In this document: one piece after another, positions 1 to 64,000 of the stretch
Position numbering within the stretch: position 1 is the first letter of the stretch
How the letters are laid out: every line of letters starts with the position of its first letter
Source of the DNA: Alteromonas arenosi
Lineage (GTDB): Bacteria; Pseudomonadota; Gammaproteobacteria; Enterobacterales; Alteromonadaceae
Assembly (NCBI RefSeq): GCF_030362855.1
Contig: NZ_JAUCBP010000007.1
Coordinates: forward strand, 308,675 to 372,674
Length of the DNA stretch: 64,000 nt
Direction of reading: 5' to 3'
Program-made: the position numbers and the translations under genes
The notes under the pieces: generated by a model
What the model saw: the letters and a program-made list of their open reading frames with translations, nothing else
Told to the model about the DNA's origin: nothing
The model's database searches: none

Positions 1-520
1 TGGTATCTTGCACGGCTTATCAATAGGTGGTGAAGCGTCAGTCAAAAGTTTGCCAAGTGCCGAGGTCTATTCAGGCCTGAATGAGTTTGATTTTCAAGCG
101 GTCGCCGATGCGTACGTCGCCATTGATCCGGCGTCACAACCTGCACCGGGGGCAAAGCCTGCCGAGTTTTACCGCTTATTGCGCAAATCCATGCTCGCTT
201 GGTCGCAGGGTAAACTCGATGAAGACCGATTGCCGGAGTCTTGGCAAGGGTTTCGCTCGCGGGTAATGGACGTTCTCGATGCTGCGATCGCTAGCCCGCA
301 TAAGCGCATTGTTATGGCCACTTCGGGTGGTGCTATTGCCATGATGGTCAGTCAAATTTTAGGCGCAGATGCCGCTACCATGGTCAATTTAAACCTTCAG
401 ATCCGCAATACCAGCGTGTCGCAACTATTCGCCAATGCCCACAGCGTGCATTTACATCATTTCAACGCGGTGCCGCACTTAGAGCACCCCGACAAACGTA
501 GCGCGATGAGCTACAGTTAA
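1..520 (+). CDS. Histidine phosphatase (phosphoglycerate-mutase superfamily) protein, 5'-truncated by the window edge.
   Basis: The open frame runs to the window start. The C-terminal region ([15 protein letters not shown]...HSVHLHHF) resembles the His-phosphatase fold. The true start lies upstream of position 1. Confidence 0.45.
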
Positions 521-542
521 GCAGATATCACAAGGACACCCA

Positions 543-1769
543 ATGAACTTTGATTATTCAGAAAAAACACAGGCGTTAATGGCTCAACTTGAGGCATTTA
601 TGCAAGAGCATGTATATCCGATTGAACAAGATTACATCCACGCAGTGGAAACCAACGCCAACCGTTGGCAAACACCTGCGATGATGGAAGAGCTTAAAGC
701 CAAAGCGAGAGCGGCTGGGCTTTGGAACTTGTTTTTACCTGAAGAATACAAACCTTATGGCGCGGGCTTAACTAATCTGGAATATGCGCCACTATGCGAG
801 ATTATGGGGCGCGTACCGTGGAGTGCGGAGATTTTTAACTGTAGCGCGCCAGATACTGGCAATATGGAAGTACTGGCGAAGTACGGCAATGATGCTCAGC
901 AAGAACAGTGGTTAAAGCCATTACTAAACGGTGAAATCCGTTCGGCTTTTGCTATGACTGAGCCAGCCGTTGCATCGTCTGATGCCACTAATATCGAAAC
1001 TGCAATTGTGCGCGAAGGCGATGAATACGTGATCAATGGTCGCAAGTGGTATACCTCAGGGGCCATGAACGAAAATTGTAAGATCATGGTCGTAATGGGA
1101 AAAACTGATCCATCCGCTGCACGCCATCAACAACAAAGCCAGATCCTAGTGCCAATGAATACACCGGGCGTAACCGTAGTTCGTCCAATGGCAGCTATGG
1201 GGCATTACGATGAGCCAGTGGGCCATGCCGAGGTACTGTTTGAAAATGTGCGTGTGCCAGCAAGCAATTTATTAGTGGGTGAGGGTAAAGGTTTTGAAAT
1301 TGCCCAAGGTCGCTTAGGGCCCGGCCGAATTCACCACTGTATGCGTCTTATCGGTGTTGCTCAGCGCGCGCTAGATGAAGCTTGCGTGCGCGTTGAAAAG
1401 CGTGTTGCCTTCGGTCAGCCATTGAGCAAACAGCAATCCGTAAGAGAAAGCATCGCACAAATGCATTGTGATATAGAACAGGCGCGATTGTTGACACTAA
1501 AAGCCGCAGATAAGATGGATAAATACGGCAATAAAGTCGCTCGTGACATCATTGCTGCAATAAAAATCGTGGCACCGAAAATGGCCTGTAAAGTCATCGA
1601 CGAGGCGATCCAAATGCACGGTGCCATGGGTACAAGCCAAGATACAACATTGGCCGCAGCCTATGCTTATGCGCGAACGGTGCGCTTAGCTGATGGCCCT
1701 GATCAAGTCCATATGATGCAGTTAGGCCGTAACTTAATCGCTGAAACTGCCGCGAAAATGGTGAAATAA
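543..1769 (+). CDS. Acyl-CoA dehydrogenase family protein (ACAD10/11-like).
   Basis: 408 aa with ACAD N, middle and C-terminal domain motifs (…[20 protein letters not shown]…; C-terminal [11 protein letters not shown]). There is an RBS-like GGACACC before the ATG. It is immediately followed by a phosphotransferase gene. Confidence 0.85.
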
Positions 1770-1772
1770 ACT

Positions 1773-2804
1773 ATGAGTCAATCATCTGAGTTGGTGCGGC
1801 TCGATGCGCTGAATCGCTATTTGCAGGAGCAGGGTGTCGATATTGGCCATGTGCAACGAGCAGATAAATTTAGCGGCGGGCAATCCAACCCGACGTTTAA
1901 AATTGCAACAGACAAAGGACAATACGTGCTGCGCCGTCAACCACCAGGGAAGTTGCTCAAGTCTGCCCACGCGGTTGACCGTGAGTTTCGGGTGATTGCC
2001 GCGTTACAAGACACCGATGTGCCTGTGCCTCAGGCAATACATCTGTGCACAGATACCGACGTATTGGGCGCCATGTTTTACATCATGGAATTCAAAGACG
2101 GTCGAATCTTTTGGCAAAGTGCATTACCCGAAATCACTGATGTAGTAGTTCGCACACAAATGTATGACGAAATGAATCGAGTACTGGCAAGTTTGCACAA
2201 CGTTGATGTGGAAGCTGCCGGGTTGGAAGACTACGGACGTCCCGGGAATTACTTTGAGCGTCAACTGCAACGCTGGACTAAACAATACAGAGCAGCCGAA
2301 ACCGAGCATATAGAAGATATTGAAGTATTAATGGATTGGCTGACCGTAAACCTACCAGAAGATGACGGACAGGTCTCTTTAGTTCACGGCGATTTCCGTC
2401 TTGACAATATGATGTTTGCCCCTGATGAACCAAGGGTTATTGCGGTATTAGATTGGGAGCTTTCGACTCTAGGGCACCCCTTTGCTGATTTAGCATATCA
2501 GTGCATGCAGCTGCGCTTACCCCATGATCTTGGCCATGCACCAGGGTTAGGTGGTTTGGATAGACAAGCGCTGGGCATTCCAAGTGAAGAAGAATACATC
2601 GCCAAGTATTGTGAGCGCCGCGGTATCGAACCTATCGATAATTGGCCGTTCTATTTGGCATTTAGCTTCTTCAGATTAGCGGCCATTGTACAAGGAGTGG
2701 TTAAGCGCGCCAAGATGGGGAACGCTTCGAATGCCAAGGCCGCAGCACTTGAATCGATGATGCGCCCTTTAGCTGCACACGCAGCAGCACTGATTAAAGA
2801 TTAA
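1773..2804 (+). CDS. Phosphotransferase (aminoglycoside-phosphotransferase/APH-like kinase) family protein.
   Basis: 343 aa with APH-type motifs (HGDFRLDNMMF, VLDWELSTLGHP). It is 4 bp downstream of the ACAD gene, mirroring the fused APH+ACAD architecture of ACAD10/11. Confidence 0.8.
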   Translation: MSQSSELVRLDALNRYLQEQGVDIGHVQRADKFSGGQSNPTFKIATDKGQYVLRRQPPGKLLKSAHAVDREFRVIAALQDTDVPVPQAIHLCTDTDVLGAMFYIMEFKDGRIFWQSALPEITDVVVRTQMYDEMNRVLASLHNVDVEAAGLEDYGRPGNYFERQLQRWTKQYRAAETEHIEDIEVLMDWLTVNLPEDDGQVSLVHGDFRLDNMMFAPDEPRVIAVLDWELSTLGHPFADLAYQCMQLRLPHDLGHAPGLGGLDRQALGIPSEEEYIAKYCERRGIEPIDNWPFYLAFSFFRLAAIVQGVVKRAKMGNASNAKAAALESMMRPLAAHAAALIKD

Positions 2805-2814
2805 GAGTAAAACT

Positions 2815-3792
2815 ATGAAAGCAATTGTATGTAATGAGTTTGGTCCCGTTGATGATTTGGAATACAAAGAGTTATCTGCGTTAGAGCCGGGTAAAGGTCA
2901 GGTCGTTGTTGATATTGCAGCAGCCGGGGTTAATTTCCCTGATGGTTTATTGGTGCAAGGGTTATATCAAATGAAACCTGAGCGACCTTTTATTCCTGGT
3001 AACGAAGTAGCAGGGACAATTTCCGCTATCGGTGAAGGTGTAGAGGGATGGCACGTAGGTCAACGGGTAATTGCACTTTGCATGTTAGGTGGCTATGCCG
3101 AACAAGTTGTGGTGCCGCAAACCCACATATTACCGTTACCTGAGCAAATTCCATTTGAAGAAGCAGCAGCATTGGTAACTGCCCACGCGACGGCACATCA
3201 CGCCTTAAAACAGCGCGCCAATATCCAACCGGGCGAGACGCTAGTAGTCACAGGTGCAGCTGGTGGTACAGGCTTGGCTGCGGTCCAGATTGGTAAGGAA
3301 TTGGGCGCTACAGTTATCGCTGTTTGTTCTACGGCTGAGAAGCTCGCAACCGCTAAAGAGAACGGTGCGGATATTCTGATTAACTACACCGAAGAAAACC
3401 TTAAAGATGCAATAAAACAAGCGACCAACGGCAAGGGCGCAGATGTTGTTTACGAGTGTGTGGGTGGTGATACCTTCCATGCCTGTAGTCGCAGTATGGC
3501 TTGGAACGGTAGATTGCTAGTCATTGGTTTCGCCGGTGGTGAAATCCCAGAATTTCCAGTCAACCTATCCTTAGTCAAAGGATACTCAGTAGTGGGAGTG
3601 TTCTGGGGCTCATTTACTCAGCACCAACCGAAAGACTTTGCCGCGAATATGCAAGAGTTATTGACTTGGTATGTACAGGGTAAAGTGAAAGTCGTGGTCG
3701 ATGAATGTTTGCCGCTGTCAAAGGCTAAACAAGCGCTTGAAAAAGTCATGGGCCGAGAAGTGCGCGGTAAAATGGTGCTTAAGCCTGATTAG
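2815..3792 (+). CDS. NADPH:quinone oxidoreductase / zeta-crystallin-like MDR oxidoreductase.
   Basis: 325 aa with an MDR fold and a GAAGGTG Rossmann motif (VTGAAGGTGLAAVQIGK). A hairpin plus T-run terminator follows at 3812–3838. Confidence 0.8.
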   Translation: MKAIVCNEFGPVDDLEYKELSALEPGKGQVVVDIAAAGVNFPDGLLVQGLYQMKPERPFIPGNEVAGTISAIGEGVEGWHVGQRVIALCMLGGYAEQVVVPQTHILPLPEQIPFEEAAALVTAHATAHHALKQRANIQPGETLVVTGAAGGTGLAAVQIGKELGATVIAVCSTAEKLATAKENGADILINYTEENLKDAIKQATNGKGADVVYECVGGDTFHACSRSMAWNGRLLVIGFAGGEIPEFPVNLSLVKGYSVVGVFWGSFTQHQPKDFAANMQELLTWYVQGKVKVVVDECLPLSKAKQALEKVMGREVRGKMVLKPD

Positions 3793-3811
3793 TATTTGGT
3801 ATTAGAAAGGC

Positions 3812-3838
3812 AAAAGGCTCCCAACAGGGAGCCTTTTT
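3812..3838 (+). terminator. Rho-independent terminator after the quinone oxidoreductase gene.
   Basis: aaaaggctccc-aaca-gggagccttttt: a GC-rich stem followed by a T-run. Confidence 0.6.
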
Positions 3839-3861
3839 AGTTGCGAGTAAACAACTCGCGT

Positions 3862-4402
3862 ACCATGTTGAAACATGGTGGTAGCCGAGGCTACCGAATT
3901 AGTTGCTTAGATGCGCTCAGCGACTACAGCGGCTACTGGATTGTCAGCAAGACCTTGCTCAGCGATCCACGCTTGTAGTGTTTTACCATCCTGCTCTGGC
4001 TCCGCTAAATCCTTTTTTGGCATTTTCTTAACCAGTAGAGTCCCGGCTTCTACAGCATTGTTAAGCAATGCAGTGCGAATAAGGCTGTTACCGCCACAGC
4101 TCACACCTGAGTAGTAATCTTGAAGCTTAAGGTTGTAGTCAGACTGAACCTTTTTCATTTTCTTACGCAATTGGCCTTTGTCGTCAGCTTTAACGATAGA
4201 GCAAATGTTTTGTAGGGCTTCGTTAACGTCTGCTTGCGCAGTACCTGTGAACATTAAAGAAGCAGCGGCGATAGCGATAGAAGTTTTAACTACTTTCAAC
4301 ATGGTTAATTCCTCGGTTAATAATTAGTTGATGCGTTTGAACGGTTTTAATTAAAGCCCAAGGCGAAAAAGAAAAAAATCTGTGGGTCGATACATAGGTA
4401 TT
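3862..4402. repeat. Copy A of a ~540 bp direct repeat that carries the 131-aa secreted-protein gene.
   Basis: Near-identical to 13388–13927, with about 15 substitutions and one indel. Identity begins at accatgttgaaacatggtggtagccgagg and ends at gatacataggtat. Confidence 0.9.
3907..4302 (-). CDS. Small secreted protein, copy A (131 aa, Sec signal peptide, two Cys; possibly a DUF3718-like family).
   Basis: The N-terminus MLKVVKTSIAIAAASLMFTGTAQA|D is a classic signal peptide. An identical protein is encoded at 13433–13828. An RBS-like aggaattaacc precedes the start. Confidence 0.7.
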   Translation of the reverse strand: MLKVVKTSIAIAAASLMFTGTAQADVNEALQNICSIVKADDKGQLRKKMKKVQSDYNLKLQDYYSGVSCGGNSLIRTALLNNAVEAGTLLVKKMPKKDLAEPEQDGKTLQAWIAEQGLADNPVAAVVAERI

Positions 4403-4486
4403 TTAAATAATACCTATTGAGAGGCGTTAGCTTAAGAAGAAAATAGGGTGCACCGAATTTCAGTGCACCGCAGTGTGCTTATCGGC

Positions 4487-5254
4487 TTACCAGGCTGACA
4501 CACCGCCATCAACGGCAATGGTTTGGCCGTTCATGTAGGTGTTGCCGGGTGATAGCATCATTAACATTACGTTGACCATTTCTTGTGGATCGCCCAAGCG
4601 TTTCATCGGGCTGCCCATTGCCATTCGCGCTCGGTCTTTTTCGGAGTTAAACCCATCAACATTAAGGATATTCGTTGGGCTAAAAAATGGACATATGGCG
4701 TTACAACGCACATTTAATCGACCATATTCAATTGCTGCGGTGCGTGTTAGGCCTGCAACTGCATGTTTAGCTGCTACGTAGGCACCGCCTTTGGGCGCAC
4801 CGCCAATACCCGCCATAGAACTTACATTGAGTATATGGCCTTTACCATTCGCCAGCATGGCTTGGATCTGATATTTCATACCATACATTACGCCTTTGAC
4901 ATTAATATCAATTTGACGATCCAGAATCGCTTCAGTGAGTTCATGTATGGCAGCCGGATCATGCGCCACACCGGCATTGTTAACGGCACTGTCTAATTTG
5001 CCAAAAGTGTCGACGGCCGTCTTAACCATGGTCGCGCACTCAGCTTCAGAAGACACGTCATTTTTCATAGATGTAACGCGCTGAGCGGGGACATTGAGTT
5101 GTTTAACCGTTTCAGCCAAGCCTGCCTCGTCAATATCGCCCAAGACTAAATTGGCGCCACGGCTGGCTAGTCCAATTGCAAGTAAACGACCGAAACCGCT
5201 CGCGGCGCCTGTGATTAACACGGTGTGATCAGTAAAATCGAGTAACGGATCCAT
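4487..5254 (-). CDS. Short-chain dehydrogenase/reductase (SDR) family oxidoreductase.
   Basis: 255 aa with TGAASGFGR (TGxxxGxG) and a YVAAKHAV (YxxxK) catalytic motif. Confidence 0.85.
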   Translation of the reverse strand: MDPLLDFTDHTVLITGAASGFGRLLAIGLASRGANLVLGDIDEAGLAETVKQLNVPAQRVTSMKNDVSSEAECATMVKTAVDTFGKLDSAVNNAGVAHDPAAIHELTEAILDRQIDINVKGVMYGMKYQIQAMLANGKGHILNVSSMAGIGGAPKGGAYVAAKHAVAGLTRTAAIEYGRLNVRCNAICPFFSPTNILNVDGFNSEKDRARMAMGSPMKRLGDPQEMVNVMLMMLSPGNTYMNGQTIAVDGGVSAW

Positions 5255-5269
5255 AGTTTTGCTACCTTG

Positions 5270-6184
5270 TTATTTAATCGGGTTTTGTGTGAGGAAATTT
5301 AAAATAATATTGGCAAATACTTCGCCTTGATCTTCTTGAACAAAGTGGCCACCTTGTTCAATGGTTGTATGCGCTTGGCCCTCACATCCCGGTATGAGTT
5401 TGCGCATAATTTTATCGCCTCCAGCCGTCACCGGGTCGGAATCACTAAAGGCGCATAAGAACGGTCTATTAAAACCTTGTAAGCCTTGCCACGCTTTGCG
5501 ATTGGCATCACTGGCAGGATCATCTGGACTTACCGGCACTAAGGTGGGGAATTGTCGTGCACCTGCTTTGTACGATTCATCGGGGTAGGGCGCATCGTAG
5601 GCTGCATAAATTTCAGGTGTTAGCGGGGTTACCGTAGCACCTTTTATAATTCCGGCCGCAGGAAATACGTCGACCTCTTGAGAAAAAGCCTTCCATTTAA
5701 AGAACGCTTCTCCAGGAGGGTGATCGCCGGTCGGTAACATGGTATTAGACGCAACAACACGGGCAAATCGCTCAGGTTGCTCACCGACTAAACGCAGGCC
5801 TAATAAGCCTCCCCAATCCTGACAAACTAAAGTGATATCAGTTAGTTGTAGCTGATCAAGCAATTGAGTAACCCAATCAAGATGGCGTTGATAGGTATAA
5901 TCAGATCGTTCAGTGGGTTTATCTGAGCGCCCAAAGCCAATTAGGTCAGGCACGATCACGCGATATCCCGCCGCAGTCAGTGGCGTAATCATTTTGCGAT
6001 ACAAATAGGCCCAGCTAGGTTCACCGTGTTGCATCCAGATTACTTCACCATCACGCGGGCCTTCATCGATGAAATGCATGCGTAATTGGCCGCCTTCAAA
6101 GTCGTCCACTTCGATGTAATGAGGCGTAAAATCGTACCCAGGTAAGTTACTAAAACGTTCGTCTGGAGTCCGCAGTGCTTGCAT
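5270..6184 (-). CDS. Haloalkane dehalogenase (HLD-I, DhlA-like alpha/beta hydrolase).
   Basis: 304 aa. The N-terminal region (RTPDERFSNLPGYDFTPHYIEVD…WMQHGEPSWAYLYRKMI…GFGRSDKP) closely resembles Xanthobacter DhlA. The nucleophile and halide-stabilising DW are present in VCQDWGG. The catalytic His is present in GGHFVQED. Confidence 0.8.
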   Translation of the reverse strand: MQALRTPDERFSNLPGYDFTPHYIEVDDFEGGQLRMHFIDEGPRDGEVIWMQHGEPSWAYLYRKMITPLTAAGYRVIVPDLIGFGRSDKPTERSDYTYQRHLDWVTQLLDQLQLTDITLVCQDWGGLLGLRLVGEQPERFARVVASNTMLPTGDHPPGEAFFKWKAFSQEVDVFPAAGIIKGATVTPLTPEIYAAYDAPYPDESYKAGARQFPTLVPVSPDDPASDANRKAWQGLQGFNRPFLCAFSDSDPVTAGGDKIMRKLIPGCEGQAHTTIEQGGHFVQEDQGEVFANIILNFLTQNPIK

Positions 6185-6420
6185 AGTTTGTTACTCACTT
6201 TTTGGCGTTCATACATTGCCATTAAACAAATAAGCTCAAGAGGGTCAATGAATTTAAATCAGACTAAAAGTACGGAAATATCCCTAGCCCGCATCGGTAA
6301 ACGAATTGTTAATAGTATTGATTTAATTTATTCAGAAATATAAAACCAATAAACTTCACTGATTGGTGGACAGGTCATACCATGCTCTTCAATTAATGCA
6401 TAAGTAGAAGAGTTTCGTTT

Positions 6421-8520
6421 ATGAGCCAATCAGCTGTTGCCTATTCCGTTCAACAATCAGTCGCGTCGTTAATAATGCACAATCCACCGGTTAATGCGCT
6501 GGGTAAAGCCGTTCGAGTGGGGCTTGTCGAGGGAATTGAAAAAGCCCTAGCCGATGATGCGGTAAAAGTAATTGTGATCACATCAGATATTGGATTCTTT
6601 AGCGGCGGTGCTGATATATCGGAATTTTCTACGGGCGATTTCGAGCCAAACTTATCTACTGTGGTATTACACGCCATTGAACAATCGACTAAGCCTGTTG
6701 TGGCGGTATTGCCGGGGCCAGCGTTTGGTGGTGGTCTAGAGTTGGCATTGGCGTGTCACTATCGCATCACGCACAAGGCTAACAAGGTTGGGTTACCAGA
6801 AGTCAATCTGGGCATTCTTCCAGGCGCCGGCGGTACACAGCGTCTTCCTCGTTTGGTTCCGGTACAACAAGCGTTAGACATGGTTGTGTCTGGTCGTCCG
6901 CAATCAGTTACTAAGCTGCCAAGTGTTTTTGCAGAAATTGTCGATTCAGTAGAGCAACTTCCCGCTGCAACCCAAACCTTCATCGAGAACTTGGATTTAA
7001 CCGCGGATATTCCACGTACATGCGACATCACCGTTGATTCAGCGAGCTTTGATCCTGCATTGTTTGAGCAATATGCCGAAGGTATTAAGAAACAAGCACG
7101 CGGTTTCTTTGCGCCATTTAACTGTATCAAAGCCGTACAAGCAGCTACTGAGCTACCATTCCCGGAAGGCCTACAACGTGAAGGTGAATTGTTCTTAGAA
7201 TGCATGCAAACATCACAAGCACGTGCTCAGCAACATTTCTTTTTTGCCGAACGTGCCGCCGGGCATGTGCAAGACTACGACAAATCAACGCCTGTCCGCG
7301 ACATCAAGAAAGTCGCTGTTATCGGTGCCGGTACCATGGGTGGCGGTATTGCAATGAACTTTGCTAATGCTGGCATTCCGGTAACTATGCTCGAACTTCA
7401 ACCGGAAGCCTTGGAGAAAGGCTTAAGTGTCATCCGAGGCAACTACGAGCGCACTGCCAAAAAAGGTAAGTTGACAGCAGAAGATGTTGAAAAGCGCATG
7501 TCATTACTGACGGGTACAACCAGCTATGCGGATTTGGCCGATGTTGATTTAGTTATCGAAGCCGTATTCGAGAAGATGGAAGTCAAGCAAGCGGTGTTTA
7601 AATCGCTCGACGAAGTTTGTAAACCCGGTGCAATTTTAGCGACAAATACTTCAACACTCGACATTAATGAAATTGCTGCGGCAACAAGTCGTCCGCAAGA
7701 CGTTATTGGCTTGCACTTCTTCTCACCTGCAAACGTGATGAAGCTGCTTGAAATTGTTAAAGCAGAGCACACAGCACCTGAAGTTATCAAGACTTGCATG
7801 CAAATGGCCAAAATCATTCGAAAAGTCGCCGTATTAGTGGGTGTGTGTTTCGGTTTTGTGGGTAACCGTATGATCGAAGCCTATGGGCGTGAAGCAAACC
7901 GATTGATGCTAGAAGGCGCAACACCAGAGCAGGTTGACAAAGTCATTTATAAGTTCGGTTTACCTATGGGGCCATTTACCATGGGTGATATGGCGGGCTT
8001 GGATATTGGCTATTTTGTGCGTCAGTCACGTAAAGCCTTTATCGAACACGATCCAAGTTATTGTGTGGTAGCCGATAAATTGGTTGAAGATGGTCGTGTG
8101 GGGCTGAAAGCAGGTAAGGGCGTTTATCTTTATGAGCCTGGCAATCGTCAACCCATTCCAGACGAGAGCGTGCTTGAAATAGCGAAGCAAGAAGCTGCGC
8201 GTCTTGGTATCGAACAACGCAAAATTAGCGACCAAGAAATCCTTGAGCGCTGCATCTATCCATTGATTAACGAAGGCGCTCTGATCCTCGAAGAGGGCAT
8301 TGCTGCCAAAGCCAGCGATATTGACGTTATCTACGTGTATGGCTATGGCTTCCCAGTGTATCGCGGTGGCCCAATGAAGTTCGCTGACGAGATTGGTTTA
8401 GATAAAGTTCTCACAGCAATGAATAAATATCGCGAGCAATTAGGCGACTACGGTGAAGCGTGGTTTAAGCCTGCCCCCTTGTTAGAAAAGCTCGCTCAGC
8501 AAGGTAAAACTTTTAACTAA
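6421..8520 (+). CDS. Fatty-acid oxidation complex alpha subunit (FadB/FadJ-like fused enoyl-CoA hydratase/3-hydroxyacyl-CoA dehydrogenase).
   Basis: 699 aa with an N-terminal crotonase fold ([11 protein letters not shown]…[11 protein letters not shown]) and a C-terminal 3-HAD domain with the NAD-binding motif [12 protein letters not shown]. Confidence 0.85.
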
Positions 8521-8560
8521 TACATTTCAAGGCTTGAATCGAGCCTTACTAGGAGGACAC

Positions 8561-9742
8561 ATGCGTCAGGCAGTTATCGTATCAACCGCACGAAGCCCAA
8601 TCGGGCGTGCGTATAAAGGCGCTTTAAACAACCTTGAAGCACCGTCACTAGGCGGGCATTCGATTGCCGCTGCAGTAAAGCGTGCAGGTCTTGAAGGGCA
8701 GGAAGTCGATGACGTGATTATGGGTTCAGCCTTAACCCAAGGTTCAGGCTCGATGAACATTGGTCGCTTAGCCGGATTAGCTGGCGGTTTGCCGGTTACG
8801 GTTTCCGGCATGACGCTTGATCGCCAATGTAGCTCTGGCATGTACGCCATTGCCACTGCTGCACAAAGCATTATGACAGGCAATACCGACATTATGGTTG
8901 CCGGTGGTTTGGATTCAATTTCATTGGTGCAAAACAAGCACATGAATACCTTCCGAATGACCGATCCTGCATTAATCGCGAAGCACAAAGATATCTATAT
9001 GCCGATGCTGCAAACCGCCGAAGTTGTAGCGAAGCGCTATAACGTGAGTCGCGACGCGCAAGATGAGTATGGTTATCAAAGCCAGATGCGCACCGCAGCA
9101 GCACAAGCGGCAGGCAAATTTAATGATGAAATTGTACCGATCACCGCTAACAAGGCGATTGTTGATAAAGAGACGGGCGATGTAAGTTTTGCCGAGGTGA
9201 CGCTTGCAAAAGATGAAGGCAATCGCGCCGAAACCACGCTTGAAGGTTTACAAGGGCTGAATGCGGTTATCGAAGGCGGCTGTATTACAGCAGGTAACGC
9301 CAGTCAGTTGTCAGACGGTTCAAGTGCGAGCGTTCTGATGAGCGATGTTGAAGCGGAGAAACGCGGTCTAGACCCGCTTGGCGCCTTTAAAGGTATTGCG
9401 GTTGCGGGTTGTGAGCCGGATGAAATGGGTATTGGTCCGGTCTTCGCAGTGCCTAAATTACTTAAGCAGCACGGGTTAACGATGGATGACATCGGTCTGT
9501 GGGAGCTGAATGAAGCCTTCGCGGTTCAGGTTTTATATTGCCGTGACAAGCTGGGTATTCCTGATGAGTTGCTCAACGTAAACGGCGGGGCAATCTCTAT
9601 TGGACACCCCTATGGCATGAGTGGTGCCAGAATGGTGGGGCATGCCTTAATTGAAGGAAAACGACGTGGTGCAAAATATGTAGTGTGTACCATGTGTATC
9701 GGTGGCGGCATGGGCGCCGCTGGTTTATTTGAAGTGTTATAA
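8561..9742 (+). CDS. Acetyl-CoA C-acyltransferase (thiolase, FadA-like).
   Basis: Thiolase active-site motifs are present ([28 protein letters not shown]). The start is placed at the ATG at 8561, preceded by AGGAGG at 8551–8556. The ORF-track start at 8534 lacks an RBS. Confidence 0.9.
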
Positions 9743-9757
9743 AACGGTTATACGACG

Positions 9758-11557
9758 ATGCAAAATTACAAAGCACCACAACGAGATACGTTGTTTACTT
9801 TATATGAATTATTGGGTTTTGAATCCCATTATGCAGATCTGGGCTTCGAAGAGGTCAGCAATGATCTTGTGACCGCTATTTTCTCTGAGGCGGCAAAATT
9901 TGCAGAAAATACTCTAGCACCAATCAATGCGGTTGGTGACGAGGAAGGTTGTGGCTTCGATAATGGCGTAGTGACTACACCTACAGGTTTCAAAGAAGCC
10001 TATCAGCAGTATGTAGAAGGCGGCTGGCCATCAATGGCGCACCCCGAAGAGTACGGCGGTCAAGCACTACCTTACTCACTGGCTACATCTATGGCGGAGT
10101 GGTTCTCAGGTGCTAACCACTCGTGGGCAATGTACCCAGGGTTGAGTCAAGGCTGTATGGAAACCTTGAAGGCGCACGGTACCGACAAGCAACGCGAGAT
10201 GTTCTTACACAAATTGGTTGAAGGTAGCTGGACCGGCACCATGTGTTTGACTGAACCACACTGTGGCTCTGATTTGGGTATGCTTAAGTGTAAAGCAGAA
10301 CCCAATGATGACGGCACGTACTCACTGACAGGCACTAAGATCTTTATCTCAGCGGGTGAACACGACATGTCTGAAAATATCGTGCATATCGTCTTAGCAC
10401 GTTTGCCAGACGCACCGGCAGGCACTAAAGGTATCTCATTGTTTATTGTGCCTAAGTATCACGTTGACGAGAACGGCGAGAAAGGTGAACGCAATACAGT
10501 TGTTTGCGGTTCGATTGAACACAAAATGGGTATCAAAGGCAGCGCAACATGTGTGATGAACTTTGATGGCGCTAAAGGTCACCTGATTGGTGAGCCTAAT
10601 CGCGGCCTCAATTGTATGTTTACCTTTATGAACATGGCGCGTATCGGCACGGGTATGGAAGGTTTATCAGCTATAGAAGCGGCATTCCAGGGGGCCTTGG
10701 CATACGCCAAAGATCGTTTGCAGTTCCGCTCATTAACCGGTCGTAAGAACGAATCAGGCCCAGCTGACCCAATCATCGTACATCCAGACGTGCGCCGCAT
10801 GTTGTTGACGCAAAAATCATTACGTGAGGGTTGTCGCGCACTGGCCATTTATTGCATGAAAATGGTTGATGTGACCTTGTACGAAAAAGATGCTGAGAAG
10901 CGTCAGATTGCTGATGCTAAGTTGGCCTTGCTAACGCCAATCGTTAAAGCATTCTTAACTGAAACCGCCCAAGAGTGCACCAGCTATGGTATGCAGGTGT
11001 ATGGAGGTCACGGCTACATTAAAGAGTGGGGCATGGAGCAACTTGCTCGTGATACACGTATTTGTACCATGTACGAAGGTACAACAGGTATCCAAGCGAT
11101 TGACCTATTGGCGCGTAAAGTGGTCGGTAGTCAAGGCAAGTTGCTACAGGTATTCACTCAAGAGATCCGCACCTATTGTGCGAGCTTACGCGACAAGCAG
11201 CAGTTTAATGCGTGGGCTAACGCGGTAGAAAGTCATGTCGACGAGTGGGAGCAGCTCACTAACGACATCATGAAATCTGCCGCTAATAATCCTGATGAAT
11301 TGGGTGCCGCGGCGGTAGACTACTTGATGTATTCTGGTTATGTATCAGTTTCGTATTTCTGGCTGCAAATGGCTGTCACAGCACAACAGAAGCTGGATGA
11401 AGGCAGCACAGAAGTTGACTTCTATCAGGCGAAGTTGCAATCAGCGCAGTTCTACTTTGATCGTATGCTTACTCGCACACGTTCATTGGTTTCAGCGATT
11501 CACTCAGGTGCTGACAACCTAATGAGTATGAGCGAAGAAGCTTTCTATCAAGGTTAA
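9758..11557 (+). CDS. Long (~600 aa) acyl-CoA dehydrogenase with a C-terminal extension domain.
   Basis: 599 aa with an ACAD core (…CLTEPHCGSDLG…YEGTTGIQAIDL…) plus a ~150 aa C-terminal domain, as in FadE-like long ACADs. Confidence 0.85.
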   Translation: MQNYKAPQRDTLFTLYELLGFESHYADLGFEEVSNDLVTAIFSEAAKFAENTLAPINAVGDEEGCGFDNGVVTTPTGFKEAYQQYVEGGWPSMAHPEEYGGQALPYSLATSMAEWFSGANHSWAMYPGLSQGCMETLKAHGTDKQREMFLHKLVEGSWTGTMCLTEPHCGSDLGMLKCKAEPNDDGTYSLTGTKIFISAGEHDMSENIVHIVLARLPDAPAGTKGISLFIVPKYHVDENGEKGERNTVVCGSIEHKMGIKGSATCVMNFDGAKGHLIGEPNRGLNCMFTFMNMARIGTGMEGLSAIEAAFQGALAYAKDRLQFRSLTGRKNESGPADPIIVHPDVRRMLLTQKSLREGCRALAIYCMKMVDVTLYEKDAEKRQIADAKLALLTPIVKAFLTETAQECTSYGMQVYGGHGYIKEWGMEQLARDTRICTMYEGTTGIQAIDLLARKVVGSQGKLLQVFTQEIRTYCASLRDKQQFNAWANAVESHVDEWEQLTNDIMKSAANNPDELGAAAVDYLMYSGYVSVSYFWLQMAVTAQQKLDEGSTEVDFYQAKLQSAQFYFDRMLTRTRSLVSAIHSGADNLMSMSEEAFYQG

Positions 11558-11564
11558 TTGGAAT

Positions 11565-12506
11565 ATGCCTGAACATAGCGATATTCAATCTTGTTATGTT
11601 CAGGCGAAAGGTCTGCGACTGCATTATTTAATGCGGTCGCCCATTTCTACAGAAACGCAAACTCCAACACTTATATTTCTGCACGGTTTTCCTGAGTATT
11701 CAGGCGTTTGGCATCATCAACTCGACTTCTTTGGTCAAATAGCACGCGCTATCGCACTAGATTTACCAGGTTATAACCGTAGTGAAGGTCCTGGTGCGTT
11801 AGCTGAATTTAGCGTACCGAATTTAGTAGAAATAGTAGCCGAATTTATTCGTCAGGTCAGTGATGGTCAGCCAGTGGTGTTGGTGGCGCATGATTGGGGG
11901 GGAGCGCTGGCATGGCCGTTGGCTGCTCGCTATCCTGAATTACTCAGTCATTTAATCATACTCAACGCTGCACATCCGAGTACTTTTACCCGCGAAATGA
12001 TGCAAAACCCAAAACAGCGTGCGATGAGTGATTACATTCATACGTTCTTATCAAGCGATGCTGAAAAAGCTCTGGCAGATGATGATTTCGCATTGCTCAA
12101 GCAACATTCGATAACGCATGTTAAGGGTGGCATCAGCCCCGAGTTAGAAACGGGTTATCGCGATTCTTGGCAATGCGACGGGGTCTTGACCCGTATGCTT
12201 AATTACTACCGCGCTATGCCACAGTTATTTCCGCGAGAGGGCAGCGACACGAGTAGCCTAGACAAGCAAAACGGCGGGCCAACCAAGCAGCTTGCTGATT
12301 TTAAAATCCCACAGATATATATTCGAGTTCCCACGCTTGTATTATGGGGCGAGCAAGATAGTGCGTTTGATATTAGCGTATTGGATGGATTATCAGAATA
12401 CATTGATGACTACACTGAGCAACGCTTTCCAGATGCAACACATTGGCTGCACCATGAAGAGCCAGAAGCTATCTCATCAGCAATTAGCCAGTTTTTGGCA
12501 CGCTGA
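11565..12506 (+). CDS. Alpha/beta-fold hydrolase (epoxide-hydrolase-like).
   Basis: 313 aa with HGFPE, an HDWGG nucleophile elbow, and a C-terminal His (ATHWLHHEEPE). Confidence 0.8.
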   Translation: MPEHSDIQSCYVQAKGLRLHYLMRSPISTETQTPTLIFLHGFPEYSGVWHHQLDFFGQIARAIALDLPGYNRSEGPGALAEFSVPNLVEIVAEFIRQVSDGQPVVLVAHDWGGALAWPLAARYPELLSHLIILNAAHPSTFTREMMQNPKQRAMSDYIHTFLSSDAEKALADDDFALLKQHSITHVKGGISPELETGYRDSWQCDGVLTRMLNYYRAMPQLFPREGSDTSSLDKQNGGPTKQLADFKIPQIYIRVPTLVLWGEQDSAFDISVLDGLSEYIDDYTEQRFPDATHWLHHEEPEAISSAISQFLAR

Positions 12507-12647
12507 TCTTCTATTTTTTTAAAACGATTAAGGTAAATACTTTACAGATCTGATCAGTTCTGTAAACTCTCGGCGTGCGAGGATTTGCAGATTTATCGCG
12601 ATGGATTGCAGTAAATAATAATAATGAATATACCCGGTGCGCAAAAA

Positions 12648-13325
12648 ATGAAAACCACAATAGTAGTATCGCTATTACTGTTTGCCAGTAGTAATCTATT
12701 TTTAACTCGAACGGTCCATGCGGCTTTAATCACTTTCGATAACACCACAGCGTCGACCACAAATCCTTATTTGCGGGCGACGAAAACCTATTTAGAAGAC
12801 GACTTTTTATTTACTTTTTTGGGTAAAGATACCAACTACCTGGACAGTAAATACGTTGGCTTCGATGGACTAACTGAATTCAATGGTGACGTTTTGCAAT
12901 TTGGTTGCTGTCGCTACTCAACGGTTACTATCACACATAAAGACAATCTGGCGTTTAACTTAAACAGTTTCTACAGTGGGACAACAAAGTCGAGCCCAAA
13001 TGACCAAGGCGACTTGTTTTTCAGAGCCACCTATAGCAACGGTAGCATTGTTGACAGTCAACGTTTTATTGCAAATCGGCGCATGCTACAAACGTTTGCA
13101 CAATTGCAAAATATTACATCGCTGATTATTAGTCGAAATTTATACGATGCGGTAATTGAAAACAGTTTTCCGGTTATCGATGATTTAGATTTGAGTCTCT
13201 ATACAGCACCGCGAATTGCAGCATTAAATTTTACGCCTCAACTCGCCATATCGAATGAACTAACCGAAGTGCCTGCGATGGCCATGATGTTAATCGGAGT
13301 TTTAGCGCTTCGACGGCGCAGGTAA
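12648..13325 (+). CDS. Secreted protein with a PEP-CTERM-like C-terminal sorting signal.
   Basis: The signal peptide is MKTTIVVSLLLFASSNLFLTRTVHA. The C-terminus is TEVPAMAMMLIGVLALRRRR, which reads as a PEP-like motif, a TM helix and an Arg cluster. The start is chosen at the second in-frame ATG at 12648; the track ORF begins at 12624. Confidence 0.45.
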   Translation: MKTTIVVSLLLFASSNLFLTRTVHAALITFDNTTASTTNPYLRATKTYLEDDFLFTFLGKDTNYLDSKYVGFDGLTEFNGDVLQFGCCRYSTVTITHKDNLAFNLNSFYSGTTKSSPNDQGDLFFRATYSNGSIVDSQRFIANRRMLQTFAQLQNITSLIISRNLYDAVIENSFPVIDDLDLSLYTAPRIAALNFTPQLAISNELTEVPAMAMMLIGVLALRRRR

Positions 13326-13340
13326 ACTAAGACCAAAAAG

Positions 13341-13364
13341 AAAGGCTCCCTTGCGGGAGCCCTT
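13341..13364 (+). terminator. Hairpin after the PEP-CTERM-like gene; a weak terminator.
   Basis: aaaggctccc-ttgc-gggagccctt, with a poor T-run. Confidence 0.35.
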
Positions 13365-13387
13365 CGAGGAAGCAGATCGCTCTGCCG

Positions 13388-13927
13388 ACCATGTTGAAAC
13401 ATGGTGGTAGCCGAGGCTACCGAATTAGTTGCTTAGATGCGCTCAGCGACTACAGCGGCTACTGGGTTGTCAGCAAGACCTTGCTCTGCAATCCACGCTT
13501 GCAGCGTTTTACCATCCTGCTCTGGCTCCGCTAAATCCTTTTTTGGCATTTTCTTAACCAGTAGAGTCCCGGCTTCTACAGCATTGTTAAGCAATGCAGT
13601 GCGAATCAGGCTGTTACCGCCACAGCTCACACCTGAATAGTAATCTTGAAGTTTAAGGTTGTAGTCAGACTGAACCTTTTTCATTTTCTTACGCAATTGG
13701 CCTTTATCGTCAGCTTTAACGATAGAGCAAATGTTTTGTAGCGCTTCGTTAACGTCTGCTTGCGCAGTACCTGTGAACATTAAAGAAGCAGCGGCGATAG
13801 CGATAGAAGTTTTAACTACTTTCAACATGGTTAATTCCTCGGTTAATAATTAGTTGATGTGTTTGAACGGTTTTAATTAAAGCCCAAGGTGAAAAAGAAA
13901 AAAATCTGTGGGTCGATACATAGGTAT
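13388..13927. repeat. Copy B of the ~540 bp direct repeat.
   Basis: Near-identical to 3862–4402. The two copies are 9.5 kb apart and in the same orientation. Confidence 0.9.
13433..13828 (-). CDS. Small secreted protein, copy B (131 aa, identical in protein sequence to copy A).
   Basis: The translation is identical to 3907–4302. The ~12 nucleotide differences inside the CDS are all synonymous third-position changes. Confidence 0.7.
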   Translation of the reverse strand: MLKVVKTSIAIAAASLMFTGTAQADVNEALQNICSIVKADDKGQLRKKMKKVQSDYNLKLQDYYSGVSCGGNSLIRTALLNNAVEAGTLLVKKMPKKDLAEPEQDGKTLQAWIAEQGLADNPVAAVVAERI

Positions 13928-13975
13928 ATGGTTTAATACTTATAAGAATTTGCTAACTGAATTGAGAAATGATTT

Positions 13976-14413
13976 ATGTTTGACATTAAAGTAGAGCGCT
14001 TAGTCAAAAAACCAATTGAAGAAGTCTTTGCAGCACTCGCGGATCATGGCAACTATGCAAAATTTCCTGGTGTGGATGAATCAGAATTAATTACACAAGG
14101 CGAGCATGAAGCGAACGGCAAGGGAGCGTTGCGGCGCATAAAAATCAAGCCCTTTACCCTCTATGAACGCATCGTGGCCTTTGAACGTCCTAATCGTTTG
14201 CAATATCAAATAGAACAATCGTCGCCGATCACTTTTGAACATGAAATCGGTGAAGTTCGCCTAACTGAGGCTGAAGAAGGTACGCGCGTTGTCTGGATTT
14301 CTCGCGGTCACTTAAAGGTACCGATATTAGGAAGCTTAATATTAGACCCAATGACGCAAAAGCAAGGCGCTGCTGGTTTTGCCAGCATACTTAAAGCGAT
14401 AGAACGTCAATAA
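13976..14413 (+). CDS. SRPBCC (polyketide-cyclase/Bet v1-like) family protein.
   Basis: 145 aa with a Bet v1-like pattern, recognised as SRPBCC-like by pattern. Confidence 0.55.
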   Translation: MFDIKVERLVKKPIEEVFAALADHGNYAKFPGVDESELITQGEHEANGKGALRRIKIKPFTLYERIVAFERPNRLQYQIEQSSPITFEHEIGEVRLTEAEEGTRVVWISRGHLKVPILGSLILDPMTQKQGAAGFASILKAIERQ

Positions 14414-14571
14414 TTCATTCACTTTGTTTGTTAAGCGCAGCGCTGTGTCGAAATTTACTTGGACAGTATCGCTTGGATATATAGAAAAGAAAAAGTTCTA
14501 GAGCACGTTTAATTATTGCGCCATAGATTGAGCATAGTTATGCTGTTGTTGAATACACACAGGAGAATAAG

Positions 14572-14751
14572 ATGAAAAAGGTACTTACAGTATTGGCGCT
14601 AGCATTATTTATCGGTGGATGTGCACCAGAAGTCGGCAGTAAGGAGTGGTGTGAAGATCTGGAAGCCAAACCCAAAGGTGATTGGACTGCAAATGAAGCC
14701 GGTGACTACACTAAACACTGCATCTTTGGCAGTGATGAAGACGAAGAGTAG
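14572..14751 (+). CDS. Tiny lipoprotein (59 aa), DUF3012-like; not in the ORF track because it is under 60 aa.
   Basis: Protein MKKVLTVLALALFIGGCAPEVGSKEWCEDLEAKPKGDWTANEAGDYTKHCIFGSDEDEE. It has a lipobox LFIGGC and the WCE and GDW motifs typical of DUF3012. A strong RBS aggagaataag precedes the ATG. Confidence 0.45.
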   Translation: MKKVLTVLALALFIGGCAPEVGSKEWCEDLEAKPKGDWTANEAGDYTKHCIFGSDEDEE

Positions 14752-14775
14752 GAGTCTGCTCAACGTCTCACGGTA

Positions 14776-14810
14776 AGCCTATGCACCGCTTAATGCGGTG
14801 CATAGGCTTT
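14776..14810. terminator. Bidirectional hairpin between the lipoprotein gene and the convergent LysR gene.
   Basis: agcctatgcaccgc-ttaat-gcggtgcataggcttt: a 14 bp perfect stem. Confidence 0.5.
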
Positions 14811-15692
14811 ACAGACCTCACTTATTTGTTCACGCATCCACAAATGTGCGTGGTCGTGATCAGCACTAACGTGCCAATACAAAAAATACTCCACAGGCTG
14901 AATGTCGAACGGTAATTCAAATATCGATAAATCGTAATGTTTGGCTAAATGATAAGGTAAACAAGCGATAAGGTCAGTTTTTACGATCGCACTTGGTACG
15001 GTTAAGAAATGTTGTCCTCGCATTATTACTTTGCGTTTTTTACCTAATTTATCCAACTCAATGTCTATGGGGCCGGCGCCGCTTTTTCGGTGTGAGACAT
15101 TAATATGACCAAGCCGCAGGAATGTCTCCAAATCTAAACCATTTTTAAGTGCTGGGTGGTTTTTCCGAGCAATAACAACAAATCTATCTGACGCAATCTT
15201 TTGTTTACATAGGTGTGGATCGGTGAAGCTAGAAGCATCGGCGAAGAAATCCAAGCTACCGTTAGCCATTGACGATACTACTTGACTGCGCGCAATTTCG
15301 TAGTTGGTGAGCGTGACATTGGGCGCCACATTTTGTAAGCGCACCATCAAACGCGGCATGATACTGACTTCGAGTAAATCGCGGCTGGCGAAGTTAAAGG
15401 CTTTCTCGGAAATCGCGGGATCAAAAGTATGGCTTTGTTGCACACTTTTGCGCAACAAGCCCAGAGCCTGACGAGCTGGAACTATAATATTCTGTGCAAC
15501 AGGTGTCGGGGTCATGCTATGCCCAGTGCGCACGAATAAAGGGTCGTTCAACATTTCACGCAATCTAGCTAATGAGTTACTCACTGCCGGTTGCGTGATG
15601 CATAATACGTCGGCTGCTTTGGTTAGACTGCCGGCTGTATAAATAGCATCAAACACCGCGAAAAGGTTTAAGTCTATTCGGTTCAGGTTCAT
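14790..15692 (-). CDS. LysR-family transcriptional regulator.
   Basis: 300 aa with an N-terminal HTH (MNLNRIDLNLFAVFDAIYTAGSLTKAADVLCITQPAVSNSLARLRE) and a LysR substrate-binding domain. It is divergent from the MaoC-like gene. Confidence 0.9.
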   Translation of the reverse strand: MNLNRIDLNLFAVFDAIYTAGSLTKAADVLCITQPAVSNSLARLREMLNDPLFVRTGHSMTPTPVAQNIIVPARQALGLLRKSVQQSHTFDPAISEKAFNFASRDLLEVSIMPRLMVRLQNVAPNVTLTNYEIARSQVVSSMANGSLDFFADASSFTDPHLCKQKIASDRFVVIARKNHPALKNGLDLETFLRLGHINVSHRKSGAGPIDIELDKLGKKRKVIMRGQHFLTVPSAIVKTDLIACLPYHLAKHYDLSIFELPFDIQPVEYFLYWHVSADHDHAHLWMREQISEVCKAYAPH

Positions 15693-15831
15693 ATTTAGCT
15701 TCTATTCGTATTTTGGTACAAAGGGAGTGTAGCGTCTTTTAATTATTAATCGCTATTATAGAATGTGATTTGAAATATTCAGTAAATTAATAGTATAAAA
15801 ATGTAACTTTATCGCATTTAAGGACAATTTT

Positions 15832-16293
15832 ATGAGTACTACGTTGATAGATTTAGCCATTGGAGACGCATTACCGGCGTCGGATTGGATACCTGTCACA
15901 CAGCAAGCAATTGACACCTTTGCCGATGCAACAGGCGATCATCAGTGGATTCATGTTGATCCAAAGCGGTGCGCAACTCACAGTCCGTTCAAAACCACTA
16001 TTGCGCACGGTTTTTTTTCAGCATCATTGATGCCAAAAGCATTTGAAGGTGTTGTTACCTCTCATCCAGATATCGCGTCAGTCCTCAATTATGGGATCAA
16101 TTCACTGCGCTTTCTTGAACCGGTTCGAGTCAATGACCAAGTGAGATACATTTTCAAAGTAGCATCGATTGAGCAAAAGCCAACCGGACGTTTGTATACC
16201 TTTGATTGTGCGGTAGAAATCAAAGATCGTGAGAAGCCTGCATTGGTAGGTCAGTTTTTGATGCTAGCGATCATCCATTCCGTTTCTGGATGA
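15832..16293 (+). CDS. MaoC-like (R)-specific enoyl-CoA hydratase/dehydratase (hotdog fold).
   Basis: 153 aa with a hotdog MaoC pattern (…DHQWIHVDPKRCATHSPFKTTIAHGFF…). Confidence 0.75.
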   Translation: MSTTLIDLAIGDALPASDWIPVTQQAIDTFADATGDHQWIHVDPKRCATHSPFKTTIAHGFFSASLMPKAFEGVVTSHPDIASVLNYGINSLRFLEPVRVNDQVRYIFKVASIEQKPTGRLYTFDCAVEIKDREKPALVGQFLMLAIIHSVSG

Positions 16294-16497
16294 GGATCTT
16301 TCCCCTAAGAACTCGCTGGTCAGACCATCCAAATAGCTAATATTTACATATAAGCAACATAAAATTTACATTTATTCGAGTTACGCCTACTATTTTCGAA
16401 GCGTACTCGAAAAGTGTATGCGTATAAAAATAACTGATATACCACTACAGACTAGCTGGGTTGTTTGCATGCAAACACCTAACATAGGGGACTCACA

Positions 16498-19179
16498 ATG
16501 AAGTTATCCACTCGCAAAACGGCGCTCGCTGCCTGCGTAGCTGCTCAGTTTGCGCTCGCTCCACAACTTGCCATGGGGCAAGAAGATGATTCTCAACAAG
16601 CCGAAGAACAAAGTTTTGAACTGATTATGGTCACAGGTAGTTTTGTGCGCCGCAGTGAAAACTTCGAATCTCCCTCGCCGTTGGCGGTCGTTGACAGTGT
16701 GTCGATTGATTCAATCGGCGCGAAAAATATTGCTGACATAACGCAAACGCTAACGATAAATACCGGTGCGCAAAACAATCCGGATGCCTTTACTCAAAAT
16801 GCAACTGCTGGTACATCCAACATCAACTTGCGTGGTCTTGGTGTTGCATCGACTTTGGTATTGCTTAATAACAAGCGCCAAGTAGTAAACGCACAGCAAA
16901 CTAACGATGGTTTAAATTTCGTCGACACCAGTTCTTTGGTGCCGATGATTGCAATTAACCGCATGGAAGTGATTAAAGATGGTGCATCAGCATTGTACGG
17001 CTCTGATGCGGTTGCTGGTGTGGTTAACTTTATCACCAAGAAAGATTATGAAGGCGCTAAGCTGACCTTTGATTACCAAGATGGTGCGCACGGCAACAAC
17101 AAAGAATACATCCTTCAAGGCTTATGGGGCGCAGTGGGTGATAACGGCAGTGTGATGGCAGCCATAAGCTATACCAATCGTTCACCTATGTTCTTATCTG
17201 ATCGTCGCTTGAGTCGTCCACAAGACGATACCAGTGCATTAGGTAACCCGGGCTCTTACTTCTTAGGTGCCGTGCCGTTTATTGACCCGACGGGTTGTGC
17301 TGAGTTTGGCGGTTTCCCGCAATTGCTTGCACCTCCAGGCACAGTACCTGGCTTAGATATTGGTTTCTGTGGCTTTGACTTCGGTAATACCTATTCGTAC
17401 GTACCAGACGAGTCACGCGTGACAGCGTATGTCAAAGCTGAGTATCAATTGACAGATGATATCAGTTGGTTGAACGAAATTAGTATTGCGCGCAATCGTG
17501 CAGAACGGGGGGGCTCACCCTCATTCCCAATTTTAACTTTACCGACGGTACCTGCCGATCACCCAAGTAACCCATTTGGTGCGCCAGTAGGGTTCTTTGG
17601 CCGTGCTGAGGGTAATGGTGTTCCGGGCGATCCAGCTGAGACAGAATCAGATACGTTCCGCTTCAATACCACGTTAACCGGTGAATTAGACAACGGTTTC
17701 TGGGAACTGAGTTACACCAATGGTACCAACGACTTCTTATTCCAAGTTGATGATGTCCTCAATACCGAGTTTAACCTTGCGTTAAATGGTTTAGGCGGTG
17801 CTGACTGTAACCCGCTTACTGGTACACCAGGAGTAGGTGCGTGTGAATACTTCAACCCATTTGCAACGTCATATACAGTGTTGCCAAATTCACAGTACGT
17901 TATTGATTCATTCACCGGTAAGCAAGTCATTGACTCAAAGTCAGATTTACAAGTTGTGGAAGGTTTTGCGTCGCTAGATGCGTTTGACATGGACGGCGGT
18001 ACAGCGGGTATTGCATTCGGTCTGCAGTGGCGCGAAGAACGCTTGTCGCAAGACTATGACGCACTTTCTAACCAAGATAGTTTTACGTTTGTCATTGGTA
18101 ACCCAGACTTTGACGGAAAGTTAGATGTTTGGGCAGCATTTGCCGAGATGGCGTTACCAGTTTCAGACGTATTAGATGTGCAGTTAGCCTTGCGCTATGA
18201 AGATTACGGCGGTGCCGTAGGTGACACCATTGATCCTAAGATTGCGTTCTCTTGGCGAGCAACGGATGACTTCTCATTGCGAGGTTCGTGGTCGTCGTCA
18301 TTCCGAGCGCCAACAGTATTCTTGCGCAATGGTGGTGCAACGTCACTTCAACAATTATCAGATCCATTATTCGGTACCGCATTTGCAGCGGTGAGAACAT
18401 CAGGTAACGAAGACTTGAAGCCTGAAGAATCTACCGCATATAACATTGGATTCTCATTTGAGCCAGTGGATGATTTGTCAGTGGAAGTCGATTTCTGGAA
18501 CTTCGACTTTGAAGACCTCATTATTCAAGAAAACGCCCAGGCGATTCTAACGGCTTCACCGCAGGATACCTCTCGAGTTATTCGCGCAGGTGATCCGCTA
18601 AATGGTCCCGTGTTGCAAGTACTCAACACGTACGTTAACGCGAGTGAGTTAAGCACGTCAGGTCTAGATTTGGTAACGAGTTACAAAATCGAAACAGACA
18701 TGGGTACCTTTACACCAAGCTTGAACGCGACCTATATCCTCGATTATGAGTTGAACGATCCACAAGCTGGTACGATTGATGGTGCTGGCCGCCGTAACTT
18801 CAATAACATCGGTACCTCGTCGCCTGAGTTGCGTGCTAACTTGGGAGTGAATTGGTCGCATGATATCCACAGTGCTAATGTGTTTGTGCGCTATATTAGT
18901 GCATACGATGATGACCAAAACTGTGCTGATGGCTCAGCGAACTCCGGTAGCTGTGCAAATGGCTTCTTTGAGATCGACAGTCATGTCACGGTTGATGCGC
19001 AGTACAATGTTAATTTAGGCGCTGTGTTTGAGACCGAAACTGACTACCTACTGACCATTGGTGGGATTAACTTATTTGATGAGGATCCACCTCAGGTATT
19101 CACCAACAGTGGTTTTGACTCAAAAGTTCATGACCCTCGCGGCCGTCAAATCTATGCGCGTATAGCGATTGAATTTTAA
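16498..19179 (+). CDS. TonB-dependent outer-membrane receptor.
   Basis: 893 aa with a signal peptide, a TonB-box-like ELIMVTGSFV, plug and barrel domains, and a C-terminal aromatic residue (…ARIAIEF). Confidence 0.9.
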   Translation: MKLSTRKTALAACVAAQFALAPQLAMGQEDDSQQAEEQSFELIMVTGSFVRRSENFESPSPLAVVDSVSIDSIGAKNIADITQTLTINTGAQNNPDAFTQNATAGTSNINLRGLGVASTLVLLNNKRQVVNAQQTNDGLNFVDTSSLVPMIAINRMEVIKDGASALYGSDAVAGVVNFITKKDYEGAKLTFDYQDGAHGNNKEYILQGLWGAVGDNGSVMAAISYTNRSPMFLSDRRLSRPQDDTSALGNPGSYFLGAVPFIDPTGCAEFGGFPQLLAPPGTVPGLDIGFCGFDFGNTYSYVPDESRVTAYVKAEYQLTDDISWLNEISIARNRAERGGSPSFPILTLPTVPADHPSNPFGAPVGFFGRAEGNGVPGDPAETESDTFRFNTTLTGELDNGFWELSYTNGTNDFLFQVDDVLNTEFNLALNGLGGADCNPLTGTPGVGACEYFNPFATSYTVLPNSQYVIDSFTGKQVIDSKSDLQVVEGFASLDAFDMDGGTAGIAFGLQWREERLSQDYDALSNQDSFTFVIGNPDFDGKLDVWAAFAEMALPVSDVLDVQLALRYEDYGGAVGDTIDPKIAFSWRATDDFSLRGSWSSSFRAPTVFLRNGGATSLQQLSDPLFGTAFAAVRTSGNEDLKPEESTAYNIGFSFEPVDDLSVEVDFWNFDFEDLIIQENAQAILTASPQDTSRVIRAGDPLNGPVLQVLNTYVNASELSTSGLDLVTSYKIETDMGTFTPSLNATYILDYELNDPQAGTIDGAGRRNFNNIGTSSPELRANLGVNWSHDIHSANVFVRYISAYDDDQNCADGSANSGSCANGFFEIDSHVTVDAQYNVNLGAVFETETDYLLTIGGINLFDEDPPQVFTNSGFDSKVHDPRGRQIYARIAIEF

Positions 19180-19207
19180 TCGTTAGCGTTAGCATAAGTT
19201 GACAAGT

Positions 19208-19237
19208 AATCGCCCGGTTTTACCGGGCGATTTTATT
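19208..19237 (+). terminator. Rho-independent terminator after the TonB-dependent receptor gene.
   Basis: aatcgcccgg-tttta-ccgggcgatt followed by ttatt. Confidence 0.6.
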
Positions 19238-19289
19238 ACTGGTGCCAGAAATCTGGTGTAATGCCCCCAAATAACAAAGGAGAGTAGGC

Positions 19290-19592
19290 ATGGCCGAAAA
19301 ATACACGACTGAACAAATTGAATCAGCCTTGGACGAATTGAATGCTAAGTTAGCTGACGCTGAGCAATGGGCGATCGTAAATGACAAGCTCACTAAAGAA
19401 TTTAAGTTTAAAAGTTTTATACGTGCTTTTGGTTGGATGTCTCAAATAGCCATCTGGGCTGAGAAACTCAACCATCATCCAGAATGGTTTAACGTTTACA
19501 ACCGTGTCAAGGTTGAATTAACCACACACGATGTTGATGGTATTAGCGATTTAGACTTTAAATTAGCAACCAAAATGGAATTGTTTAAATAA
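19290..19592 (+). CDS. phhB: Pterin-4a-carbinolamine dehydratase (PCD/DCoH).
   Basis: 100 aa with the conserved NHHPEW motif and a typical PCD length. The usual partner phhA is absent. Confidence 0.85.
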   Translation: MAEKYTTEQIESALDELNAKLADAEQWAIVNDKLTKEFKFKSFIRAFGWMSQIAIWAEKLNHHPEWFNVYNRVKVELTTHDVDGISDLDFKLATKMELFK

Positions 19593-19713
19593 CGCCTACC
19601 ACAAACGGAAAATTTGTCTATTTTTTCTAACTTTTGGCGTTAGTTAGCTATAGTTAAGAAGTCTTATTCAGTGCGGAAGTGAGACTTTTATTAAAACGTT
19701 CCGATTAGCATTA

Positions 19714-22704
19714 TTGATCGTGGCTGTGGCAGTTTTGGAGCTGGCACAGTCAGCTAGCGCCTCCAGTCAGGTTGAGTCCCAACTGATCGTTCCCACCCAC
19801 ATGCGGCACTTTTCAGTTGCAGAGGGGCTATCACAAGTCACAGTGTCTGACATACTGCAAGATCGACTTGGGTTTATGTGGTTCTCTACGCAAAATGGAC
19901 TTAACCGTTTTGACGGTTATGAGTTTGTACAGTACAGAAAAGATAAAACACAGGACGGGTTGGGCCCGATAGGTGAATTTGCCTATAAACTCGCGTTGGA
20001 CAACATCACTCACGACATTTGGGTGGCTACCTCGGGAGGGTTGTCGCGCTACCTGTATGAGTCAGACTCTTTTCGTCATTACACGCTAATTGGTACCGAT
20101 GGTCAGCAACGTTTTATTATCTCGACAATTACTGTTGACCGTCTTGGCGATATATGGGCCGGAAGCCGCTATGGGATGTTCAAATACAATCGCCAAGGTG
20201 ACCAATTTCTGCCGGTATCCATTGATATTAATGAGACTACTCGTGTAATTGACATTGTGCGTCTCACTGAGGCCACTCTGCTCGTTGCAACAACCAATGG
20301 GTTATGGCGAATTGACCTTGAAAACGGGCAGAATAGCCGTTTGCTGATTGAAAATGATGAAATCACAGATATTGAATGGCTCGGTGATTCTCGACTTTGG
20401 GTTTCTACAATTGAATCGGGCATTTTTGAAGTTAGCCTTGCTCAACAAGTGATGATAAAGGCGTTACCACTTGATACCCCTCGTTTATCCAATAGCGGTT
20501 TTACAGCGATTAATCAGCTTAAAAACGGTGATGTGTGGTTAAGCTCTTACGCCGGGCTAGCTATTGTTAGACCTGACGATTTAGCGAGCGTGCGGGTGTT
20601 GTCGTTTGATAACGATGCTGTGAGTGTGTTGAGTTCTGCTCATATGACAAGAACGTTTGAAGCTGAGTCTGGCTTAGTATGGCAAGGCTCTTGGATCAGT
20701 GGAGTCTCCGTCTTTGACCCTAGCAGCGTCAATATTAAAGAGTTAAACGCCGAACCATTCACTACCGTACGCGGATTAACGCTGGACGATAGTGATGCCA
20801 TTTGGTTTGGTACGCCAAATGGAGTGTGGCAACGAGACGTCTCGGGAAATCTTCAAGGCCCATGGTTACTCAATGATGAATCCCAAAGTGATGGCCAGTC
20901 CAATAGTAAAGTGATTCGGGCTATCGCATTCGATCAAGCACGACAAAAATTCTGGGTTGGCACAACAGGAGGCCTTTACAGCTTGTTACAGCCTGTCAGC
21001 CATTTAAGTCAAGAACCCGTGCTCAATGATGAAACTATCTTTCATTTAACAATGGATAGTAATAATGATTTATGGGTGGGTACCTTCAACGACGGTTTGT
21101 ATTACCTCGATGGCGACACACTAGTTACGAAAAACCACTGGCCGCTGGCGACCGTCACCCACATAAACACCGACGATAATCAATATACCTATGCGGGTTC
21201 GATAGAGGGGTTGGTTCGAATTGACGCTATAACCGGTGAGATGATCAATTTACATACATTGTCGGACAACCCAAAGGAAAACAGCCCGCGTGTTGTTACA
21301 TGGGTGTCTAGCGCGTCTGACGGGCATTACTGGCTAGGAAGTCAAGGTGCAGGCGTGTATAAAATGCAGGTCACGGGGCAACGTTATATATATACACAGT
21401 TAGTGCCTACAGAGCACCTGGCGAACCTTTCTATTGGTGGTGTGCAAGAAGATCGAAAGGGCAATCTTTGGGCTAGTACAACCGAAGGTATTGCTAAGAT
21501 CAATCGTAATTATACTGATGTGAGTTATTACAATGAGAAAAATGGCGCAAAGTCAGAAGGTTATTATATAAATCACAGTGTAATGAAGTCAGATGGTGAG
21601 ATATTGTTCGGTGGCCCTAAAGGCATATCTAGCTTTTACCCAGAGCATGTCAAACGTTCAGGGTGGAATCCCAATATTATCCTGACCAACTTATCAGTAT
21701 TAAACAATACAGTGCGACCGTCGCCAGCTAGTGATCAGCAAAGTAAGCTTACCGCGCCTATTCACATTGCCAATCAAATCGAACTGGGACCACAGGATTT
21801 GGTATTTAGCGTGAGTTTTAGCGCACTGGCGTTTAGTTCACCTGAAAACAACCTGTACTCCTATCGGCTAGAAGGTTTTGATGCAGATTGGATATCCACA
21901 TCAGCCAATAACCGAACGGCTACCTATACCAATCTTGACCCGGGTAGATACCGGTTAGTTGTAAAGGGGACTAACAGTGATGGTATATGGAGTAACAAGC
22001 AAGCAACGCTATTAGTTATAGTACATCCGCCATGGTACTGGACTGCATGGGCACAGTTACTTTGGGCATTCTTAGCCATTGGTTTAACTGTTGCAATTTA
22101 TCATTGGCGAACGAGCGCATTGAAACAACGCTCAAGAAACTTACAGCAGCTGGTAGAGGCTAGAACACGAGAGTTAGAAGCATCAAACAAAAAACTGCAA
22201 AGACTCTCTACTATCGATGAACTAACAGGTTTGCGCAATCGACGCGATTTTAGACAGAGAGCCCAAGTAGAGCTTGAACGCCACAAACGCACTAGTATTC
22301 CATTCTCGATCCTGATGCTCGACATTGACTATTTTAAACAAATCAATGATCAGCAAGGCCACGCCTGTGGCGATAAAGTACTGAGAGAGTGCGCCACGAA
22401 GATGCAATCAATTATTCGGGAGAGTGACCTGCTGGCACGCTGGGGGGGGGAAGAGTTCATAATACTAGCGGTAGATACCGAGCTAGATGATGCGGTAATA
22501 CTGGCAGAAAAGATCCGCAAAGAAATCCATCGACATACTATTTATTACAATGATCAAATCATTACCGTGAGCTTTACCATTGGGGTTGCTCAAATCGCGC
22601 CTGGACAATCACTAGATGAGTGCATCAATACTGCTGATAAAAGAATGTATGCTGGAAAAGTCAGAGGAAAAAACCAAACCCATTCTAGTACAAATGCTTA
22701 TTAA
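19714..22704 (+). CDS. Sensor diguanylate cyclase: periplasmic two-component-regulator beta-propeller repeats plus a Y_Y_Y domain, one TM helix and a C-terminal GGDEF domain.
   Basis: 996 aa. The TM segment is WAQLLWAFLAIGLTVAIY. GGDEF domain motifs RNRRDF and RWGGEEFIILAV show an intact GGEEF. The start is TTG at 19714; there is no upstream in-frame ATG. Confidence 0.85.
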   Translation: MIVAVAVLELAQSASASSQVESQLIVPTHMRHFSVAEGLSQVTVSDILQDRLGFMWFSTQNGLNRFDGYEFVQYRKDKTQDGLGPIGEFAYKLALDNITHDIWVATSGGLSRYLYESDSFRHYTLIGTDGQQRFIISTITVDRLGDIWAGSRYGMFKYNRQGDQFLPVSIDINETTRVIDIVRLTEATLLVATTNGLWRIDLENGQNSRLLIENDEITDIEWLGDSRLWVSTIESGIFEVSLAQQVMIKALPLDTPRLSNSGFTAINQLKNGDVWLSSYAGLAIVRPDDLASVRVLSFDNDAVSVLSSAHMTRTFEAESGLVWQGSWISGVSVFDPSSVNIKELNAEPFTTVRGLTLDDSDAIWFGTPNGVWQRDVSGNLQGPWLLNDESQSDGQSNSKVIRAIAFDQARQKFWVGTTGGLYSLLQPVSHLSQEPVLNDETIFHLTMDSNNDLWVGTFNDGLYYLDGDTLVTKNHWPLATVTHINTDDNQYTYAGSIEGLVRIDAITGEMINLHTLSDNPKENSPRVVTWVSSASDGHYWLGSQGAGVYKMQVTGQRYIYTQLVPTEHLANLSIGGVQEDRKGNLWASTTEGIAKINRNYTDVSYYNEKNGAKSEGYYINHSVMKSDGEILFGGPKGISSFYPEHVKRSGWNPNIILTNLSVLNNTVRPSPASDQQSKLTAPIHIANQIELGPQDLVFSVSFSALAFSSPENNLYSYRLEGFDADWISTSANNRTATYTNLDPGRYRLVVKGTNSDGIWSNKQATLLVIVHPPWYWTAWAQLLWAFLAIGLTVAIYHWRTSALKQRSRNLQQLVEARTRELEASNKKLQRLSTIDELTGLRNRRDFRQRAQVELERHKRTSIPFSILMLDIDYFKQINDQQGHACGDKVLRECATKMQSIIRESDLLARWGGEEFIILAVDTELDDAVILAEKIRKEIHRHTIYYNDQIITVSFTIGVAQIAPGQSLDECINTADKRMYAGKVRGKNQTHSSTNAY

Positions 22705-22758
22705 TAAGTCGTAACTGGTTGAATAGTGTGCAAACAGTAAAATAATCGCGAACTGTGC

Positions 22759-22786
22759 TTGCGTCGACTTAAACCATATGTATAAT
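22759..22786 (+). promoter_or_regulatory. Candidate sigma70 promoter for the tRNA-fMet gene.
   Basis: TTGCGT, a 16 bp spacer, then TATAAT (22781–22786). It lies about 45 nt upstream of the tRNA 5' end. Confidence 0.4.
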
Positions 22787-22832
22787 ACGCTCCACTTAGC
22801 GAGGCAGCATAAGCCAGCTAAACCGGAACAAG

Positions 22833-22909
<77 letters not shown>

Positions 22910-22914
22910 AACAT

Positions 22915-22941
22915 AAAGCCCTGATTTATCAGGGCTTTTTT
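22915..22941 (+). terminator. Rho-independent terminator after the tRNA-fMet gene.
   Basis: aagccctga-ttta-tcagggctt followed by tttttg. Confidence 0.7.
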
Positions 22942-23273
22942 GTGTCTGAAATACATCAAAAATTCCCTAATTTTTTGCTTTTGGGCACGCGGTGCCCAAA
23001 ACGTGCCCATTTTGTGCCCTAGTAATTATCCAAGCGGCTCAAAAGTAATCTAAGTATTTAGTATCGAAGTACATCTCGCAGTGTAGCTAGCACATTGCGT
23101 TGAAGTAGTCCCCGAAACTCCCATAAAAACTTTATCCAAAAAAACAGTTCTGCAAATAACTCTTAACGTTAAACAAAAAATATCTAGGTCGAATAATTGA
23201 ATATCTTGATTTTCAGACCTACTTTTATAAATAAAAATGAATATATTTACAAAAATACACCACTGAAGTGAGA

Positions 23274-24605
23274 ATGAGTATGCTAAGTTTATTCCGCCGT
23301 TCTGCAAAAGGAGACGCAAATGAGATTAACATCAGCCCGTCTCAATTCAATGCACTTAATCATGCAGATGACATTGTGACCAGCCTCAAAAAATCACAGG
23401 CCTATATCGAATTCACCCCAAATGGAAAAATCATTGATGCTAATGATAATTTTCTTTCTGCTATGGGTTATCAGTTAGACCAAATAATGGGGCAACATCA
23501 CCGTATATTTTGTGAGAAAAAATACTCAGGCTCTAAGGAGTATACGGAGTTTTGGCACCGATTAGCCAACGGCGACTCATTTACTGGGCGTTTTAAGCGT
23601 ATAAAAGGCAATGGCGAACCTATATGGATAGAAGCCAGTTATAACCCGATTAGGGATAAAAGCGGTAACCTGGTCAGTATCGTCAAATTTGCTACAGATG
23701 TTACTCAACAAGAGTTAGAGAGTAGTCATTCACAACAGATATTTAGGGCCTTAGATAATTCCAGCGCAGTGATTGAATTTGAACTAGATGGAACTATTGT
23801 TCGAGCAAATCAAAACTTTCTTGACGCGACAGGCTATCAGTTAAACGAGATCGTAGGCAAACATCACCGTATGTTTTGTCCTGCGTCTATATCTTCAAGC
23901 GCAGAGTATAAAGAATTTTGGCGGCGTCTTGCACAAGGAGAGCATGTAACCGGTCTATTTGAACGTGTAAACGCAGCAGGTCAACCCCTGTTCTTAGAAG
24001 CCAGCTACAACCCGATAACAGATATAGATGGTAAAACTGAAAAAGTGATTAAATTCGCACAGGACGTAACTCAGCGTATCCAGCGCGAAAAGGATGCGAC
24101 CGAAGCGGTTTATACGACATCCGTCGAGACTGAGCAAATCTCTCTGCAAGCTGACCAAGCACTTGAGGAAATGATCAGTATCATGCGCGATATGTCTTTG
24201 GACGTAAATACAGCGACAAAAGATGTGATTGCATTAAATGCCGCGAGCGAAAAAATTAACTCAATTGTTGATACGATATTAAGTATTGCCGAGCAAACAA
24301 ACCTGCTTGCATTGAATGCTGCCATTGAGGCGGCCCGCGCAGGCGAGCAAGGACGTGGTTTCGCTGTCGTTGCTGATGAAGTTAGAAACCTAGCAAAACG
24401 CACAAGTGACTCAATCGCTGAAATAACGCATGTGGTGGATAACAATCGTGAACTGAGCAATAAAGTCGCACAAAGCATTGAAGGTACAGAGGACAAGGCC
24501 GCTAAAGCCGAAGAACTTATTGATCGAGTCAGTTCGGTGATTGGTGAAGTATCCAAAGCGGTCCAGCACGTGGTTGAATCGGTAGAGCGAAAGGCGGAGA
24601 TTTAA
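23274..24605 (+). CDS. Soluble methyl-accepting chemotaxis protein with two tandem PAS domains.
   Basis: No TM segment is present. There are two PAS repeats (…[21 protein letters not shown]… / …[21 protein letters not shown]…). The MCP signalling domain motif is [31 protein letters not shown]. The start is ATG 23274; the track ORF starts at GTG 23268. Confidence 0.85.
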
Positions 24606-25174
24606 ATAATTTGTTGATTTAGCTTAGGTAAACGTCGTTATAAAAACCATAGCATCTCGTTTTGATGTATTGCAGATGTAGGACTTTTTAATAGTGCAAA
24701 GCTGGGTGTGGTTTTCGCGGCGTATACCGAAGTCAAACTTTCCTGCCTCACTTTTTAAAACAAATGCAGTAAAAGAACTGCAAACATTCTTAAGCTTAAC
24801 TCAACGCATAGCTAACACCTAACCCCGAATCAACGGCTTCTAACTTGGTAAAGCAATCAAATATACCCCTGTCGCTTCCGCAGTTGATGGTTTTATAACC
24901 ATCAGAAATAACTCGTAAAAATGAATGTTATTGATCTCATAAATTATCGGTATATGTCATACGTATTAGCCGATAGTCAAAATGTGGTGTATTTCTATAC
25001 TGGTCAGACAAGTTGTGGCGCAATTTGGATGGATTTTACTCATAACAAGAAAAATAAAGATTCAAACGACAGTTACCACCGAACGAGTTTTTAGGTTTAT
25101 TCGGTACAAAGCACGTCGTGATTATTAACAGTCATGATGATGCGGCGAATGATAATAAAATGGGAGAATGACCT

Positions 25175-26383
25175 GTGAAGATTGTTGTTTTAAAAGAGAG
25201 CGACGCTGCAGACTTAACCGACAACCCTACAAGTGCAGAGCGAAGATGTAGTGCTACACCAGCCACAGTGGCTAAGTATTCAGCCCTCGGTGCTGAGGTT
25301 TTGGTCGAAGCAAATGCTGGGGTGCTCGCTGGTTTCAGCGATACAGAGTACAACGAAGCAGGCGCATTAATAGTAGACGATCGCAATAAGCTATTGTCTC
25401 AAGCCGATATTTTGCTATATGTAAACCGTCCAAGTCAGGCCGATATCAATATCATGCAACCATCAGCGATTGTAATAGGCCATTTAGATCCATTCTTTGA
25501 GCAAGAGACTATCGAACAGCTGGTCGCAAAGGGCACAACTGCGTTGAGTGTAGAGATGATCCCGCGCTCCACGCGCTCGCAGAAAATGGATGCACTAAGT
25601 TCGCAAAGTAACCTAGCAGGCTACGTAATGGTTATGAATGCCGCGGCTGAATTAGACAGCATCTTACCGATGATGATGACACCCGCAGGAACGGTGAACC
25701 CGGCCAAAGTATTTATTATTGGTGCGGGAGTCGCTGGTCTACAAGCGATTGCCACGGCTAAACGTTTGGGGGCTCAAGTTACTGCGTTTGACACACGCCC
25801 CGTTGTCGAAGAGCAAGTAAAATCCCTAGGTGCCAAATTTCTCAATATTGATTTAGGTGATACTGGTCAATCTCAACAAGGCTATGCCAATGCACTGAGT
25901 GCGGAGCAGCAGGCGAAGCAAAAAGCAGGGCAGCACGCCGCAATAGCGGCTGCTGATATTGTAATTACTACAGCACAATTATTTGGCCGAAAGCCGCCAC
26001 AAATCGTATCTGCTGAGGATATTCGCGCCATGAAGCCCGGTAGTGTTGTCGTAGATATGGCGGCTGAAAGTGGTGGCAATGTCGAGGGCAGTGTGGCCGG
26101 TGAAACACGGATTATCAACGGGGTCAAAATTGTGGGCACAGGAAATTGGGTTAACCAAGTACCAAAAGATGCAACGAATTTGTACGCCAATAACTTGTAC
26201 AACTTAATCGAAGATTATTGGGATAAGGAGAGTAATACACTCAACCTCGATTTTACTGACGATATTCTTGACGCAAGCGTGGTTTGCCATGCGCGTGTTT
26301 TACGCAACGAGTTACTGCGGAAACAGTTTTCGAAAACTGATGAAAGTGCAGCGAGTACTGCAACACAAACTGAGGTGGCCTAA
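25175..26383 (+). CDS. pntAA: NAD(P) transhydrogenase alpha subunit, part 1 (dI, NAD(H)-binding).
   Basis: 402 aa with an alanine-dehydrogenase-like fold and a GAGVAGLQAIATAKRLGA Rossmann motif. The start is GTG, preceded by GGGAGA. Confidence 0.9.
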   Translation: MKIVVLKESDAADLTDNPTSAERRCSATPATVAKYSALGAEVLVEANAGVLAGFSDTEYNEAGALIVDDRNKLLSQADILLYVNRPSQADINIMQPSAIVIGHLDPFFEQETIEQLVAKGTTALSVEMIPRSTRSQKMDALSSQSNLAGYVMVMNAAAELDSILPMMMTPAGTVNPAKVFIIGAGVAGLQAIATAKRLGAQVTAFDTRPVVEEQVKSLGAKFLNIDLGDTGQSQQGYANALSAEQQAKQKAGQHAAIAAADIVITTAQLFGRKPPQIVSAEDIRAMKPGSVVVDMAAESGGNVEGSVAGETRIINGVKIVGTGNWVNQVPKDATNLYANNLYNLIEDYWDKESNTLNLDFTDDILDASVVCHARVLRNELLRKQFSKTDESAASTATQTEVA

Positions 26384-26385
26384 CT

Positions 26386-26673
26386 ATGGATTCTATCAAC
26401 CTAATCTTTATTTTAATTTTGGCTGGCTTTCTCGGTTTTGAGCTGATTAAAAAAGTACCAGCAACGCTTCACACGCCTTTGATGTCAGGCGCTAATGCCA
26501 TTTCGGGGGTAACGTTAATCGGTGCGTTAGCGGCATCTGGAAGTGATCAAAATGTCTTGACGACAATACTCGGTACTCTCGCGATCGTTTTTGCCACGAT
26601 GAATGTCGTGGGGGGCTATATGGTGACTGATCGCATGTTAGCCATGTTCAAATCTAAGACTAACAACAAGTAA
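26386..26673 (+). CDS. pntAB: NAD(P) transhydrogenase alpha subunit, part 2 (membrane dII fragment).
   Basis: 95 aa with 3 TM helices. It lies between pntAA and pntB, giving the split-alpha arrangement. Confidence 0.85.
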   Translation: MDSINLIFILILAGFLGFELIKKVPATLHTPLMSGANAISGVTLIGALAASGSDQNVLTTILGTLAIVFATMNVVGGYMVTDRMLAMFKSKTNNK

Positions 26674-26682
26674 GGGGGCACT

Positions 26683-28053
26683 ATGTCATCTGCATTAATG
26701 GTTAATGCCTCATATTTAGTTGCGGCAACCTGTTTTATCTTCGGCTTAAAGTTACTCAGCCATCCTTCGAGTGCTCGAAAGGGGAATTTGGTTTCAGCTG
26801 TCGGTATGCTCATAGCAGTATTGGTAACGCTGATCGACAAGCAAATTTTAAGTTATGAATGGATTGCTGCAGGCGTGATTTTTGGCAGTATTCCAGGCGT
26901 TTGGTTAGCCAAACGCGTCGAAATGACTGCGATGCCAGAGTTGGTTTCGATCTTTAACGGTTTTGGCGGTTTAGCCAGTTTGTTGTTAGGTGTTTCGTCG
27001 TTAACTCACTCCACTGGAACCATTACGCCGGTATTGAGTGTTCTAGCATACCTAGCTGTAATCATCGGTGGTGTAACCTTCACTGGCAGTATCATTGCCT
27101 GGTTGAAGCTGGGAGAGCATATGCCAACCCGGGCGATTATTTTCCCACTTCAACGCTGGTTGTATGGCGTTATTATTCTTGCGGTTGTCGTGTTGGCGCT
27201 GTTCGCTGCAATGAATCCCGGTTACTTACCGTATTTCTACGTAGCGATAGGCCTCGCGCTGTTGTTTGGCATTTTAGCAACCTTACCTATCGGTGGAGCT
27301 GATATGCCAGTGGTTATTTCGCTGCTAAATAGTTACTCAGGCGTAGCTGCAACACTGGCAGGCTTGGCGGTGAATAATAATATCTTAATTGTTGCTGGTT
27401 TATTAGTAGGCGCGAGCGGCCTAATCCTCACGCAAATTATGTGTAAAGCGATGAATCGATCACTGATGAATATTCTATTATCGGGATTTGCTAAACCTGC
27501 AGCGCGCGCCGCTAAAATCGAAGGAGAAGTACGCTCGATGACTGCACAAGATGCATATTATGTTCTGGAGGCAGCGAAAAGCGTCGTTGTGATCCCTGGT
27601 TACGGTATGGCTGTGGCACAAGCTCAGCATGCAGTTAAAGAGCTTCAAGCATTATTGGAAGACAACGATGCGACGGTGGCGTATGCCATTCACCCCGTTG
27701 CCGGTCGTATGCCGGGGCACATGAATGTATTGTTGGCAGAAGCTGACATTCCCTATGAGCAGCTGTATGAAATGGATGCGATTAATCCACGTATGGATAG
27801 TTTTGATGTTGCGATTATTATTGGTGCAAACGACGTAGTTAATCCCGCTGCGAAAGATGTCCAAGATAGCCCAATCTATGGCATGCCGATTATAGAGGCA
27901 CATCGCGCACGCAATGTATTTGTGATGAAACGTTCCGCGTCTGCTGGCTTTGCCGGTGTCGATAATCCGTTATTTTTCAAAGAAAATACGCGACTGATAT
28001 ACGGTGATGCAAAAGATACGCTTAACAATATCATTCGAGAGTTCGGCGATTAG
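26683..28053 (+). CDS. pntB: NAD(P) transhydrogenase beta subunit.
   Basis: 456 aa with an N-terminal polytopic membrane domain and a C-terminal dIII NADP(H)-binding domain (…GYGMAVAQAQH…GANDVVNPAA…). Confidence 0.9.
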   Translation: MSSALMVNASYLVAATCFIFGLKLLSHPSSARKGNLVSAVGMLIAVLVTLIDKQILSYEWIAAGVIFGSIPGVWLAKRVEMTAMPELVSIFNGFGGLASLLLGVSSLTHSTGTITPVLSVLAYLAVIIGGVTFTGSIIAWLKLGEHMPTRAIIFPLQRWLYGVIILAVVVLALFAAMNPGYLPYFYVAIGLALLFGILATLPIGGADMPVVISLLNSYSGVAATLAGLAVNNNILIVAGLLVGASGLILTQIMCKAMNRSLMNILLSGFAKPAARAAKIEGEVRSMTAQDAYYVLEAAKSVVVIPGYGMAVAQAQHAVKELQALLEDNDATVAYAIHPVAGRMPGHMNVLLAEADIPYEQLYEMDAINPRMDSFDVAIIIGANDVVNPAAKDVQDSPIYGMPIIEAHRARNVFVMKRSASAGFAGVDNPLFFKENTRLIYGDAKDTLNNIIREFGD

Positions 28054-28081
28054 TATTCTGACGTCTTTCTTACACACCAGG

Positions 28082-28108
28082 AACCTCTGTTAGAACAGAG
28101 GTTTTTTT
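28082..28108 (+). terminator. Rho-independent terminator after pntB.
   Basis: acctctg-ttagaa-cagaggt followed by ttttttg. Confidence 0.7.
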
Positions 28109-28348
28109 GTTTGTTTTAGTTTTTTTCCGACGCATTAATCCAGTGACACCCACTGTAAGACATCGTTTTCAGATGTGAAAAGAATTTTCAAGTGCCAAAA
28201 CATACCGTTCACGGGAGTGCTTTAGGTTTATTTCAACCAAAATTCAAGATACTTCCAGCTTCTTTATGATACTTCCAAGATTTTTAATTGAGTAATGTGC
28301 GCCACAACGCGACTGTTACAAGGTCAATTGAACAGGAGAAGCAATGCA

Positions 28349-28645
28349 ATGAAGCCACTTCCAATGGCCAACCAGTTAGGTCGATTAGGATTTGTCGTTT
28401 GTGTAACTGCGTTCACGTTAGGTTGCGTGAGTACACATGAGCGAAACTCATCTAAATATGCCAGCGATGGCACTGCAAATAATGATGACGGTGTGATTTG
28501 TAGAATGGAAAAGCGCACCGGCTCAAATATGATGACTCGCGTTTGTCGCACGGCTGAAGAGCGAGCTGTTTTAGAACAAGCTGGGCGTGAAGGTTTTGAG
28601 CGTTTACAAAGAACTGGTATCACCAGTAACGCTGATGGTCAGTAA
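28349..28645 (+). CDS. Small lipoprotein of unknown function (98 aa).
   Basis: Lipobox AFTLGC within MKPLPMANQLGRLGFVVCVTAFTLGCVST. AGGAGA lies 9 nt upstream of the ATG at 28349. The track ORF starts 54 nt earlier without an RBS. Confidence 0.5.
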   Translation: MKPLPMANQLGRLGFVVCVTAFTLGCVSTHERNSSKYASDGTANNDDGVICRMEKRTGSNMMTRVCRTAEERAVLEQAGREGFERLQRTGITSNADGQ

Positions 28646-28648
28646 ATC

Positions 28649-29131
28649 TTGGGAATAGGTGGGAAAATGAATATGAAAAAAGCGTTAGTGGTCACCGCAG
28701 GTGCGGTGCTTTCTTACTCATTGGTTTTTGAAGTAATCGCTAATCAAAAGCTACGGTTAAAAACCGATGTCATCGCTACAGTGATTGAATCTAGTGGGGC
28801 TGATGATGGCGCTTGGCAGCGCGCGTTTCCAGAGACACTGACAATGACCCGAGGGATGGAGCGTGCAGGCGTTAAAGGTTGTGGTATTTTTAATCTGCAG
28901 GTTGATGCGCAAGGCAATGTACAAGATGTAGATACAGATATTGTCGTTCCCAGTTTTGGTATTCGACGCCACGCTAGAGACTACCTAGAGTCTTGGCAGT
29001 GGGAGCCTACGGGCCAAAGCGGCACGGTTAAAGTTCGTTTAGATTTCTGTATTGGTGGCGCTACCAATGATGAAGTTCGCGAAATTTGTGAATATCAAGC
29101 GACGCTACCTTGCAGCAATAAGCGTTCATAG
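28649..29131 (+). CDS. Secreted protein of unknown function, possibly TonB-C-terminal-domain-like.
   Basis: A signal peptide (MKKALVVTAGAVLSYSLV) is followed by a ~90 aa region (FPETLTM…GIFNLQVDAQGNVQDVDTDIVVPS…WQWEP) that loosely resembles a TonB_C fold. The exact start is uncertain; the candidate Met codons are at 28649, 28667 and 28673. Confidence 0.35.
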   Translation: MGIGGKMNMKKALVVTAGAVLSYSLVFEVIANQKLRLKTDVIATVIESSGADDGAWQRAFPETLTMTRGMERAGVKGCGIFNLQVDAQGNVQDVDTDIVVPSFGIRRHARDYLESWQWEPTGQSGTVKVRLDFCIGGATNDEVREICEYQATLPCSNKRS

Positions 29132-29172
29132 TACATGCAGCTATCGGTTGCTAGTTGTGGGCTAGCAGCCGA

Positions 29173-30777
29173 TCAGCTGTTTTTTATTTGCTTAAACGTT
29201 AGCCCAAATTTTTGTAAATACATCCGCAGACGGTGTGAATCATTCTGTGTTTGCTTGCGCAATCGACTCTTGTCAAACAAAGCGCGGCTCGCTTCGGCGG
29301 CAGTAGTATATTGTTTACACGCTTGAATGACGCTTTGCAGCTGCATTTGATCAAAGTAATCTAATTCTTCAATAACCTCTTTGTCTAACCACTCTGTAAG
29401 GTCTACCTGCTTGTTTTCGATTTGCTGCTGCCAGCGATTTTGTAAGCGCTGAATTTCACGCTCCACTGTATTGCGTTCGATGCGTCCTGATGGGCTGAGG
29501 GTCGCCATCCGTGTAACACTTGCATTTAGATCTCTAAAATTTGCAGCCCACGTTGCACTTGGACTTTTGGCGAAGCTCAAGTACTGCTCTTTGGCAGCCA
29601 TACTAAAGCGTATATGGCGGTCTAACAGTCGAGCGCTCTGGTGCAGCTCAAATTCGAGATTAACTTCAAAGTCGTCCATTCGTTGTTTCAAAGAGGGGAG
29701 TCGCCACGACCAAATATCAATTCGAGCCAACAAATCCTCGCGAAAGCGACCCTGTTTAACTTCTTCTTGCAGATCTTTGTTGGTGCCGGCGATTAGCTGA
29801 AAGTCACTGTAAACTAAACTGTCAGCGCCTACGGGGTAAAACTCTTTAGATTCAATTGCATGCAGCAGCATGGCTTGCTCATCAAGGCCCAGCTCACCAA
29901 TCTCATCTAAAAACAAAACCCCTTTATCGGCTTGTTTTAAGTAACCACTGCGCGGATTAATTGCGCCGGTAAATGCACCCTTAACATGCCCAAAGAGTGC
30001 AGACATAGCCCCTTCACCTACCAGTGTTGCACAGTTTACCGGTACAAAGCTGGCGGTAACTTCTTTGCGTGTGGCTTTTAACTCGTATATCCGCCGCGCT
30101 AATTGTGATTTTCCTGCACCAGTAGGCCCTTGCAGCAAAATTGTATCTCGTGAACTTATAGCGACCTGTTCAATTTCCTCTATCATTTGGTTAAAAGCTA
30201 TGTCGCGAGTCTGAATTCCCGCCTTTAGGAATTCCGTTCCCGCTTGCGCCTGTTGTTGGAAGCGTTGCGATAGGGCATCGTACTTGGATAAATCTAAGTC
30301 AATTACCCGCAATATGCCTTTGGATTTTTCTTCGGGCGGCGCATTAAAGTCAGGGGAAACCTGAACCAGTCGAGCAGGGAATAATTGTGCTTCGCTGAGC
30401 AAAAACATACAGATTTGATTCACATGAGTGCCCGTAGTGATATTCAAATAGTAGTTTTCATTGTCTGTATCAAAGTTGTAATGCTGGCTAAACTCCAGTA
30501 GCCATGAATACACATCGGCAAAATCCCACGGATCACTCCACGCAGTTTCAACCAATGCAACTTGCGTGTGCGGCGATACTTGCTGTACATCTTCCATCAC
30601 CCGCTTAGCTAGGCGCAAATAATCAGGCTCATAGAGCATTTCCATGCGATCGACAGGAAATTCCGGGTGAGATACTAAGCTAATTGTCGGACGCCACGCG
30701 TGCCAGCGCTTATGGCCACGACCTTTGGCATCTTTAATAACACCAAGAATATTTATGACCACATTTCTCTTTGTCAT
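29173..30777 (-). CDS. rtcR: Sigma54-dependent transcriptional activator RtcR (CARF-like sensor + AAA+ + HTH).
   Basis: 534 aa. The N-terminal RtcR/CARF-like region (VVINILGVIKDAKGRGHKRWHAWRPT…) aligns with E. coli RtcR. The AAA+ domain carries the GAFTGA motif, and there is a C-terminal HTH. It is divergent from an rtcB operon. Confidence 0.9.
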   Translation of the reverse strand: MTKRNVVINILGVIKDAKGRGHKRWHAWRPTISLVSHPEFPVDRMEMLYEPDYLRLAKRVMEDVQQVSPHTQVALVETAWSDPWDFADVYSWLLEFSQHYNFDTDNENYYLNITTGTHVNQICMFLLSEAQLFPARLVQVSPDFNAPPEEKSKGILRVIDLDLSKYDALSQRFQQQAQAGTEFLKAGIQTRDIAFNQMIEEIEQVAISSRDTILLQGPTGAGKSQLARRIYELKATRKEVTASFVPVNCATLVGEGAMSALFGHVKGAFTGAINPRSGYLKQADKGVLFLDEIGELGLDEQAMLLHAIESKEFYPVGADSLVYSDFQLIAGTNKDLQEEVKQGRFREDLLARIDIWSWRLPSLKQRMDDFEVNLEFELHQSARLLDRHIRFSMAAKEQYLSFAKSPSATWAANFRDLNASVTRMATLSPSGRIERNTVEREIQRLQNRWQQQIENKQVDLTEWLDKEVIEELDYFDQMQLQSVIQACKQYTTAAEASRALFDKSRLRKQTQNDSHRLRMYLQKFGLTFKQIKNS

Positions 30778-30937
30778 GGCTCACTACTCAAGATATCAAT
30801 AAAAATACAAAGCTATCACAAATGATATAAATGTGGCTATTTTAAGTTGGTGTCACTTTTCTGTTTTTCAGCGATTAAAAATAAATAAGTAAATAAAAAC
30901 ATATAGATAGGGTTTTTATTTGATGTTTTTTCAAAAC

Positions 30938-30953
30938 TTGGCACTGCGCTTGA
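30938..30953 (+). promoter_or_regulatory. Candidate sigma54 (-24/-12) promoter facing the rtcB operon.
   Basis: tTGGCACtgcgcTTGAa compared with the consensus TGGCAC-N5-TTGCW. The -24 element and the spacing are perfect, but the -12 GC is replaced by GA. It sits between rtcR and the rtcB operon, about 140 nt upstream of the tRNA-like element. Confidence 0.35.
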
Positions 30954-31078
30954 AAACGATGTCGGCGTTAGTCGCTATTGATGTGTATGTTCTGCACACA
31001 GGTGCGTTAGGTGTTACCAATCGTATACCGCGAACTAACACCGACAGTTGTTCTGTCACCAGCCTTTCACGCTGGACG

Positions 31079-31152
31079 CTGTATGTAGCTCAGAGGTAGA
31101 GCTCGAAATTATGGATTTCGTGGACGTGGGTTCAATTCCCATCATACAACCA
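31079..31152 (+). ncRNA. tRNA-like structured RNA in the leader of the rtcB operon (Y-RNA/YrlA-like tRNA mimic, or a degenerate tRNA).
   Basis: A cloverleaf-compatible sequence. The acceptor strand CTGTATG pairs with CATACAA. D-arm TA-GCTC-AGAGGTA-GAGC. Anticodon-like stem CGAAA/TTTCG with loop TTATGGA. T-arm GTGGG-TTCAATT-CCCAT. It ends in CCA. It is not a canonical tRNA (see findings). Confidence 0.45.
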
Positions 31153-31177
31153 ATGTAAAAACTGGATAAGACTTAGC

Positions 31178-31210
31178 TTAAGTCAACAGGTTCGAACCCT
31201 GTTATGAACA
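31178..31210 (+). ncRNA. Second tRNA-like module: an isolated T-arm-like hairpin with a GGTTCGAAC loop.
   Basis: ACAGG-TTCGAAC-CCTGT (31186–31202) matches the tRNA T-arm consensus (GG-TTCGAAT-CC). It is preceded by hairpin GACTTA-gct-TAAGTC. No acceptor pairing was found. Confidence 0.3.
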
Positions 31211-31412
31211 AACTGTAAATTTGTTTAAACCCGACTGAGGGCCGTACTAACCGCTGTTAGTTACTCGCCTAGTCAACATTGATACACATTGCCAGTTGCA
31301 AGGATGCAACGTTAAACAACCGGCGCCGTGTATTGACCTTGATTAGCGCCAGTAATTTTCAGGTTTGCTACCCCCGAAGTCACATAATGTAAGAGGAATA
31401 TAGGAGGCTACG

Positions 31413-32588
31413 ATGGCCCAAATCAAACAAGGATTAGTGTTCACCACAGTAGTTGTGACACAAAACGAATTAGCGCTGATGTTTCGCGATGAGCAATTTG
31501 AAGCGGTGTTAGCGCCAGGTAAACATCGCTTTGTAAACGCCAGTAAAGCACTTACTTGGCAAGTGTTTGATACTAAAGGCTTGTACTTCACAGATGCCAA
31601 CGCCCAACGCTTGGTGCGTGAAAACGCTGAACTGCAAGAGCACATTCAGTTTTGGCAGCTAGCTAGCAATGAAGCAGGTTTGCTTTATGTTGATGGCCAA
31701 ATGCGCGGGATTGTAGCCCCTGGGGATAAGTTGTTCTTGTGGAAAGCAGCTGGCGAGTTGCGCCTAGAGCGGATCAACTTAGACGAGCAGCTTAGTGTTA
31801 ATACTGGCGTATTAACGGATATTAAAAACCGGGGTTTAAATGCAGCGACTAACTTAATTGCCAGTGCAGCAGTGGTGCGCAGAGTGCCTGTACTAGAAGC
31901 GCGGGTAATGGCGAATCATGTAGGGCTGTTGATGGTTGATGGCGCGTTACAAGAAGTATTGCAGCCTGGTGTTTACGGTTTCTGGCAGCTTAGCCAGCAT
32001 GTGGAAGTGAAAGTCTTCGATTTGCGTAAGCAAACCCTAGAAGTCGCAGGGCAAGAGATTCTGACAAAAGATCGCGTATCAATCAGAATCAATTTGACAG
32101 CTACTATCAAGGTCGAAGACGCAGTATTGGCAGCAGAGCAAGTGGATGACATTAACGCGTTCATCTACAAAAGCGTGCAGTTAGCGCTACGGGAAGCTGT
32201 TGGTACCAAAACGTTGGATGATCTTCTTGCTGACAAGTTGTACGTCAATGAGACGGTAAGTGCATTAGTGAGTGATGAGTTACATCAAGTGGGTGTGCGG
32301 TTGTGCCGGGTGGGGGTAAAAGACATCATTTTACCTGGCGAGATCAAAACGATTTTGAACAAAGTGGTCGAAGCGCAAAAAAGTGCCGAAGCTAACGTGA
32401 TCAAAAGACGTGAAGAAACCGCTGCAACCAGAAGCTTGCACAACACCGCGAAAATGATGGAAGGCAACACCACGTTGTTGCGCTTAAAAGAGTTAGAGGC
32501 GCTCGAGAAAGTCTCAGAGCGAGTAGGCAGCTTAAATGTTTACGGCGGATTGGAGCAATTATTGACCCAGACCGTCAAATTGAGCTGA
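31413..32588 (+). CDS. SPFH/band-7 (stomatin/flotillin-like) domain protein with an N-terminal triple ~60-aa repeat.
   Basis: 391 aa with AGGAGG 5 nt upstream. Three N-terminal repeats (LALMFRDEQFEAVLAPGKHRF / GLLYVDGQMRGIVAPGDKLFLW / GLLMVDGALQEVLQPGVYGFWQ) are followed by an SPFH core (…ILTKDRVSIRINLTATIKV…VKDIILPGEIKTILNKVVEAQKSAEANVIKRRE…). Confidence 0.75.
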   Translation: MAQIKQGLVFTTVVVTQNELALMFRDEQFEAVLAPGKHRFVNASKALTWQVFDTKGLYFTDANAQRLVRENAELQEHIQFWQLASNEAGLLYVDGQMRGIVAPGDKLFLWKAAGELRLERINLDEQLSVNTGVLTDIKNRGLNAATNLIASAAVVRRVPVLEARVMANHVGLLMVDGALQEVLQPGVYGFWQLSQHVEVKVFDLRKQTLEVAGQEILTKDRVSIRINLTATIKVEDAVLAAEQVDDINAFIYKSVQLALREAVGTKTLDDLLADKLYVNETVSALVSDELHQVGVRLCRVGVKDIILPGEIKTILNKVVEAQKSAEANVIKRREETAATRSLHNTAKMMEGNTTLLRLKELEALEKVSERVGSLNVYGGLEQLLTQTVKLS

Positions 32589-32655
32589 GTTACTTTTGCT
32601 GCCAAGGATGGCGGCAGTTTTACATTCAGGGAACATTAATACAGGAGGGAGGACA

Positions 32656-33435
32656 ATGACTGATGCAGTTAAGGCACGCATTGATGCCGAACTCAGCGCA
32701 ATCGAAAGCAAGTACAAGGTTCGCGTTTTAATGGCGGTTGAATCGGGTAGTCGGGCTTGGGGCTTTGCCTCAAAAGACTCCGATTATGATGTACGGTTTT
32801 TGTATATGCGCGAGCCTGAGTGGTATTTGTCGCCTTTCGTTGAATCCAAGCGAGACGTGATTGAATTGCCCATTGAGGATGAGCTAGACATCAATGGTTG
32901 GGATTTGCGCAAAGCTGTTAAGTTGATGGCAAAGTCAAACCCAGCATTATTGGAATGGTTTAGTAGTGACATCGTGTATCGGGAAGAAGAGGGCTTTCGA
33001 GCCACGTTTGCGCCATTATTGGCTGCGTATTATTCGCCCCGAGCGGGATTTTATCACTACTTACATATGGCCAAAGGTAACTTTCGGGAGTATCTCAAAA
33101 GTGACTTGGTCAAGACTAAAAAATACTTTTACGTGTTGCGTCCCATACTGTGTATGCGCTGGATAGAGTCGCATAGCAGTATTCCACCGCTGTTTTTCGA
33201 AACACTGGTGGACAAAACGGTCGAAGACACCGAGTTAACAAACGCTATCGCCGAGTTGCTAGTGCGCAAAAAGGCGGGTTTTGAGACTGATTACGATCGA
33301 CCGATACCGGTCATCAGTGCTTTTCTTAAAGCCGAACTGGCAAGACTCAGTGATTGTGCTGCGGCTATAGCCGTGAATCGCAAGTCTACCGATGACTTAG
33401 CTCGGTCCTTTGTACGTTATGTGGGAAACGCATAG
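32656..33435 (+). CDS. Minimal nucleotidyltransferase of the pol-beta superfamily, of the type found linked to RtcB.
   Basis: 259 aa. It has the NTase signature VESGSRAWGFASKDSDYDVRFLY (GS-x10-DxD). AGGAGGGAGG precedes the ATG at 32656. It lies directly upstream of rtcB, separated by a 27 nt gap. Confidence 0.7.
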   Translation: MTDAVKARIDAELSAIESKYKVRVLMAVESGSRAWGFASKDSDYDVRFLYMREPEWYLSPFVESKRDVIELPIEDELDINGWDLRKAVKLMAKSNPALLEWFSSDIVYREEEGFRATFAPLLAAYYSPRAGFYHYLHMAKGNFREYLKSDLVKTKKYFYVLRPILCMRWIESHSSIPPLFFETLVDKTVEDTELTNAIAELLVRKKAGFETDYDRPIPVISAFLKAELARLSDCAAAIAVNRKSTDDLARSFVRYVGNA

Positions 33436-33462
33436 CGCGTTGTAAAACAAAGAGGAATTACC

Positions 33463-34656
33463 ATGCCTGTGGTAACGCTGTTGCAAGCGAAAGAGCAACA
33501 AAAGCCGGTCAAAATATGGACCGATGAAGTGGAGCATGAAGCATTGGCGCAAATGCGGCGAGTGGCAAGCTTGCCATTCATTTATAAGCACGTTGCGGGA
33601 ATGCCGGATATCCACTTAGGGAAAGGTGCAACCGTAGGTTCGGTTATTGCGACTACTGATGCTGTGATCCCAGCTGCGGTTGGAGTTGATATCGGCTGCG
33701 GTATGAACGCAGTGCGCTTGTCCCTAAAGGCGAGCGATTTGCCTGACAACTTGGCGCGAGTTCGCGCGGCGATCGAAGATGTGGTGCCCTTAGGTGCTGG
33801 CGGATTTCATCGCAAAGAACAAATCCGCGGTGGCGATGCAATCGCGCGGAGCCTTGATGTTATTTTGGAAAAACATCCGGACATCAACAAACACGGTAAT
33901 GCGCGCAAGTATGCGCATCAGATGGGGACTCTGGGTTCAGGGAATCATTTCATTGAACTGTGTTTGGATGAAAATGATGATGTCTGGGTGATGTTGCATT
34001 CGGGCAGCCGTGGGATCGGTAACATGATTGGTCAGTACTTTATTCGTTTGGCCAAGCAAGACATGCGCGTGCATCAATTGAATGTGCCAGACAAGGAATT
34101 GTCGTATTTACGCGAAGGAACAGAACACTTTGACGACTATGTCGAAGCGGTAGATTGGGCGCAAGCATATGCCATGTATAACCGTGAGCATATGATGAAT
34201 GCAGTGCTAAGAGTCTTGGCTGACCATTTGAAGCGCTTTACGGTGACGAAAGAGGCTATTAACTGTCATCACAATTTTGTTGATCGCGAATGGCACGACG
34301 GCAACCACGTATGGGTTACTCGTAAAGGGGCAATTCGTGCGCGTGCAGGCGAGCTAGGTATTATTCCAGGCTCGATGGGCGCAAAGTCGTACATTGTTCG
34401 CGGTAAAGGTAATGCCGAGTCATTTTGCAGCTGTGCCCACGGTGCAGGGCGCAAGATGTCGCGTACCGCAGCAAAAAATCGTTTCAGAGTCAGTGATTTG
34501 GAGCGTCAAACGCAGGGTATTGAATGTCGTAAAGACAAAGGCGTGTTGGATGAAATTCCAGCGGCGTATAAGTCCATCGACAAAGTCATGTCACTGCAAA
34601 CTGATTTGGTGGACGTTGTTCATCAATTAAGACAAATCGTAAATGTAAAGGGTTGA
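33463..34656 (+). CDS. rtcB: RNA-splicing ligase RtcB (3'-phosphate/2',3'-cyclic phosphate to 5'-OH RNA ligase).
   Basis: 397 aa and collinear with E. coli RtcB (KIWTDEVEHEA…FIYKHVAGMPDIHLGKGATVGSVI…AAVGVDIGCGM…GSGNHFIEL…HSGSRGIGN…NCHHNF…AHGAGR). The metal-binding and GMP-His ligands are present. Confidence 0.95.
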   Translation: MPVVTLLQAKEQQKPVKIWTDEVEHEALAQMRRVASLPFIYKHVAGMPDIHLGKGATVGSVIATTDAVIPAAVGVDIGCGMNAVRLSLKASDLPDNLARVRAAIEDVVPLGAGGFHRKEQIRGGDAIARSLDVILEKHPDINKHGNARKYAHQMGTLGSGNHFIELCLDENDDVWVMLHSGSRGIGNMIGQYFIRLAKQDMRVHQLNVPDKELSYLREGTEHFDDYVEAVDWAQAYAMYNREHMMNAVLRVLADHLKRFTVTKEAINCHHNFVDREWHDGNHVWVTRKGAIRARAGELGIIPGSMGAKSYIVRGKGNAESFCSCAHGAGRKMSRTAAKNRFRVSDLERQTQGIECRKDKGVLDEIPAAYKSIDKVMSLQTDLVDVVHQLRQIVNVKG

Positions 34657-34768
34657 TTAGATTGAATAATCATCAATTAAACAGGAGCGTTACGACACTC
34701 ATCTAACACCTTATCTGGCGTTAGTTGAGTGTCAATTAACGCCAATATTGAAGTATAGGGTGAATGTG

Positions 34769-35959
34769 ATGAAACATTCCGAACGAGTTCGGCTGCGAGA
34801 GCAAGCTGAACGCCTCGATTTTGAGCGCAAAACTTTGCGTATCAGTTCGCGTGTAGTGAGACAATGCCAGGAAGACGTGATTGCGCAGAACTTGGCGCGC
34901 AAGCCGAAAGTTTTTCGCCATTCGAATACCTTGGTTTGTAAAGTTGCCGATAAAGCGCCAAAACTGGTTAAGGACCAGCATAGCTTGAATGCGGTTGAAC
35001 ACATGGCGCGTATTGCAACCTATCGCGATGTTGACTCATGGCAGCCACAGGGCAAAGGCTACCGCACCTTGTTGGTGTCACTGGCTGAACACTTGTTTGC
35101 TGCTTATCCAATGCCAGAGTTTATCTGGAGCGTGTTTTGGGCAACGGCTGATCGGCAGATGATGAAGCAGGTAGCTCGTATTGCTTATGGCACCAGTGTT
35201 TTTGCTTTGTGTGAATCAGGTTCACTACCTGTGCCGCTAACGCGTCGACAGTGCCATGCACTTATGCAGTTACCAGCTTCATTGAATTTTATCGAAGCCA
35301 TTCGTTATGTTCAGGTAATGAGCTGCGGTGGAAGCTACGCCTTGTTTCAAGCATGGAGCAAGTTGCGTCCCATTATGGTCATTCAAGAGCCAGCGATGGA
35401 GCAATTTTGGCAGCAAGTTTTACTCTGGTGCTGCAAACAAACGGAATTATCTGTTCAGGTGTTGCCTCAGCTCGTTGAATACTTGCGCGTTCGCAAGGGC
35501 GCTGATCGTCAGTTTGTGCTGCATAAACAAAGCTATAAAAATGTGCTTTATGCGATGTACGAATGGCAGCGACATGAGGCTATGCGCAAGAAAGCGAGTG
35601 GACAGAATTTGCCTGAATCTGGTTGGCTACCACTAGATTGGAAAGAGTCTATGAGCACCAAGCGCGGTCGCATTGTCACTCAGCAATGGCAGGTTGATGA
35701 GATCCTTTCAATCGAGCGTTTGCTCGCGGAGGGAATTGCCATGAACCATTGTGTTTATGGCTACCGCAATGCGATTAAGCGCGGCAATTGCTCGATTTGG
35801 TCGTTACGACATAATCAGCAGCGAGTAATTACAATCGAAGTTAACAATGCCTCTAGGCGAGTAGTGCAAGTGAAAGGTAAATACAATCGCGAGCCAAGCA
35901 ATGCTGAACGACAAGCTGTTGTGCACTGGGCGGTGAGCAACAATTTGCGTCTGAATTAA
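34769..35959 (+). CDS. Hypothetical protein (396 aa); the last gene of the rtcB operon.
   Basis: Same strand, 110 nt after rtcB. No family was recognised with confidence. The C-terminal region is NHCVYGYRNAIKRGNCSIWSLRHNQQRVITIEV…VVQVKGKYNREP. The start is ATG 34769; the track uses TTG 34748. Confidence 0.5.
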   Translation: MKHSERVRLREQAERLDFERKTLRISSRVVRQCQEDVIAQNLARKPKVFRHSNTLVCKVADKAPKLVKDQHSLNAVEHMARIATYRDVDSWQPQGKGYRTLLVSLAEHLFAAYPMPEFIWSVFWATADRQMMKQVARIAYGTSVFALCESGSLPVPLTRRQCHALMQLPASLNFIEAIRYVQVMSCGGSYALFQAWSKLRPIMVIQEPAMEQFWQQVLLWCCKQTELSVQVLPQLVEYLRVRKGADRQFVLHKQSYKNVLYAMYEWQRHEAMRKKASGQNLPESGWLPLDWKESMSTKRGRIVTQQWQVDEILSIERLLAEGIAMNHCVYGYRNAIKRGNCSIWSLRHNQQRVITIEVNNASRRVVQVKGKYNREPSNAERQAVVHWAVSNNLRLN

Positions 35960-35996
35960 GTGCATAGCGCAAAATAATCGACTAGACTAACCTTAT

Positions 35997-36035
35997 GCCG
36001 AACGCCACGTTGTCTTATGCAACGTGGCTTTCGGC
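35997..36035 (+). terminator. Long hairpin at the end of the rtcB operon; a possible terminator or RNA-processing site.
   Basis: GCCGAACGCCACGTTG-tcttatg-CAACGTGGCTTTCGGC forms a 16 bp stem with one mismatch. No T-run follows. Confidence 0.35.
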
Positions 36036-36059
36036 AACTCCAAAGGTTGAAGTTGTATA

Positions 36060-38654
36060 GTGCCATCGATAGAGAAGTTCGACTTGAGTTTAAAATCTTG
36101 TATTACCGCTTTTTTGTGGACGTTATTACTGTTAATAACTCAACCCACCTTGGCGGCTATGCCCAATACACAGTTTCATGACCAAAGCCATTTTCCGATT
36201 GCCCCAGCGTTCGATGTTTATATAGATGCAAACAATCAACTAGATATTCAAGCCGTTCGCGAGCTAGGTGATGACCAATGGCAACCAGAAACGCCAGCAT
36301 CTGCAAGCTTCGGTTTCACGCAAGCGGCGTATTGGACTCGTCTTGAATTGGTCAATCAAAGCAGTCAAACCCAAAATTATGTGGTTGAAATAGACTACAC
36401 CTTGCTCGACAGTGTGACCTTCTACCCGTTTAGAGCGGGGCTTGCACAACAATCGATTCAAACCGGCGATACGTTGCCCTTTTATCCGCGCGAGATAGAT
36501 CACCCCAGTCAGTTATTAGGTCTGCAATTGGCGCCACAAGAACGAGTTGAATTGTACGTTCGGGTCGTAACGGATGGCTCTATGTTGATCCCCATGCGTT
36601 TGTGGGAGGAGCGTGCCTTTTTCGAATCTGCTGCCGTCGCGCAAAAGGTCCATTTTTTATATTACGGTGCAATATTGGTGATTGTACTTATCAATATTGC
36701 CGTGTTTGTAACCTTACGCGAGCGTTTGTACTTGTATTACGCACTGGCTACAACAGGGTACTGGCTATTTTTCGCGACCAGTAGAGGTTATTTCCAACAG
36801 CTAATACTGCCGGATAGCCCAGATATTAGTAGTCGTATATTTCTGATTTCCATGCCTGCTTTAGCGCTTTTTTCGCTGTTGTTTGCACGTCAGTTTTTAA
36901 AAACTGCGCAGGTCACTCCTCGATTTGATTGGGCGTTGAAAGCCATGATTGGCTTCGAAATGTTCAATCTTACCCTGGCAATTTTTGGCGACTACAACAC
37001 GGTGGTCAAAGTGTCAGCCGTCGGAGCTGTGTTGCTATTTAGCGTTTTGTTTGTTGCTGGCCCCTTAGTGACACGAGTGCGGCGCACGGCTGGCTGGTAT
37101 TTCACTGTTGCATGGACGCCATTGACTATTGGGTTTTTCGCGACATCAGGTCGCACATCAGGATTCTTGCCCAATACGTTTTTTACCGAGTATGCCATGC
37201 AAATCGGTTCAGGATTAGAGGCGCTCATCTTAACCTTAGCATTAGCGGATAGGCTCTACACCGAACGAGAAAATAAAATTAAAGCACAGGAAGCGAGTAT
37301 TCAAACGGAGAAGGCACGTAGCGAGACCCAAATGCAATTGGCTGACGCGTTATCACGCGACCCTGTTACGGGGTGCTCTAATCGCAATCGCTTGGAGTTA
37401 TTGATAGGTAAAACGATAAAACAATCCCCGGACAAAAAGTTAATCGTGGCATTGGTTAAGGTATCTAATTTTGACGACATCGCTCGAACTCTTGGTTTGT
37501 CCCGTGCTGAAGCGATTCTGAAAAAGTTTGCCCGTAAATTGAGTGAGCATCATCGAGATATTAACGGGGTAGTGACGGCAACGCGTTTTTCGGGTGAGAC
37601 GGAATATATTTACCAAATTGCGCGCGACACATTTTGTTCAGTAATAGAGCAAGCCGCATTTGAAGAAAAACCAGAGAAATACTATCAGACTCTGGTGAAC
37701 TTGGTCGAGCCGATAGGTTTGGACGGTATGCACATTGATATTTCGCCAGTGTATGGCTGCTCTCTCTATCCACAGCACGATGATGTGCCGTCAAATTTGA
37801 TTAAAAAAGCCCTGATTGCGGCTAATCAATCGAATCTATCCGCAGGAACAATGACGCTTTATCACGATCGGATGGATATTTATGATGAGAACCAACTCAC
37901 CATCGTCGGTTTGTTGCGGGATGCATTGCGCAATTCGTCATTGAACTTACTCTATCAACCCAAGTTTGATATCGCCTCTGGCAAAGTTGTAGGTATTGAA
38001 GCATTAGCACGTTGGCATCATGCAGATTTGGGCGATATTTTCCCGGATAAATTTATTCCCTTGGCCAAAAGTTCTGGGTTGATCCATGAGTTAACATTAT
38101 GGGCCATCAGACAAGCGCTAACTGATTTGAACAGATTGAGTGAACTGGGTTTTGACGGCAGCATATCCATCAATATTTGTGCTCAAGATCTGCAATTTAA
38201 GCACTTTGGTCAAGAAGTTACCGAAATACTCAACAGCTTGGAAGTGGACGCTCAGCGGGTCTACTTAGAACTTACTGAATCCGATGCTATGGAAGACCCC
38301 AAAATTGGTATTGCGATGCTTAATCAACTAGCCAAAACTAAGGTTAAAATTTCTATCGATGATTTCGGGACCGGATACTCATCGCTGTCGTATCTTCACA
38401 AATTACCCGCCTCTGAAATAAAGCTTGATCGATCGTTGATACATGATGTTTCAACTGATACCAATACTGCGGTAATTGTCAGTACATCTGTCATGATGGC
38501 CCATGCGTTGGGCTATACGGTAGTTGCAGAAGGCGTGGAAGACCAATCCACTTTGGACAAACTAAAAGAGTTCGATTGTGACGTGTATCAAGGGTATTTC
38601 GGTGGTCGACCGCAGTCAGTTGAGCAATTGATTCAGAACTTTTTTCAAGCCTAA
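36060..38654 (+). CDS. 7TM-DISM receptor with a degenerate GGDEF-like region and a C-terminal EAL c-di-GMP phosphodiesterase domain.
   Basis: 864 aa with a signal peptide, a periplasmic 7TMR-DISMED2-like domain and seven TM helices. EAL motifs are present: EALARW, DDFGTGYSSLSYL and the E.E.D region. Confidence 0.8.
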   Translation: MPSIEKFDLSLKSCITAFLWTLLLLITQPTLAAMPNTQFHDQSHFPIAPAFDVYIDANNQLDIQAVRELGDDQWQPETPASASFGFTQAAYWTRLELVNQSSQTQNYVVEIDYTLLDSVTFYPFRAGLAQQSIQTGDTLPFYPREIDHPSQLLGLQLAPQERVELYVRVVTDGSMLIPMRLWEERAFFESAAVAQKVHFLYYGAILVIVLINIAVFVTLRERLYLYYALATTGYWLFFATSRGYFQQLILPDSPDISSRIFLISMPALALFSLLFARQFLKTAQVTPRFDWALKAMIGFEMFNLTLAIFGDYNTVVKVSAVGAVLLFSVLFVAGPLVTRVRRTAGWYFTVAWTPLTIGFFATSGRTSGFLPNTFFTEYAMQIGSGLEALILTLALADRLYTERENKIKAQEASIQTEKARSETQMQLADALSRDPVTGCSNRNRLELLIGKTIKQSPDKKLIVALVKVSNFDDIARTLGLSRAEAILKKFARKLSEHHRDINGVVTATRFSGETEYIYQIARDTFCSVIEQAAFEEKPEKYYQTLVNLVEPIGLDGMHIDISPVYGCSLYPQHDDVPSNLIKKALIAANQSNLSAGTMTLYHDRMDIYDENQLTIVGLLRDALRNSSLNLLYQPKFDIASGKVVGIEALARWHHADLGDIFPDKFIPLAKSSGLIHELTLWAIRQALTDLNRLSELGFDGSISINICAQDLQFKHFGQEVTEILNSLEVDAQRVYLELTESDAMEDPKIGIAMLNQLAKTKVKISIDDFGTGYSSLSYLHKLPASEIKLDRSLIHDVSTDTNTAVIVSTSVMMAHALGYTVVAEGVEDQSTLDKLKEFDCDVYQGYFGGRPQSVEQLIQNFFQA

Positions 38655-38766
38655 TGTTCAATAGTAGGAGCGCAGGTCTGTATTGATGCATTACTGAGAG
38701 TGAAGTTGGACAGTTTTTTGCAATAGATTCACGGTATGTGTTTTTTGCACAAATTAGAGGAAGCGT

Positions 38767-39402
38767 ATGAAAAAGTTACACAAATTAGGTACATGTGCAT
38801 TATTGGCGTCTGTGCTTGTTGTTGGATGTGAATCAACTGGAAACAACACCCAAAAAGGTGCAGCGATAGGCGCGGTAATCGGCGCTATTGCCGGCAAAGG
38901 CACCGGCGATCACGATAAAAGCCGGTATGTTTGGGGCGCCGCATTAGGCGCAATAGTCGGTGGTGCTATTGGTGCATACATGGATGAACAAGAAGAGGCG
39001 CTTCGCGAGGAGTTGGCCGATTCTGGTGTGGAAGTGTATCGAGAAGGCGACACCATTCGACTGGTAATGCCGGGAAATATTACCTTTGCAACCAATAGCT
39101 CGGAAATTCAGCCCAGCTTTAATGAAGTACTCAACGATGTAGCATTAGTTCTGAATAAGTATGACAAGACGAAGCTGCAAATTGCAGGGCATACGGATTC
39201 AAGCGGTGATGCACAATACAATCAGCAACTATCTATTATGCGAGCAAATAGCGTTGCGGCTTACTTGGTTAGCGCGAACATGAACGAAGCGCGCTTGCAA
39301 ACGGTAGGCTTTGGTGAAACTCAGCCCATTGCGAGCAATGAGACCGCCGACGGTCGAAGCCAAAATCGCCGCGTTGAATTACAAATTATTCCACTGACTT
39401 AA
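38767..39402 (+). CDS. OmpA-family lipoprotein (glycine-zipper + OmpA_C peptidoglycan-binding domain).
   Basis: Lipobox VVGC. A glycine zipper GAAIGAVIGAIAG is present. The OmpA_C motifs are …NITFATNSSEI…IAGHTDSSGD…YNQQLSIMRANSVAAYL…. Confidence 0.85.
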   Translation: MKKLHKLGTCALLASVLVVGCESTGNNTQKGAAIGAVIGAIAGKGTGDHDKSRYVWGAALGAIVGGAIGAYMDEQEEALREELADSGVEVYREGDTIRLVMPGNITFATNSSEIQPSFNEVLNDVALVLNKYDKTKLQIAGHTDSSGDAQYNQQLSIMRANSVAAYLVSANMNEARLQTVGFGETQPIASNETADGRSQNRRVELQIIPLT

Positions 39403-39534
39403 GTAATCCAATTAGTAAGTTTGCGTTTGCGGCAATCTATGATTGTCGCAACAAAACGACACAATTCCCTTATGTGTTATTCATTCGTCTTAGTGTAAGA
39501 TCAGGTTAAGTTTGCACAAGGATTAGGGAAATTT

Positions 39535-42500
39535 GTGAAGTTAACCACCCAGAGTCTTAATAACCCAACGGCTGTGATCATTATTACCCTCATGGTAATT
39601 GTTTTGGGTGTTATTTCCTTACTTCGTATCCCCGCGCAGCTATTGCCAAACATTGAGAAGCCGGTTATTACGGTGATCAGTTCGTGGCCGGGCGCTTCAC
39701 CCGCCGAAATCGAATCAGAACTAACTGTGCCGATTGAAGAAGTGCTCGTAGGCACACCAGGGATGACTGATATGTTGGCGTGGAGCATGTCAGATTTCGG
39801 TTTTATGCAGTTGGAGTTTGCACTTGAAACGGATATGACGCGGGCATTAATTGATGTGATAAGCCGTTTAAATCGATTGCGACCTTTACCGGCAAATGCT
39901 CAGCGACCACAGATAATGATGGGTGAGTGGGGTGACGCGAATGACACGTTGATTGACTACTTTATCCAAAATGACGCATCCGTCAGTGAGCAACAAAAGC
40001 AAGCCAATAGTAAGTTTATTCGCGATAATATTTTGCCTGAGTTGCAGGCGTTATACGGTGTATCGCGCATAGAGTTTGACGACGGTAGTTGGGGCGATGG
40101 TGAACAACTGCAAATTATCTTTGATATTTTCCGTGCTGCGGAACTCGGTATTGATATTGCCCGAGTACCTAGTTTAATCGGCCGGTCACAGGATATGTCG
40201 AGCGGCTTTGTCGATGTAGGTCGCAAACAATATACAGTCCGCTTTGAGGGCCGTTACGACGTCGATGAGCTTGCAGCATTGATTCTGGAAGAGCGCAATG
40301 GCGTGGAGATCAGACTTGCAGATATAGCCAAGATTGAAATCGGCCCCGGACGAGCCGGTGGATTTATCTATCAAAATGGCAATCCAGCGTTTCGTCTAGC
40401 CGTATCAAAAACCAATGACGCCAACGTGTTAAAAGCACTTGATGGCGTTAAACAAAAAATGGCTGAACTCAATGAGACCGTATTTGCCGAACGTGGTTTG
40501 AAGGCGCAGTACTCATTTGACCCTGGGCGCTACATCCAGCGCTCAATGGGCTTGTTGGGCAGTAATTTGGCGCTGGGAATGTTGTTTGCTGTTACCGTGT
40601 TATGGCTGTTCCTGCGCAAATGGCGAGCAACGCTGTTAATTGCTGTTGCCATACCGGTTTCCCTGTTAGCGACTTTCATCATATTGGGCCTAACTGGTCG
40701 CTCGCTCAACGTTATCTCACTGGCCGGTTTAGCCTTTGCCTCGGGAATGGTGCTGGACGCTGCGATTGTGGTGCTGGAAAACATTGTACGTCTTAGAGAG
40801 CGCGGAGAGGATATCGCTACAGCGAGCGATAAAGGAGCGACACAAGTGTGGGGAGCTTTGTTGGCATCAACAGCGACCACTGTTGCGATTTTTGTTCCCA
40901 TAATGTTCTTAGAGGATGCTGAGGGTCAAATGTTCGCTGATTTGGCACTGACCATTGCTATTGGCATCAGTGTTTCTTTGGTTGTTGCTGTTACCTTATT
41001 GCCAACAGGGGCCAGATATTTACTCAAGGGCAAACACTCTTCAGCCCTGACATCCGACCCCAAACGTTGGGAAGCTCTGGCCGATGGTCTTATGCGGTTG
41101 ACCAACTCTCAAGGTAAACGCTCATTTTGGATCGCAGGTCTGATCGTTATACCGATCACCTTAACCATTACCTTATGGCCAGATAGCAACTATTTACCAC
41201 CGGTTAAACGCGATACCGTCGACAGTTTTTTGTTCTTCCCGCCAGGCACTAACGTAGCGACTGCCGATCGTGAAATTGCCCAAGTTATTGCTAAGCGATT
41301 AGAGCCACATTTAAATGGTGAGAAGCAACCCGCGGTGCGCGACTATTTTTTCTGGTCGTTTCCCGGTGGCTCAGGTGGGTGGCTAGCTTTAAACGGCGAG
41401 GACGGCACTGATTTAAATCAGCTCCAACAGACGATTCAAATGGATATCATCAGCGGCATTCCTGATATGTTTGGTTTTTCAATGCGTCGCAGTTTGTTCG
41501 GCGGGTTTAGTGATTCCAACAGTGTGCGATTGGAGATGACCAGTACGGATCTCGATGCAGTAAAACAAGCTGCAATGGCTGGAATGGGCATAGTCATGCA
41601 ATCAATCCCCGGTGCCACAGCTAATCCAGAACCCGATCCCTTTTCGGACTCTACCGAATTGCGTTTTATTCCCAATGACAGTCGCTTGAAGGAAGTCGGT
41701 TGGGGCCGTGAAGATTTGGCCGTAGTCATTTCCCAGCTCGGTCAGGGCATGTGGATGGGTGAGTACTTTGATGGTGCCAAACGACTGGATATTTACTTAA
41801 AAACAGCGCGTTTTGAAACCCCAGAGCAATTGGCTGATCTACCCGTTATGACCCCGCGGGGCGGAATAGTACCATTGGCCGAGTTGGTTGAAATTGACAT
41901 CGTTTTAGCCCCAAGTGCAATTGCCCGTACTAATCGCAAACGTGGCTATACACTGAGCATAAACCCACCTGAAGGGATGTCTCTAGAGGGCCTTATTAAC
42001 GAATTAGAGGCTAAAGTTGAACCGGCATTGCGTGCACAATTACCTGCAGATGCGCAAATCAAATACAGTGGTAGTGCGGAAGATTTAGCGCGTGCTATTT
42101 CCACCTTGAGCGTGAATTTTGTCATGGCGTTTTTACTTTTATTGTTAATTATGGCGGGTTTGTTTAAGTCGCTCAAAGCGGCGGTACAGGTGTGTATTGC
42201 ACTACCTCTTGCCTGTGTGGGCGGCGTGTTAGCATTGCAATTATTGGATATATTTAATCCGCAACCGTTAGATTTACTCGGCATGATAGGATTTATTATT
42301 TTACTTGGATTGGTGGTCAACAATGCCATTCTACTAGTGTCGCAAACCCGCGATGGCTTGAAATCTGGATTGGCAGTAGAAGAGGCTGTGCGCAATGCAC
42401 TTAGCATTCGCTTGAGACCTATTTTTATGAGTACGTTAACCAGTCTGTTTGGCATGCTGCCACTTCTGTTATTCCCTGGGGACGGCAGTGATATTTATCG

Positions 42501-42606
42501 CGGCATGGCTGCAGCAATCGTCGGTGGAATGTCGGTATCAACCGTATTTACCTTGATTTTGTTGCCGTGTTTATTGCAATTTTCTTTTCAGCGTTCGAGG
42601 GCATAA
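39535..42606 (+). CDS. RND efflux transporter permease (AcrB/HAE1-like).
   Basis: 1023 aa with a 12-TM RND topology and two large periplasmic loops. The start is GTG. It is followed immediately by the adaptor gene. Confidence 0.9.
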   Translation: MKLTTQSLNNPTAVIIITLMVIVLGVISLLRIPAQLLPNIEKPVITVISSWPGASPAEIESELTVPIEEVLVGTPGMTDMLAWSMSDFGFMQLEFALETDMTRALIDVISRLNRLRPLPANAQRPQIMMGEWGDANDTLIDYFIQNDASVSEQQKQANSKFIRDNILPELQALYGVSRIEFDDGSWGDGEQLQIIFDIFRAAELGIDIARVPSLIGRSQDMSSGFVDVGRKQYTVRFEGRYDVDELAALILEERNGVEIRLADIAKIEIGPGRAGGFIYQNGNPAFRLAVSKTNDANVLKALDGVKQKMAELNETVFAERGLKAQYSFDPGRYIQRSMGLLGSNLALGMLFAVTVLWLFLRKWRATLLIAVAIPVSLLATFIILGLTGRSLNVISLAGLAFASGMVLDAAIVVLENIVRLRERGEDIATASDKGATQVWGALLASTATTVAIFVPIMFLEDAEGQMFADLALTIAIGISVSLVVAVTLLPTGARYLLKGKHSSALTSDPKRWEALADGLMRLTNSQGKRSFWIAGLIVIPITLTITLWPDSNYLPPVKRDTVDSFLFFPPGTNVATADREIAQVIAKRLEPHLNGEKQPAVRDYFFWSFPGGSGGWLALNGEDGTDLNQLQQTIQMDIISGIPDMFGFSMRRSLFGGFSDSNSVRLEMTSTDLDAVKQAAMAGMGIVMQSIPGATANPEPDPFSDSTELRFIPNDSRLKEVGWGREDLAVVISQLGQGMWMGEYFDGAKRLDIYLKTARFETPEQLADLPVMTPRGGIVPLAELVEIDIVLAPSAIARTNRKRGYTLSINPPEGMSLEGLINELEAKVEPALRAQLPADAQIKYSGSAEDLARAISTLSVNFVMAFLLLLLIMAGLFKSLKAAVQVCIALPLACVGGVLALQLLDIFNPQPLDLLGMIGFIILLGLVVNNAILLVSQTRDGLKSGLAVEEAVRNALSIRLRPIFMSTLTSLFGMLPLLLFPGDGSDIYRGMAAAIVGGMSVSTVFTLILLPCLLQFSFQRSRA

Positions 42607-43653
42607 TTGTTGAAACAGCTACTTACCATCGTGGGATTGAGCTTAATGCTCCTAGTATCTACCGACCTACTCGCGAGGCAAATGCCACCCGCGGATGTTG
42701 AAGTCTATGAGATTAATGTTCGAGCAATGGCACCAACTATCGCTTTGAAAGGCGAGGTGGCGTCGTTGCAAGACGCAGTGTTATCAGCCGAAGTTGAGGG
42801 GCTGCTTGAAGACATTTTATTAGTGGGAGCAGTTGTCAAAAAAGGTCAGGTTATTGCGCAGCTCAATCGCGACCGGATGAGTTGGCAGATGCAACGCGCC
42901 GAAGCTGAGCTTGCCAGTTTACGTGCAGATTTGGCGTTTCGTCGCTCTGAGGTCGAGCGCTTTACTGTGCTTGCCAGCCAAGACAATGCATCAAAAACGC
43001 AGCTACAACGGGAGTTAGCTAATACACAAATGCTTGAACAGCAAATTGTACTTGCTCAAGTTAATCTGAATGAGGCGCAGCGCTTGCTCGCTGATACTGC
43101 GATTAAAGCCCCATTTGACGGGGTGTTGGCTGCACGTCACGCACAAGTTGGCGAGCTTATTCGCGTTGGCGATCCGTTGGTTAGATTAGTTAATACAGAG
43201 ATCAAAGATATTGTTTTGCCAACACCAATCCAGTATCAAAGTTTTATTTCTGTAGGCACGCCGCTCTTGGTGGAGTACCGCGGAAAAACGTTAAACCTAC
43301 CTATACGCCATGTTGTCCCTATCGGTGATCCCAATTCGCGTATGATAGAAGTACGTATTGATGCCAATAAGACGCCTTTGCTAGTGGGTGACGCTGTAAC
43401 AGTATCGGTGCCTAAAGCGCATTCAAGTGATGAGCCCGCTGTACCGCGTGACGCGCTCATTATCAGAGGTGCTCAGACCTTCGTGTACCGGGTAAGCGCC
43501 GATCAGCAAGCAGAGCAAGTCTTGGTAAAGGTAAGATTTGCCGACGGTGACTGGATCGTAGTGGATGGGCCAATTAATGCGGGAGACCGTATTATTGTAC
43601 GGGGGGCCGAGCGGCTTCAGCCAAATGCAAAAGTGAATGTGAAGAATCCATAA
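42607..43653 (+). CDS. RND efflux periplasmic adaptor (membrane fusion protein, HlyD family).
   Basis: 348 aa with a signal/TM segment, a coiled-coil hairpin (…RAEAELASLRADLAFRRSEVERF…), and lipoyl and beta-barrel domains. The start is TTG 42607; an alternative ATG lies at 42646. Confidence 0.8.
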   Translation: MLKQLLTIVGLSLMLLVSTDLLARQMPPADVEVYEINVRAMAPTIALKGEVASLQDAVLSAEVEGLLEDILLVGAVVKKGQVIAQLNRDRMSWQMQRAEAELASLRADLAFRRSEVERFTVLASQDNASKTQLQRELANTQMLEQQIVLAQVNLNEAQRLLADTAIKAPFDGVLAARHAQVGELIRVGDPLVRLVNTEIKDIVLPTPIQYQSFISVGTPLLVEYRGKTLNLPIRHVVPIGDPNSRMIEVRIDANKTPLLVGDAVTVSVPKAHSSDEPAVPRDALIIRGAQTFVYRVSADQQAEQVLVKVRFADGDWIVVDGPINAGDRIIVRGAERLQPNAKVNVKNP

Positions 43654-43695
43654 GTTGTTGTAGTTATCCAATCAAATCAACAAGGGTGACTTGAG

Positions 43696-44220
43696 ATGAA
43701 AAAGAATTTAGTACTTACGACATGTTTAGCAGCAGGGCTTATATTTGGCGGTACAACTGTCAATGCATACGGTCAAACGGAAGCTGTTGAGCAAGACATC
43801 GAGGTAGTTTCAGTCAAAGGTCAGCGCTCTATTGAATATTACGTACGGGAATACGAGCGCGCTAAAGTGGCTATGTATGATGTATTTAATCGTATAAATA
43901 CCGAACGTCAATTTGCGATTGATTGCCGAATCGTGAAACCGATTGGTACTCAAATTGCGCAACGAGAATGTCTACCGCGGTTTTACCGTGACGAAACCGC
44001 CTATCAAACGCAATTAGTGTGGTTGGGCGTAAGCAACAATTTCGTCGTTGATGGTGATCAGATTAACTTTTTGACCAAGGAGAAACAGGCAGAGTTTTAC
44101 GCGCACATTGCTAAGTTGGCGGAAGATTCACCAGAGCTGCTGGCTCATTTGCAAAACATTTCGAGTAAACTCGAAGCGTTGATGGTCAGAAAGTACGGCG
44201 ATCCAGACGCAATTGAGTGA
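43696..44220 (+). CDS. Secreted hypothetical protein (174 aa).
   Basis: Signal peptide MKKNLVLTTCLAAGLIFGGTTVNA. No recognised family. Confidence 0.5.
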   Translation: MKKNLVLTTCLAAGLIFGGTTVNAYGQTEAVEQDIEVVSVKGQRSIEYYVREYERAKVAMYDVFNRINTERQFAIDCRIVKPIGTQIAQRECLPRFYRDETAYQTQLVWLGVSNNFVVDGDQINFLTKEKQAEFYAHIAKLAEDSPELLAHLQNISSKLEALMVRKYGDPDAIE

Positions 44221-44415
44221 AGTTTGAATCGTATGCAGCAAGCCTTATTAGGCTTGCAGGCGAAGGCTACAGAAGGTATACTACGCGGCAATTAGTGAGA
44301 CGGGCTCCCTCTTCGGAAAGTAACGTTTCACGCGAGGCACTTGTTGTGAAGTCAACATGCCGATTCATTTTTGGAAAACTGGTGAGTTCACAAGTGTTTC
44401 CAGCCAGTATATGAG

Positions 44416-44439
44416 CCCCGCATTAGTCCGGGGTTTTTT
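44416..44439 (+). terminator. Hairpin plus T-run between the secreted-protein gene and rimP. It may be a leader terminator/attenuator or the end of a small RNA.
   Basis: CCCCG-cattagtc-CGGGG followed by tttttt. Confidence 0.4.
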
Positions 44440-44524
44440 GTTGGTAAATTTCAGTATCGGCACGTTGGTTGTAAAGTGCACTTCAGTTGGGCTATAGGCC
44501 CTTTTTTCGTATTTGGAGGTTTGT

Positions 44525-44983
44525 TTGTCGCAACTTGAAAAACGGCTAACAACAATGTTAAACGCGCCAGTTGAAGCGCTTGGTTTTGAGCTCGTCGGCG
44601 TAGAATTTGTCCGTGCGGGTAAGCATTCGATTATGCGTGTGTACATCGACCACGAAAACGGTATCAACGTGGACGATTGTGCCGAGGTAAGTCACCAGGT
44701 AAGTGCGGTACTGGATGTAGAAGATCCAATCAGTACTGAATACAACTTAGAAGTATCATCTCCTGGAATGGACCGCCCGCTATTTAAAGAGCAACACTAT
44801 GCTGCCATTGTTGGTGAAGTAGTGAATGTTAGGTTGTCGATGCCAATGAATAATCGACGCAATTTTAAAGGAACACTTGTGGCCGTTGAAGACGGCGTTA
44901 TAAGTGTTGAAGTTGATGGTCAAACGTTCGACTTGGCGTTTGCGAATATAGAAAAAGGGAACCTAGTTCCAACGTTTGATTAA
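44525..44983 (+). CDS. rimP: Ribosome maturation factor RimP.
   Basis: Collinear with E. coli RimP (…[11 protein letters not shown]…[25 protein letters not shown]…[14 protein letters not shown]…). The start is TTG 44525, 5 nt after GGAGG. The track ORF starts at TTG 44513, which would place the RBS inside the ORF. Confidence 0.85.
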
Positions 44984-45020
44984 CAGCATCGAATCGCTGT
45001 AATTGTCAATGAGGCAAGAG

Positions 45021-46517
45021 ATGAGTAAAGAAATTTTGTTAGTGGCGGAAGCCGTATCGAATGAAAAAATGGTTCCTCGTGAGAAGATTTTCGAAGCGTT
45101 GGAATACGCATTAGCGAGCGCCACTAAAAAGAAAAATGAAGGCGAGATTGAAGTGCGCGTATCCATTGATCGCGACACTGGTGATTTTGATACCTTCCGT
45201 CGTTGGTTAGTAACGCCTGACGATCAGCCGCAAGAAAATCCGTATGCAGAAATGACCTTATCTGCAGCACAGATTGACGACCCGGAAGTTCAAGTAGGGG
45301 ATTACGTAGAAGAGCAGATTGAATCAATCGCGTTCGACCGTATTACTACGCAAACTGCCAAGCAAGTTATCGTACAAAAAGTCCGCGAGGCTGAACGTGC
45401 GCAAATGATTGCTGAATACGAAGATCGCGTGGGTGAGCTGGTTACGGGTACGGTTAAGAAAGTTAATCGCGACAATATTATTATTGACCTTGGCAACAAC
45501 GCTGAAGGCGTTATCTTCCGCGACGATATGTTGCCGCGTGAAACGTTCCGCCCTGGCGACCGCGTACGCGGATTACTTTACGTCATTCGCCCAGAAGCAC
45601 GTGGTGCACAATTGTTTATCAGTCGTACTCATCCTGACATGTTGGTTGAGCTATTCCGCTTAGAAGTACCGGAAATTGCTGAAGAAACGCTTGAAATTAA
45701 ATCTGCGGCGCGTGACCCAGGTTCACGGGCAAAAATTGCAGTAAAAACCAATGACAAACGCTTAGATCCGGTAGGAGCGTGTGTTGGTATGCGTGGTTCA
45801 CGTGTGCAAGCGGTTTCTGGCGAGCTCGGTGGTGAGCGCGTCGATATCGTGTTGTGGGATGAGAATCCAGCGCAATTCGTTATCAACGCCATGGCACCTG
45901 CTGAAGTGGCATCAATTGTTGTTGACGAAGATAACGGCAACATGGACGTAGCAGTAGAAGCTGACAACCTAGCACAAGCAATCGGTCGTAGCGGTCAAAA
46001 CGTTCGCCTTGCCAGTCAATTGACCGGTTGGGAACTCAACGTTATGACAGTTGAAGATCTCAACAACAAGCACGCTGAAGAAAATGCAAAAGTGTTGGAA
46101 GTCTTCACTGCAGGTCTTGATATTGATGAAGACTTTGCCACGGTGTTGGTTGACGAAGGTTTTACGACGTTAGAAGAAGTCGCATACGTACCAGTCGGTG
46201 AGTTACTAGCGATTGAAGGTCTTGACGAAGAGACGGTTGAAGAGTTGCGTAATCGCGCACGTGCAACCTTGACTACTCAAGCACTGGCTAACGAAGAGTC
46301 GTTAGAAGCAAGTGAGCCAAAAGAAGAACTTCTTAACCTTGAAGGTATGGAGCGCCACGTGGCGTTTGTATTGGCAAGCCGCGGCATCACTGATCTTGAG
46401 TCGTTAGCCGAGCAAGGTACAGATGAAATCAGCGATATTGAAGAACTAGACGAAGAAAAAGCCGGCCAGCTAATTATGGCTGCGCGTAACATCGTTTGGT
46501 TTAGTGAAGAAGAATAA
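45021..46517 (+). CDS. nusA: Transcription termination/antitermination factor NusA.
   Basis: About 75% identical by eye to E. coli NusA from [16 protein letters not shown] onward, with S1, KH and AR domains. The start is ATG 45021, matching E. coli MNKEIL. The track ORF adds 6 N-terminal residues. Confidence 0.95.
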
Positions 46518-46541
46518 GGTCAACGAGAGGAAATTCCAGTA

Positions 46542-49151
46542 ATGGCAGAAGTATCCATTGAAAAACTCGCCAGTGATATTGGCACAACGGTTGACCGTCT
46601 GTTAACTCAGTTCAAAGACGCCGGTATTACTAAAAGTGCGTCTGATAGCGTGACTGAAGACGAAAAGCGTCAGCTGTTAGACTTTTTAAGCAAGCAGCAT
46701 GGCGGCACTGGCTCTGAAGCGCCCAAGCGCATGACATTGCAGCGCAAAACTACCAGCACATTAAGTGTTGGTAAGTCCAAAGCGGTCAAGGTTGAAGTAC
46801 GCAAAAAGCGTACTTACGTCAAGCGTACCGAAGTTGAAGAGCAGCGTTTAGCTGAAGAGGAAGCGCGTCGCAAGGCTGAAGAAGCAGAGGCGCGTTTGAA
46901 AGCTGAAAAAGAGGCGGCTGAAGCAGCTAAGAAAGCGGCTGAAGAGAAGGCGCGCAAAGCGGAAGAAGCGCGTAAGGCACAAGAAGCTGAACGTGCAGCG
47001 CGCGCTGAAAAGGCAAAGAAAGAGGCGGAAGAACGCAAAGCAGCAGAATCGGCACTGACGCCTGAAGAAAAAGCTGAACAAGAAGCGGCACGCAAAGAAG
47101 AAGAGCGACTTAAGAAGCAGCAGGAAGAAGAAGCACAGCGCAAGCTTGAAGAAGACGCTAAACGCGCTGCTGATGAAGCACGCAAGCTAGCGGAAGAGAA
47201 CGAACGTCGCTGGAAGGAAGAGGAAGAACGTCGTAAGCGCGAGGAAGCTGAAGAAGTTCACTTGCACTCCAACCGTTATGCTCAAGAAGCGGAAGACGAA
47301 GAAGACATGCAAGTTGAGCGCTCTTCACGTCGCCGCAAAAAGTCGCGCAAGAATGCCGGTGAAGACTTAAAACACAGCTTTAATAAGCCAGCACAACCCG
47401 TTGAGCGTGTTGTTAAACTGGGTGAAACCATCACTGTAGGTGAGTTGGCGAGTCGTTTGGCAGTTAAAGCGAACGAAGTTATCAAGACCATGATGAAAAT
47501 GGGCGAGATGGCAACGATCAACCAAGTACTTGATCAAGACACTGCTGTACTTGTGATTGAAGAAATGGGTCACAAGTATGAGTTGGTGAATGACAACGCT
47601 TTAGAAGAAGAATTGATTGCAGATTCTAACTCGGGTGAGAAAACGACTCGTGCGCCGGTTGTAACCATTATGGGTCACGTTGACCACGGGAAAACGTCAC
47701 TGCTTGACCATATTCGTCGCGCTAAAGTAGCAGACGGCGAAGCGGGTGGTATTACCCAGCATATCGGTGCATACAGCGTAGAAACTGATAAAGGTCGAAT
47801 CGCATTCTTGGATACGCCTGGACACGCAGCATTTACAGCAATGCGTGCGCGTGGTGCTACCGCAACTGATATCGTTGTATTGGTTGTGGCGGCTGATGAC
47901 GGCGTTATGCCACAGACTAAAGAGGCGGTTCAGCACTCGCGTGCAGCGGGCGTACCATTGATTGTTGCGGTCAACAAAATGGATAAAGAGACAGCTGACC
48001 CCGATCGCGTAAAAACCGAGCTTTCACAATTAGAAGTTATTTCTGAAGAGTGGGGCGGTGAGCACCAGTTCGTCAATGTATCTGCCAAAACGGGTATGGG
48101 GATTGATGAATTACTCGATGCTATTACCTTGCAAGCAGAGCTACTTGATTTACAAGCGGTTAGCAAAGGCGCAGGTCGCGGTATCGTTATTGAGTCACGC
48201 TTGGATAAAGGTCGTGGTCCAGTTGCATCGGTATTGGTGCAGCAAGGTGAGTTGCGTACTGGTGACATTTTACTGTGTGGCGAAGAGTACGGTCGTGTGC
48301 GTGCGATGCGCGATGAGAACGGTAAAGAAGTTAAGGTTGCAGGTCCATCAACGCCAGTAGAAGTACTCGGCCTTTCAGGCGTACCTATTGCTGGTGAAGA
48401 CGCGTTAGTGGTACAAGACGAGCGTAAAGCGCGTGAAGTTGCCGCTAAACGTCACGCTAAACAGCGTGAGCTGAAACTAGCCAAGCAGCAAAAAGCGAAA
48501 CTGGAAAACATGTTCGCTAACATGGAAGCCGGTGATGTGAGCGAGTTGAACGTTGTACTTAAAGCTGACGTTCAAGGCTCTGTAGAAGCGATTTCTGAAT
48601 CACTTATCAAGCTGTCTACTAGCGAAGTTAAGGTTAACATCGTCGGTAGCGGTGTGGGTGGTATCACGGAAACTGACGCCAGCTTAGCTGCGGCTTCGAG
48701 TGCAATTATCGTAGGCTTTAACGTTCGTGCAGATGCTACAGCACGCCGCGTGATTGAAGCTGAAGAAATTGACTTGCGATACTACAGCGTAATCTACAAC
48801 TTGATTGACGAAGTTAAGCAAGCGATGAGCGGTATGCTTGCGCCAGAGTTTAAACAAGAAATCATGGGACTTGCCGAAGTGCGTGATGTGTTTAAATCAC
48901 CGAAACTGGGTGCCATTGCAGGTTGTATGGTTACCGAAGGTACGGTTAAACGCAGTAACCCAATCCGCGTATTGCGCGACAACGTCGTAATTTACGAAGG
49001 TGAACTTGAGTCATTGCGTCGCTTTAAAGACGACGTACAAGAAGTTCGCAACGGTATGGAGTGTGGTATCGGCGTGAAGAACTACAATGATGTAAAAGTC
49101 GGCGACCAGATTGAGGTCTTCGAGGTTGTTGAAGTTAAACGCGAAATCTAG
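46542..49151 (+). CDS. infB: Translation initiation factor IF-2.
   Basis: 869 aa with an N-terminal Glu/Ala/Lys-rich low-complexity region, G-domain motifs ([18 protein letters not shown]) and a C-terminal beta-barrel. Confidence 0.95.
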
Positions 49152-49229
49152 CATTTCAATTGCCAAATAAGCGTTGAACGGAGGCATAAGCCTCCGTTTT
49201 GCGCTCTGAGAAAGATTTAGGAGTACACC

Positions 49230-49637
49230 ATGGCACGCGAGTTTTCTCGAACTGACCGGGTAGGCCAACAAGTCCACAAAGAAGTGGCAAGTATTTTACA
49301 AAATGAAGTAAAGCATCGCATTCCCGAGCTGATTATGGTGACGGTTTCTGGGGTGGAAGTGTCGCGCGACCTTGCACATGCAAAGGTTTTTGTGACCTTT
49401 TACGACAACGACGAGAAGGTTGTTGAAGCAAACTTAAAGCTGCTACAGGAGCAAAAAGGTATGGTGCGTTCGTTACTGGCAAAGCGCCTGCGCATGCGCT
49501 CGGTACCGGCTATCCATTTCTTCCGTGATGCATCGCTAACCGAAGGGATCCGCATCTCAAATCTTGTTTCACAGACTATCGCTGATGATAAGCGCAGAGC
49601 CGGTGAAGAGCCAAGCGATACGGACGAACAAGACTAG
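49230..49637 (+). CDS. rbfA: Ribosome-binding factor A.
   Basis: 135 aa, RbfA-like from MAREFSRTDRV…. The position after infB is conserved. Confidence 0.95.
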   Translation: MAREFSRTDRVGQQVHKEVASILQNEVKHRIPELIMVTVSGVEVSRDLAHAKVFVTFYDNDEKVVEANLKLLQEQKGMVRSLLAKRLRMRSVPAIHFFRDASLTEGIRISNLVSQTIADDKRRAGEEPSDTDEQD

Positions 49638-50608
49638 TGGGGCGACGCAATAAGGGGCGTGCCATCCACGGCATGCTTATGTTGAATAAAGGCCTAGAGG
49701 TTTCCTCGAATGACGCCTTGCAACGCGTTAAGCGCTTATATAAAGCAGCAAAGGCAGGCCATACTGGTGCTTTAGACCCTCTCGCGACCGGCATGCTACC
49801 GATATGTTTAGGTGAGGCCACTAAGTTTTCCCAGTTTTTACTCGATGCCGATAAAACCTATGAAGTTGTTGCGACTTTTGGCGTTCGCACTACCACTTCA
49901 GATGCTGATGGTGAAGTTGTTGCAGAAGCTGACGTTGACCTAAGTGAAGAGCAGTTGAACCAGCTCATTGATGAGTTTAAAGGGCCCAGTAAACAAGTGC
50001 CTTCCATGTATTCGGCGTTAAAACACAACGGAAAACCTTTGTATTGGTATGCGCGACAAGGAATAACCGTTGAACGTCCTGCTCGTGATATCAACATTTT
50101 TGTATTGGAGTTATTGAGCTTTGACGGCACGAATGCCCATATGCGTGTGCATTGTTCTAAGGGTACCTACATCCGCACGCTAGTGGATGATATGGGCCAG
50201 GCGGCAGGTTGTGGTGCCTATGTCTCCAAGTTACATCGTGTAGCCGTTTCGCAATACAGCGCTGAACCCATGTATACATTAACTGAGCTTGAAGCCATGC
50301 AAAGTAGTGACGAGGGCGATTTTAGTGCGCTAGATCAGCTCCTTCTACCCATGGAGGCAGCAGCCATGGATTTACCGGCAATGGATGTTGACTTCGCACT
50401 AGGTGATAGGTTTTTACACGGTCAAAGCGTTCCGTGTTCGATTGCAGCTGAGCTCGGTCAGTTTGTGCGGATTTATCAACAATGTGAAGAAGGTGAAAAA
50501 CGCTTTATTGGCGTGGGTGAACACATTGAAAAAGCCCGCGATCAATCGCCGCAACTATTTGACCGTTACACTTTTGTACGCCCAAAGCGGTTAGTGGTGT
50601 TCAATTAA
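49637..50608 (+). CDS. truB: tRNA pseudouridine(55) synthase.
   Basis: Conserved TruB motifs are present (…AGHTGALDPLATGMLPICLGEATKF…). The GTG start overlaps the rbfA stop. Confidence 0.95.
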   Translation: MGRRNKGRAIHGMLMLNKGLEVSSNDALQRVKRLYKAAKAGHTGALDPLATGMLPICLGEATKFSQFLLDADKTYEVVATFGVRTTTSDADGEVVAEADVDLSEEQLNQLIDEFKGPSKQVPSMYSALKHNGKPLYWYARQGITVERPARDINIFVLELLSFDGTNAHMRVHCSKGTYIRTLVDDMGQAAGCGAYVSKLHRVAVSQYSAEPMYTLTELEAMQSSDEGDFSALDQLLLPMEAAAMDLPAMDVDFALGDRFLHGQSVPCSIAAELGQFVRIYQQCEEGEKRFIGVGEHIEKARDQSPQLFDRYTFVRPKRLVVFN

Positions 50609-50730
50609 ATCGTTATTTACTACCAACTTTACTTGCGTTAAGCGGCGGCATCGCTATAATACGCGCTCTTTTGGAATGGGCTGAATTAGTGATTGGTCAT
50701 TCCGGTATTTAAACTCATTAGGAGAATCCT

Positions 50731-50997
50731 ATGCTCACTAAAGAACAAACAGCAGAAATCATTGCTGAATATGCAACTAAAGAAGGCGACACTGGTTCAC
50801 CTGAAGTACAGGTTGCATTGTTAACGCACAACATCAACAAGCTTCAAGGTCACTTTGCGAGCAACAAAAAAGACCACCACTCACGTCGTGGTTTGTTACG
50901 CATGGTAAGTCAGCGTCGTAAAATGCTTGACTACCTTAAAGGCAAAAACGCTGAGCGTTACACTAGCCTAATCAAGCGTCTTGGCCTACGTCGTTAA
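50731..50997 (+). CDS. rpsO: 30S ribosomal protein S15.
   Basis: 88 aa and about 70% identical to E. coli S15 (…[24 protein letters not shown]…RLGLRR). Confidence 0.95.
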
Positions 50998-51012
50998 TCG
51001 ACTGCCAAGTCC

Positions 51013-51042
51013 AAAAAAAAGCGCCATATCGGCGCTTTTTTT
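51013..51042. terminator. Bidirectional rho-independent terminator after rpsO.
   Basis: aaaaaaaagcgcc-atat-cggcgctttttttt. It has an A-run on one side and a T-run on the other, so it serves both convergent genes. Confidence 0.8.
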
Positions 51043-51077
51043 GTGTCTTTAACTTTCTGCTATGAGCTTTAACTAGC

Positions 51078-51824
51078 CTAAGGACCTGTACTCGCTATTT
51101 TAGTCGCTAAATTACGCACTTCAGTTTCAACCTGGTTGAGGCGGGTAACAAGTGCTGCATTGCGCTGTTCTAGCAGAGTTAGCCTTTCCGTTGCCGCTTG
51201 CAGGTCGCGTTGTGTGCTACCAGCGCTAACCGATGCGCGTTCAAGTTGAACGTTTAACGACAACACTTCACTGGCTAAGCTATCGACCTGAACTAATAGG
51301 TTATCAAGTGTCTGCTTGTTGGTTGTACCTGTAGATGCATTCGTGCTTGTGGTGGAGCGCAATGCTGCGACTTGCTCATCAACTTTAGTTGTCAGATCGC
51401 CGAGTTCTTTTTGGTTGCGACGCCACGCCGATGCCCATAATTTATCCATTTGCTCCCACAACTCATCGGCGCGATTGGAAAGCTCGGATACTTTTACTTG
51501 CAGAGCAACGGTTGACTCTCCCAGATCTTCGCCGGTTGCCGACAAGCGATTCTCTAAATCAGCGATCCGCGCTTCTGCATTTTGCGCTGCACCAAGCTGC
51601 GTTTGTAACTGCATATACAAGTAACCCGCTGCACCACCAGCACCCAACGCTAAGATCAGTGCAAAAGTCGCTAAACCGTTACCCCCTGAGCTATTGCTGG
51701 AACCCGCAGGGGCAGCGCTTGCTGTTGTTTTTCCTCTTGCCGGCGGAGTTTTCTGTTGATGACCGCGTCTATCCTCTTCATCAAGTTTGATTTGTGGAAA
51801 GTCATCATTGTTATTTGCAGCCAT
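51078..51824 (-). CDS. Membrane-anchored coiled-coil protein of unknown function.
   Basis: 248 aa with a Gly/Ser-rich N-terminus, one TM helix (LATFALILALGAGGAAGYLYM) and a long heptad-repeat C-terminus (…LENRLSATGEDL…). Confidence 0.5.
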   Translation of the reverse strand: MAANNNDDFPQIKLDEEDRRGHQQKTPPARGKTTASAAPAGSSNSSGGNGLATFALILALGAGGAAGYLYMQLQTQLGAAQNAEARIADLENRLSATGEDLGESTVALQVKVSELSNRADELWEQMDKLWASAWRRNQKELGDLTTKVDEQVAALRSTTSTNASTGTTNKQTLDNLLVQVDSLASEVLSLNVQLERASVSAGSTQRDLQAATERLTLLEQRNAALVTRLNQVETEVRNLATKIASTGP

Positions 51825-51911
51825 AAAATTCCAAACTGAAGTTACTAAAATTCATAAATCTGCGCTCATGATACCGTTTTCGAGATCCATATACCATGTA
51901 CCGTATCGCCT

Positions 51912-53474
51912 TTATTCGTCGCTATTGCCAATCCATTCCACGCGATACAAGTCACGTCGCCTGTCGAGATAATTGCGTACCGAGCCTTCGTTTTGTAATT
52001 TGGTCAATTTGTCAAAATCCAAGTCTACAATTAAGGTCATTTCCGTATTGGGCGTCGTTTCTGAAACGATCGCATCGTGTGGGAATGCAAAATCTGACGG
52101 TGAGAAAACCGCCGTTTGCCCGTACTGAATATCGACGTTGTCAACTTTAGGTAGATTACCCACACTACCAGCAATTGCGACATAGCATTCGTTTTCGATC
52201 GCACGGGCCTGAGCGCAGCGACGCACACGCAAGTAACCATTTTTAGTGTCTGTCCAAAACGGCACAAAAAGCACCTGCATTTCTTGCTCTGAGAGAATAC
52301 GCGCTAGCTCGGGGAACTCTACGTCGTAGCAGATAAGAATGCCAATTTTGCCGAAATCTGTTTCAAAGGCGGTCAGCTGATTGCCGCCTTTCATGATCCA
52401 GTCTTCTTTTTCATGCGGCGTTGGGTGTAATTTAGGTTGTTTTTCTACTTGGCCATCGCGATGACAGAGGTAGCTAATGTTGTATAACTCGTCATCCTCG
52501 ATTACCGGCATAGAGCCAGCAATGATATTGATGTTATAGGACACCGCAAGATGTGACATCGCGGTCAGAATTTCTTCGGTATAAGTAGCCAAATGCCAAA
52601 TCGCATCGATTGATGTGTCCGATGGGCTCAATCCCATCAGCGGCGCATTAAAAAACTCTGGGAACAGGGCTACATCACATTTGTAATCGCTCAATGCATC
52701 GACAAAGTATTCAACTTGTTGCAATAGTTCATCGACGTTTTCAAAGTACCGCATTTGCCATTGTACGCAACCTATTCGGGCGGTGCTTTTCACGCCACCA
52801 ATTAAGTTGGGTTTTTCTGCGTCGTAATAAATATTGTGCCACTGTAAAAGCGTGGCATAACCCAACGAAGCCTTGTCTTCGGGTAAATAGGCTTTTAACA
52901 CCTGTTTGACTTCAAAACCGTTAGAGATTTGAAAGGTTAGGGTAGGATCGTAAATATCTTTTGATTTTACCCGCTCGATGTATTCATACGGACTCATGTC
53001 TTGTGCGTGTTTTGAGTAGTTGGGGATCCGCCCACCAGCAATGATCGACTTTAAATTAAGGTTGCGACACAGCTCTTTGCGCGCCTCGTATAAACGCTGA
53101 CCTAAGCGCATGCCCCGATACTCTGGGGAAACAAAAATATCGACGCCATACAACACATCACCATTGGGATCGTGGGTGGTTAAATAGGCGTCGCCAGTGA
53201 CTTCATTGTAGGTGTGCTTGTCGCCAAATTGGTCGTAATCAACAATCACCGAAAACGCGGCCGCAACGACTTTACCTTTGTCTTCGATACAAATCTGTCC
53301 ATCGGGAAACGTTGATATCTGGGCTTTGTATTCTTTCGGTGTCCATGCACCTCCCGCTTGTGCATATACGACATCCATGAGCTCCTTGATATCGGCAAAA
53401 TCCTTCATGGTTAAATGTCGCAACTCTAGTATGTGTTCCGGAGATTCCTCCGCCGTTGTAATGTTATCAGTCAC
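51912..53474 (-). CDS. Bifunctional GNAT acetyltransferase / carbon-nitrogen hydrolase (nitrilase-superfamily) protein.
   Basis: 520 aa with an N-terminal GNAT fold (…YGVDIFVSPEYRGMRLGQRLYE…) and a C-terminal CN-hydrolase fold (…FPEFFNAP…, …IGILICYDVEFPE…) containing the catalytic Glu-Lys-Cys triad context. Confidence 0.8.
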   Translation of the reverse strand: MTDNITTAEESPEHILELRHLTMKDFADIKELMDVVYAQAGGAWTPKEYKAQISTFPDGQICIEDKGKVVAAAFSVIVDYDQFGDKHTYNEVTGDAYLTTHDPNGDVLYGVDIFVSPEYRGMRLGQRLYEARKELCRNLNLKSIIAGGRIPNYSKHAQDMSPYEYIERVKSKDIYDPTLTFQISNGFEVKQVLKAYLPEDKASLGYATLLQWHNIYYDAEKPNLIGGVKSTARIGCVQWQMRYFENVDELLQQVEYFVDALSDYKCDVALFPEFFNAPLMGLSPSDTSIDAIWHLATYTEEILTAMSHLAVSYNINIIAGSMPVIEDDELYNISYLCHRDGQVEKQPKLHPTPHEKEDWIMKGGNQLTAFETDFGKIGILICYDVEFPELARILSEQEMQVLFVPFWTDTKNGYLRVRRCAQARAIENECYVAIAGSVGNLPKVDNVDIQYGQTAVFSPSDFAFPHDAIVSETTPNTEMTLIVDLDFDKLTKLQNEGSVRNYLDRRRDLYRVEWIGNSDE

Positions 53475-53525
53475 GCAATAATCCTATTTGGTTACTTCAA
53501 TGGAGAATGACAATTTAGCCAAACA

Positions 53526-56252
53526 CTATGACTTTGCTAGATTACGCAGTACGTAATGCAGGATGCCACCGTGTTGATAGTATTGCCATTCACTGGCAGT
53601 GTCGATGCGAATTTTTGTGGTGAACTCGATGGTGTTTCCATCTTCTTGTTCGGCAATAACCTCAAGTGCAGTTTGACCTTCAGTCAGCTCGCCAAAGGTA
53701 AAGGATTCGCGGCCAGACAAGCCTAATGAATCAGCACTTTCTCCCTTTTCAAACTGCAGTGGAAGCACGCCAAAACCGACTAAATTCGAGCGGTGGATCC
53801 GTTCGTAACTTTCCGCAATGACCACTTCAATACCGAGTAACTTAGTGCCTTTAGCCGCCCAGTCACGACTTGAGCCTGTGCCGTATTCTTTTCCGGCTAA
53901 AACCACCAGTGGTGTCTTGTCCTGTTGGTATTGCATCGCAGCCGCATAGATGCTTTGCGTTGTGTTCTCGGGGAAATAGCACGTAAAGCCACCTTCGGTG
54001 TCGGGCGCTAATTGGTTGCGCAGACGGGTATTACCAAAGGTGCCACGCATCATCACTTCGTGATTGCCACGCCGTGAGCCGAGGCTATTAAAATCTGCTG
54101 GTGATACACCTTCTTCCTGCAGATATTCGCCGACCGGACTATTTGACTGGATCGCACCTGCCGGAGAGATGTGATCGGTGGTAATAGAATCGCCAACTTT
54201 GACGATACAGCGGGCTTTTTCAATGCGCGGCAAATCTGACACTGCTGCTTGCATATTGTCGAAGAACGGCGGGTTTTTCACGTATGTTGATGCCGGCCAA
54301 CTGTAGGTTTTACCCTCTGGTACCGGCAGGGAACGCCATTGTTCAGTGCCTTCAAACACTTCCGCATAACGACTTTGATACATGTTTGCGTCAAGGTTTT
54401 CGGCAACGATTTGATTAATTTCAGCACGGGTTGGCCAAATGTCGCTGAGCATTACTGGGTTACCATTGTTATCTTGCCCAAGTGGCTCCGATGTTAAGTC
54501 GAGTGTCATGGTGCCAGCTAGCGCATAGGCGACTACCAATGGAGGAGAGGCAAGATAATTAGCGCGCACGTCCTGGTGAATACGACCTTCAAAATTTCTG
54601 TTACCAGAAAGGACAGACGTCACGGTGAGGCTACCGCGCTGTATCGCCTCGCTGATTGGCGCGGGCAATGGACCAGAGTTACCAATACAGGTAGTGCAAC
54701 CAAATCCAACCACATCGAAGCCGAGAGCTTCTAAATCATCTAATACACCGGCTGACTCCAAGTAGGCTGGTACCACTTGTGAGCCGGGGGCCAAGGATGT
54801 TTTGACCCACGGTTTCGGGCGCAAGCCTTTCTCACGCGCTTTTTTAGCGACTAAACCGGCGGCAATCATCACGTCTGGATTTGACGTATTGGTGCATGAA
54901 GTAATTGCAGCGATTACCACATCACCGTGCTTGAGGTGGTGCTTCTGACCATCGAGCTCAAACACCTCCATTCCTGAAGACGGTTGTTTACCGATTGCCG
55001 ATGCTCCGCCTTCATCAGCGAAACGCGCAAGGGTCTCATTATTCAAATCGAAACCTTGCAACTGCATATGCTCAATGAAATTAGATTTTGCTTCTGTTAA
55101 TGCAATTTTGTCTTGGGGCCGTTTAGGACCAGCAATACTCGGAATAACTGTGCTGAGGTCGAGCGTCAATGTATCGGTATAATCAGCGTGGGGCTGACCG
55201 TCATTACGCCATAAGCCTTGGTGTTTCGCATAGGCTTCAACTACGTCAATGTGCGACTGTTCACGACCGCTGAGTCGCAAGTACTTTAAGGTTTCATCGT
55301 CGATTGGGAAGATGCCACAAGTAGCCCCGTACTCTGGCGCCATATTAGCAATCGTTGCACGGTCGGCAAGCGGCAGGTTTGACAAACCATCGCCAAAAAA
55401 CTCGACAAATTTACCGACCACACCTTTCTCTCGCAGCATTTGCGTAACGGTTAACACCAGATCAGTAGCGGTAGCTCCTTCGGGTAATGCGCCTTCAAAC
55501 TTAAAGCCGATAACTTCAGGGAGTAGCATACTGATCGGTTGGCCAAGCATAGCTGCCTCGGCTTCAATCCCGCCAACACCCCAACCTAGGATCCCCAGAC
55601 CATTGATCATCGTTGTGTGAGAGTCGGTGCCGACCAATGTATCGGGATAAAGCATTGTTTCTCCCGATTGTTCATTTTGCATCACCACTTGGCCCAAGTA
55701 TTCAAGATTGACTTGGTGCACAATGCCCGTTCCTGGCGGGACAACACGGAAATTCGAAAAGGCTTTTTGGCCCCAACGTAAGAATTGGTAGCGCTCTTGA
55801 TTACGCTCAAATTCTTTCGTTGTATTTTGTTCTAAAGCCTTGTCGGTACCGAAAAAATCGACCATAACCGAGTGGTCAATGACAAGGTCAACAGGCACCT
55901 GAGGGTTGATCTTGTCAGCCTCGCCCTCTAAGCCAATGATTGCATCACGCATGGCTGCCAAGTCGACAATGGCAGGCACACCGGTAAAGTCTTGCAATAC
56001 CACGCGTGCAGGTGCAAATGCGACTTGTTCACTTGGCGTTGCATTGGGCTCCCAATTGATAACGGCTTCAATGTCAGTTTTGGTAACGTGAAGGTCATCT
56101 TCTTTGCGTAGCAAGTTTTCGAGTAATATTTTTATACTGAAGGGCAAGCGCGCAATTTTATCCTGCGCAGGAAGTGCGCTTAGTTCATAAATCGTATACG
56201 CTTCACCCGCAATATCAATTTGCTTGGCTGCATCAAAGCTGTTTAGGCTCAT
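53526..56252 (-). CDS. acnA: Aconitate hydratase A.
   Basis: Fe-S aconitase motifs are present (…[13 protein letters not shown]…, [26 protein letters not shown]) plus the swivel domain. The start is placed at MSLNSF (56252); the track ORF begins 20 codons earlier. Confidence 0.9.
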
Positions 56253-56385
56253 TGTTGTTCCTTTTACGCTGATCACTGAATTTTGTACGCAGCGAGCAAA
56301 TATTTTGCTCACCGACGATAAAACTATTGTTTAATAAGGTTAAATTGTAGTCTAGACCAATGGTTTCACAACGCTGAGGGAGATT

Positions 56386-57660
56386 ATGAGTGAAACAGTT
56401 TTGCACCAACGGATTGCTCAGGCGTTACAGCAGAGTCGTGGTCAATTAACCGGTGTACTCCTGAGGCTTGTTGGGCCGTCGAATTTAGACTTGGCTCAAG
56501 ATATTGTGCAAGACACGTTCATTCAAGCGCTCGAGCGATGGCCACTTGATGGGATACCCCAACAACCGACCGCTTGGCTTACGACCGTAGCAAAGCGTAA
56601 AACACTTGATGCGTTGCGAGCGCAAGATGTCAGACTCAAGTATGCAGAGCGTTTAGCCGAGCCCCTAACCAGTGAGTGGACGGTTTCCAGTACGGTTGAA
56701 AAGGCGTTTGACGCAGCGGTTATCACCGATGATGAATTGCGTTTGTTGTTTTGGTTAAGTAGTGCTGATATGCCACAACACAATCGCTTACCTCTAGTAT
56801 TAAAAACGCTGTGTGGAATGGACGCCAAGGCCGTCAGTCGCGCGTTACTGTTACCACTTGAAACCGTTAAAAAACGTCTAGTTAGAGCGAAACAAGCGAT
56901 ACAGTCCGCAGACTTTTCCATCCCCGAGGAAACACACTTACCTAATGCATTACATCACGTACATTTAGCGCTGTATTTAATGTTTAACGAAACGGTAAAC
57001 CAAGCTGGACCAGATTTGGCGACCCGCGAGCTAATAGCCACAACGGTAAGAGGCTATTTACGAATTATCCTAGACCACAAGGAAATTGCCTCTTCCGGTA
57101 GTTATGCGCTAATGGCGATTATCCAGTTTCACATGGCTCGTTGGCCAGCACGGTTCGACGAACATGGTGAGATGGTAGCGATTGATGAGCAAAACCGTGC
57201 GATTTGGCATACGGGTCTGTTTATTGACGCTGCGAAGCTGTTAGAGCAGGCGCTTGATATGCCACAGACAGAAGCAAGTCAGCGCTTTCTATTGGAAGCA
57301 TTGATCACCTATGAGCACAGTCGCGCTAGCTCATTTACGCACACACAGTGGTCATTGATAGTGGATTATTATCATAAATGGTACTTACTTGAGCCAACCC
57401 CGCCTGTTGCCATTAATTTAGCGGTTGCACAGGCTCAACATGGCGATATCAACGCTGCACTAGCGACTCTTGAGAATGTTGATAGCCGCTACTCGCCGGC
57501 GATTGCTGCGCGGGTTTTAGCGACTCAAGCGTTCGTGTCAGCGTTATCAAAAGATTCTATAAAGGCAAAGCTGTACCGTAACAAATGTGCTGCCGCCGGT
57601 TTACCCACAAAAGCATTGGCAGGTTTGGATAGGCAAATCAAAAAATTACTCAGCGACTAA
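56386..57660 (+). CDS. ECF sigma factor with a long C-terminal extension (ECF56-like, DUF6596/TPR-like).
   Basis: 424 aa. The N-terminal sigma2/sigma4 regions are …DIVQDTFIQALERW… and …TLCGMDAKAVSRALLLPLETVKKRLVRAKQAI…. A ~250 aa helical extension follows. A YciI-like gene lies convergent downstream. Confidence 0.75.
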   Translation: MSETVLHQRIAQALQQSRGQLTGVLLRLVGPSNLDLAQDIVQDTFIQALERWPLDGIPQQPTAWLTTVAKRKTLDALRAQDVRLKYAERLAEPLTSEWTVSSTVEKAFDAAVITDDELRLLFWLSSADMPQHNRLPLVLKTLCGMDAKAVSRALLLPLETVKKRLVRAKQAIQSADFSIPEETHLPNALHHVHLALYLMFNETVNQAGPDLATRELIATTVRGYLRIILDHKEIASSGSYALMAIIQFHMARWPARFDEHGEMVAIDEQNRAIWHTGLFIDAAKLLEQALDMPQTEASQRFLLEALITYEHSRASSFTHTQWSLIVDYYHKWYLLEPTPPVAINLAVAQAQHGDINAALATLENVDSRYSPAIAARVLATQAFVSALSKDSIKAKLYRNKCAAAGLPTKALAGLDRQIKKLLSD

Positions 57661-57690
57661 CCTGCGAAAGCTCGTTAGTCGCCGCGAGAT

Positions 57691-58050
57691 TTAGTGTTCG
57701 CTTTCCAATTGCATGATTTCGCGAACTTCTACTTTGATTTTTGGATAGTTAAAGATTGGGCAGCGCTGGGCAATCTCTACTGCTTCATCAATACTGCTGG
57801 CAGCGATAATCGAATAGCCACTAACTAATTCATTAAACTCTGCCGCTGCGATATCGGTTACCACGTGGTCACCGTTGATGCGCTTGCCGGCATAGTGTAG
57901 GGGGTTTCCACCTGACACCAGCTGGCCTTTCTCTGCTAGCGCGTTCATCCAGTCTTCCCATTTTTGCATGACATTTTGAAAGTCTTCACCGCTCATATTG
58001 TCATGTGCATCGGGATCGCCACCTTGATAGATCAACATGTATTCTTGCAT
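57691..58050 (-). CDS. YCII-related (DGPF) domain protein.
   Basis: 119 aa, MQEYMLIYQGGDP…VSGGNPL…; a YciI-like fold that commonly partners ECF56-type sigma factors. Confidence 0.7.
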   Translation of the reverse strand: MQEYMLIYQGGDPDAHDNMSGEDFQNVMQKWEDWMNALAEKGQLVSGGNPLHYAGKRINGDHVVTDIAAAEFNELVSGYSIIAASSIDEAVEIAQRCPIFNYPKIKVEVREIMQLESEH

Positions 58051-58138
58051 TGTTATTTCCTCTTTTAAGTGTTTTGCATTTGCTATGCATAACTATGACG
58101 GTTGAAGGATCCCATCGAGGACACTTGTTAGAAAAAAA

Positions 58139-58567
58139 TTACAAATACAGCATTTCTTTTCGCGTCGGAGCAAGCGCATTGAGCACTTGGTTCTGCAAAG
58201 TATGCGGAACATCTGCGCGGTTCATCGCGTTAATTAATAAGTCTACAGTGCGGTTGAAGTCAGCTTCAGTGATATTCATCCCAGCGTGCACTTGTTCCAT
58301 GGTATCGCCCGTGTACTCACAGGGCCCACCTGTTCGCTGGCAAATTTGCTCACTCAATTTGGTGACGAAACGATCAATATTTGCCCCTTCAAAATAGGCA
58401 AGGATAACGGGATCTCGTTCGATTTCTATGACGAAATTTTCAACAATTTCATTAACTTTTGAATGACCGCCCAATTGTTCGAATACGGTAGTTTGATTCA
58501 ATGCACAGCCGCTCATTAATGCGACCAGTAGAATAAATGACAGAATTCGCATAGCCAGTCTCACCAT
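58139..58567 (-). CDS. Group-1 truncated haemoglobin (trHbN-like) carrying a lipoprotein signal.
   Basis: trHb motifs are present: FEQLGG, …GGPCEYTGDTMEQVHAGMNIT… with the proximal His. The lipobox is LVALMSGC. The likely start is the second Met (58552), which avoids overlap with the upstream gene. Confidence 0.7.
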   Translation of the reverse strand: MVRLAMRILSFILLVALMSGCALNQTTVFEQLGGHSKVNEIVENFVIEIERDPVILAYFEGANIDRFVTKLSEQICQRTGGPCEYTGDTMEQVHAGMNITEADFNRTVDLLINAMNRADVPHTLQNQVLNALAPTRKEMLYL

Positions 58568-59415
58568 AGTTGACCGTTGATGGATAAATACAACCCGTTT
58601 TGATCTTCTGCACCGGCGATGCTGCCGAGTTCAGCCCAGGCTAGCGTAAGAGCGAAGTGTTTGTTGGGTATGTAAGTAACAAAAAAGTCGACCCAATCAT
58701 CTTCGCCCAAACCTAAATTATCAGGCTTCTGCCGATACTCCATGCCGACTGCAACGTGGCGAGAGAGTAACACGCCAGCAGACGCCTCTAGCATGACCTC
58801 ATAATCATCGTTACGCGCACCACCAAAGCCCAAAAGGCCGAGTTCATTTGCTCGAGTAGCACGTGCGGTTACATTCCAAACCGCGTTGTAGCCGCCGATC
58901 GCGCCCAAATGCACCTTGGTAGCAGCAAGGTAAAAATCAGTGCCGCTCGATACAGAGTCGGCGCCTAATAATTGCGCGATGGTTTTGTCTTCCAAGCGCT
59001 TGTGTTGAAGGCCGGCACTGATTTGTGGCCAATCGGAATAAACCACATCACCATAGAGACGATATTTGACGCCAAAAACGTTTTGCTTGATATCACCGCC
59101 TAAGGTTTTTAAATCAAACCGGTGATGGGCGGCACTGATTTCAATGCGGTCATAAAACGAGGCAGATACACCCAATACGTTGAGCCGGTAGTCGTCAATA
59201 TCTACTTGAGTTGACACTGCGCTGATGGAGATCTCATCTCTTGAGTCGTACCCGCTTAATGTTGCCCAGGGAACGATACCACCACCGCCGGTGCCCTCAA
59301 TTTGCACTAGACCCGCAGTACCTATCAGTTTGCCTTCACCGGCGTGCGCTGATGAAAATGTTACGCTCATACAAAGCACAATACTCGTTATGCGCAGCAG
59401 GTTTAATCTGACCAT
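58561..59415 (-). CDS. Outer-membrane beta-barrel protein, DUF3034-like.
   Basis: 284 aa with a signal peptide (…SAHA|GEG), alternating-hydrophobic beta-strands and a C-terminal …INGQLW aromatic terminus. Confidence 0.5.
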   Translation of the reverse strand: MVRLNLLRITSIVLCMSVTFSSAHAGEGKLIGTAGLVQIEGTGGGGIVPWATLSGYDSRDEISISAVSTQVDIDDYRLNVLGVSASFYDRIEISAAHHRFDLKTLGGDIKQNVFGVKYRLYGDVVYSDWPQISAGLQHKRLEDKTIAQLLGADSVSSGTDFYLAATKVHLGAIGGYNAVWNVTARATRANELGLLGFGGARNDDYEVMLEASAGVLLSRHVAVGMEYRQKPDNLGLGEDDWVDFFVTYIPNKHFALTLAWAELGSIAGAEDQNGLYLSINGQLW

Positions 59416-61724
59416 GGCAAATCCTTATATTTTTGGATCCAAACAATTATCTCATTTAATGGCGCAGGACGACTAATAAAGTAGCCTTGGGCATATTCGC
59501 ATTTCCAGTGGTTTAACAAGGCTAATGATGCTTTGTCTTCGACACCTTCGGCGATAACTTGCAAACCAAAACTGTGTGCCAAACCAATAATTGTTTGAAC
59601 AATCTGTTGGTCACTTTCATTGTTCGCAAGTTTAAGCACAAAACTTTTATCAATCTTGAGATCGGTGACAGGCAAGTTTTTAAGGTACGCCATCGACGAA
59701 TAACCCGTGCCAAAATCATCAATCGCGAGTGAGTAACCCGCTTCGCGATAGCGCGAAAGCTGCTGAATGGCCAATTGATGGTCAGCGACGAGATCACTTT
59801 CGGTAATCTCAAACGCGAGATTTTCGTTGGTAAGTCCTGCTTGCATTGATTTATCGATGATCATCGGCAACAAATCGTCATTTAAGATATCTGATGCGGC
59901 CAAGTTGATTGCAACACATACATTAACGCCTTGTTGCTTCATTGCTTGGACATCAGAAATTGCTCGGTTGATGACCCAATGGGTAACATCCTTAATCAGT
60001 CCTGATTGTTCGGCTACAGCGATAAATTCATCCGGCGGTACAAATCCCAAAGAAACGCTATTCCACCGTAAAAGTGCTTCTACGTGGGTTATGCTCAAGC
60101 TACTCATATGCAATTTGGGTTGATAAACTAAGGATAACTCGCTCCCGGTGACCAACGCTTCTTTCAACGCGGTAATTATCGTAATACGGCGGGTATACTG
60201 AGCTTCAAAGTCGGCGCAATAGCGAACCATGAGACTGGATTCGGTGCGTGCTTGGTCAAGCGTTATGGTGAGGTGCTTGAGTAATGTTGTTGTATCTGCA
60301 CTGTCTGTTGGGCAAAGCACTTCGCCAATAGCCACCCGTAATTGTATTACCACACCTTCTACTTCTATGGGCTGGTGTAATTCTCGCTGAATTTCGTGTA
60401 ATCGACGTTGAGATTGGATCTGTTCGGGGAGCCATAAAAACTCGCCACCGTTCAGTCGCGCAGCTTGACCACCAAGTGCTTGTAAGCGAGTCGCTATGAC
60501 TTGCAAACAACTGTCGCCATTGTGATGACCAAAGACATCGTTAATGCCCCTAAACCCAAGAATATTGACGCCGATCACCTGAAACTCTGCGCCACTATCA
60601 AATTGTTGGTTAATGACATCATTGATCGCGTAGCGATTGAGCAGACCGGTCAGAATGTCGTGACTGGCTTGAAATTTGATCTGCGCTTCACGTTCTTTAA
60701 TATTGCTTTGCATCGACATGAAAGAGCCGGTTAGGTCTGCAATCTCGGTCGTTCTAGAACGAATATCTATGGCTTGTTCATAATCACCAGCAGCGATTTT
60801 TTGACTGATCATTGAGAGTCGCAAAAGCGGGCGAGAGAGCCGTTTGGCCACGGCAGCACCGAAAAGTAACGATAAGGCAAGACAGGTTGCAGCAATAAGT
60901 GTGATGGTGATTTGTAGGTCATTAAATTCATTAAACAGTCGTTCAATGTTGTCGGAGAGTCCAATCGTAACTTGGTAATCTTCATCCGAAAGTAAGCTAA
61001 ACTCTTGCGATACAAAATGATTGTTATTTAGGGTTACCAGCGACAACCACGACAGTGACTCTATGTCAGAACTAGTGCTTGTCACGGTTTGCAGATCGTT
61101 CAGCGTTGTGCGTCTAAACAGCAGATCATCGCCTTGTTTCACGCTCATAGTGGTTTCTAGTAACGTGATAGCTTTAAGACGTTCCAGAAATGCCATATCA
61201 AGTTCAAATCCAATCATAGCTATTGCAATAGGGCGGGGGGCATCTACCGTCAGTAGTAGAATTTGATACAGGCGTTGATTGATCAGTACAACGGATGTTG
61301 CTCCACCAACTTGTAACGTTTCCGCAATGAGTTCGCTCGACACCAAGGTGGTTTGTTGTTCGATATCATCAAGTGTCGCCTGAGTGACCATGCCATCGAG
61401 GCTTAATAACGCCATCAAATCAGCTTCAACCCGCGCACCGTGATTAAGCAGGACACTTTCTATAGTATTGGCATCGCCACTGGCTACTGCTTGCTTAAAG
61501 CCAAAATCATCGGTTAAAACACTCGCCGAATTGAATAATTGCTCTTCGCGATTCCCCATGATTTCGACAACAACGGATTGCGCAACTTCAAGGGTGTCAC
61601 TCAGTTGCCGTTTGGCATGTTCAATTGTGGATGACCACACGCTAAACAAGATAGCTGTTGTGCACAACAGGACTAACCCCGCTGAGAGTCTAAAGATGTG
61701 TTTATTCAGTGTGTAGGAAGCCAA
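59403..61724 (-). CDS. Membrane sensor with a periplasmic domain, a degenerate GGDEF domain and an EAL domain.
   Basis: 773 aa with an N-terminal TM helix, a ~270 aa periplasmic region and a second TM helix. The GGDEF region has RLNGGEF in place of GGDEF. The EAL domain is intact (EALLRW, DDFGTGYSSMAYL). Confidence 0.85.
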   Translation of the reverse strand: MASYTLNKHIFRLSAGLVLLCTTAILFSVWSSTIEHAKRQLSDTLEVAQSVVVEIMGNREEQLFNSASVLTDDFGFKQAVASGDANTIESVLLNHGARVEADLMALLSLDGMVTQATLDDIEQQTTLVSSELIAETLQVGGATSVVLINQRLYQILLLTVDAPRPIAIAMIGFELDMAFLERLKAITLLETTMSVKQGDDLLFRRTTLNDLQTVTSTSSDIESLSWLSLVTLNNNHFVSQEFSLLSDEDYQVTIGLSDNIERLFNEFNDLQITITLIAATCLALSLLFGAAVAKRLSRPLLRLSMISQKIAAGDYEQAIDIRSRTTEIADLTGSFMSMQSNIKEREAQIKFQASHDILTGLLNRYAINDVINQQFDSGAEFQVIGVNILGFRGINDVFGHHNGDSCLQVIATRLQALGGQAARLNGGEFLWLPEQIQSQRRLHEIQRELHQPIEVEGVVIQLRVAIGEVLCPTDSADTTTLLKHLTITLDQARTESSLMVRYCADFEAQYTRRITIITALKEALVTGSELSLVYQPKLHMSSLSITHVEALLRWNSVSLGFVPPDEFIAVAEQSGLIKDVTHWVINRAISDVQAMKQQGVNVCVAINLAASDILNDDLLPMIIDKSMQAGLTNENLAFEITESDLVADHQLAIQQLSRYREAGYSLAIDDFGTGYSSMAYLKNLPVTDLKIDKSFVLKLANNESDQQIVQTIIGLAHSFGLQVIAEGVEDKASLALLNHWKCEYAQGYFISRPAPLNEIIVWIQKYKDLPWSD

Positions 61725-61732
61725 TCTAGTTG

Positions 61733-62413
61733 TTATCCTTTGCCGAAGGTTCGGGAGCCAAAGGTACGTTTTTGTTCCTTGGATTGTGCTTCAATGAGTG
61801 TGACTTGAAGTTGCTGAAGCGCAGTGTCTTGCTGAACAGCGAAAGTTTCTTTAGCGAGATTGTCGATGGACATCTGAGCATGCCAGACAGTAACAGAGTC
61901 AGGTAGTGGTTGTGCAAATCTAGCGATACCGTCAACGTTGGTGACAGCCATCGTTTCGCCGTCAGACACGTATACATAGGCAACCATAGTATCGTGAATA
62001 TTACAGCCTAATACACCAATACCTGCTTGTTCGAATTGTATCGGCGCAACATCACTACCTGAATACAGTTTAATTTCAAACACCTTGATTGGAGAAAAGC
62101 TATAAACGTGATGGCGAATATTATCGCTATTGGGAAAGCGTACTTTATCACCTTGTTGGATAGCCACCACAGTAGGTACAAAGCGCTTATCAATTTGGTC
62201 AACAACCGCGATTTTGTCGGTTGCAGGCACCACTGCATAAGCGCGATGAGCAACTACGGCGTTAGGCACGGGCTGTCCGTGCTGATCGATTACCTTAATC
62301 TCATATTCAGCGAGTGACGCAAACGACGCGCAAAGCATTAATAGTGTGCTAGCAAAAGCATATTTCATTCGAATCAGCATGTTACCTCTATTAGTATTAA
62401 AAATAGCAAACAT
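61733..62413 (-). CDS. Secreted hypothetical protein; the first gene of the GGDEF-EAL sensor operon.
   Basis: Signal peptide MKYAFASTLLMLCASFASLA (the start is likely at 62368). The mature region is beta-rich. It lies 8 bp upstream of the sensor gene on the same strand. Confidence 0.5.
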   Translation of the reverse strand: MFAIFNTNRGNMLIRMKYAFASTLLMLCASFASLAEYEIKVIDQHGQPVPNAVVAHRAYAVVPATDKIAVVDQIDKRFVPTVVAIQQGDKVRFPNSDNIRHHVYSFSPIKVFEIKLYSGSDVAPIQFEQAGIGVLGCNIHDTMVAYVYVSDGETMAVTNVDGIARFAQPLPDSVTVWHAQMSIDNLAKETFAVQQDTALQQLQVTLIEAQSKEQKRTFGSRTFGKG

Positions 62414-62427
62414 TTTGCAGAATAAAT

Positions 62428-62448
62428 ACTGTTTACTGTTTACTGTTT
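62428..62448. repeat. Triple tandem heptamer (ACTGTTT)x3 in the promoter region of the 61733–62413/sensor operon.
   Basis: tACTGTTTACTGTTTACTGTTTag, immediately upstream of the minus-strand operon start. Confidence 0.8.
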
Positions 62449-62856
62449 AGGACGGGGATGCGGGGCATTTAGTCATAGATCGTAATCATTGCCCATATTC
62501 AGAATTCAAAACTTAGCCTAATCTAATAGCACGTTAGCCATAGACATTTTGTGCCTAACTCAGTTCGTCCTTTATCGACCGTTCGACGAATTATTTTCGC
62601 GCCAATTAAAAGCTGCATGATAGCGCTATGTATATGCTCCGATAGCTGTACGTTGTGAGTAATGTAAATCGCAATTGCACAGCGAGTTTGACCAAGTTTC
62701 TTGTCGTGGCTTTTTCTAATTTTTTCGGCGCTTCACTGTTTAATGCGATTAGTTTAAGAACTTCTGAAAAATTAGCGACTTAACTATTGGCAATTAAGGC
62801 ATTCCATTGCGATACTATGCAAAGACGCGAATATAATCGGTTAAGTGAGAATTAGC

Positions 62857-64000
62857 ATGGACAAACAAGTCAGCTCTCGAGCCACCAACGCCAAGGCTCT
62901 GCGCATCAATCTTGACGAAAAAAAGTACGGCACAATTGTCGAAATCGGTGCAGGTCAAGAGGTCGCTCGACAATTCTTTCTGGCCGGTGCAGCAGCCGGT
63001 ACCATCGCCAAAACGATGTCAGCCTATGACATGAAGTTCTCTGATGCGATATACGGGGTTCAAGAAGATCGCCGCTACGTTAGCCGCGCACGCGTTAAAG
63101 CGATGATGGAACAAGAGTACGACCTAGTGTTAGAACGCATCGCCGATGTACGTCCGCGCTCTTCGCGGTTCTTCGCCTACGCGGCTACCGTCGCGGCGAA
63201 AAGCTTCAAAGGCAATAATGAGTGTCATGCGTGGTGTGGTATCCGTATTCAAATGTACCCGGGCGCAGAGCCGTCAGATATTATCGTGCACGTGCGAATG
63301 TTTGACGATAACGCTGAAGCGCAACAACAGGCGCTAGGTGTTCTAGGGGTTAACCTTATCTACGCCGCTTATTACTACTTTGAAGATCCGCGTAAAATTA
63401 TCGATTCATTGACCGACAACATGAAGCCCAACCGGATTGAGATTGACTCGGTGGAGTTTCATGGTCCGTACTTTGAAGAGATTGATAATCGTGCCAAGAA
63501 TATTCACTTGATTCGCAGCTGGAAAACCCGCGCGATTATGTTCCGCCCGGATGGCAGTGTCGCGGTACCTGCGGAAATGCTATACAAGAAAAATGTTATT
63601 ACCATTCGCGGCTCATTCCGACCCGTAACCAAGCTCAATGAAGATATGATAGAGCAGGGCAAGAAGGCGTTTTTCGCTCAGAAAGGTGTAGATGAGTCAA
63701 ATACCGTCGCGATCGCCGAGATATCGCTCAACGATGCTTACGGTAATGATGCCAACTTCCCAGAAGCCGATTTAATTGAGCGTGTGCAACTGTTAAACAA
63801 GCTCGGCTATAACGTGATGGTCTCGGATTACACCCGCTACTTTTCATTGCGTGCTTATTTCCGCCAATACACCAAGATGCACATCGGTATAGTGGTTGGC
63901 ATGATCAATGTGAAGCAAATTTTTGATGAGAACTTCTACCGCGGTGTTGAAGGTGGAATTTTAGAAGGTTTTGGTAAGTTATTCCCCGATAACACTAAGT
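62857..64000 (+). CDS. Conserved hypothetical protein, 3'-truncated by the window end.
   Basis: The open frame runs from ATG 62857 to the window edge (381+ codons) with no stop. N-terminus MDKQVSSRATNAKALRINLDEKKYGTIVEIGAGQEVARQFF…. No family was confidently recognised. Confidence 0.5.
   Translation, partial: MDKQVSSRATNAKALRINLDEKKYGTIVEIGAGQEVARQFFLAGAAAGTIAKTMSAYDMKFSDAIYGVQEDRRYVSRARVKAMMEQEYDLVLERIADVRPRSSRFFAYAATVAAKSFKGNNECHAWCGIRIQMYPGAEPSDIIVHVRMFDDNAEAQQQALGVLGVNLIYAAYYYFEDPRKIIDSLTDNMKPNRIEIDSVEFHGPYFEEIDNRAKNIHLIRSWKTRAIMFRPDGSVAVPAEMLYKKNVITIRGSFRPVTKLNEDMIEQGKKAFFAQKGVDESNTVAIAEISLNDAYGNDANFPEADLIERVQLLNKLGYNVMVSDYTRYFSLRAYFRQYTKMHIGIVVGMINVKQIFDENFYRGVEGGILEGFGKLFPDNTK

Follow-up and report, generated by a model that had tools for sequence, protein, structure and literature searches.

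Gene content of the locus and the two repeats

The window (the whole 64-kb stretch of DNA analysed) contains two direct repeats at an offset of 9526, with high-identity cores of 540 bp each that are 97.78% identical (Table 1). No second repeat of comparable size was found elsewhere in the 64-kb window. Each repeat represents one unit, in which a 131-aa DUF3718 gene is preceded by a palindrome and a promoter and followed by a structured 3'UTR. The direct repeats and their identical proteins had been noticed in a first-pass annotation, which counted about 15 substitutions and one indel; our recount gave 12 substitutions and 0 indels within the core. Ten of the 12 lie inside the 396-nt CDS, the two others precede the ATG by 32 and 62 nt, and the 45 nt past the stop codon have zero substitutions. 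The CDS changes, earlier put at about 12, are indeed all third-position and synonymous (7 transitions and 3 transversions), and both CDSs encode the same product. The Nei-Gojobori estimates for the two CDSs were S = 89.5, N = 303.5, Sd = 10, Nd = 0, dS = 0.121, and dN = 0; the probability of ten neutral substitutions all being synonymous was 3.7e-6. Promoter, ribosome-binding site (RBS), and terminator are intact in both copies. The earlier view that both DUF3718 copies are intact and under purifying selection is thus supported by these comparisons. Beyond the core, weaker similarity between copies A and B extends upstream to the palindrome and, on the downstream side, spans a terminator hairpin of the GGCTCCC...GGGAGCC type.

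Table 1. Positions of the annotated features in the window.
Feature	Position	Strand	Remarks
Repeat copy A, high-identity core (putative gene-conversion tract)	3862-4401	.	12 mismatches to 13388-13927, no indel
Repeat copy B, high-identity core	13388-13927	.	same alignment as copy A
DUF3718 gene, copy A	3907-4302	-	131 aa; adjoins SDR and ADH; signal-peptide-like N-terminus, ankyrin-like predicted fold
DUF3718 gene, copy B	13433-13828	-	LysR side; protein identical to copy A
Palindrome ATAGGTAT-N8-ATACCTAT, candidate operator	4394-4417	.	upstream edge of unit A
Same palindrome, 1 mismatch	13920-13943	.	upstream edge of unit B
Promoter and 5'UTR, copy A	4303-4393	-	T-tract, conserved GCTTTAATTA, GAGGAA Shine-Dalgarno
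Promoter and 5'UTR, copy B equivalent	13829-13919
Translation initiation region (TIR) ACC-ATG-TTG-AAA, copy A	4294-4305	-
TIR, copy B	13820-13831	-
Hairpin H1 (GGTAGCC-UC-GGCTACC), copy A	3880-3895	-	between stop codon and H2
Hairpin H1, copy B	13406-13421	-
Anti-start motif TTTCAACATGGT, copy A	3862-3873	-	3'UTR; exact reverse complement of 4294-4305; loop and 3' arm of hairpin H2 (3862-3879)
Anti-start motif, copy B	13388-13399	-	3'UTR; within hairpin H2 (13388-13405)
3'UTR RNA module, copy A	3806-3874	-	motif, stem-loop SL1, Rho-independent terminator; covariance model R1 27.4 bits, E 0.003
3'UTR RNA module, copy B	13335-13400	-	R1 30.7 bits, E 5e-4; terminator 13365-13340
Conserved catabolic block	4487-12506	.	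SDR(-), haloalkane-dehalogenase-family hydrolase(-), FadB/FadJ-like(+), thiolase(+), long acyl-CoA dehydrogenase(+), alpha/beta hydrolase(+); Pfam, NCBIfam, synteny
Lineage-specific insertion	12624-13325	+	233-aa secreted protein, PEP-CTERM-like C-terminus; absent from all related loci

The protein matches Pfam family DUF3718 (PF12514) with 72 bits against a cut-off of 22.5 over residues 33-100, which bears out the earlier suggestion that it may be DUF3718-like, and its N-terminus is signal-peptide-like, as first annotated. The predicted structure model (pLDDT 80) resembled solved ANK domains in three dimensions. The Pfam models Ank and Ank_2-5 gave no match to the protein even at E<=10, and phmmer matches to the Ank proteins P0224, P0229, and P0262 are only indirect sequence links to ankyrin. 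The product is predicted to be a small exported ankyrin-repeat-like domain. No solved structure was found for DUF3718, nor any mention of it in the literature searched.

Of 121 family copies, 46 have a palindrome of the GGTAT-N8-ATACC type (<=3 mismatches), in most cases about 107-150 nt before the ATG. The promoter and 5'UTR blocks are conserved across species (alignment A3) with only two differences between copies A and B; no match to a consensus sigma-70 promoter was found on the gene strand.

Between the copies lies a haloalkane-dehalogenase-family hydrolase (NF002043, 481 bits) together with beta-oxidation enzymes, and Pfam and NCBIfam matches confirm the composition first assigned to this block. 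The conserved order is DUF3718, then SDR, dehalogenase, FadB, thiolase, ACAD, and hydrolase, then DUF3718. The outer neighbours of this unit are ADH, APH, and ACAD genes on one side and LysR, MaoC, and TonB-receptor genes on the other.

Conserved positions and probable recombination between the copies

Synteny with DUF3718 on both sides was found in at least five named genera of Alteromonadaceae (Alteromonas, Aliiglaciecola, Aestuariibacter, Fluctibacter, and Paraglaciecola). DUF3718 genes bracket the block at loci L001, L004, L008, L019, L007+L010, L061, L038+L043, and L086, and the closest relative, MAG OZ252110.1, has the same gene order with DUF3718 on both sides. Both repeat positions are shown by this comparison of loci to be ancestral. 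Relatives have up to five tandem DUF3718 copies, plus copies hundreds of kb away with no fad genes nearby. The refuting condition set earlier, that the repeat is a common dispersed element unrelated to the block, thus holds in part: it is dispersed and multi-copy in relatives.

Identity comparison and tree both group the copies by genome and not by position. Within genomes, the copies share 100% of amino acids in the window and in W21FM6, 96.9% in MAG OZ252110, 94.7% in A. flava, and 91.6% in A. facilis. The window copies and their orthologues in the MAG share only 89%, with dS of 0.6-0.87 vs. 0.12 within the window. Over the core, identity between copies A and B is 93-100% vs. 61-89% between species (alignment A3). 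The A-B similarity drops abruptly 45 nt after the stop codon, and from there on copies A and B each resemble their counterpart at the corresponding position in other species. In the next 55 nt, comprising SL1 and the terminator, A-B identity is 51%, whereas window copy B is 83% identical to copy B of A. flava and 71% to copy B of the MAG. Past the terminator, window copy A and MAG copy A are 62% identical vs. about 20% for other pairs (16% for the two window copies). Paralogues are thus more similar than positional orthologues, and the signal switches sharply at the tract edge to positionally orthologous flanks, as gene conversion would leave it.

Based on the ancestral positions, the likeness within genomes, and the abrupt boundary, we infer gene conversion of the approximately 540-bp core. 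Homologous, presumably RecA-dependent, conversion would repeatedly homogenise this core, and the 12 differences between copies A and B would have accumulated since the last event under purifying selection on the protein. Judged from sequence comparison, the repeats are two members of a multi-copy gene unit at old, fixed positions around a fatty-acid/haloalkane cluster. Old paralogues homogenised by gene conversion, together with the conserved 3'UTR motif described below, are in our opinion the best explanation of the locus as a whole, with a probability of roughly 0.75.

In a single genome, replacement of one copy by DNA of a related strain would look similar to conversion. A recent lineage-specific duplication that placed a new copy beside the block, without gene conversion, would fit the dS of 0.12, which is as expected of a young duplicate. 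We consider it improbable, since the closest relatives have a copy at both positions, the sequence immediately beyond the core matches positional orthologues, and the same within-genome likeness arose independently in at least five other genomes. More improbable still is the first-pass proposal of a 9.5-kb cassette, bounded by the repeats, that recombination between them would add, remove, or amplify. The repeats could recombine, as had been stated: they are in direct orientation, 97.8% identical, and share identical runs of up to 117 bp, which makes a crossover mechanically possible. Rearrangements do occur near DUF3718 genes, because in Alteromonas sp. A079 (L072) unrelated genes follow the two DUF3718 copies on the LysR side, and in another locus (L065) IS66 adjoins the ADH-side copy. 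Against a cassette, the block and both flanking copies are conserved across genera, and among 76 related loci there was no clean block deletion with a LysR-DUF3718-ADH junction. Pfam revealed only catabolic enzymes in the block and no integrase, transposase, or other mobility genes. Its G+C of 0.45-0.50 matches that of the flanks, the one lower value (about 0.40) being that of the 233-aa insertion, and the outer flanks are themselves lipid-catabolism genes of the same conserved neighbourhood. Neither a presence/absence polymorphism with a single repeat nor the gene content and composition of an excisable island was thus found, and the segment does not behave as a unit of gain or loss. Repeats of this size can confuse short-read assemblers, and the A. 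facilis locus is broken between contigs at its DUF3718 genes (L005, L013); one gene assembled twice, or a mis-joined repeat, is nevertheless extremely improbable here, since the copies differ at 12 sites and have distinct flanks, each matching the syntenic flank in relatives, including a complete chromosome. The recombination that left a trace is inferred to be non-reciprocal gene conversion; deletion or amplification left none.

The 3'UTR module and its complementarity to the start region

A 3'UTR motif inside the repeat, UUUCAACAUGGU, is the exact complement of ACC-AUG-UUG-AAA of its own gene. Perfect complements of the own TIR of at least 10 nt were found in 100 of 118 copies vs. 10 of 2360 shuffles; the perfect complement of ACC-AUG-UUG-AA(A) spans 11-13 nt. 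The distance from the stop codon to the motif is 3-125 nt, and SL1 and the terminator with its U-tract come after it. Its 9-nt core TCAACATGG was invariant in 42 diverse sequences, and the flanks vary between genera. In 81 of 100 sequences, SL1 begins 11-13 nt from the first nucleotide of the motif; its stem has 57 distinct sequences and its MFE z-score a median of -3.9. The covariance model gave 92 matches, all on the gene strand and nearly all directly 3' of a DUF3718 gene; in two loci (L045 and L058) the module is kept after a non-DUF3718 ORF. In the module alignment A6, 99.6% of cells pair and 12 of 13 pairs are changed on both sides (0 of 500 shuffles equal), counts that are inflated by the fitting of A6 to the structure of the covariance model. 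Hairpin H1 reads GGTGAC...GTCACC in Alteromonas flava, with both stem sides changed (alignment A3). Against Rfam 15, only noise below gathering scores was obtained for window positions 3700-4600 and for positions 9850-10600 of L076.

In the MFE fold of the full 551-nt mRNA, the TIR (-3 to +9) pairs with the motif in both window copies. TIR variants (ATC, ACT, and GCC) still pair with the motif via G.U. Hairpin H2, whose left arm mimics the TIR, partly sequesters the motif in the window. The TIR is kept and the motif absent in 16 of 118 copies; distant DUF3718 genes (43-50% identity) have neither. With hardly any variation in either TIR or motif, the two do not truly covary. Leu2 is TTG in 71 of 71 distinct CDSs, whereas other conserved Leu columns use 5-6 codons with a codon entropy of 2.1-2.3 bits; the invariant TTG-AAA could reflect constraints on translation initiation instead.

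The module shares the Rho-independent terminator of the mRNA and has a conserved region complementary to it, as is characteristic of autoregulatory 3'UTR-derived sRNAs. The element is likely autoregulatory, of the OppZ/CarZ or icaR type, and the RNA tail may throttle translation of its own gene. By base-pairing around the start codon of DUF3718 mRNAs, the 3'UTR would exert negative feedback on the summed output of all copies. It could act in cis, or a fragment of about 60 nt could be processed from it and reach every paralogue in trans. For such feedback on all copies, whether in cis or in trans, we consider the chances to be even.

Inverted repeats of 11-13 bp, the length seen here at the start codon and in the 3'UTR, flank known invertible segments, and DNA inversion could in principle cause phase variation of the coding segment. 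This is hardly credible: no copy is in an inverted state at any locus, every RBS-proximal motif is followed by an MLK... ORF, nine odd cases are the 3'UTR motif read on the other strand, and no recombinase gene is linked to DUF3718 units. A less remote, though still unlikely, alternative is that the motif works otherwise, as a protein or RNase site or only as part of a stabilising hairpin; its complementarity to the TIR would then be a relic, left for instance when the gene start was duplicated in inverted orientation long ago. Against this, seed, stem-loop, and terminator are arranged as in known base-pairing 3'UTR RNAs (PMC7398697). Upstream of the motif, a TIR-like arm (ACCATGT or ACCATGTGAAAC) does form a local pairing with it, both in the window and in numerous Alteromonas copies; this arm, however, is not conserved between genera, whereas the motif core is invariant. 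The missing covariation and the retention of the TIR in copies lacking the motif would agree with another function, but the complementarity of 11-13 nt stops exactly at codon 4, where synonymous variation of the CDS resumes.

Comparison with known systems

An example of a small periplasmic bacterial ankyrin-repeat protein is AnkB of Pseudomonas aeruginosa. Compared with ankyrin-repeat proteins, the DUF3718 protein has only about three repeat-like units plus a conserved Cys pair, and no partner gene, such as a catalase gene, is linked to its copies.

Concerted evolution by gene conversion is known for tufA/tufB in enterobacteria and for rRNA operons. As in these systems, the DUF3718 paralogues occupy fixed, separate loci, and copies in one genome are closer than orthologues from different species. 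Homogenisation is likewise confined to the shared unit, with strong purifying selection on the product. In contrast to them, the unit encodes a small predicted secreted protein, the two copies bracket a catabolic cluster, the copy number varies (1-5 in tandem plus dispersed copies), and the tract also takes in regulatory RNA and DNA elements.

The icaR mRNA of Staphylococcus aureus has an anti-Shine-Dalgarno motif in its 3'UTR, which pairs with the transcript's own ribosome-binding region, and RNase III carries out the cleavage. The DUF3718 3'UTR is likewise complementary to its own TIR, with long-range 5'-3' pairing predicted in the MFE structure. It differs in its complement, which covers ACC-AUG-UUG-AAA and gives a duplex of only 12 bp, and in its gammaproteobacterial host.

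OppZ and CarZ of Vibrio cholerae are autoregulatory 3'UTR-derived sRNAs (Hoyos et al. 2020, eLife, PMC7398697). They target internal cistrons or leader regions of their own operons, and their dependence on RNase E and Hfq has been shown (PMC7398697). The DUF3718 module has no sequence or Rfam relationship to them. Its candidate target, unlike theirs, is the start codon of the monocistronic gene that carries it, along with the start codons of every paralogue. In common with OppZ and CarZ, the RNA stands at the mRNA 3' end, shares the terminator, and has a short conserved self-complementary region, and by analogy the expected outcome would be negative feedback on translation.

The DUF3718 repeat pair

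The repeat search of the window returned one large family, with members starting at 3862 and 13388 in direct orientation and an offset of 9526. Base-by-base comparison of the 540-bp core (3862–4401 against 13388–13927) revealed 12 substitutions and no indels (97.78% identity). Ten of them were located in the coding sequence, every one third-position and synonymous, two lay upstream of the ATG (32 and 62 nt), and none fell within the 45 nt after the stop codon. The repeats, the identical proteins and the synonymous-only coding changes described in the first-pass annotation were confirmed, and its counts of about 15 substitutions plus an indel, with about 12 in the coding sequence, are corrected by these figures. 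According to the Nei–Gojobori method (S = 89.5, N = 303.5, Sd = 10, Nd = 0), dN between copies A (SDR/ADH side) and B (LysR side) was 0 and dS was 0.121. For transitions and transversions in the 7:3 ratio seen here, the probability that 10 neutral changes would all be synonymous was 3.7e-6. Purifying selection on the protein, which had been proposed at the outset, is strongly supported by this sequence comparison. The usual dN/dS of the family (0.05–0.15) predicted about 2–5 replacements between the copies, and none was observed; this is the conservative end for the family, not an extreme. Noncoding parts of the repeat were less diverged than synonymous sites (2/144 vs. 10/89.5, Fisher P = 0.0015), consistent with function in these parts.

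Features of the two DUF3718 units and of the genes between them (window positions)
Feature	Position	Strand	Remarks
DUF3718 ORF, copy A	3907–4302	minus	131 aa; translation identical to copy B
DUF3718 ORF, copy B	13433–13828	minus	131 aa; translation identical to copy A
Start region ACC-AUG-UUG-AAA	4305–4294 and 13831–13820
Anti-start motif UUUCAACAUGGU	3873–3862 and 13399–13388		last 12 nt of hairpin H2; exact reverse complement of own ACC-AUG-UUG-AAA
Palindrome ATAGGTAT-N8-ATACCTAT	4394–4417 and 13920–13943		core GGTAT-N8-ATACC; in the window at the two units only
SDR			between copies
Haloalkane-dehalogenase-family hydrolase			between copies; NF002043, 481 bits
FadB/FadJ-like multifunctional enzyme			between copies
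Thiolase			between copies
Acyl-CoA dehydrogenase			between copies; 599 aa
Second alpha/beta hydrolase			between copies
233-aa ORF	12624–13325	plus	between last block gene and copy B; without Pfam match

The protein, which the first-pass annotation had considered possibly DUF3718-like, matched Pfam DUF3718 (PF12514). Its N-terminus, MLKVVKTSIAIAAASLMFTGTAQA followed by D, was signal-peptide-like by inspection, and residues 1–19 were disordered in the predicted model. The full HMMER scan yielded only 142 clusters at 50% identity; three weak multi-stretch matches were true Pfam Ank proteins, and no Pfam Ank model matched the DUF3718 protein directly. A PDB sequence search with the window protein gave only noise (E > 0.3) and no solved structure, an exact-match look-up of the 131-aa protein found no record, and DUF3718 was not mentioned in the literature searched. 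Going by the predicted model, we call the protein a putative exported ankyrin-like domain, which would be the first structural label for DUF3718.

Gene order around the repeats

The nearest relatives of the window organism were found in Alteromonadaceae: MAG OZ252110.1 (89% amino acid identity), followed by Alteromonas flava and A. facilis. Mapping of the window proteins onto 76 related loci revealed the shared order TonB receptor–MaoC–LysR–(SRPBCC)–DUF3718 (1–5 tandem copies)–hydrolase–ACAD–thiolase–FadB–dehalogenase–SDR–DUF3718–ADH–APH–ACAD–phosphatase. It was present, wholly or partially, in genomes named Alteromonas, Aliiglaciecola, Aestuariibacter, Fluctibacter, and Paraglaciecola. Since these genera have the gene order in common, the block with DUF3718 on each side is ancestral, and an old age of the twin copies is strongly supported. 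A LysR–DUF3718–ADH junction with the block excised was found in none of the 76 loci, and the earlier suggestion that the 9.5-kb block could be gained or lost as a cassette is not upheld. The first-pass annotation had allowed that a dispersed repeat unrelated to the block would speak against it, and DUF3718 genes do exist far from fad genes: the MAG chromosome carries them at 0.65 Mb (L002) and 3.47 Mb (L003), with the fad locus at 4.0 Mb. Position alone connects DUF3718 with the fad cluster. The outer flanks, with histidine phosphatase, acyl-CoA dehydrogenase, APH-type kinase, and Zn-ADH on the left and SRPBCC, LysR, MaoC dehydratase, and TonB-dependent receptor on the right, are likewise devoted to lipid metabolism.

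The G+C content was uniform over the region (0.47–0.50 near the 233-aa ORF), except for the ORF itself (about 0.40). This ORF is probably a lineage-specific insertion, because none of the 76 related loci contained it, nor did the closest relative (L086). It had a signal-peptide-like start, a PEP-CTERM-like end (EVPAMAMMLIGVLALRRRR) and a weak match to NF038120 (E 0.002, under the cut-off). In the FadB-like gene, a 35-nt stretch (7780–7814) recurred about 40 kb away at 47475–47509 with 77% identity, so that the window may contain a second FadB/FadJ paralogue.

Rearrangements adjoining DUF3718 genes were observed in two loci. In Alteromonas sp. A079, an ORF of 354 aa that weakly matched IS200/Y1 transposase (L072:10531–11595) separated two DUF3718 copies; unrelated genes followed the pair, and the fad block was missing from its usual place. 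In Paraglaciecola sp. MB-3u-78, an IS66 element (L065:6098–8411) adjoined the ADH-side copy. The Alteromonadaceae-type locus, together with four near-identical copies of DUF3718, was also present on four contigs labelled 'Flavobacterium sp. W21_SRS_FM6' (L038, L039, L043, L046), an assembly that is probably contaminated or wrongly labelled. One DUF3718 protein of 78% identity (P0039) was encountered in a eukaryotic transcriptome assembly (eukprot TRINITY transcript). An associated bacterium was presumably the source of the transcript, which hints at high transcription of DUF3718 genes.

Homogenisation of the copies within genomes

Amino acid identity between the flanking copies of one genome was 100% for the window and for W21FM6. 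It ranged from 96.9% (MAG), 94.7% (A. flava) and 91.6% (A. facilis) to 87% (Aliiglaciecola litoralis), 83% (Fluctibacter halophilus) and 71% (Aestuariibacter salexigens) in the others. Between the window copies and the copies of the MAG and A. flava, identity was only 85–89%. The neighbour-joining tree sorted DUF3718 copies by genome instead of position; for the MAG and W21FM6, dispersed copies joined the flanking copies of their own genome. Synonymous divergence was 0.12 inside the window vs. 0.6–0.87 between the window and the MAG, with the same-position copy not favoured.

The signal changed along the unit. From the upstream palindrome to the 3'UTR hairpin H2, window copies A and B were 93–100% identical vs. 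61–89% between species (segment identities, alignment A3). In the next 55 nt, comprising a stem-loop (SL1) and the terminator, A and B shared 51% identity, and window B reached 83% with A. flava B and 71% with MAG B. Past the terminator, window A matched MAG A at 62% (end of the ADH gene), and no other match was found. Flanks orthologous by position around a core homogenised within the genome are, as judged from these alignments, the signature of a gene-conversion tract, and we regard the switch along the unit as the decisive evidence for conversion. Homogenisation of the approximately 540-bp tract is strongly supported. An assembly artefact and a simple recent duplication are both disfavoured because the flanks are orthologous by position and only the core is homogenised. 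Conversion between the copies would proceed via RecA-type homologous recombination. As an evolutionary process, gene conversion between paralogues is already known, and the locus adds a new case from a little-known gene family; what appeared as a mobile cassette turns into a clean natural case of concerted evolution of dispersed bacterial paralogues with the edge of the conversion tract mapped.

The palindrome was detected with up to 3 mismatches in 46 of 121 family copies, mostly about 107–150 nt upstream of the DUF3718 ATG in related loci, and is a candidate operator. By eye, no sigma-54, sigma-E, LysR T-N11-A, FadR, or PsrA-type site fitted the upstream region, and a simple sigma-70 scan gave no match on the gene strand.

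The 3'UTR module and its possible role

The 45 nt of the repeat after the stop codon contained two hairpins, H1 and H2, the latter with the sequence ACCAUGU-UUCA-ACAUGGU. In the window and the 76 loci (118 distinct copies), a perfect complement of the copy's own start region, at least 10 nt long and at most 150 nt after the stop, was present in 100 of 118 copies and in 10 of 2360 shuffles. TTCAACATGG, with one mismatch allowed, was found in 102 of 118 copies; the sequence preceding it varied among genera. The stem-loop after the motif was represented by 57 distinct stem sequences (median MFE z-score −3.9), and in 81 of 100 sequences it began 11–13 nt from the start of the motif. Behind it came a terminator with a U-tract. 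A covariance model with a hand-structured seed of 13 Alteromonas sequences was used to search 1.49 Mb. It gave 92 matches, both window copies among them, all on the gene strand and nearly all directly 3' of DUF3718. In the alignment, which is fitted to the model, 99.6% of cells paired and 12 of 13 pairs changed on both sides; none of 500 shuffles reached these values, and slid controls paired at no more than 52.5%. Because a plain MAFFT alignment of 42 modules was inconsistent with the structure, RNAalifold applied to it retrieved the terminator only in part. No Rfam family matched the module. Overall, a conserved structured 3'UTR module carrying the anti-start motif is strongly supported. The element is undescribed, sharply defined and easily testable; its 11–13-nt anti-start-codon motif is kept in about 100 gene copies of several marine genera.

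Interpretation of the 3' hairpins as dispersed REP-like elements was rejected, H2 and the palindrome being at the two units alone in the window; the idea of an inverton (an invertible DNA segment) was rejected as well. In one locus, about four tandem repeats of a ~24-nt unit (TAAGTAGTCTTGAGCGGACGTTTA) lay between the DUF3718 stop and its 3' module (L042:3702–3850). At the ADH-side position of Alteromonas sp. H39 (L045:18841–18905) and A. antoniana (L058:19010–19074), the module stood behind a different 91-aa secreted ORF (L045:18553–18828) and not behind DUF3718. Its persistence there in two Alteromonas species suggests that the module is under selection in its own right and able to act in trans.

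Three observations link the motif with the start region. Leu2 was TTG in 71 of 71 distinct coding sequences and Lys3 was AAA in 69 of 70, while other conserved Leu columns used 5–6 codons (2.1–2.3 bits); synonymous variation returned at codon 4, the exact end of complementarity. The few variants, ATC, ACT, and GCC before the ATG, were transitions, with pairing retained via G.U. Both elements were kept in homologues at 52% and 61% identity, and a 47%-identical homologue with an ATG-TTA-AAG start had no motif. Covariation of start region and motif was sought in distant homologues; those at 43–50% identity were without both elements and are uninformative on this point. When the full 551-nt mRNA was folded, the MFE structure of both window copies paired positions −3 to +9 with the motif.

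Judging from sequence and folding, the 3'UTR may pair with the start region of DUF3718 mRNA (UUCAACAUGG with ACCAUGUUGAA) and limit translation, acting either in cis or as a processed piece of about 60 nt. A seed–target pair common to all copies would make the total output insensitive to copy number and would penalise drifting copies, which fits concerted evolution. In its full form, the proposal is that each DUF3718 mRNA ends in a ~60-nt seed, stem-loop, and terminator, that the invariant seed blocks all DUF3718 start codons, and that this paralogue-wide post-transcriptional feedback keeps the summed output of a family with variable copy number constant; a requirement that each copy retain a matching start region and seed would help to explain concerted evolution, and the orphan modules in L045 and L058 would be dedicated trans-acting repressors. 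We hold this proposal tentatively, with a probability of roughly 0.3. Real covariation between motif and start region was not found, the motif is partly sequestered in H2, and 16 motif-less copies retain the start sequence; all three points count against an RNA mechanism.

If functional, the module would be a compact, portable feedback element, and autoregulation through 3'UTRs would then also cover the dosage of a gene family with many copies. The icaR 3'UTR would be one parallel to the proposed mechanism. The suggested action of the DUF3718 3'UTR would also resemble that of the autoregulatory 3'UTR sRNAs OppZ and CarZ (PMC7398697).

What the first reader, a model, noticed from the sequence alone, without database searches (positions are those of the whole stretch)
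4487..12506. A DhlA-like haloalkane dehalogenase embedded in a beta-oxidation/SDR cluster: a candidate pathway for halogenated alkane or fatty-acid catabolism.
The HLD-I dehalogenase shares the N-terminal region RTPD.RFSNL..Y.F.P.Y…HGEP.W.YLYRKMIP and retains the D-W nucleophile pair plus the catalytic His. It is adjacent to an SDR (alcohol to aldehyde/ketone oxidation). It is divergent from fadB-like, thiolase, a long ACAD and an epoxide-hydrolase-like alpha/beta hydrolase. Immediately upstream is a split ACAD10/11-like pair (ACAD + APH kinase) and a quinone oxidoreductase.

This arrangement fits a route of haloalkane to alcohol to acid to beta-oxidation for marine halogenated or long-chain compounds. 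The second alpha/beta hydrolase (11565–12506) might handle epoxides or halohydrins.
Basis: partly seen in the sequence, partly recalled or inferred. Interest (0 to 1): 0.55.

Follow-up and report, generated by a model that had tools for sequence, protein, structure and literature searches.

The report
Haloalkane dehalogenase beside a beta-oxidation operon
A textbook, already annotated haloalkane dehalogenase gene sits next to fatty-acid-breakdown genes, an arrangement kept within one family of marine bacteria; this makes a pathway link plausible but unproven, and the find is fairly ordinary.

Summary
ORF 5270-6184(-) is a full-length subfamily I haloalkane dehalogenase (HLD-I). It scores 481 bits on NCBIfam NF002043 and has the complete Asp-His-Asp + Trp-Trp pentad. 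It is about 65% identical to the solved DpcA-type enzyme and 42% to DhlA. NCBI already annotates it in Alteromonas sp. ASW11-36.

It is followed after 15 bp by an SDR and then a terminator-like hairpin. It faces a FadB/J-like, thiolase, 599-aa ACAD and epoxide-hydrolase-like operon. A split ACAD11-like kinase/ACAD pair lies next door.

The pathway reading is only partly supported.
- For: the divergent arrangement recurs in Alteromonas, Paraglaciecola, Aliiglaciecola and an Alteromonadaceae isolate, with a conserved palindrome at the FadB/J promoter. In sister genera an acyl-CoA synthetase follows the SDR. A Colwellia locus has the same gene set in a different order.
- Against: about 72 HLD orthologue loci from other taxa lack these neighbours. 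The beta-oxidation cluster is widespread without an HLD. Two Alteromonadaceae loci keep everything except the HLD. The family's HLDs form one clade, so inherited gene order suffices. The 64-kb window holds no aldehyde dehydrogenase, primary-alcohol dehydrogenase or acyl-CoA synthetase.

Verdict: a new member of a known kind, of modest interest.

The parts
5270..6184 (-). Haloalkane dehalogenase, subfamily HLD-I (DpcA/DmrA clade), 304 aa. Pentad: D123 (nucleophile), H280 (base), D250 (acid), W124 and W164 (halide binding).
   Evidence: NCBIfam NF002043 480.9 bits, cut-off 265. PDB 6f9o E=1.5e-138, 4mj3 E=2e-132, DhlA 1edb E=4e-56. Pentad aligned to DhlA and invariant in 94 of 94 relatives. 100% identical to the NCBI entry 'haloalkane dehalogenase [Alteromonas sp. 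ASW11-36]'.
4487..5254 (-). Classical SDR oxidoreductase, 255 aa (TGAASGFG, NNAG at 92, Y159-x3-K163). Second gene of the HLD operon. Substrate unknown.
   Evidence: Pfam adh_short_C2 E=9e-57. No NCBIfam model reaches its cut-off. Best solved relatives are generic secondary-alcohol/ketone SDRs. 15-bp gap and ribosome-binding site after the HLD stop. Orthologues of 56-66% identity in all syntenic loci and in the HLD-less loci.
4447..4469 (-). Terminator-like hairpin plus T-run, 18 bp after the SDR stop. Marks the end of the HLD-SDR transcription unit.
   Evidence: Consensus scan: 10-pair stem, 6 GC pairs. This is a pattern match only.
6185..6420 (.). 236-bp divergent promoter region. It contains a family-conserved block with the palindrome CCAAT-N11-ATTGG at 6346-6366, about 55-75 bp upstream of the FadB/J-like start codon.
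   Evidence: Alignment of seven intergenic regions. The exact pattern occurs once in the window. The pattern AATCA-N6-TTTATTGNT occurs in 9 of 162 fetched loci, all Alteromonadaceae-type, including HLD-less L083.
6421..8520 (+). FadB/FadJ-like multifunctional enoyl-CoA hydratase plus 3-hydroxyacyl-CoA dehydrogenase, 699 aa.
   Evidence: Pfam ECH_1, 3HCDH_N, 3HCDH. FadJ/FadB NCBIfam models score 477 and 445 bits, below their cut-offs of about 870.
8534..9742 (+). Acetyl-CoA C-acyltransferase (thiolase), 402 aa.
   Evidence: NCBIfam NF005494 618.9 bits, cut-off 615.
9758..11557 (+). Long acyl-CoA dehydrogenase, 599 aa, with the PF12806 C-terminal domain.
   Evidence: Pfam. Orthologues of 75-79% identity in syntenic loci.
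11565..12506 (+). Epoxide-hydrolase-like alpha/beta hydrolase, 313 aa. Residues: HGFP 40-43, nucleophile D110, Y157 and Y215, D265, H293. Starts 8 bp after the ACAD stop.
   Evidence: PDB 4o08/4inz 'soluble epoxide hydrolase' E=8e-50 over the full length. Motif positions.
543..2804 (+). Neighbouring module: split ACAD10/11-like pair, ACAD (543-1769) then APH-type kinase (1773-2804). Flanked by a histidine phosphatase (8-520) and a PIG3-type quinone oxidoreductase (2815-3792).
   Evidence: 8v3u/8v3v ACAD11 E=2e-129 (ACAD domain) and E=1e-78 (kinase domain). The same four genes sit in the same place in L080, L081 and L082.
3862..4401 (-). Left copy of a ~540-bp direct repeat carrying a DUF3718 gene (3907-4302). 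It brackets the cluster.
   Evidence: the proteins are 100% identical, the DNA about 98% identical, and the spacing is 9526 bp.
13388..13927 (-). Right copy of the direct repeat, carrying the second DUF3718 gene (13433-13828).

Best explanation
Shown by sequence: this is a genuine HLD-I haloalkane dehalogenase in a chromosomal lipid-catabolism locus of Alteromonadaceae.

Enzyme mechanism, taken from established HLD chemistry: D123 attacks the halogen-bearing carbon by SN2. W124 and W164 hold the leaving halide. Water activated by H280/D250 hydrolyses the alkyl-enzyme ester. The products are an alcohol, a halide ion and a proton.

Gene organisation: the HLD is the accessory first gene of a short operon, HLD-SDR. 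In sister genera the operon is HLD-SDR-acyl-CoA synthetase. Its promoter region is shared, back to back, with an operon encoding one full beta-oxidation turn (ACAD, hydratase/dehydrogenase, thiolase) plus an epoxide-hydrolase-like enzyme.

Inferred: the two operons serve one purpose. They strip unusual substituents (halogen, perhaps epoxide) from aliphatic chains such as bromo- or chloro-alkanes or halogenated fatty acids of algal origin, and feed the chains to beta-oxidation. The neighbouring ACAD11-like module does the same for 4-hydroxyacyl-CoA.

The enzyme assignment is near certain. The coupling to beta-oxidation is an inference from conserved adjacency and a shared promoter region.
For: Enzyme:
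- NF002043 scores 481 bits against a cut-off of 265.
- All best solved relatives are HLD-I enzymes.
- The pentad is complete and invariant in 94 relatives.

Operon: 15-bp gap, ribosome-binding site and a terminator-like hairpin after the SDR.

Coupling:
- The divergent arrangement is kept in Alteromonas, Paraglaciecola, Aliiglaciecola and Alteromonadaceae bacterium M269, although the genes beyond the SDR differ.
- Fifteen further contigs appear to carry both an HLD and a FadB/J homologue. This is judged only from identical longest-contig lengths.
- A conserved palindrome lies in the shared promoter region.
- An acyl-CoA synthetase follows the SDR in L001-L003, L025, L163 and L164.
- In Colwellia L008 an HLD from a different branch of the tree ends a co-directional nine-gene run: APH, SDR (56% identical), ACAD, MaoC, SDR, thiolase, acyl-CoA synthetase, oxidoreductase, HLD. 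Orthologues of the epoxide-hydrolase-like gene and the long ACAD lie nearby.
Against: - In about 72 of 80 HLD orthologue loci from other taxa (Pseudomonas, Psychrobacter, Mycolicibacterium, Acidimicrobiia, Chloroflexota and others) none of these neighbours is present, and no dominant neighbour exists.
- Acyl-CoA genes near the HLD in those loci are no more frequent than I would roughly expect by chance. This is my estimate, not a formal test.
- FadB/J-thiolase(-ACAD) clusters are widespread without an HLD.
- L083 and Aliiglaciecola lipolytica L165 keep the SDR-synthetase and beta-oxidation operons but lack the HLD. The palindrome is present in L083, the one of the two where it was searched.
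- The Alteromonadaceae HLDs form one clade, so vertical inheritance of gene order is a sufficient explanation.
- The 64-kb window has no aldehyde dehydrogenase, primary-alcohol dehydrogenase, acyl-CoA synthetase or uptake gene.
- There are no expression or activity data.
Confidence: 0.5

Rival explanations
1. Neighbours by descent only. The HLD is a free-standing scavenging or detoxifying enzyme that landed once, in an ancestor of Alteromonadaceae, in front of an SDR gene beside a housekeeping beta-oxidation operon. It has stayed there through inertia. There is no shared pathway.
For: The HLD clade is monophyletic within the family. HLD orthologues elsewhere are solitary or have unrelated neighbours. 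The HLD is dispensable in L083 and L165 while the rest is unchanged. The palindrome stays with the FadB/J promoter in L083, where the HLD is absent. Pathway steps are missing. The locus sits among core genes with no compositional anomaly.
Against: Adjacency survives across genera whose outer flanks have been reshuffled. The HLD is in an operon with the SDR and, in sister genera, an acyl-CoA synthetase. Colwellia has the same gene set around a differently placed HLD.
Confidence: 0.35
2. A 'functionalised lipid' island. The real substrates are carboxylic acids or CoA esters carrying odd groups, not free haloalkanes. The HLD removes halogen from halogenated fatty acids. The epoxide-hydrolase-like enzyme opens epoxy fatty acids. 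The ACAD11-like kinase/ACAD pair removes 4-hydroxyl groups. The SDR oxidises the resulting secondary alcohols. The beta-oxidation trio then shortens the chain.
For: Three enzymes for chain substituents are co-located with a beta-oxidation set. ACAD10/11 are documented to phosphorylate 4-hydroxyacyl-CoA and eliminate the phosphate, giving entry to beta-oxidation (PMC12440821, PMC11342911). An acyl-CoA synthetase sits in the HLD operon in sister genera. A classical SDR suits secondary alcohols. No aldehyde dehydrogenase is needed if the substrate already has a carboxyl group.
Against: To my knowledge no HLD has been shown to prefer halogenated fatty acids or CoA esters. The ACAD11-like module adjoins the cluster only in the window and the three Alteromonas-type loci L080-L082 among the loci examined. 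All of this is inference from co-location.
Confidence: 0.2
3. The protein is an HLD-fold enzyme with a different physiological reaction, such as ester or epoxide hydrolysis. Dehalogenation would then be at most promiscuous.
For: Natural substrates of most HLDs are unknown (my own knowledge). The gene sits in a lipid locus beside an epoxide-hydrolase-like paralogue.
Against: Both halide-binding tryptophans and the whole pentad are invariant in 94 relatives spanning several phyla. That pattern is expected only if halide binding is under selection. The protein is about 65% identical to an enzyme deposited as a haloalkane dehalogenase.
Confidence: 0.05

Closest known systems
DpcA-type haloalkane dehalogenase (PDB 6f9o). 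I attribute this entry to Psychrobacter cryohalolentis K5 from memory and from its 82-88% identity to Psychrobacter loci.
   Same: HLD-I. 64.6% identity over 302 residues, same length, identical pentad positions D123/W124/W164/D250/H280.
   Different: In the Psychrobacter loci (L013, L017-L020, L029) the gene has none of the beta-oxidation, SDR or epoxide-hydrolase neighbours.
DmrA-type HLD-I (PDB 4mj3). I attribute this entry to Mycobacterium rhodesiae JS60 from memory and from its 77-79% identity to Mycolicibacterium loci. Fung et al. 2015 is cited in PMC10503415.
   Same: 60.9% identity and the same pentad. It belongs to a strain reported to grow on haloalkanes (title of Fung et al. 2015, seen).
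   Different: Actinobacterial host. No shared neighbours in L027, L028 or L034.
   Same: HLD-I fold and pentad; the N-terminal RTPD..RF and HGEP.W.YLYRKMIP motifs.
   Different: Only 42% identity. The cap region is 10 residues shorter in the window protein, and F128, L262 and L263 of DhlA are L, V and T here. From my own knowledge, dhlA is plasmid-borne and serves 1,2-dichloroethane catabolism.
Rhodococcus dhaA haloalkane-catabolic cluster (dhaR-dhaA-adhA-aldA). Recalled from the literature, not tested here.
   Same: The idea of an HLD clustered with enzymes that oxidise its alcohol product.
   Different: That HLD is subfamily II, with dedicated alcohol and aldehyde dehydrogenases, on a mobile plasmid. 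Here there is no aldehyde dehydrogenase, the partner is an SDR, and the locus is chromosomal and vertically inherited.
Mammalian ACAD10/ACAD11 and the bacterial LvaA/LvaC-type 4-hydroxyacyl-CoA pathway (PMC12440821, PMC11342911).
   Same: The neighbouring ACAD (543-1769) and APH kinase (1773-2804) match the two domains of ACAD11 at E=2e-129 and E=1e-78.
   Different: Two separate genes, in the order ACAD then kinase, accompanied by a histidine phosphatase and a quinone oxidoreductase. This is a neighbour of the finding, not part of the HLD operon.

Membership tests
Haloalkane dehalogenase subfamily I (HLD-I) | Catalytic triad Asp (nucleophile), His (base), Asp (acid after strand beta7) | tested here: met
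   D123, H280 and D250 align with DhlA D124, H289 and D260. Invariant in 94 of 94 relatives. Definition taken from PMC6920932.
Haloalkane dehalogenase subfamily I (HLD-I) | Halide-stabilising pair Trp-Trp (not the Asn-Trp of HLD-II and HLD-III) | tested here: met
   W124 and W164 align with DhlA W125 and W175. Invariant in 94 of 94.
Haloalkane dehalogenase subfamily I (HLD-I) | Full-length match to the curated family model above its cut-off, and closer to HLD-I than to HLD-II or HLD-III representatives | tested here: met
   NF002043 scores 480.9 bits (cut-off 265). The other two curated HLD models, NF002938 and NF002873, score 131 and 85 bits, below their cut-offs. The nine best PDB sequences are HLD-I enzymes (E from 1e-138 to 4e-56). 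DhaA- and LinB-type enzymes score about 1e-28.
Haloalkane dehalogenase subfamily I (HLD-I) | Hydrolytic halide release from haloalkanes | not testable with these tools
   Needs purified enzyme and a halide-release assay.
Dedicated haloalkane catabolic operon (HLD + alcohol dehydrogenase + aldehyde dehydrogenase, substrate-responsive regulator) | Alcohol dehydrogenase for the HLD product in the same transcription unit | tested here: inconclusive
   An SDR follows the HLD. It matches no specific family above cut-off and resembles secondary-alcohol/ketone SDRs.
Dedicated haloalkane catabolic operon (HLD + alcohol dehydrogenase + aldehyde dehydrogenase, substrate-responsive regulator) | Aldehyde dehydrogenase and acid activation (acyl-CoA synthetase) linked to the HLD | tested here: not met
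   None of the ORFs I annotated in the window is an aldehyde dehydrogenase or an AMP-binding enzyme. An acyl-CoA synthetase does follow the SDR in Paraglaciecola, Aliiglaciecola and M269 loci.
Dedicated haloalkane catabolic operon (HLD + alcohol dehydrogenase + aldehyde dehydrogenase, substrate-responsive regulator) | Cluster conserved as a unit wherever the HLD orthologue occurs | tested here: not met
   Conserved in Alteromonadaceae and, rearranged, in one Colwellia locus. Absent in about 72 other HLD loci.
Beta-oxidation operon (ACAD + hydratase/3-hydroxyacyl-CoA dehydrogenase + thiolase) | All three activities of one beta-oxidation turn encoded co-directionally | tested here: met
   Pfam domains of 6421-8520, 8534-9742 and 9758-11557. 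The thiolase is above its equivalog cut-off. The FadB/FadJ equivalog cut-offs are not reached (477 against 869), so this is a FadB/J-like paralogue, not FadB or FadJ proper.
Alpha/beta-fold epoxide hydrolase (for 11565-12506) | HGXP oxyanion motif, Asp nucleophile, two ring-opening Tyr residues, His-Asp charge relay | tested here: met
   HGFP 40-43, D110, Y157, Y215, D265 and H293 align with the corresponding residues of 4o08. This is my own count on the alignment, with positions. Activity was not tested.
ACAD10/11-type 4-hydroxyacyl-CoA kinase/eliminase (for 543-2804) | APH-type kinase together with an atypical ACAD homologous to the ACAD11 domains | tested here: met
   E=1e-78 (kinase) and E=2e-129 (ACAD) to 8v3v/8v3u. 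Here they are split into two genes. Activity was not tested.

The most novel reading that the evidence does not exclude
In marine Alteromonadales, DpcA-type HLD-I enzymes are regular, co-regulated components of a fatty-acid catabolic regulon. Their natural substrates would be biogenic halogenated lipids or alkyl halides made by algae. The HLD-SDR(-acyl-CoA synthetase) operon, the epoxide-hydrolase-like enzyme and the ACAD11-like module would together form a 'de-functionalise, then beta-oxidise' system. That would give haloalkane dehalogenases a physiological role, which has long been unclear.
Probability: 0.2. Interest if true: 0.6.

Novelty: new member of a known kind. Interest (0 to 1): 0.3.

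Why it matters
Haloalkane dehalogenases are heavily used in biotechnology (bioremediation, biosensors, HaloTag), yet their natural substrates and cellular roles are mostly unknown. A family-wide, operon-level link to fatty-acid breakdown in alga-associated marine bacteria would give a concrete, testable idea of what they are for. On present evidence the link is plausible but could simply reflect inherited gene order. The enzyme itself is a routine, already annotated member of its family.

Tried and rejected
1. I looked for the intergenic palindrome elsewhere in the window, to define a regulon. There is one exact site, and the one-mismatch count is no better than shuffles. No regulon could be inferred and the regulator stays unidentified.

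2. I tested whether the syntenic HLDs are polyphyletic, since repeated capture at one locus would argue for selection. The neighbour-joining tree shows a single Alteromonadaceae clade, so I rejected this. The tree has no bootstrap.

3. I looked for a universal neighbour of HLD-I orthologues by clustering the four genes on each side in 80 loci. None dominates. Enoyl-CoA hydratase, ACAD, APH and acyl-CoA synthetase genes appear in about 15 non-syntenic loci. By my rough estimate that is what abundant acyl-CoA paralogues would give by chance, and their density does not clearly rise towards the HLD.

4. I considered horizontal transfer or a mobile island. GC content is unremarkable and the surroundings are core genes such as pntAB, nusA-infB-truB and aconitase. 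Rejected.

5. Literature searches for HLD gene context in Alteromonas, Paraglaciecola or Colwellia, or for a link to beta-oxidation, found nothing specific. One search on PDB codes and short enzyme names was uninformative. The DpcA papers are not held.

6. One context look-up (Hahella FadB/J homologue P0182) returned nothing.
Full report
**What is in the sequence.**
The window comes from Alteromonas sp. ASW11-36. ORF 5270-6184(-) is 100% identical to that organism's NCBI protein named 'haloalkane dehalogenase'. The ORF map with Pfam and NCBIfam scans gives this order:
- histidine phosphatase, 8-520
- ACAD, 543-1769
- APH-type kinase, 1773-2804
- PIG3-type quinone oxidoreductase, 2815-3792
- DUF3718, 3907-4302(-)
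- SDR, 4487-5254(-)
- HLD, 5270-6184(-)
- FadB/J-like, 6421-8520
- thiolase, 8534-9742
- 599-aa ACAD with a PF12806 tail, 9758-11557
- alpha/beta hydrolase, 11565-12506
- a signal-peptide protein with a PEP-CTERM-like tail, 12624-13325
- a second DUF3718, 13433-13828(-)

**The dehalogenase.**
- It matches NCBIfam NF002043 end to end at 480.9 bits (cut-off 265). The other two curated HLD models score 131 and 85 bits.
- Its nine best solved relatives are all subfamily I enzymes: 6f9o, 4mj3, 5esr, 2xt0, 7avr and DhlA. HLD-II enzymes follow at about 1e-28.
- 5esr is DccA, 2xt0 is DppA and 7avr is DpaA according to PMC10619424.
- 6f9o is 82-88% identical to Psychrobacter loci and 4mj3 is 77-79% identical to Mycolicibacterium loci. 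That fits my recollection that they are DpcA and DmrA.
- I aligned the protein with DhlA, whose sequence I verified against 1edb. The HLD-I pentad as defined in PMC6920932 is complete: D123, H280, D250, W124, W164.
- The pentad is invariant in all 94 relatives I collected.
- Identity is 64.6% to 6f9o, 60.9% to 4mj3 and 42% to DhlA. 'DpcA/DmrA-like' is therefore the more accurate label.

**Local organisation.**
- The HLD stop and the SDR start are 15 bp apart, with an AAGGTAG ribosome-binding site.
- A hairpin plus T-run follows the SDR stop at 4469-4447. The likely unit is therefore HLD-SDR.
- The four plus-strand genes are separated by 8-15 bp.
- The last of them is epoxide-hydrolase-like: E=8e-50 to 4o08/4inz over its full length, with HGFP, D110, Y157, Y215, D265 and H293 in place.
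- The upstream ACAD and kinase are homologues of the two domains of ACAD11, at E=2e-129 and E=1e-78. ACAD10/11 phosphorylate 4-hydroxyacyl-CoA and eliminate the phosphate, admitting these acids to beta-oxidation (PMC12440821, PMC11342911).
- None of the ORFs I annotated in the rest of the window is an aldehyde dehydrogenase, a primary-alcohol dehydrogenase, an acyl-CoA synthetase or an alkane oxygenase. Those genes are housekeeping or signalling genes, and composition is even.

**Is the cluster conserved? HLD-centred view.**
I scanned one genome per species with an HLD alignment, which returned 80 loci with 56-72% identical HLDs. I then searched them with 17 window proteins.
- The arrangement 'epoxide-hydrolase-like, ACAD, thiolase, FadB/J, divergent from HLD, SDR' is kept in six loci, all Alteromonadaceae: three Paraglaciecola, one Aliiglaciecola and two Alteromonas.
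- A. naphthalenivorans-type contigs share the entire 13-kb layout, including the ACAD11-like module.
- Paraglaciecola T6c-type and Alteromonadaceae M269 loci have HLD-SDR-acyl-CoA synthetase facing the same operon.
- About 72 loci from Pseudomonas, Psychrobacter, Pseudomaricurvus, Haliea, Mycolicibacterium, Acidimicrobiia, Chloroflexota, Binatia and others have none of these neighbours.
- Clustering the four genes on each side shows no dominant partner. The largest non-syntenic group is a PF00884 sulfatase, in seven loci.

**Is the cluster conserved? Beta-oxidation-centred view.**
I scanned metagenomes with a FadB/J alignment and ran the same protein search.
- FadB/J-thiolase, often with a PF12806-type ACAD and an SDR downstream, is widespread without any HLD.
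- L083 (FadB/J 72% identical) and Aliiglaciecola lipolytica E3 (L165) have the SDR-acyl-CoA synthetase operon facing the beta-oxidation operon with no HLD.
- The HLD is thus an optional first gene added to, or lost from, an SDR operon.
- A neighbour-joining tree puts all Alteromonadaceae HLDs in one clade. The A. gracilis/A079/naphthalenivorans branch is long. This explains why the window enzyme is nominally closer to a Pseudomonas HLD (70%) than to those Alteromonas HLDs (57-60%). One gain followed by vertical descent and occasional loss is the simplest history.

**Evidence bearing on functional coupling.**
- The 236-bp divergent region contains a block conserved in all syntenic loci, CCAATCA-N4-A-N-TTTATTGGTTTTAT. 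The window has the palindrome CCAAT-N11-ATTGG at 6346-6366, 55-75 bp before the FadB/J start.
- That block occurs in 9 of 162 fetched loci, all Alteromonadaceae-type, including HLD-less L083. It therefore belongs to the FadB/J and SDR promoter region, not to the HLD as such. I could not identify the regulator, and the site is unique in the window.
- The best independent support is Colwellia sp. C2M11 (L008). There an HLD from a different branch of the tree ends a co-directional run of APH, SDR (56% identical to the window SDR), PF12806 ACAD, MaoC, SDR, thiolase, acyl-CoA synthetase, NADPH oxidoreductase and HLD. An enoyl-CoA hydratase, an orthologue of the epoxide-hydrolase-like gene (46%) and one of the long ACAD (59%) lie within 8 kb. 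The same gene set in a different order is harder to ascribe to inertia alone. It is, however, a single locus.

**Interpretation.**
- Enzyme assignment: about 0.9 that this is a true HLD-I dehalogenase working by the standard SN2, alkyl-enzyme and hydrolysis mechanism.
- Coupling to beta-oxidation: about 0.5 that the HLD operon and the beta-oxidation operon serve one purpose, against about 0.35 that they are neighbours by descent only.
The SDR suits secondary alcohols. An acyl-CoA synthetase sits in the operon in sister genera. There is no aldehyde dehydrogenase. An epoxide-hydrolase-like enzyme and a 4-hydroxyacyl-CoA module lie alongside.
- None of this can be settled without assays and expression data.

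**Novelty and score.**
The gene is already annotated and closely resembles characterised enzymes. What is new is the description of a family-level conserved context with presence/absence variation of the HLD. I found no paper describing it. I rate it a new member of a known kind, interest 0.3.

Noticed in passing
window 3862-4401 and 13388-13927: A ~540-bp direct repeat (about 98% identical) brackets the whole 9.5-kb SDR-HLD / beta-oxidation segment. Each copy carries a DUF3718 gene for an identical 131-aa secreted protein, and the DNA differences inside the ORF are all synonymous. DUF3718 copies also accompany the cluster in L025, L072 (three), L080 (two), L165 (three), L081, L163 and L164. 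Recombination between the copies would delete or amplify the cluster.
   Followed up: partly
window 8-3792: Histidine phosphatase, ACAD, APH kinase and quinone oxidoreductase. The ACAD and kinase are a split homologue of mammalian ACAD11 (E=2e-129 and 1e-78), implying a bacterial 4-hydroxyacyl-CoA entry route. The same four genes sit in the same place in L080, L081 and L082.
   Followed up: partly
L083 6964-7953; L165 4864-6001: Two Alteromonadaceae loci (a metagenome contig and Aliiglaciecola lipolytica E3) have the SDR-acyl-CoA synthetase operon directly facing the FadB/J operon with no HLD. The conserved palindrome was confirmed in L083. The HLD therefore shows presence/absence variation at a fixed site.
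   Followed up: yes
L008 253-18581 (Colwellia sp. C2M11): Nine co-directional genes end in the HLD: APH, SDR, PF12806 ACAD, MaoC, SDR, thiolase, acyl-CoA synthetase, ADH_N_2 oxidoreductase, HLD. On the other strand lie an enoyl-CoA hydratase, GST, SBF transporter, DUF2855, an epoxide-hydrolase-like gene and a nitroreductase. A long ACAD follows.
   Followed up: partly
L004, L006, L035, L051, L064, L068, L071 (gene next to or near the HLD): A ~675-aa PF00884 sulfatase lies beside the HLD orthologue in seven loci from Pseudomonas, Acidimicrobiales, Chloroflexota and Actinomycetota. Only one representative was checked with Pfam. Both enzymes release a leaving group from an alkyl chain to give an alcohol.
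   Followed up: partly
L140 about 6008-6913: In a metagenome contig, an HLD-like gene (42% identical, pentad intact, E55 replaced by N) lies between the thiolase and the ACAD of a FadB/J-thiolase-ACAD-SDR cluster. This is a second, unrelated case of an HLD inside a beta-oxidation cluster.
   Followed up: partly
window 12624-13325: A 233-aa ORF with no Pfam match and no counterpart in any related locus. It has an N-terminal signal peptide and a C-terminal VPA-hydrophobic-RRRR tail resembling a PEP-CTERM sorting signal.
   Followed up: no
window 14790-16293: A divergent LysR regulator and MaoC dehydratase pair lies just beyond the cluster. The LysR is 82% identical in L025, and a LysR is also present at the edge of L165. 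The T-N11-A form of the FadB/J-promoter palindrome would suit a LysR-type protein, but I did not test this.
   Followed up: no
window 29173-35959: An RNA-repair locus: sigma-54 activator RtcR, divergent from a Band7/SPFH protein, an RlaP nucleotidyltransferase, the RtcB ligase and a PcfJ-like protein.
   Followed up: no

Follow-up and report, generated by a model that had tools for sequence, protein, structure and literature searches.

The locus described here lies within a 64-kb stretch of DNA (the window) and consists of rtcR and, divergent from it, an operon of four genes that is headed by a long leader. The rtcR gene (29173–30777, reverse strand) encodes a sigma54-dependent activator with a CARF-type N-terminal RtcR domain, an AAA+ region with a GAFTGA motif (read in the translation) and a C-terminal HTH region; its product matches Pfam RtcR (4e-71) and Sigma54_activat (1.5e-47), the NCBIfam equivalog RNA_repair_RtcR (744 bits, cut-off 650) and PADLOC RtcR--CARF_AAA_HTH (3.8e-233), which bears out the divergent rtcR with CARF-like N-terminus and GAFTGA motif of the first-pass annotation. 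The promoter-like element that it had reported is present as a sigma54-type (-24/-12) TGGCAC-N5-TTGA, read in the sequence at 30939–30953 on the forward strand. The bare pattern is at chance level (two matches in the window against 0.92 expected), but the same element recurs, equally far from the leader, in about 20 related loci. The four open reading frames, as had been described, all follow the leader on the forward strand, with gaps of 67, 27 and 112 nt between them, and the locus is flanked by pntAB, by two small ORFs that have no Pfam match, and by genes for a GGDEF-EAL protein and an OmpA-like protein.

The leader is about 420 nt long (about 30960–31381) and highly structured (whole-leader fold z -4.5). 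Module A comes first in it, followed by a complete tRNA-like cloverleaf, then by a second, partial tRNA "elbow", and lastly by a closed domain E. The b7a-tRNA-type cloverleaf (31079–31152, forward strand) is called tRNA-His(atg) by ARAGORN (31079–31151) and scores 58 bits with the Rfam tRNA model (gathering score 29), confirming the cloverleaf-like RNA proposed earlier; it has an "anticodon" AUG (31111–31113), a C1·A72 mismatch and an encoded 3' A-C-C-A (31149–31152). We surveyed 62 Band-7 loci, each from a different species, with 64 Band-7 genes and upstream regions, and a tRNA-like gene lies upstream of Band-7 in 59 of the 64. An alignment of 48 of these cloverleafs has 95.2% of cells paired and compensatory changes in 17 of 21 pairs (0/500 shuffles), and 26 of the 48 have a mismatch at the 1-72 pair. 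Twenty-two different anticodons occur, the anticodon loop has six nt in 11 of 61 copies, position 34 is A in 16 of 50 and U33 is present in only 39 of 50 (lost in 11), and the entropy of position 34 is 1.97 bits (the maximum) compared to ~0 in the T-loop and D-stem. Even the window and its relative L001, whose proteins are 93% identical, differ in anticodon (AUG and UUG). From these alignments the anticodon loop appears to be unconstrained and the acceptor, D and T arms (the elbow) appear to be kept by selection, so in our reading the tRNA-like units are not decoders.

Three more conserved structured modules accompany the cloverleaf, and none of them (module A, second elbow, domain E) has a match in Rfam 15. 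The second tRNA-like module (31162–31203, forward strand) folds as a UGGAUAA segment (with a D-loop-like GG), a hairpin (31170–31184) and a canonical T-arm (ACAGG UUCGAAC CCUGU, 31185–31203), the last being the second T-arm-like hairpin seen previously. Related leaders carry an extra T-arm beyond the called tRNA in 51 of 64 cases; it usually follows the first T-arm at a distance of 45–70 nt, and its stems covary. Three loci (L005, L007 and L008) have two full tRNA-likes each. Module A (30960–31046, forward strand; MFE -32.8 kcal/mol, z -2.9) is a branched RNA with an outer stem, a hairpin P2 and a bulged hairpin P3. It represents a diverged version of a ~100-nt family element, which in related loci precedes the first tRNA-like module by a few bases to ~35 nt and in the main group stops a few nt short of the tRNA 5' end; the window copy matches the family model weakly (10.5 bits, E 0.016, 30972–31033) and with the same architecture. 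In alignment A2 of this element (31 sequences) 19 of 25 pairs show compensatory changes, and 94.7% of cells are paired compared to 77% in shuffles (0/500) and 33–38% with partners slid; with model R1, a single copy is found in each of 19 additional loci. Domain E (31233–31381, forward strand; window fold z -3.2) is long and closed, and its 3' strand stops ~20 nt before the Band-7 Shine-Dalgarno sequence AGGAGG (31402–31407), or just upstream of the Band-7 start in relatives. Relatives have a long-range closing helix with many compensatory variants (GAGGCCCAU/GUGGGCCUC, GAGGCUCAU/GUGAGCCUC, GAGGUUCAU/GUGAACCUC, and GAUGGGAGG/CCUUUCAUC in L002), and in the window we read the closing pair as GACUGAGGG (31233–41) with CCCCCGAAGUC (31371–81).

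The first gene of the operon (31413–32588, forward strand) encodes a 391 amino acid SPFH/Band-7 ("slipin") protein (Pfam Band_7 1e-31), whose structural model shows three beta repeats of five strands each, together with an SPFH core and a long helix at the C-terminus. The N-terminal triple repeat that had been noticed in the translation is confirmed both by this model and by pairwise z-scores of 8–9 (0/500 shuffles reach the observed score). No hydrophobic or membrane segment was detected in the protein (maximum KD 1.2), and it is predicted from its sequence to be soluble. Foldseek matches to the model include solved SPFH rings and cages, stomatin (5e-15 over ~225 columns) and, as the longest-aligning type, major vault protein (MVP; 416–473 columns, E 5e-11 to 3e-8), so the modelled shape resembles a small MVP. 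Several features are common to the Band-7 protein and MVP of the eukaryotic vault (MVP plus vault RNA), namely five-stranded beta repeats at the N-terminus, an SPFH "shoulder", a long helix, apparent solubility and a genetic pairing with small structured RNAs; unlike MVP, the window protein has only 391 amino acids and three repeats, gives low TM scores (0.36–0.40) and has no Pfam-detectable vault repeat, and its cage is putative. Another vault component, TEP1, includes a TROVE domain like that of Ro. The Band-7 protein has more than 7,900 relatives; a search of viral contigs found none. In P. aeruginosa an SPFH gene (PaFlo8) is embedded in the rtc locus, which is an example of the operon class to which we assign the window locus below. 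The suggestion that the SPFH protein serves as a scaffold is a reasonable one.

The second gene (32656–33435, forward strand) encodes a 259 amino acid nucleotidyltransferase of the RlaP family (PF10127, 9.6e-86; phrog_14344, 1e-75), in which the GS-x10-DxD motif reported earlier is present; the mechanical ORF begins at TTG 32596, and we place the start at ATG 32656, homologues also being 259 amino acids long. RlaP enzymes add one or two NMPs to RNA 3'-OH ends (PMC12776372), and the idea that this protein extends 3' ends is likewise reasonable. We note that the 3'-OH product of RlaP is not joinable by RtcB, which the RlaP authors flag as a puzzle (PMC12776372); this and the absence of RtcA from the operon speak against the mechanism that we propose below. 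The third gene (33463–34656, forward strand) encodes a 397 amino acid RtcB 3'-phosphate/5'-OH RNA ligase (Pfam RtcB 4.5e-128; phrog_1075, 1e-151). The absence of RtcA that had been noted at the operon holds across the whole 64-kb window (tblastn), and no Ro/TROVE gene is present in the operon or its flanks. The proposal that Band-7 and RlaP replace RtcA fails, however, since 25 of the 62 surveyed loci encode RtcA no more than ~6 kb from Band-7 (mostly as RtcR / RtcB-RtcA-leader-Band-7) and Pseudomonas has RlaP between rtcB and rtcA (PMC12776372); being without RtcA characterises the subclade to which the window belongs. Activation of E. coli RtcR requires both RtcA and RtcB according to the available text of PMC9650030, so regulation may differ at this RtcA-less locus.

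The last gene (34769–35959, forward strand) encodes a 396 amino acid protein that had been assigned to no recognised family. This was wrong, as a Pfam search matches its C-terminal 100 amino acids to PcfJ (PF14284, 4e-15); an all-helical N-terminal region of ~280 amino acids is followed by the PcfJ alpha/beta domain, which has invariant motifs EG..HCV..Y, G.CSIW, T.E and Q..G..N and a weak resemblance to the GNAT fold. A PcfJ-like gene is retained in the Band-7 operon in at least five distinct flanking contexts (37–76% identity). A PcfJ-RlaP-RlaP order occurs in L071, and one PcfJ relative adjoins Thg1, PTH2 and RNA ligase genes. A 17-bp hairpin (35996–36036, forward strand; dG -29 kcal/mol, z -7.8) is found 3' of this gene; the hairpin said to close the locus thus exists, but it lies almost wholly beyond the end that the locus had been given. 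No U-tract follows it, and it is absent from the output of a terminator scan that requires a T-run; it may be a terminator or a stabiliser.

All five proteins thus have assignments from Pfam, NCBIfam or PADLOC, and the locus probably belongs, as a stress-inducible cluster, to the class of RtcB RNA-repair operons with Band-7/SPFH, b7a-tRNA and RlaP and has a role in RNA repair. The sequence features listed in the first-pass annotation are all present, with small corrections, and its view of the locus as an RtcR/sigma54-type RNA-repair operon with a tRNA-like RNA at the start of the transcript is supported, but its claim of an unrecognised architecture is not. The combination of Band-7, tRNA-like RNA, RlaP and RtcB is already known: as relayed by secondary accounts (10.1101/312249, PMC12776372), Burroughs & Aravind (Nucleic Acids Res 2016) described Band-7 with b7a-tRNA and RtcB as well as the RlaP family computationally, and PF10127 bears the Pfam name "RNA repair pathway DNA polymerase beta family". 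The class is known from computational prediction, and the available text of 10.1101/312249 has the b7a-tRNA itself without validation as of 2018. In common with the class as these accounts give it, the window locus has RtcB, RlaP, a Band-7 gene immediately preceded by a tRNA-like gene, and RtcR together with a sigma54 promoter; it differs in lacking RtcA and in having a PcfJ-domain gene as the last cistron. This copy adds that extra gene and a structured leader RNA much larger than previously noted, and the secondary accounts, as far as they go, make no mention of module A, the second elbow, domain E or the MVP-like repeats.

Two better known loci invite comparison. The E. coli rtcR-rtcBA locus shares the RtcR equivalog, the divergent sigma54-type promoter and RtcB with the window, which lacks RtcA and has three extra proteins and the ~420-nt structured leader. 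The Salmonella rsr-yrlBA-rtcBA locus is also RtcR-controlled, and in both cases a gene for an RNA-binding scaffold and a tRNA-like noncoding RNA precede RtcB; Ro60 and its tRNA-mimicking Y RNA have there been proposed as cofactors in RNA repair (10.1101/312249). The window operon and flanks, however, contain no Ro/TROVE gene and no match to a Y RNA family or YrlA that reaches the Rfam threshold, and its RNA is a free-standing complete cloverleaf with other modules rather than a tRNA domain within a Ro-binding stem.

The neighbourhood survey shows that the association of Band-7 with rtc and RlaP genes recurs and is not a chance adjacency in one genome: RtcB, RtcR, RtcA or RlaP is encoded within 6 kb of Band-7 in about 45 of the 62 loci, in several gene orders. 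The leader had been tied to the promoter, and at this locus a tRNA-like RNA does stand at the predicted transcript start; its tie is nevertheless to Band-7 and not to the promoter or RtcB, since the same leader precedes Band-7 genes in mid-operon and in about 12 loci that have no rtc gene within 6 kb.

A mechanism in which leader RNA and Band-7 protein form a ribonucleoprotein platform can be put forward tentatively, at somewhat less than an even chance. By published work on these families, RNA damage would leave tRNA fragments with 2',3'-cyclic phosphate that activate RtcR (PMC10159003, PMC7790460, in their available text), RlaP would refill trimmed 3' ends with one or two nucleotides, and RtcB would seal 3'-phosphate or cyclic phosphate ends to 5'-OH ends. 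The tRNA-like units are probably excised from the leader by tRNA-processing enzymes and would then, together with the other leader modules, associate as RNA partner with a soluble SPFH protein that forms rings or cages, in parallel to Ro and Y RNA. Broken tRNAs would be kept in this particle for RlaP and RtcB to act on. The PcfJ-like protein would be a lineage-specific accessory factor acting on the same substrates, and may have an acyl-transfer or acyl-binding domain.

The tRNA-like units could instead be mainly punctuation, a reading compatible with the platform that we think somewhat unlikely as the principal explanation. RNase P and RNase Z/E would cut here as they do at tRNA-like elements of other long transcripts, freeing module A and setting the 5' end of the Band-7 mRNA, and domain E would be a cis-acting 5'-UTR element for Band-7 translation or stability, the RNAs not being trans-acting cofactors. 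What is conserved (acceptor, T arm, D arm and elbow, with the anticodon loop free) is what tRNA-processing enzymes recognise, the ends of module A and domain E lie suitably close to the tRNA 5' end and the Band-7 start, and the leader always accompanies the Band-7 ORF, whether first in the operon, in mid-operon or stand-alone. The second module, however, has no acceptor stem, so RNase P should act on it poorly, and 51 of 64 leaders nevertheless conserve it; two complete tRNA-likes are kept in three loci, and processing alone does not account for the ~250 additional nt of modules A and E whose structure covaries.

The dozen or so loci with leader and Band-7 and without RtcB, RtcR or RlaP within 6 kb mean that the Band-7 RNP may have a role independent of ligation. 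Leader and Band-7 might even be a separate stress module, such as an RNA-storing or -sequestering cage, merely co-regulated with or inserted beside rtc genes and taking no part in ligation; the module's varying position (before rtcB, after rtcA or on the far side of rtcR) fits this. We consider it improbable, as the recurrence in about 45 of 62 loci despite rearrangement argues for a functional link, and richer related loci have a CCA-adding-type enzyme, HD proteins and extra RlaP copies directly 3' of Band-7.

Still a little less probable is that the tRNA-like RNA is bait for anticodon nucleases. Once cut, it would give cyclic-phosphate halves that amplify induction by binding to the CARF domain of RtcR, or it would soak up the toxin, and the diverse anticodon loops would reflect an arms race. 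The anticodon does differ between near-identical loci, the available text of PMC10159003 proposes 5' tRNA halves with cyclic phosphate as the RtcR ligand, and the window RNA is under predicted RtcR control. The six-nt loops, lost U33, common A34 and maximal entropy at position 34, however, look like absent constraint rather than imitation of real targets, for which a canonical loop is required; a single bait per genome could match only one toxin specificity, and many copies are not adjacent to RtcR. Finally, a degenerate or genuine tRNA-His gene adjacent by chance, or a working isoacceptor, to which the ARAGORN and Rfam calls and the encoded ACCA might point, has a negligible likelihood, being contradicted by the recurrence of the arrangement across many families, an anticodon that varies among orthologous copies (AUG is not a bacterial anticodon type) and the frequent 1-72 mismatch.

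The region 29173-36036 contains rtcR on the minus strand (29173-30777) and a divergent operon on the plus strand. RtcR matches the Pfam RtcR/CARF (4e-71) and sigma54-interaction (1.5e-47) domains, lies above the NCBIfam cut-off for the RNA-repair activator equivalog (744 bits versus 650) and matches the PADLOC model RtcR--CARF_AAA_HTH; the GAFTGA motif ascribed to it in the first-pass annotation is read in its translation. On the plus strand a sigma54-type element, TGGCAC-N5-TTGA (30939-30953), is separated from the first ORF by about 460 nt of non-coding sequence, within which lies a tRNA-like cloverleaf (31079-31151). The four ORFs that follow encode a Band_7/SPFH protein (31413-32588; Pfam Band_7 1e-31), the nucleotidyltransferase RlaP (32656-33435; PF10127, 9.6e-86, starting at the ATG that matches 259-aa homologues), a full-length RtcB (33463-34656; Pfam RtcB 4.5e-128) and a 396-aa protein (34769-35959). 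The last had been thought to belong to no recognised family, but its C-terminal 100 residues match the PcfJ domain (PF14284, 4e-15). The gaps between the ORFs measure 67, 27 and 112 nt, against the 27-110 nt first given. A 17 bp hairpin without a following U-tract (35996-36036; -29 kcal/mol, z -7.8) lies 3' of the last gene; the hairpin said to close the locus thus exists, but nearly all of it is beyond the end coordinate originally assigned. The operon anatomy first read from the sequence (rtcR, promoter-like element, tRNA-like RNA and four ORFs) is borne out, with three corrections. The flanks hold unrelated genes: pntAB, two small family-less ORFs, and genes for a 7TMR-DISM GGDEF-EAL protein and an OmpA-like protein. 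The two small ORFs (116 and 160 aa), which lie between pntB and rtcR at 28295-29131, have signal-peptide- or lipoprotein-like N-termini and gave no Pfam match. In PADLOC, RtcR is the sole match, and the four operon proteins are absent from its known defence-system models.

The locus carries all four gene and RNA elements of one known class of RtcB operon, namely RtcB, a Band-7 gene on the same strand, an adjacent tRNA-like RNA and RlaP. We therefore consider it very likely that this is a Band-7/b7a-tRNA-type RtcB operon (Burroughs & Aravind 2016) with a role in RNA repair, and what was first called "non-canonical" belongs to this known class. bioRxiv 10.1101/312249 credits the combination of Band-7, b7a-tRNA (Band-7-associated tRNA-like RNA) and RtcB to Burroughs & Aravind 2016 and describes the b7a-tRNA as lacking experimental validation as of 2018; RlaP was named there for its RNA ligase association, according to PMC12776372. 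For two RlaP enzymes of Pseudomonas, the same paper shows the addition of one or two NMPs to RNA 3'-OH ends and a preference for damaged RNAs (PMC12776372). Pfam's own title for PF10127 is "RNA repair pathway DNA polymerase beta family". The abstract of the 2016 paper reportedly suggests that SPFH/Band-7 modules and "a novel tRNA-like molecule" could be cofactors with a scaffolding role, in parallel to Ro and Y RNAs. The core finding is thus already published as a computational prediction. To our knowledge the Band-7/b7a-tRNA branch of RtcB repair has been purely computational for a decade, and we know of nobody who has shown a contribution of the SPFH protein or of the tRNA look-alike to RNA ligation.

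The cloverleaf-like RNA of about 75 nt that was noticed at first is called by both ARAGORN and the Rfam tRNA model, the latter at 58 bits versus 64 for the window's genuine tRNA-Met, an ordinary tRNA with anticodon CAU at 22833-22909. Of the 64 regions examined, 59 have a plus-strand tRNA-like gene in the 750 nt that precede Band-7, and three loci have a tandem pair. When 48 copies are aligned, 95.2% of the cloverleaf cells are paired, versus 72.1% in shuffles (none of 500 reaches the observed value) and 36-43% when the partners are slid, and compensatory changes occur in 17 of the 21 pairs. Constraint is spread very unevenly over the RNA. These copies show little or no variation at U8, A14 and G18, in the D stem (GCUC/GAGC) or in the T stem and its loop, and the anticodon loop has no conserved position. 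The 50 seven-nt loops contain 22 different "anticodons", with A34 in 16 and U33 in just 39 of them, and 11 more loops have six nt; entropy at position 34 is 1.97 of the 2 bits possible. Even the locus whose proteins are 93% identical to the window's (L001) has the anticodon UUG versus AUG. The 1-72 pair is mismatched in 26 of the 48 copies without a favoured combination, and an N-CCA 3' end is encoded by about one-fifth of the copies, the window having A-C-C-A at 31149-31152. The tRNA-like RNA is a structural tRNA mimic in which the elbow and helices matter, and is not a decoder. Band-7-linked tRNA-like genes should not be tallied as decoding tRNAs in genome annotation; the ARAGORN label here is tRNA-His(AUG). 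An origin from initiator tRNA, suggested by C1·A72 and the frequent CAU, was rejected: the 1-72 position is unconstrained (11 combinations, C·A in 7 of 48), the D stem resembles that of elongator tRNAs, and the three G-C pairs are missing from the anticodon stems.

The leader contains three further modules. The promoter-like element before it is present as first described, and its position is conserved in about 20 loci, where it stands at a fixed distance before module A wherever the leader is transcribed first; it is absent where the leader lies mid-operon. Its -12 part reads TTGA or TTGT, not TTGC, and since the bare pattern occurs at chance level in the window it is not significant by itself, and conservation alone carries weight. 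A second exact match to TGGCAC-N5-TTG, at 46580-46593, is within chance expectation. Two related loci (L053 and L057) have the element before the leader and no RtcR detected within 6 kb, and their leaders may be regulated in trans. Module A, a structured element, precedes the first tRNA-like module by no more than about 35 nt. For 31 sequences RNAalifold predicts a branched fold in which 19 of the 25 pairs show compensatory changes; pairing is 94.7%, versus 77.1% in shuffles (0 of 500 reach it) and 33-38% when slid. The module A covariance model (R1), built from these 31 sequences, has a single match in each of 19 additional loci; every match is on the Band-7 strand and 350-600 nt 5' of that gene. 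The window's copy (30960-31046, plus strand; fold -32.8 kcal/mol, z -2.9) is divergent, is missed with default filters and scores 10.5 bits (E 0.016) only with filters off. It shares its architecture, an invariant GGURCR...YGUAYNCC core and its position with intermediate sequences, and its homology is argued from position, architecture and those intermediates.

The second T-arm-like hairpin reported earlier is real and conserved, as a further canonical T-arm that is not part of the called tRNA occurs in 51 of 64 leaders; it usually lies 45-70 nt 3' of the first one and has covarying stems. A short hairpin and a UGGUAAA-like segment precede it; we infer that the latter provides a D-loop GG able to dock on the T-loop, which would make an acceptor-less tRNA elbow. 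The rest of the leader, 150-350 nt up to the Band-7 ribosome-binding site, makes up a closed domain, E. In the main group of Band-7 loci, domain E has a recurring long-range helix, GAGGCCCAU/GUGGGCCUC, with many compensatory variants: GAGGCUCAU/GUGAGCCUC, GAGGUUCAU/GUGAACCUC, GAAGCUCAU/GUGAGCUUC and GGGGCUCAU/GUGAGCCCC; its equivalents in the window's clade are GAUGGGAGG/CCUUUCAUC and GAUAUCAGG/CCUGAUAUC. By our own pairing of the window sequence, GACUGAGGG (31233-41) would pair with CCCCCGAAGUC (31371-81). Fold z-scores are -3.2 for the window's domain E and -4.5 for its whole leader. Searches of Rfam 15 with the window leader (E up to 10) and with eight related loci returned no family besides tRNA, so that the leader modules match none and Y RNA, YrlA, tmRNA and T-box are absent from the leader; no Y RNA family reaches the Rfam gathering threshold in the window. 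Elsewhere in the window a ribosomal protein S15 leader is found at 50673-50784 (RF00114, 51.9 bits).

The Band-7 family, named "slipin family protein" by NCBI, numbers over 7,900 relatives at an E-value of 1e-10 or lower, and a search of viral contigs with two peptide patterns gave none. Unlike stomatin or HflK/C, the window's protein has no hydrophobic segment. Its AlphaFold model (pLDDT 77) has three five-stranded beta units (10-53, 78-122 and 160-203) followed by the SPFH core and a long helix; the three units are significantly similar among themselves (z 8-9), in agreement with the N-terminal triple repeat seen in the first reading. Among solved structures, stomatin and other SPFH proteins that form rings or cages give the best E-values, with alignments of about 225 columns. 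Major vault protein (MVP) entries align over the full length, in 416-473 columns (E 5e-11 to 3e-8), with a TM of just 0.36-0.40, which limits the likeness to domain order, and the Pfam vault repeat has no match in the protein; the modelled resemblance to MVP is thus one of domain order and no proof of a vault-like shell. Some close relatives from Pseudoalteromonas and Vibrio (P0025-P0034 and P0042) are 534-551 aa long, and one has 683 aa, versus about 390; these may have extra N-terminal beta repeats. One P. aeruginosa SPFH protein, PaFlo8, is embedded in an rtc locus (2026 SPFH survey).

We surveyed one genome per species and obtained 62 loci with a Band-7 relative (34-93% identity), mostly in Gammaproteobacteria (Alteromonadaceae, Cellvibrionaceae, Halieaceae, Microbulbifer, Hahella, Endozoicomonas, Shewanella and Aliikangiella), onto all of which the window's five proteins and the ARAGORN tRNAs were mapped. 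The order RtcR | leader-Band-7-RlaP-RtcB(-PcfJ) is that of the window, L001, L002, L004-L008 and L063-L067, and of L003 without RlaP. Two loci (L009 and L010) have RtcR | leader-Band-7-RtcB-RtcA ... RlaP; the most frequent order is RtcR | RtcB-RtcA-leader-Band-7; and about 12 loci have a solitary leader-Band-7 module, with no rtc genes within 6 kb and neighbours on the opposite strand. The Shewanella-type locus L009 has a second, different Band_7 protein (11323-12360; 3e-15) 3' of RlaP. The absence of RtcA and Ro that was first claimed stands: neither of two RtcA proteins taken from related loci had a tblastn match in the 64-kb window or in L001-L008, so RtcA is not co-encoded with RtcB here as in a canonical rtcBA operon, and no TROVE match was found in the five operon proteins and six flanking ORFs. 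The further suggestion that Band-7 and RlaP replace RtcA is contradicted, since RtcA, detected by Pfam in 3 loci, was found by tblastn in 25 of the Band-7 loci; Band-7 is ruled out as an RtcA substitute, and Band-7 and RlaP coexist with RtcA.

The full-length family of the PcfJ-domain protein is rare, with about 20 clusters in 5.8 billion sequences. Members 37-76% identical occupy the same last operon position in L001, L002, L063/L064, L066 and L067, and the genes that flank the operon differ among these loci; recurrence across different flanking contexts rules out a fortuitous neighbour. A more distant member adjoins two RlaP genes (L071), and another (P0014, JGI 3300056388) lies in a phage-like stretch with Thg1, PTH2, an RNA ligase (PF09414) and an S49/NfeD-type protease; Thg1 is a 3'-5' tRNA repair polymerase and PTH2 a peptidyl-tRNA hydrolase. 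Other distant members have no such RNA-repair neighbours. Those of L069 and L070 lie, in the same arrangement, beside a large Peptidase_U32+DUF3656 gene; U32 members include RNA hydroxylation factors. In the protein's model (pLDDT 88.5) the N-terminal region is helical, and the C-terminal domain has the order beta-beta-alpha-alpha-beta-beta-beta-alpha. Compared with the GNAT core (beta1-alpha1-alpha2-beta2-4-alpha3-beta5-alpha4-beta6, with a Q/RxxGxG/A acyl-CoA loop), the PcfJ domain matches the N-terminal half of the fold only and has an invariant Q..G..N at the acyl-CoA loop site, and we regard this modelled GNAT likeness as a lead only. A sequence search of the PDB gave no match for RlaP or PcfJ. 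Five PHROG families of unknown function contain the PcfJ domain, and in the accessible literature no paper ties it to RNA repair ("pCFJ" matches are C. elegans plasmids); the present linkage offers a first functional context for a domain widespread in phages and plasmids.

RtcB joins 3'-phosphate or cyclic-phosphate RNA ends to 5'-OH ends. RlaP refills RNA 3' ends (PMC12776372), and PMC10159003 and PMC7790460 propose 5' tRNA halves with 2',3'-cyclic phosphate ends as the RtcR signal. In the mechanism we favour, RNA damage would lead RtcR to switch on the operon transcript, and the leader of this transcript would be cut at the tRNA-like unit; the released structured RNAs would join an oligomeric, soluble Band-7 assembly that would serve as a platform on which RlaP and RtcB act on broken tRNAs, with the PcfJ protein as an accessory step in the Alteromonas lineage. 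This specific ribonucleoprotein platform is a tentative proposal, somewhat short of an even chance, and it meets several difficulties. The 3'-OH product of RlaP is not an RtcB substrate (PMC12776372); E. coli RtcR activation requires RtcA and RtcB, according to PMC9650030, and the window's operon has no RtcA; and the existence of stand-alone leader-Band-7 modules is a difficulty for a role in ligation. We think it unlikely that the leader (about 30960-31381) supplies the RNA subunits of a bacterial vault-like particle with an MVP-shaped SPFH protein, which would catch damaged tRNAs for RlaP and RtcB. There the four covarying modules (A, cloverleaf, acceptor-less elbow and E) would be packaged by the co-produced soluble SPFH protein, and the Alteromonas PcfJ protein, with its GNAT-like domain, would contribute a chemical reaction at tRNA ends or on aminoacyl-tRNA. 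If this were true, PcfJ, a domain often found in phages and conjugative plasmids, would be an enzyme that acts in RNA repair or on tRNA.

The conservation pattern of the leader is explained equally well if it is a processing signal or cis-leader, a reading that is compatible with the platform mechanism. The tRNA-like RNA could instead be a decoy or sentinel for anticodon nucleases; its degenerate anticodon loops weaken this idea. An independent Band-7 ribonucleoprotein merely co-located with rtc genes would suit the solitary modules; recurrence with those genes in several orders weakens it. A chance neighbour or a decoding tRNA is excluded. Among the copies the tertiary nucleotides (U8, A14, G18 and T-loop) are kept, and the anticodon and the seven-nt loop with U33 and purine 37 are not.

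The system is real and widespread, and the window is a compact example. Relative to the accessible literature, in which the 2016 paper is represented by later papers, what appears to be new is the multi-module leader RNA, absent from Rfam; the quantified description of a tRNA mimic that is constrained in its elbow and free in its anticodon; the MVP-like domain order in a soluble SPFH protein; and the recurrent linkage of PcfJ to RNA-repair genes. These give testable handles, in an RNA whose elbow is under selection and whose anticodon is free, in two more large covarying RNA domains that are candidates for RNA family databases, and in a soluble SPFH protein of vault-like domain order. The survey also bears on the problem raised by RlaP biochemistry, namely how a 3'-OH product would be passed to a 3'-phosphate ligase in operons without RtcA.

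Some surveyed loci are more elaborate. In L011 (7255-12077) and L035 an extended operon with more end-healing genes follows Band-7, directly so in L011, and encodes an HD protein, a minimal NTP_transf_2 nucleotidyltransferase, a PolyA_pol+HD protein of the CCA-adding type, two RlaP paralogues and a DUF3087 protein. In several Cellvibrionaceae and relatives (L017, L018, L021, L022, L023 and L047; e.g. L023, 1130-4288) the leader and Band-7 lie just 3' of an array of 5-18 tRNA genes. Three of these loci have a second RtcB gene, 68% identical to the window's, in mid-array, and in some (e.g. L023 and L047) Band-7 is followed by a CCA-adding-type enzyme, RlaP and a third, distant RtcB-like gene (27-30% identity). 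Each looks like a combined tRNA-backup and tRNA-repair island. We note that the targets of TrcR, a translational-stress repressor of Anabaena sp. PCC 7120, include rtcB, a slipin-family gene, two GNAT genes and a tRNA operon of 26 genes (PMC10272220), a set of functions that parallels the genes physically clustered in the surveyed loci.
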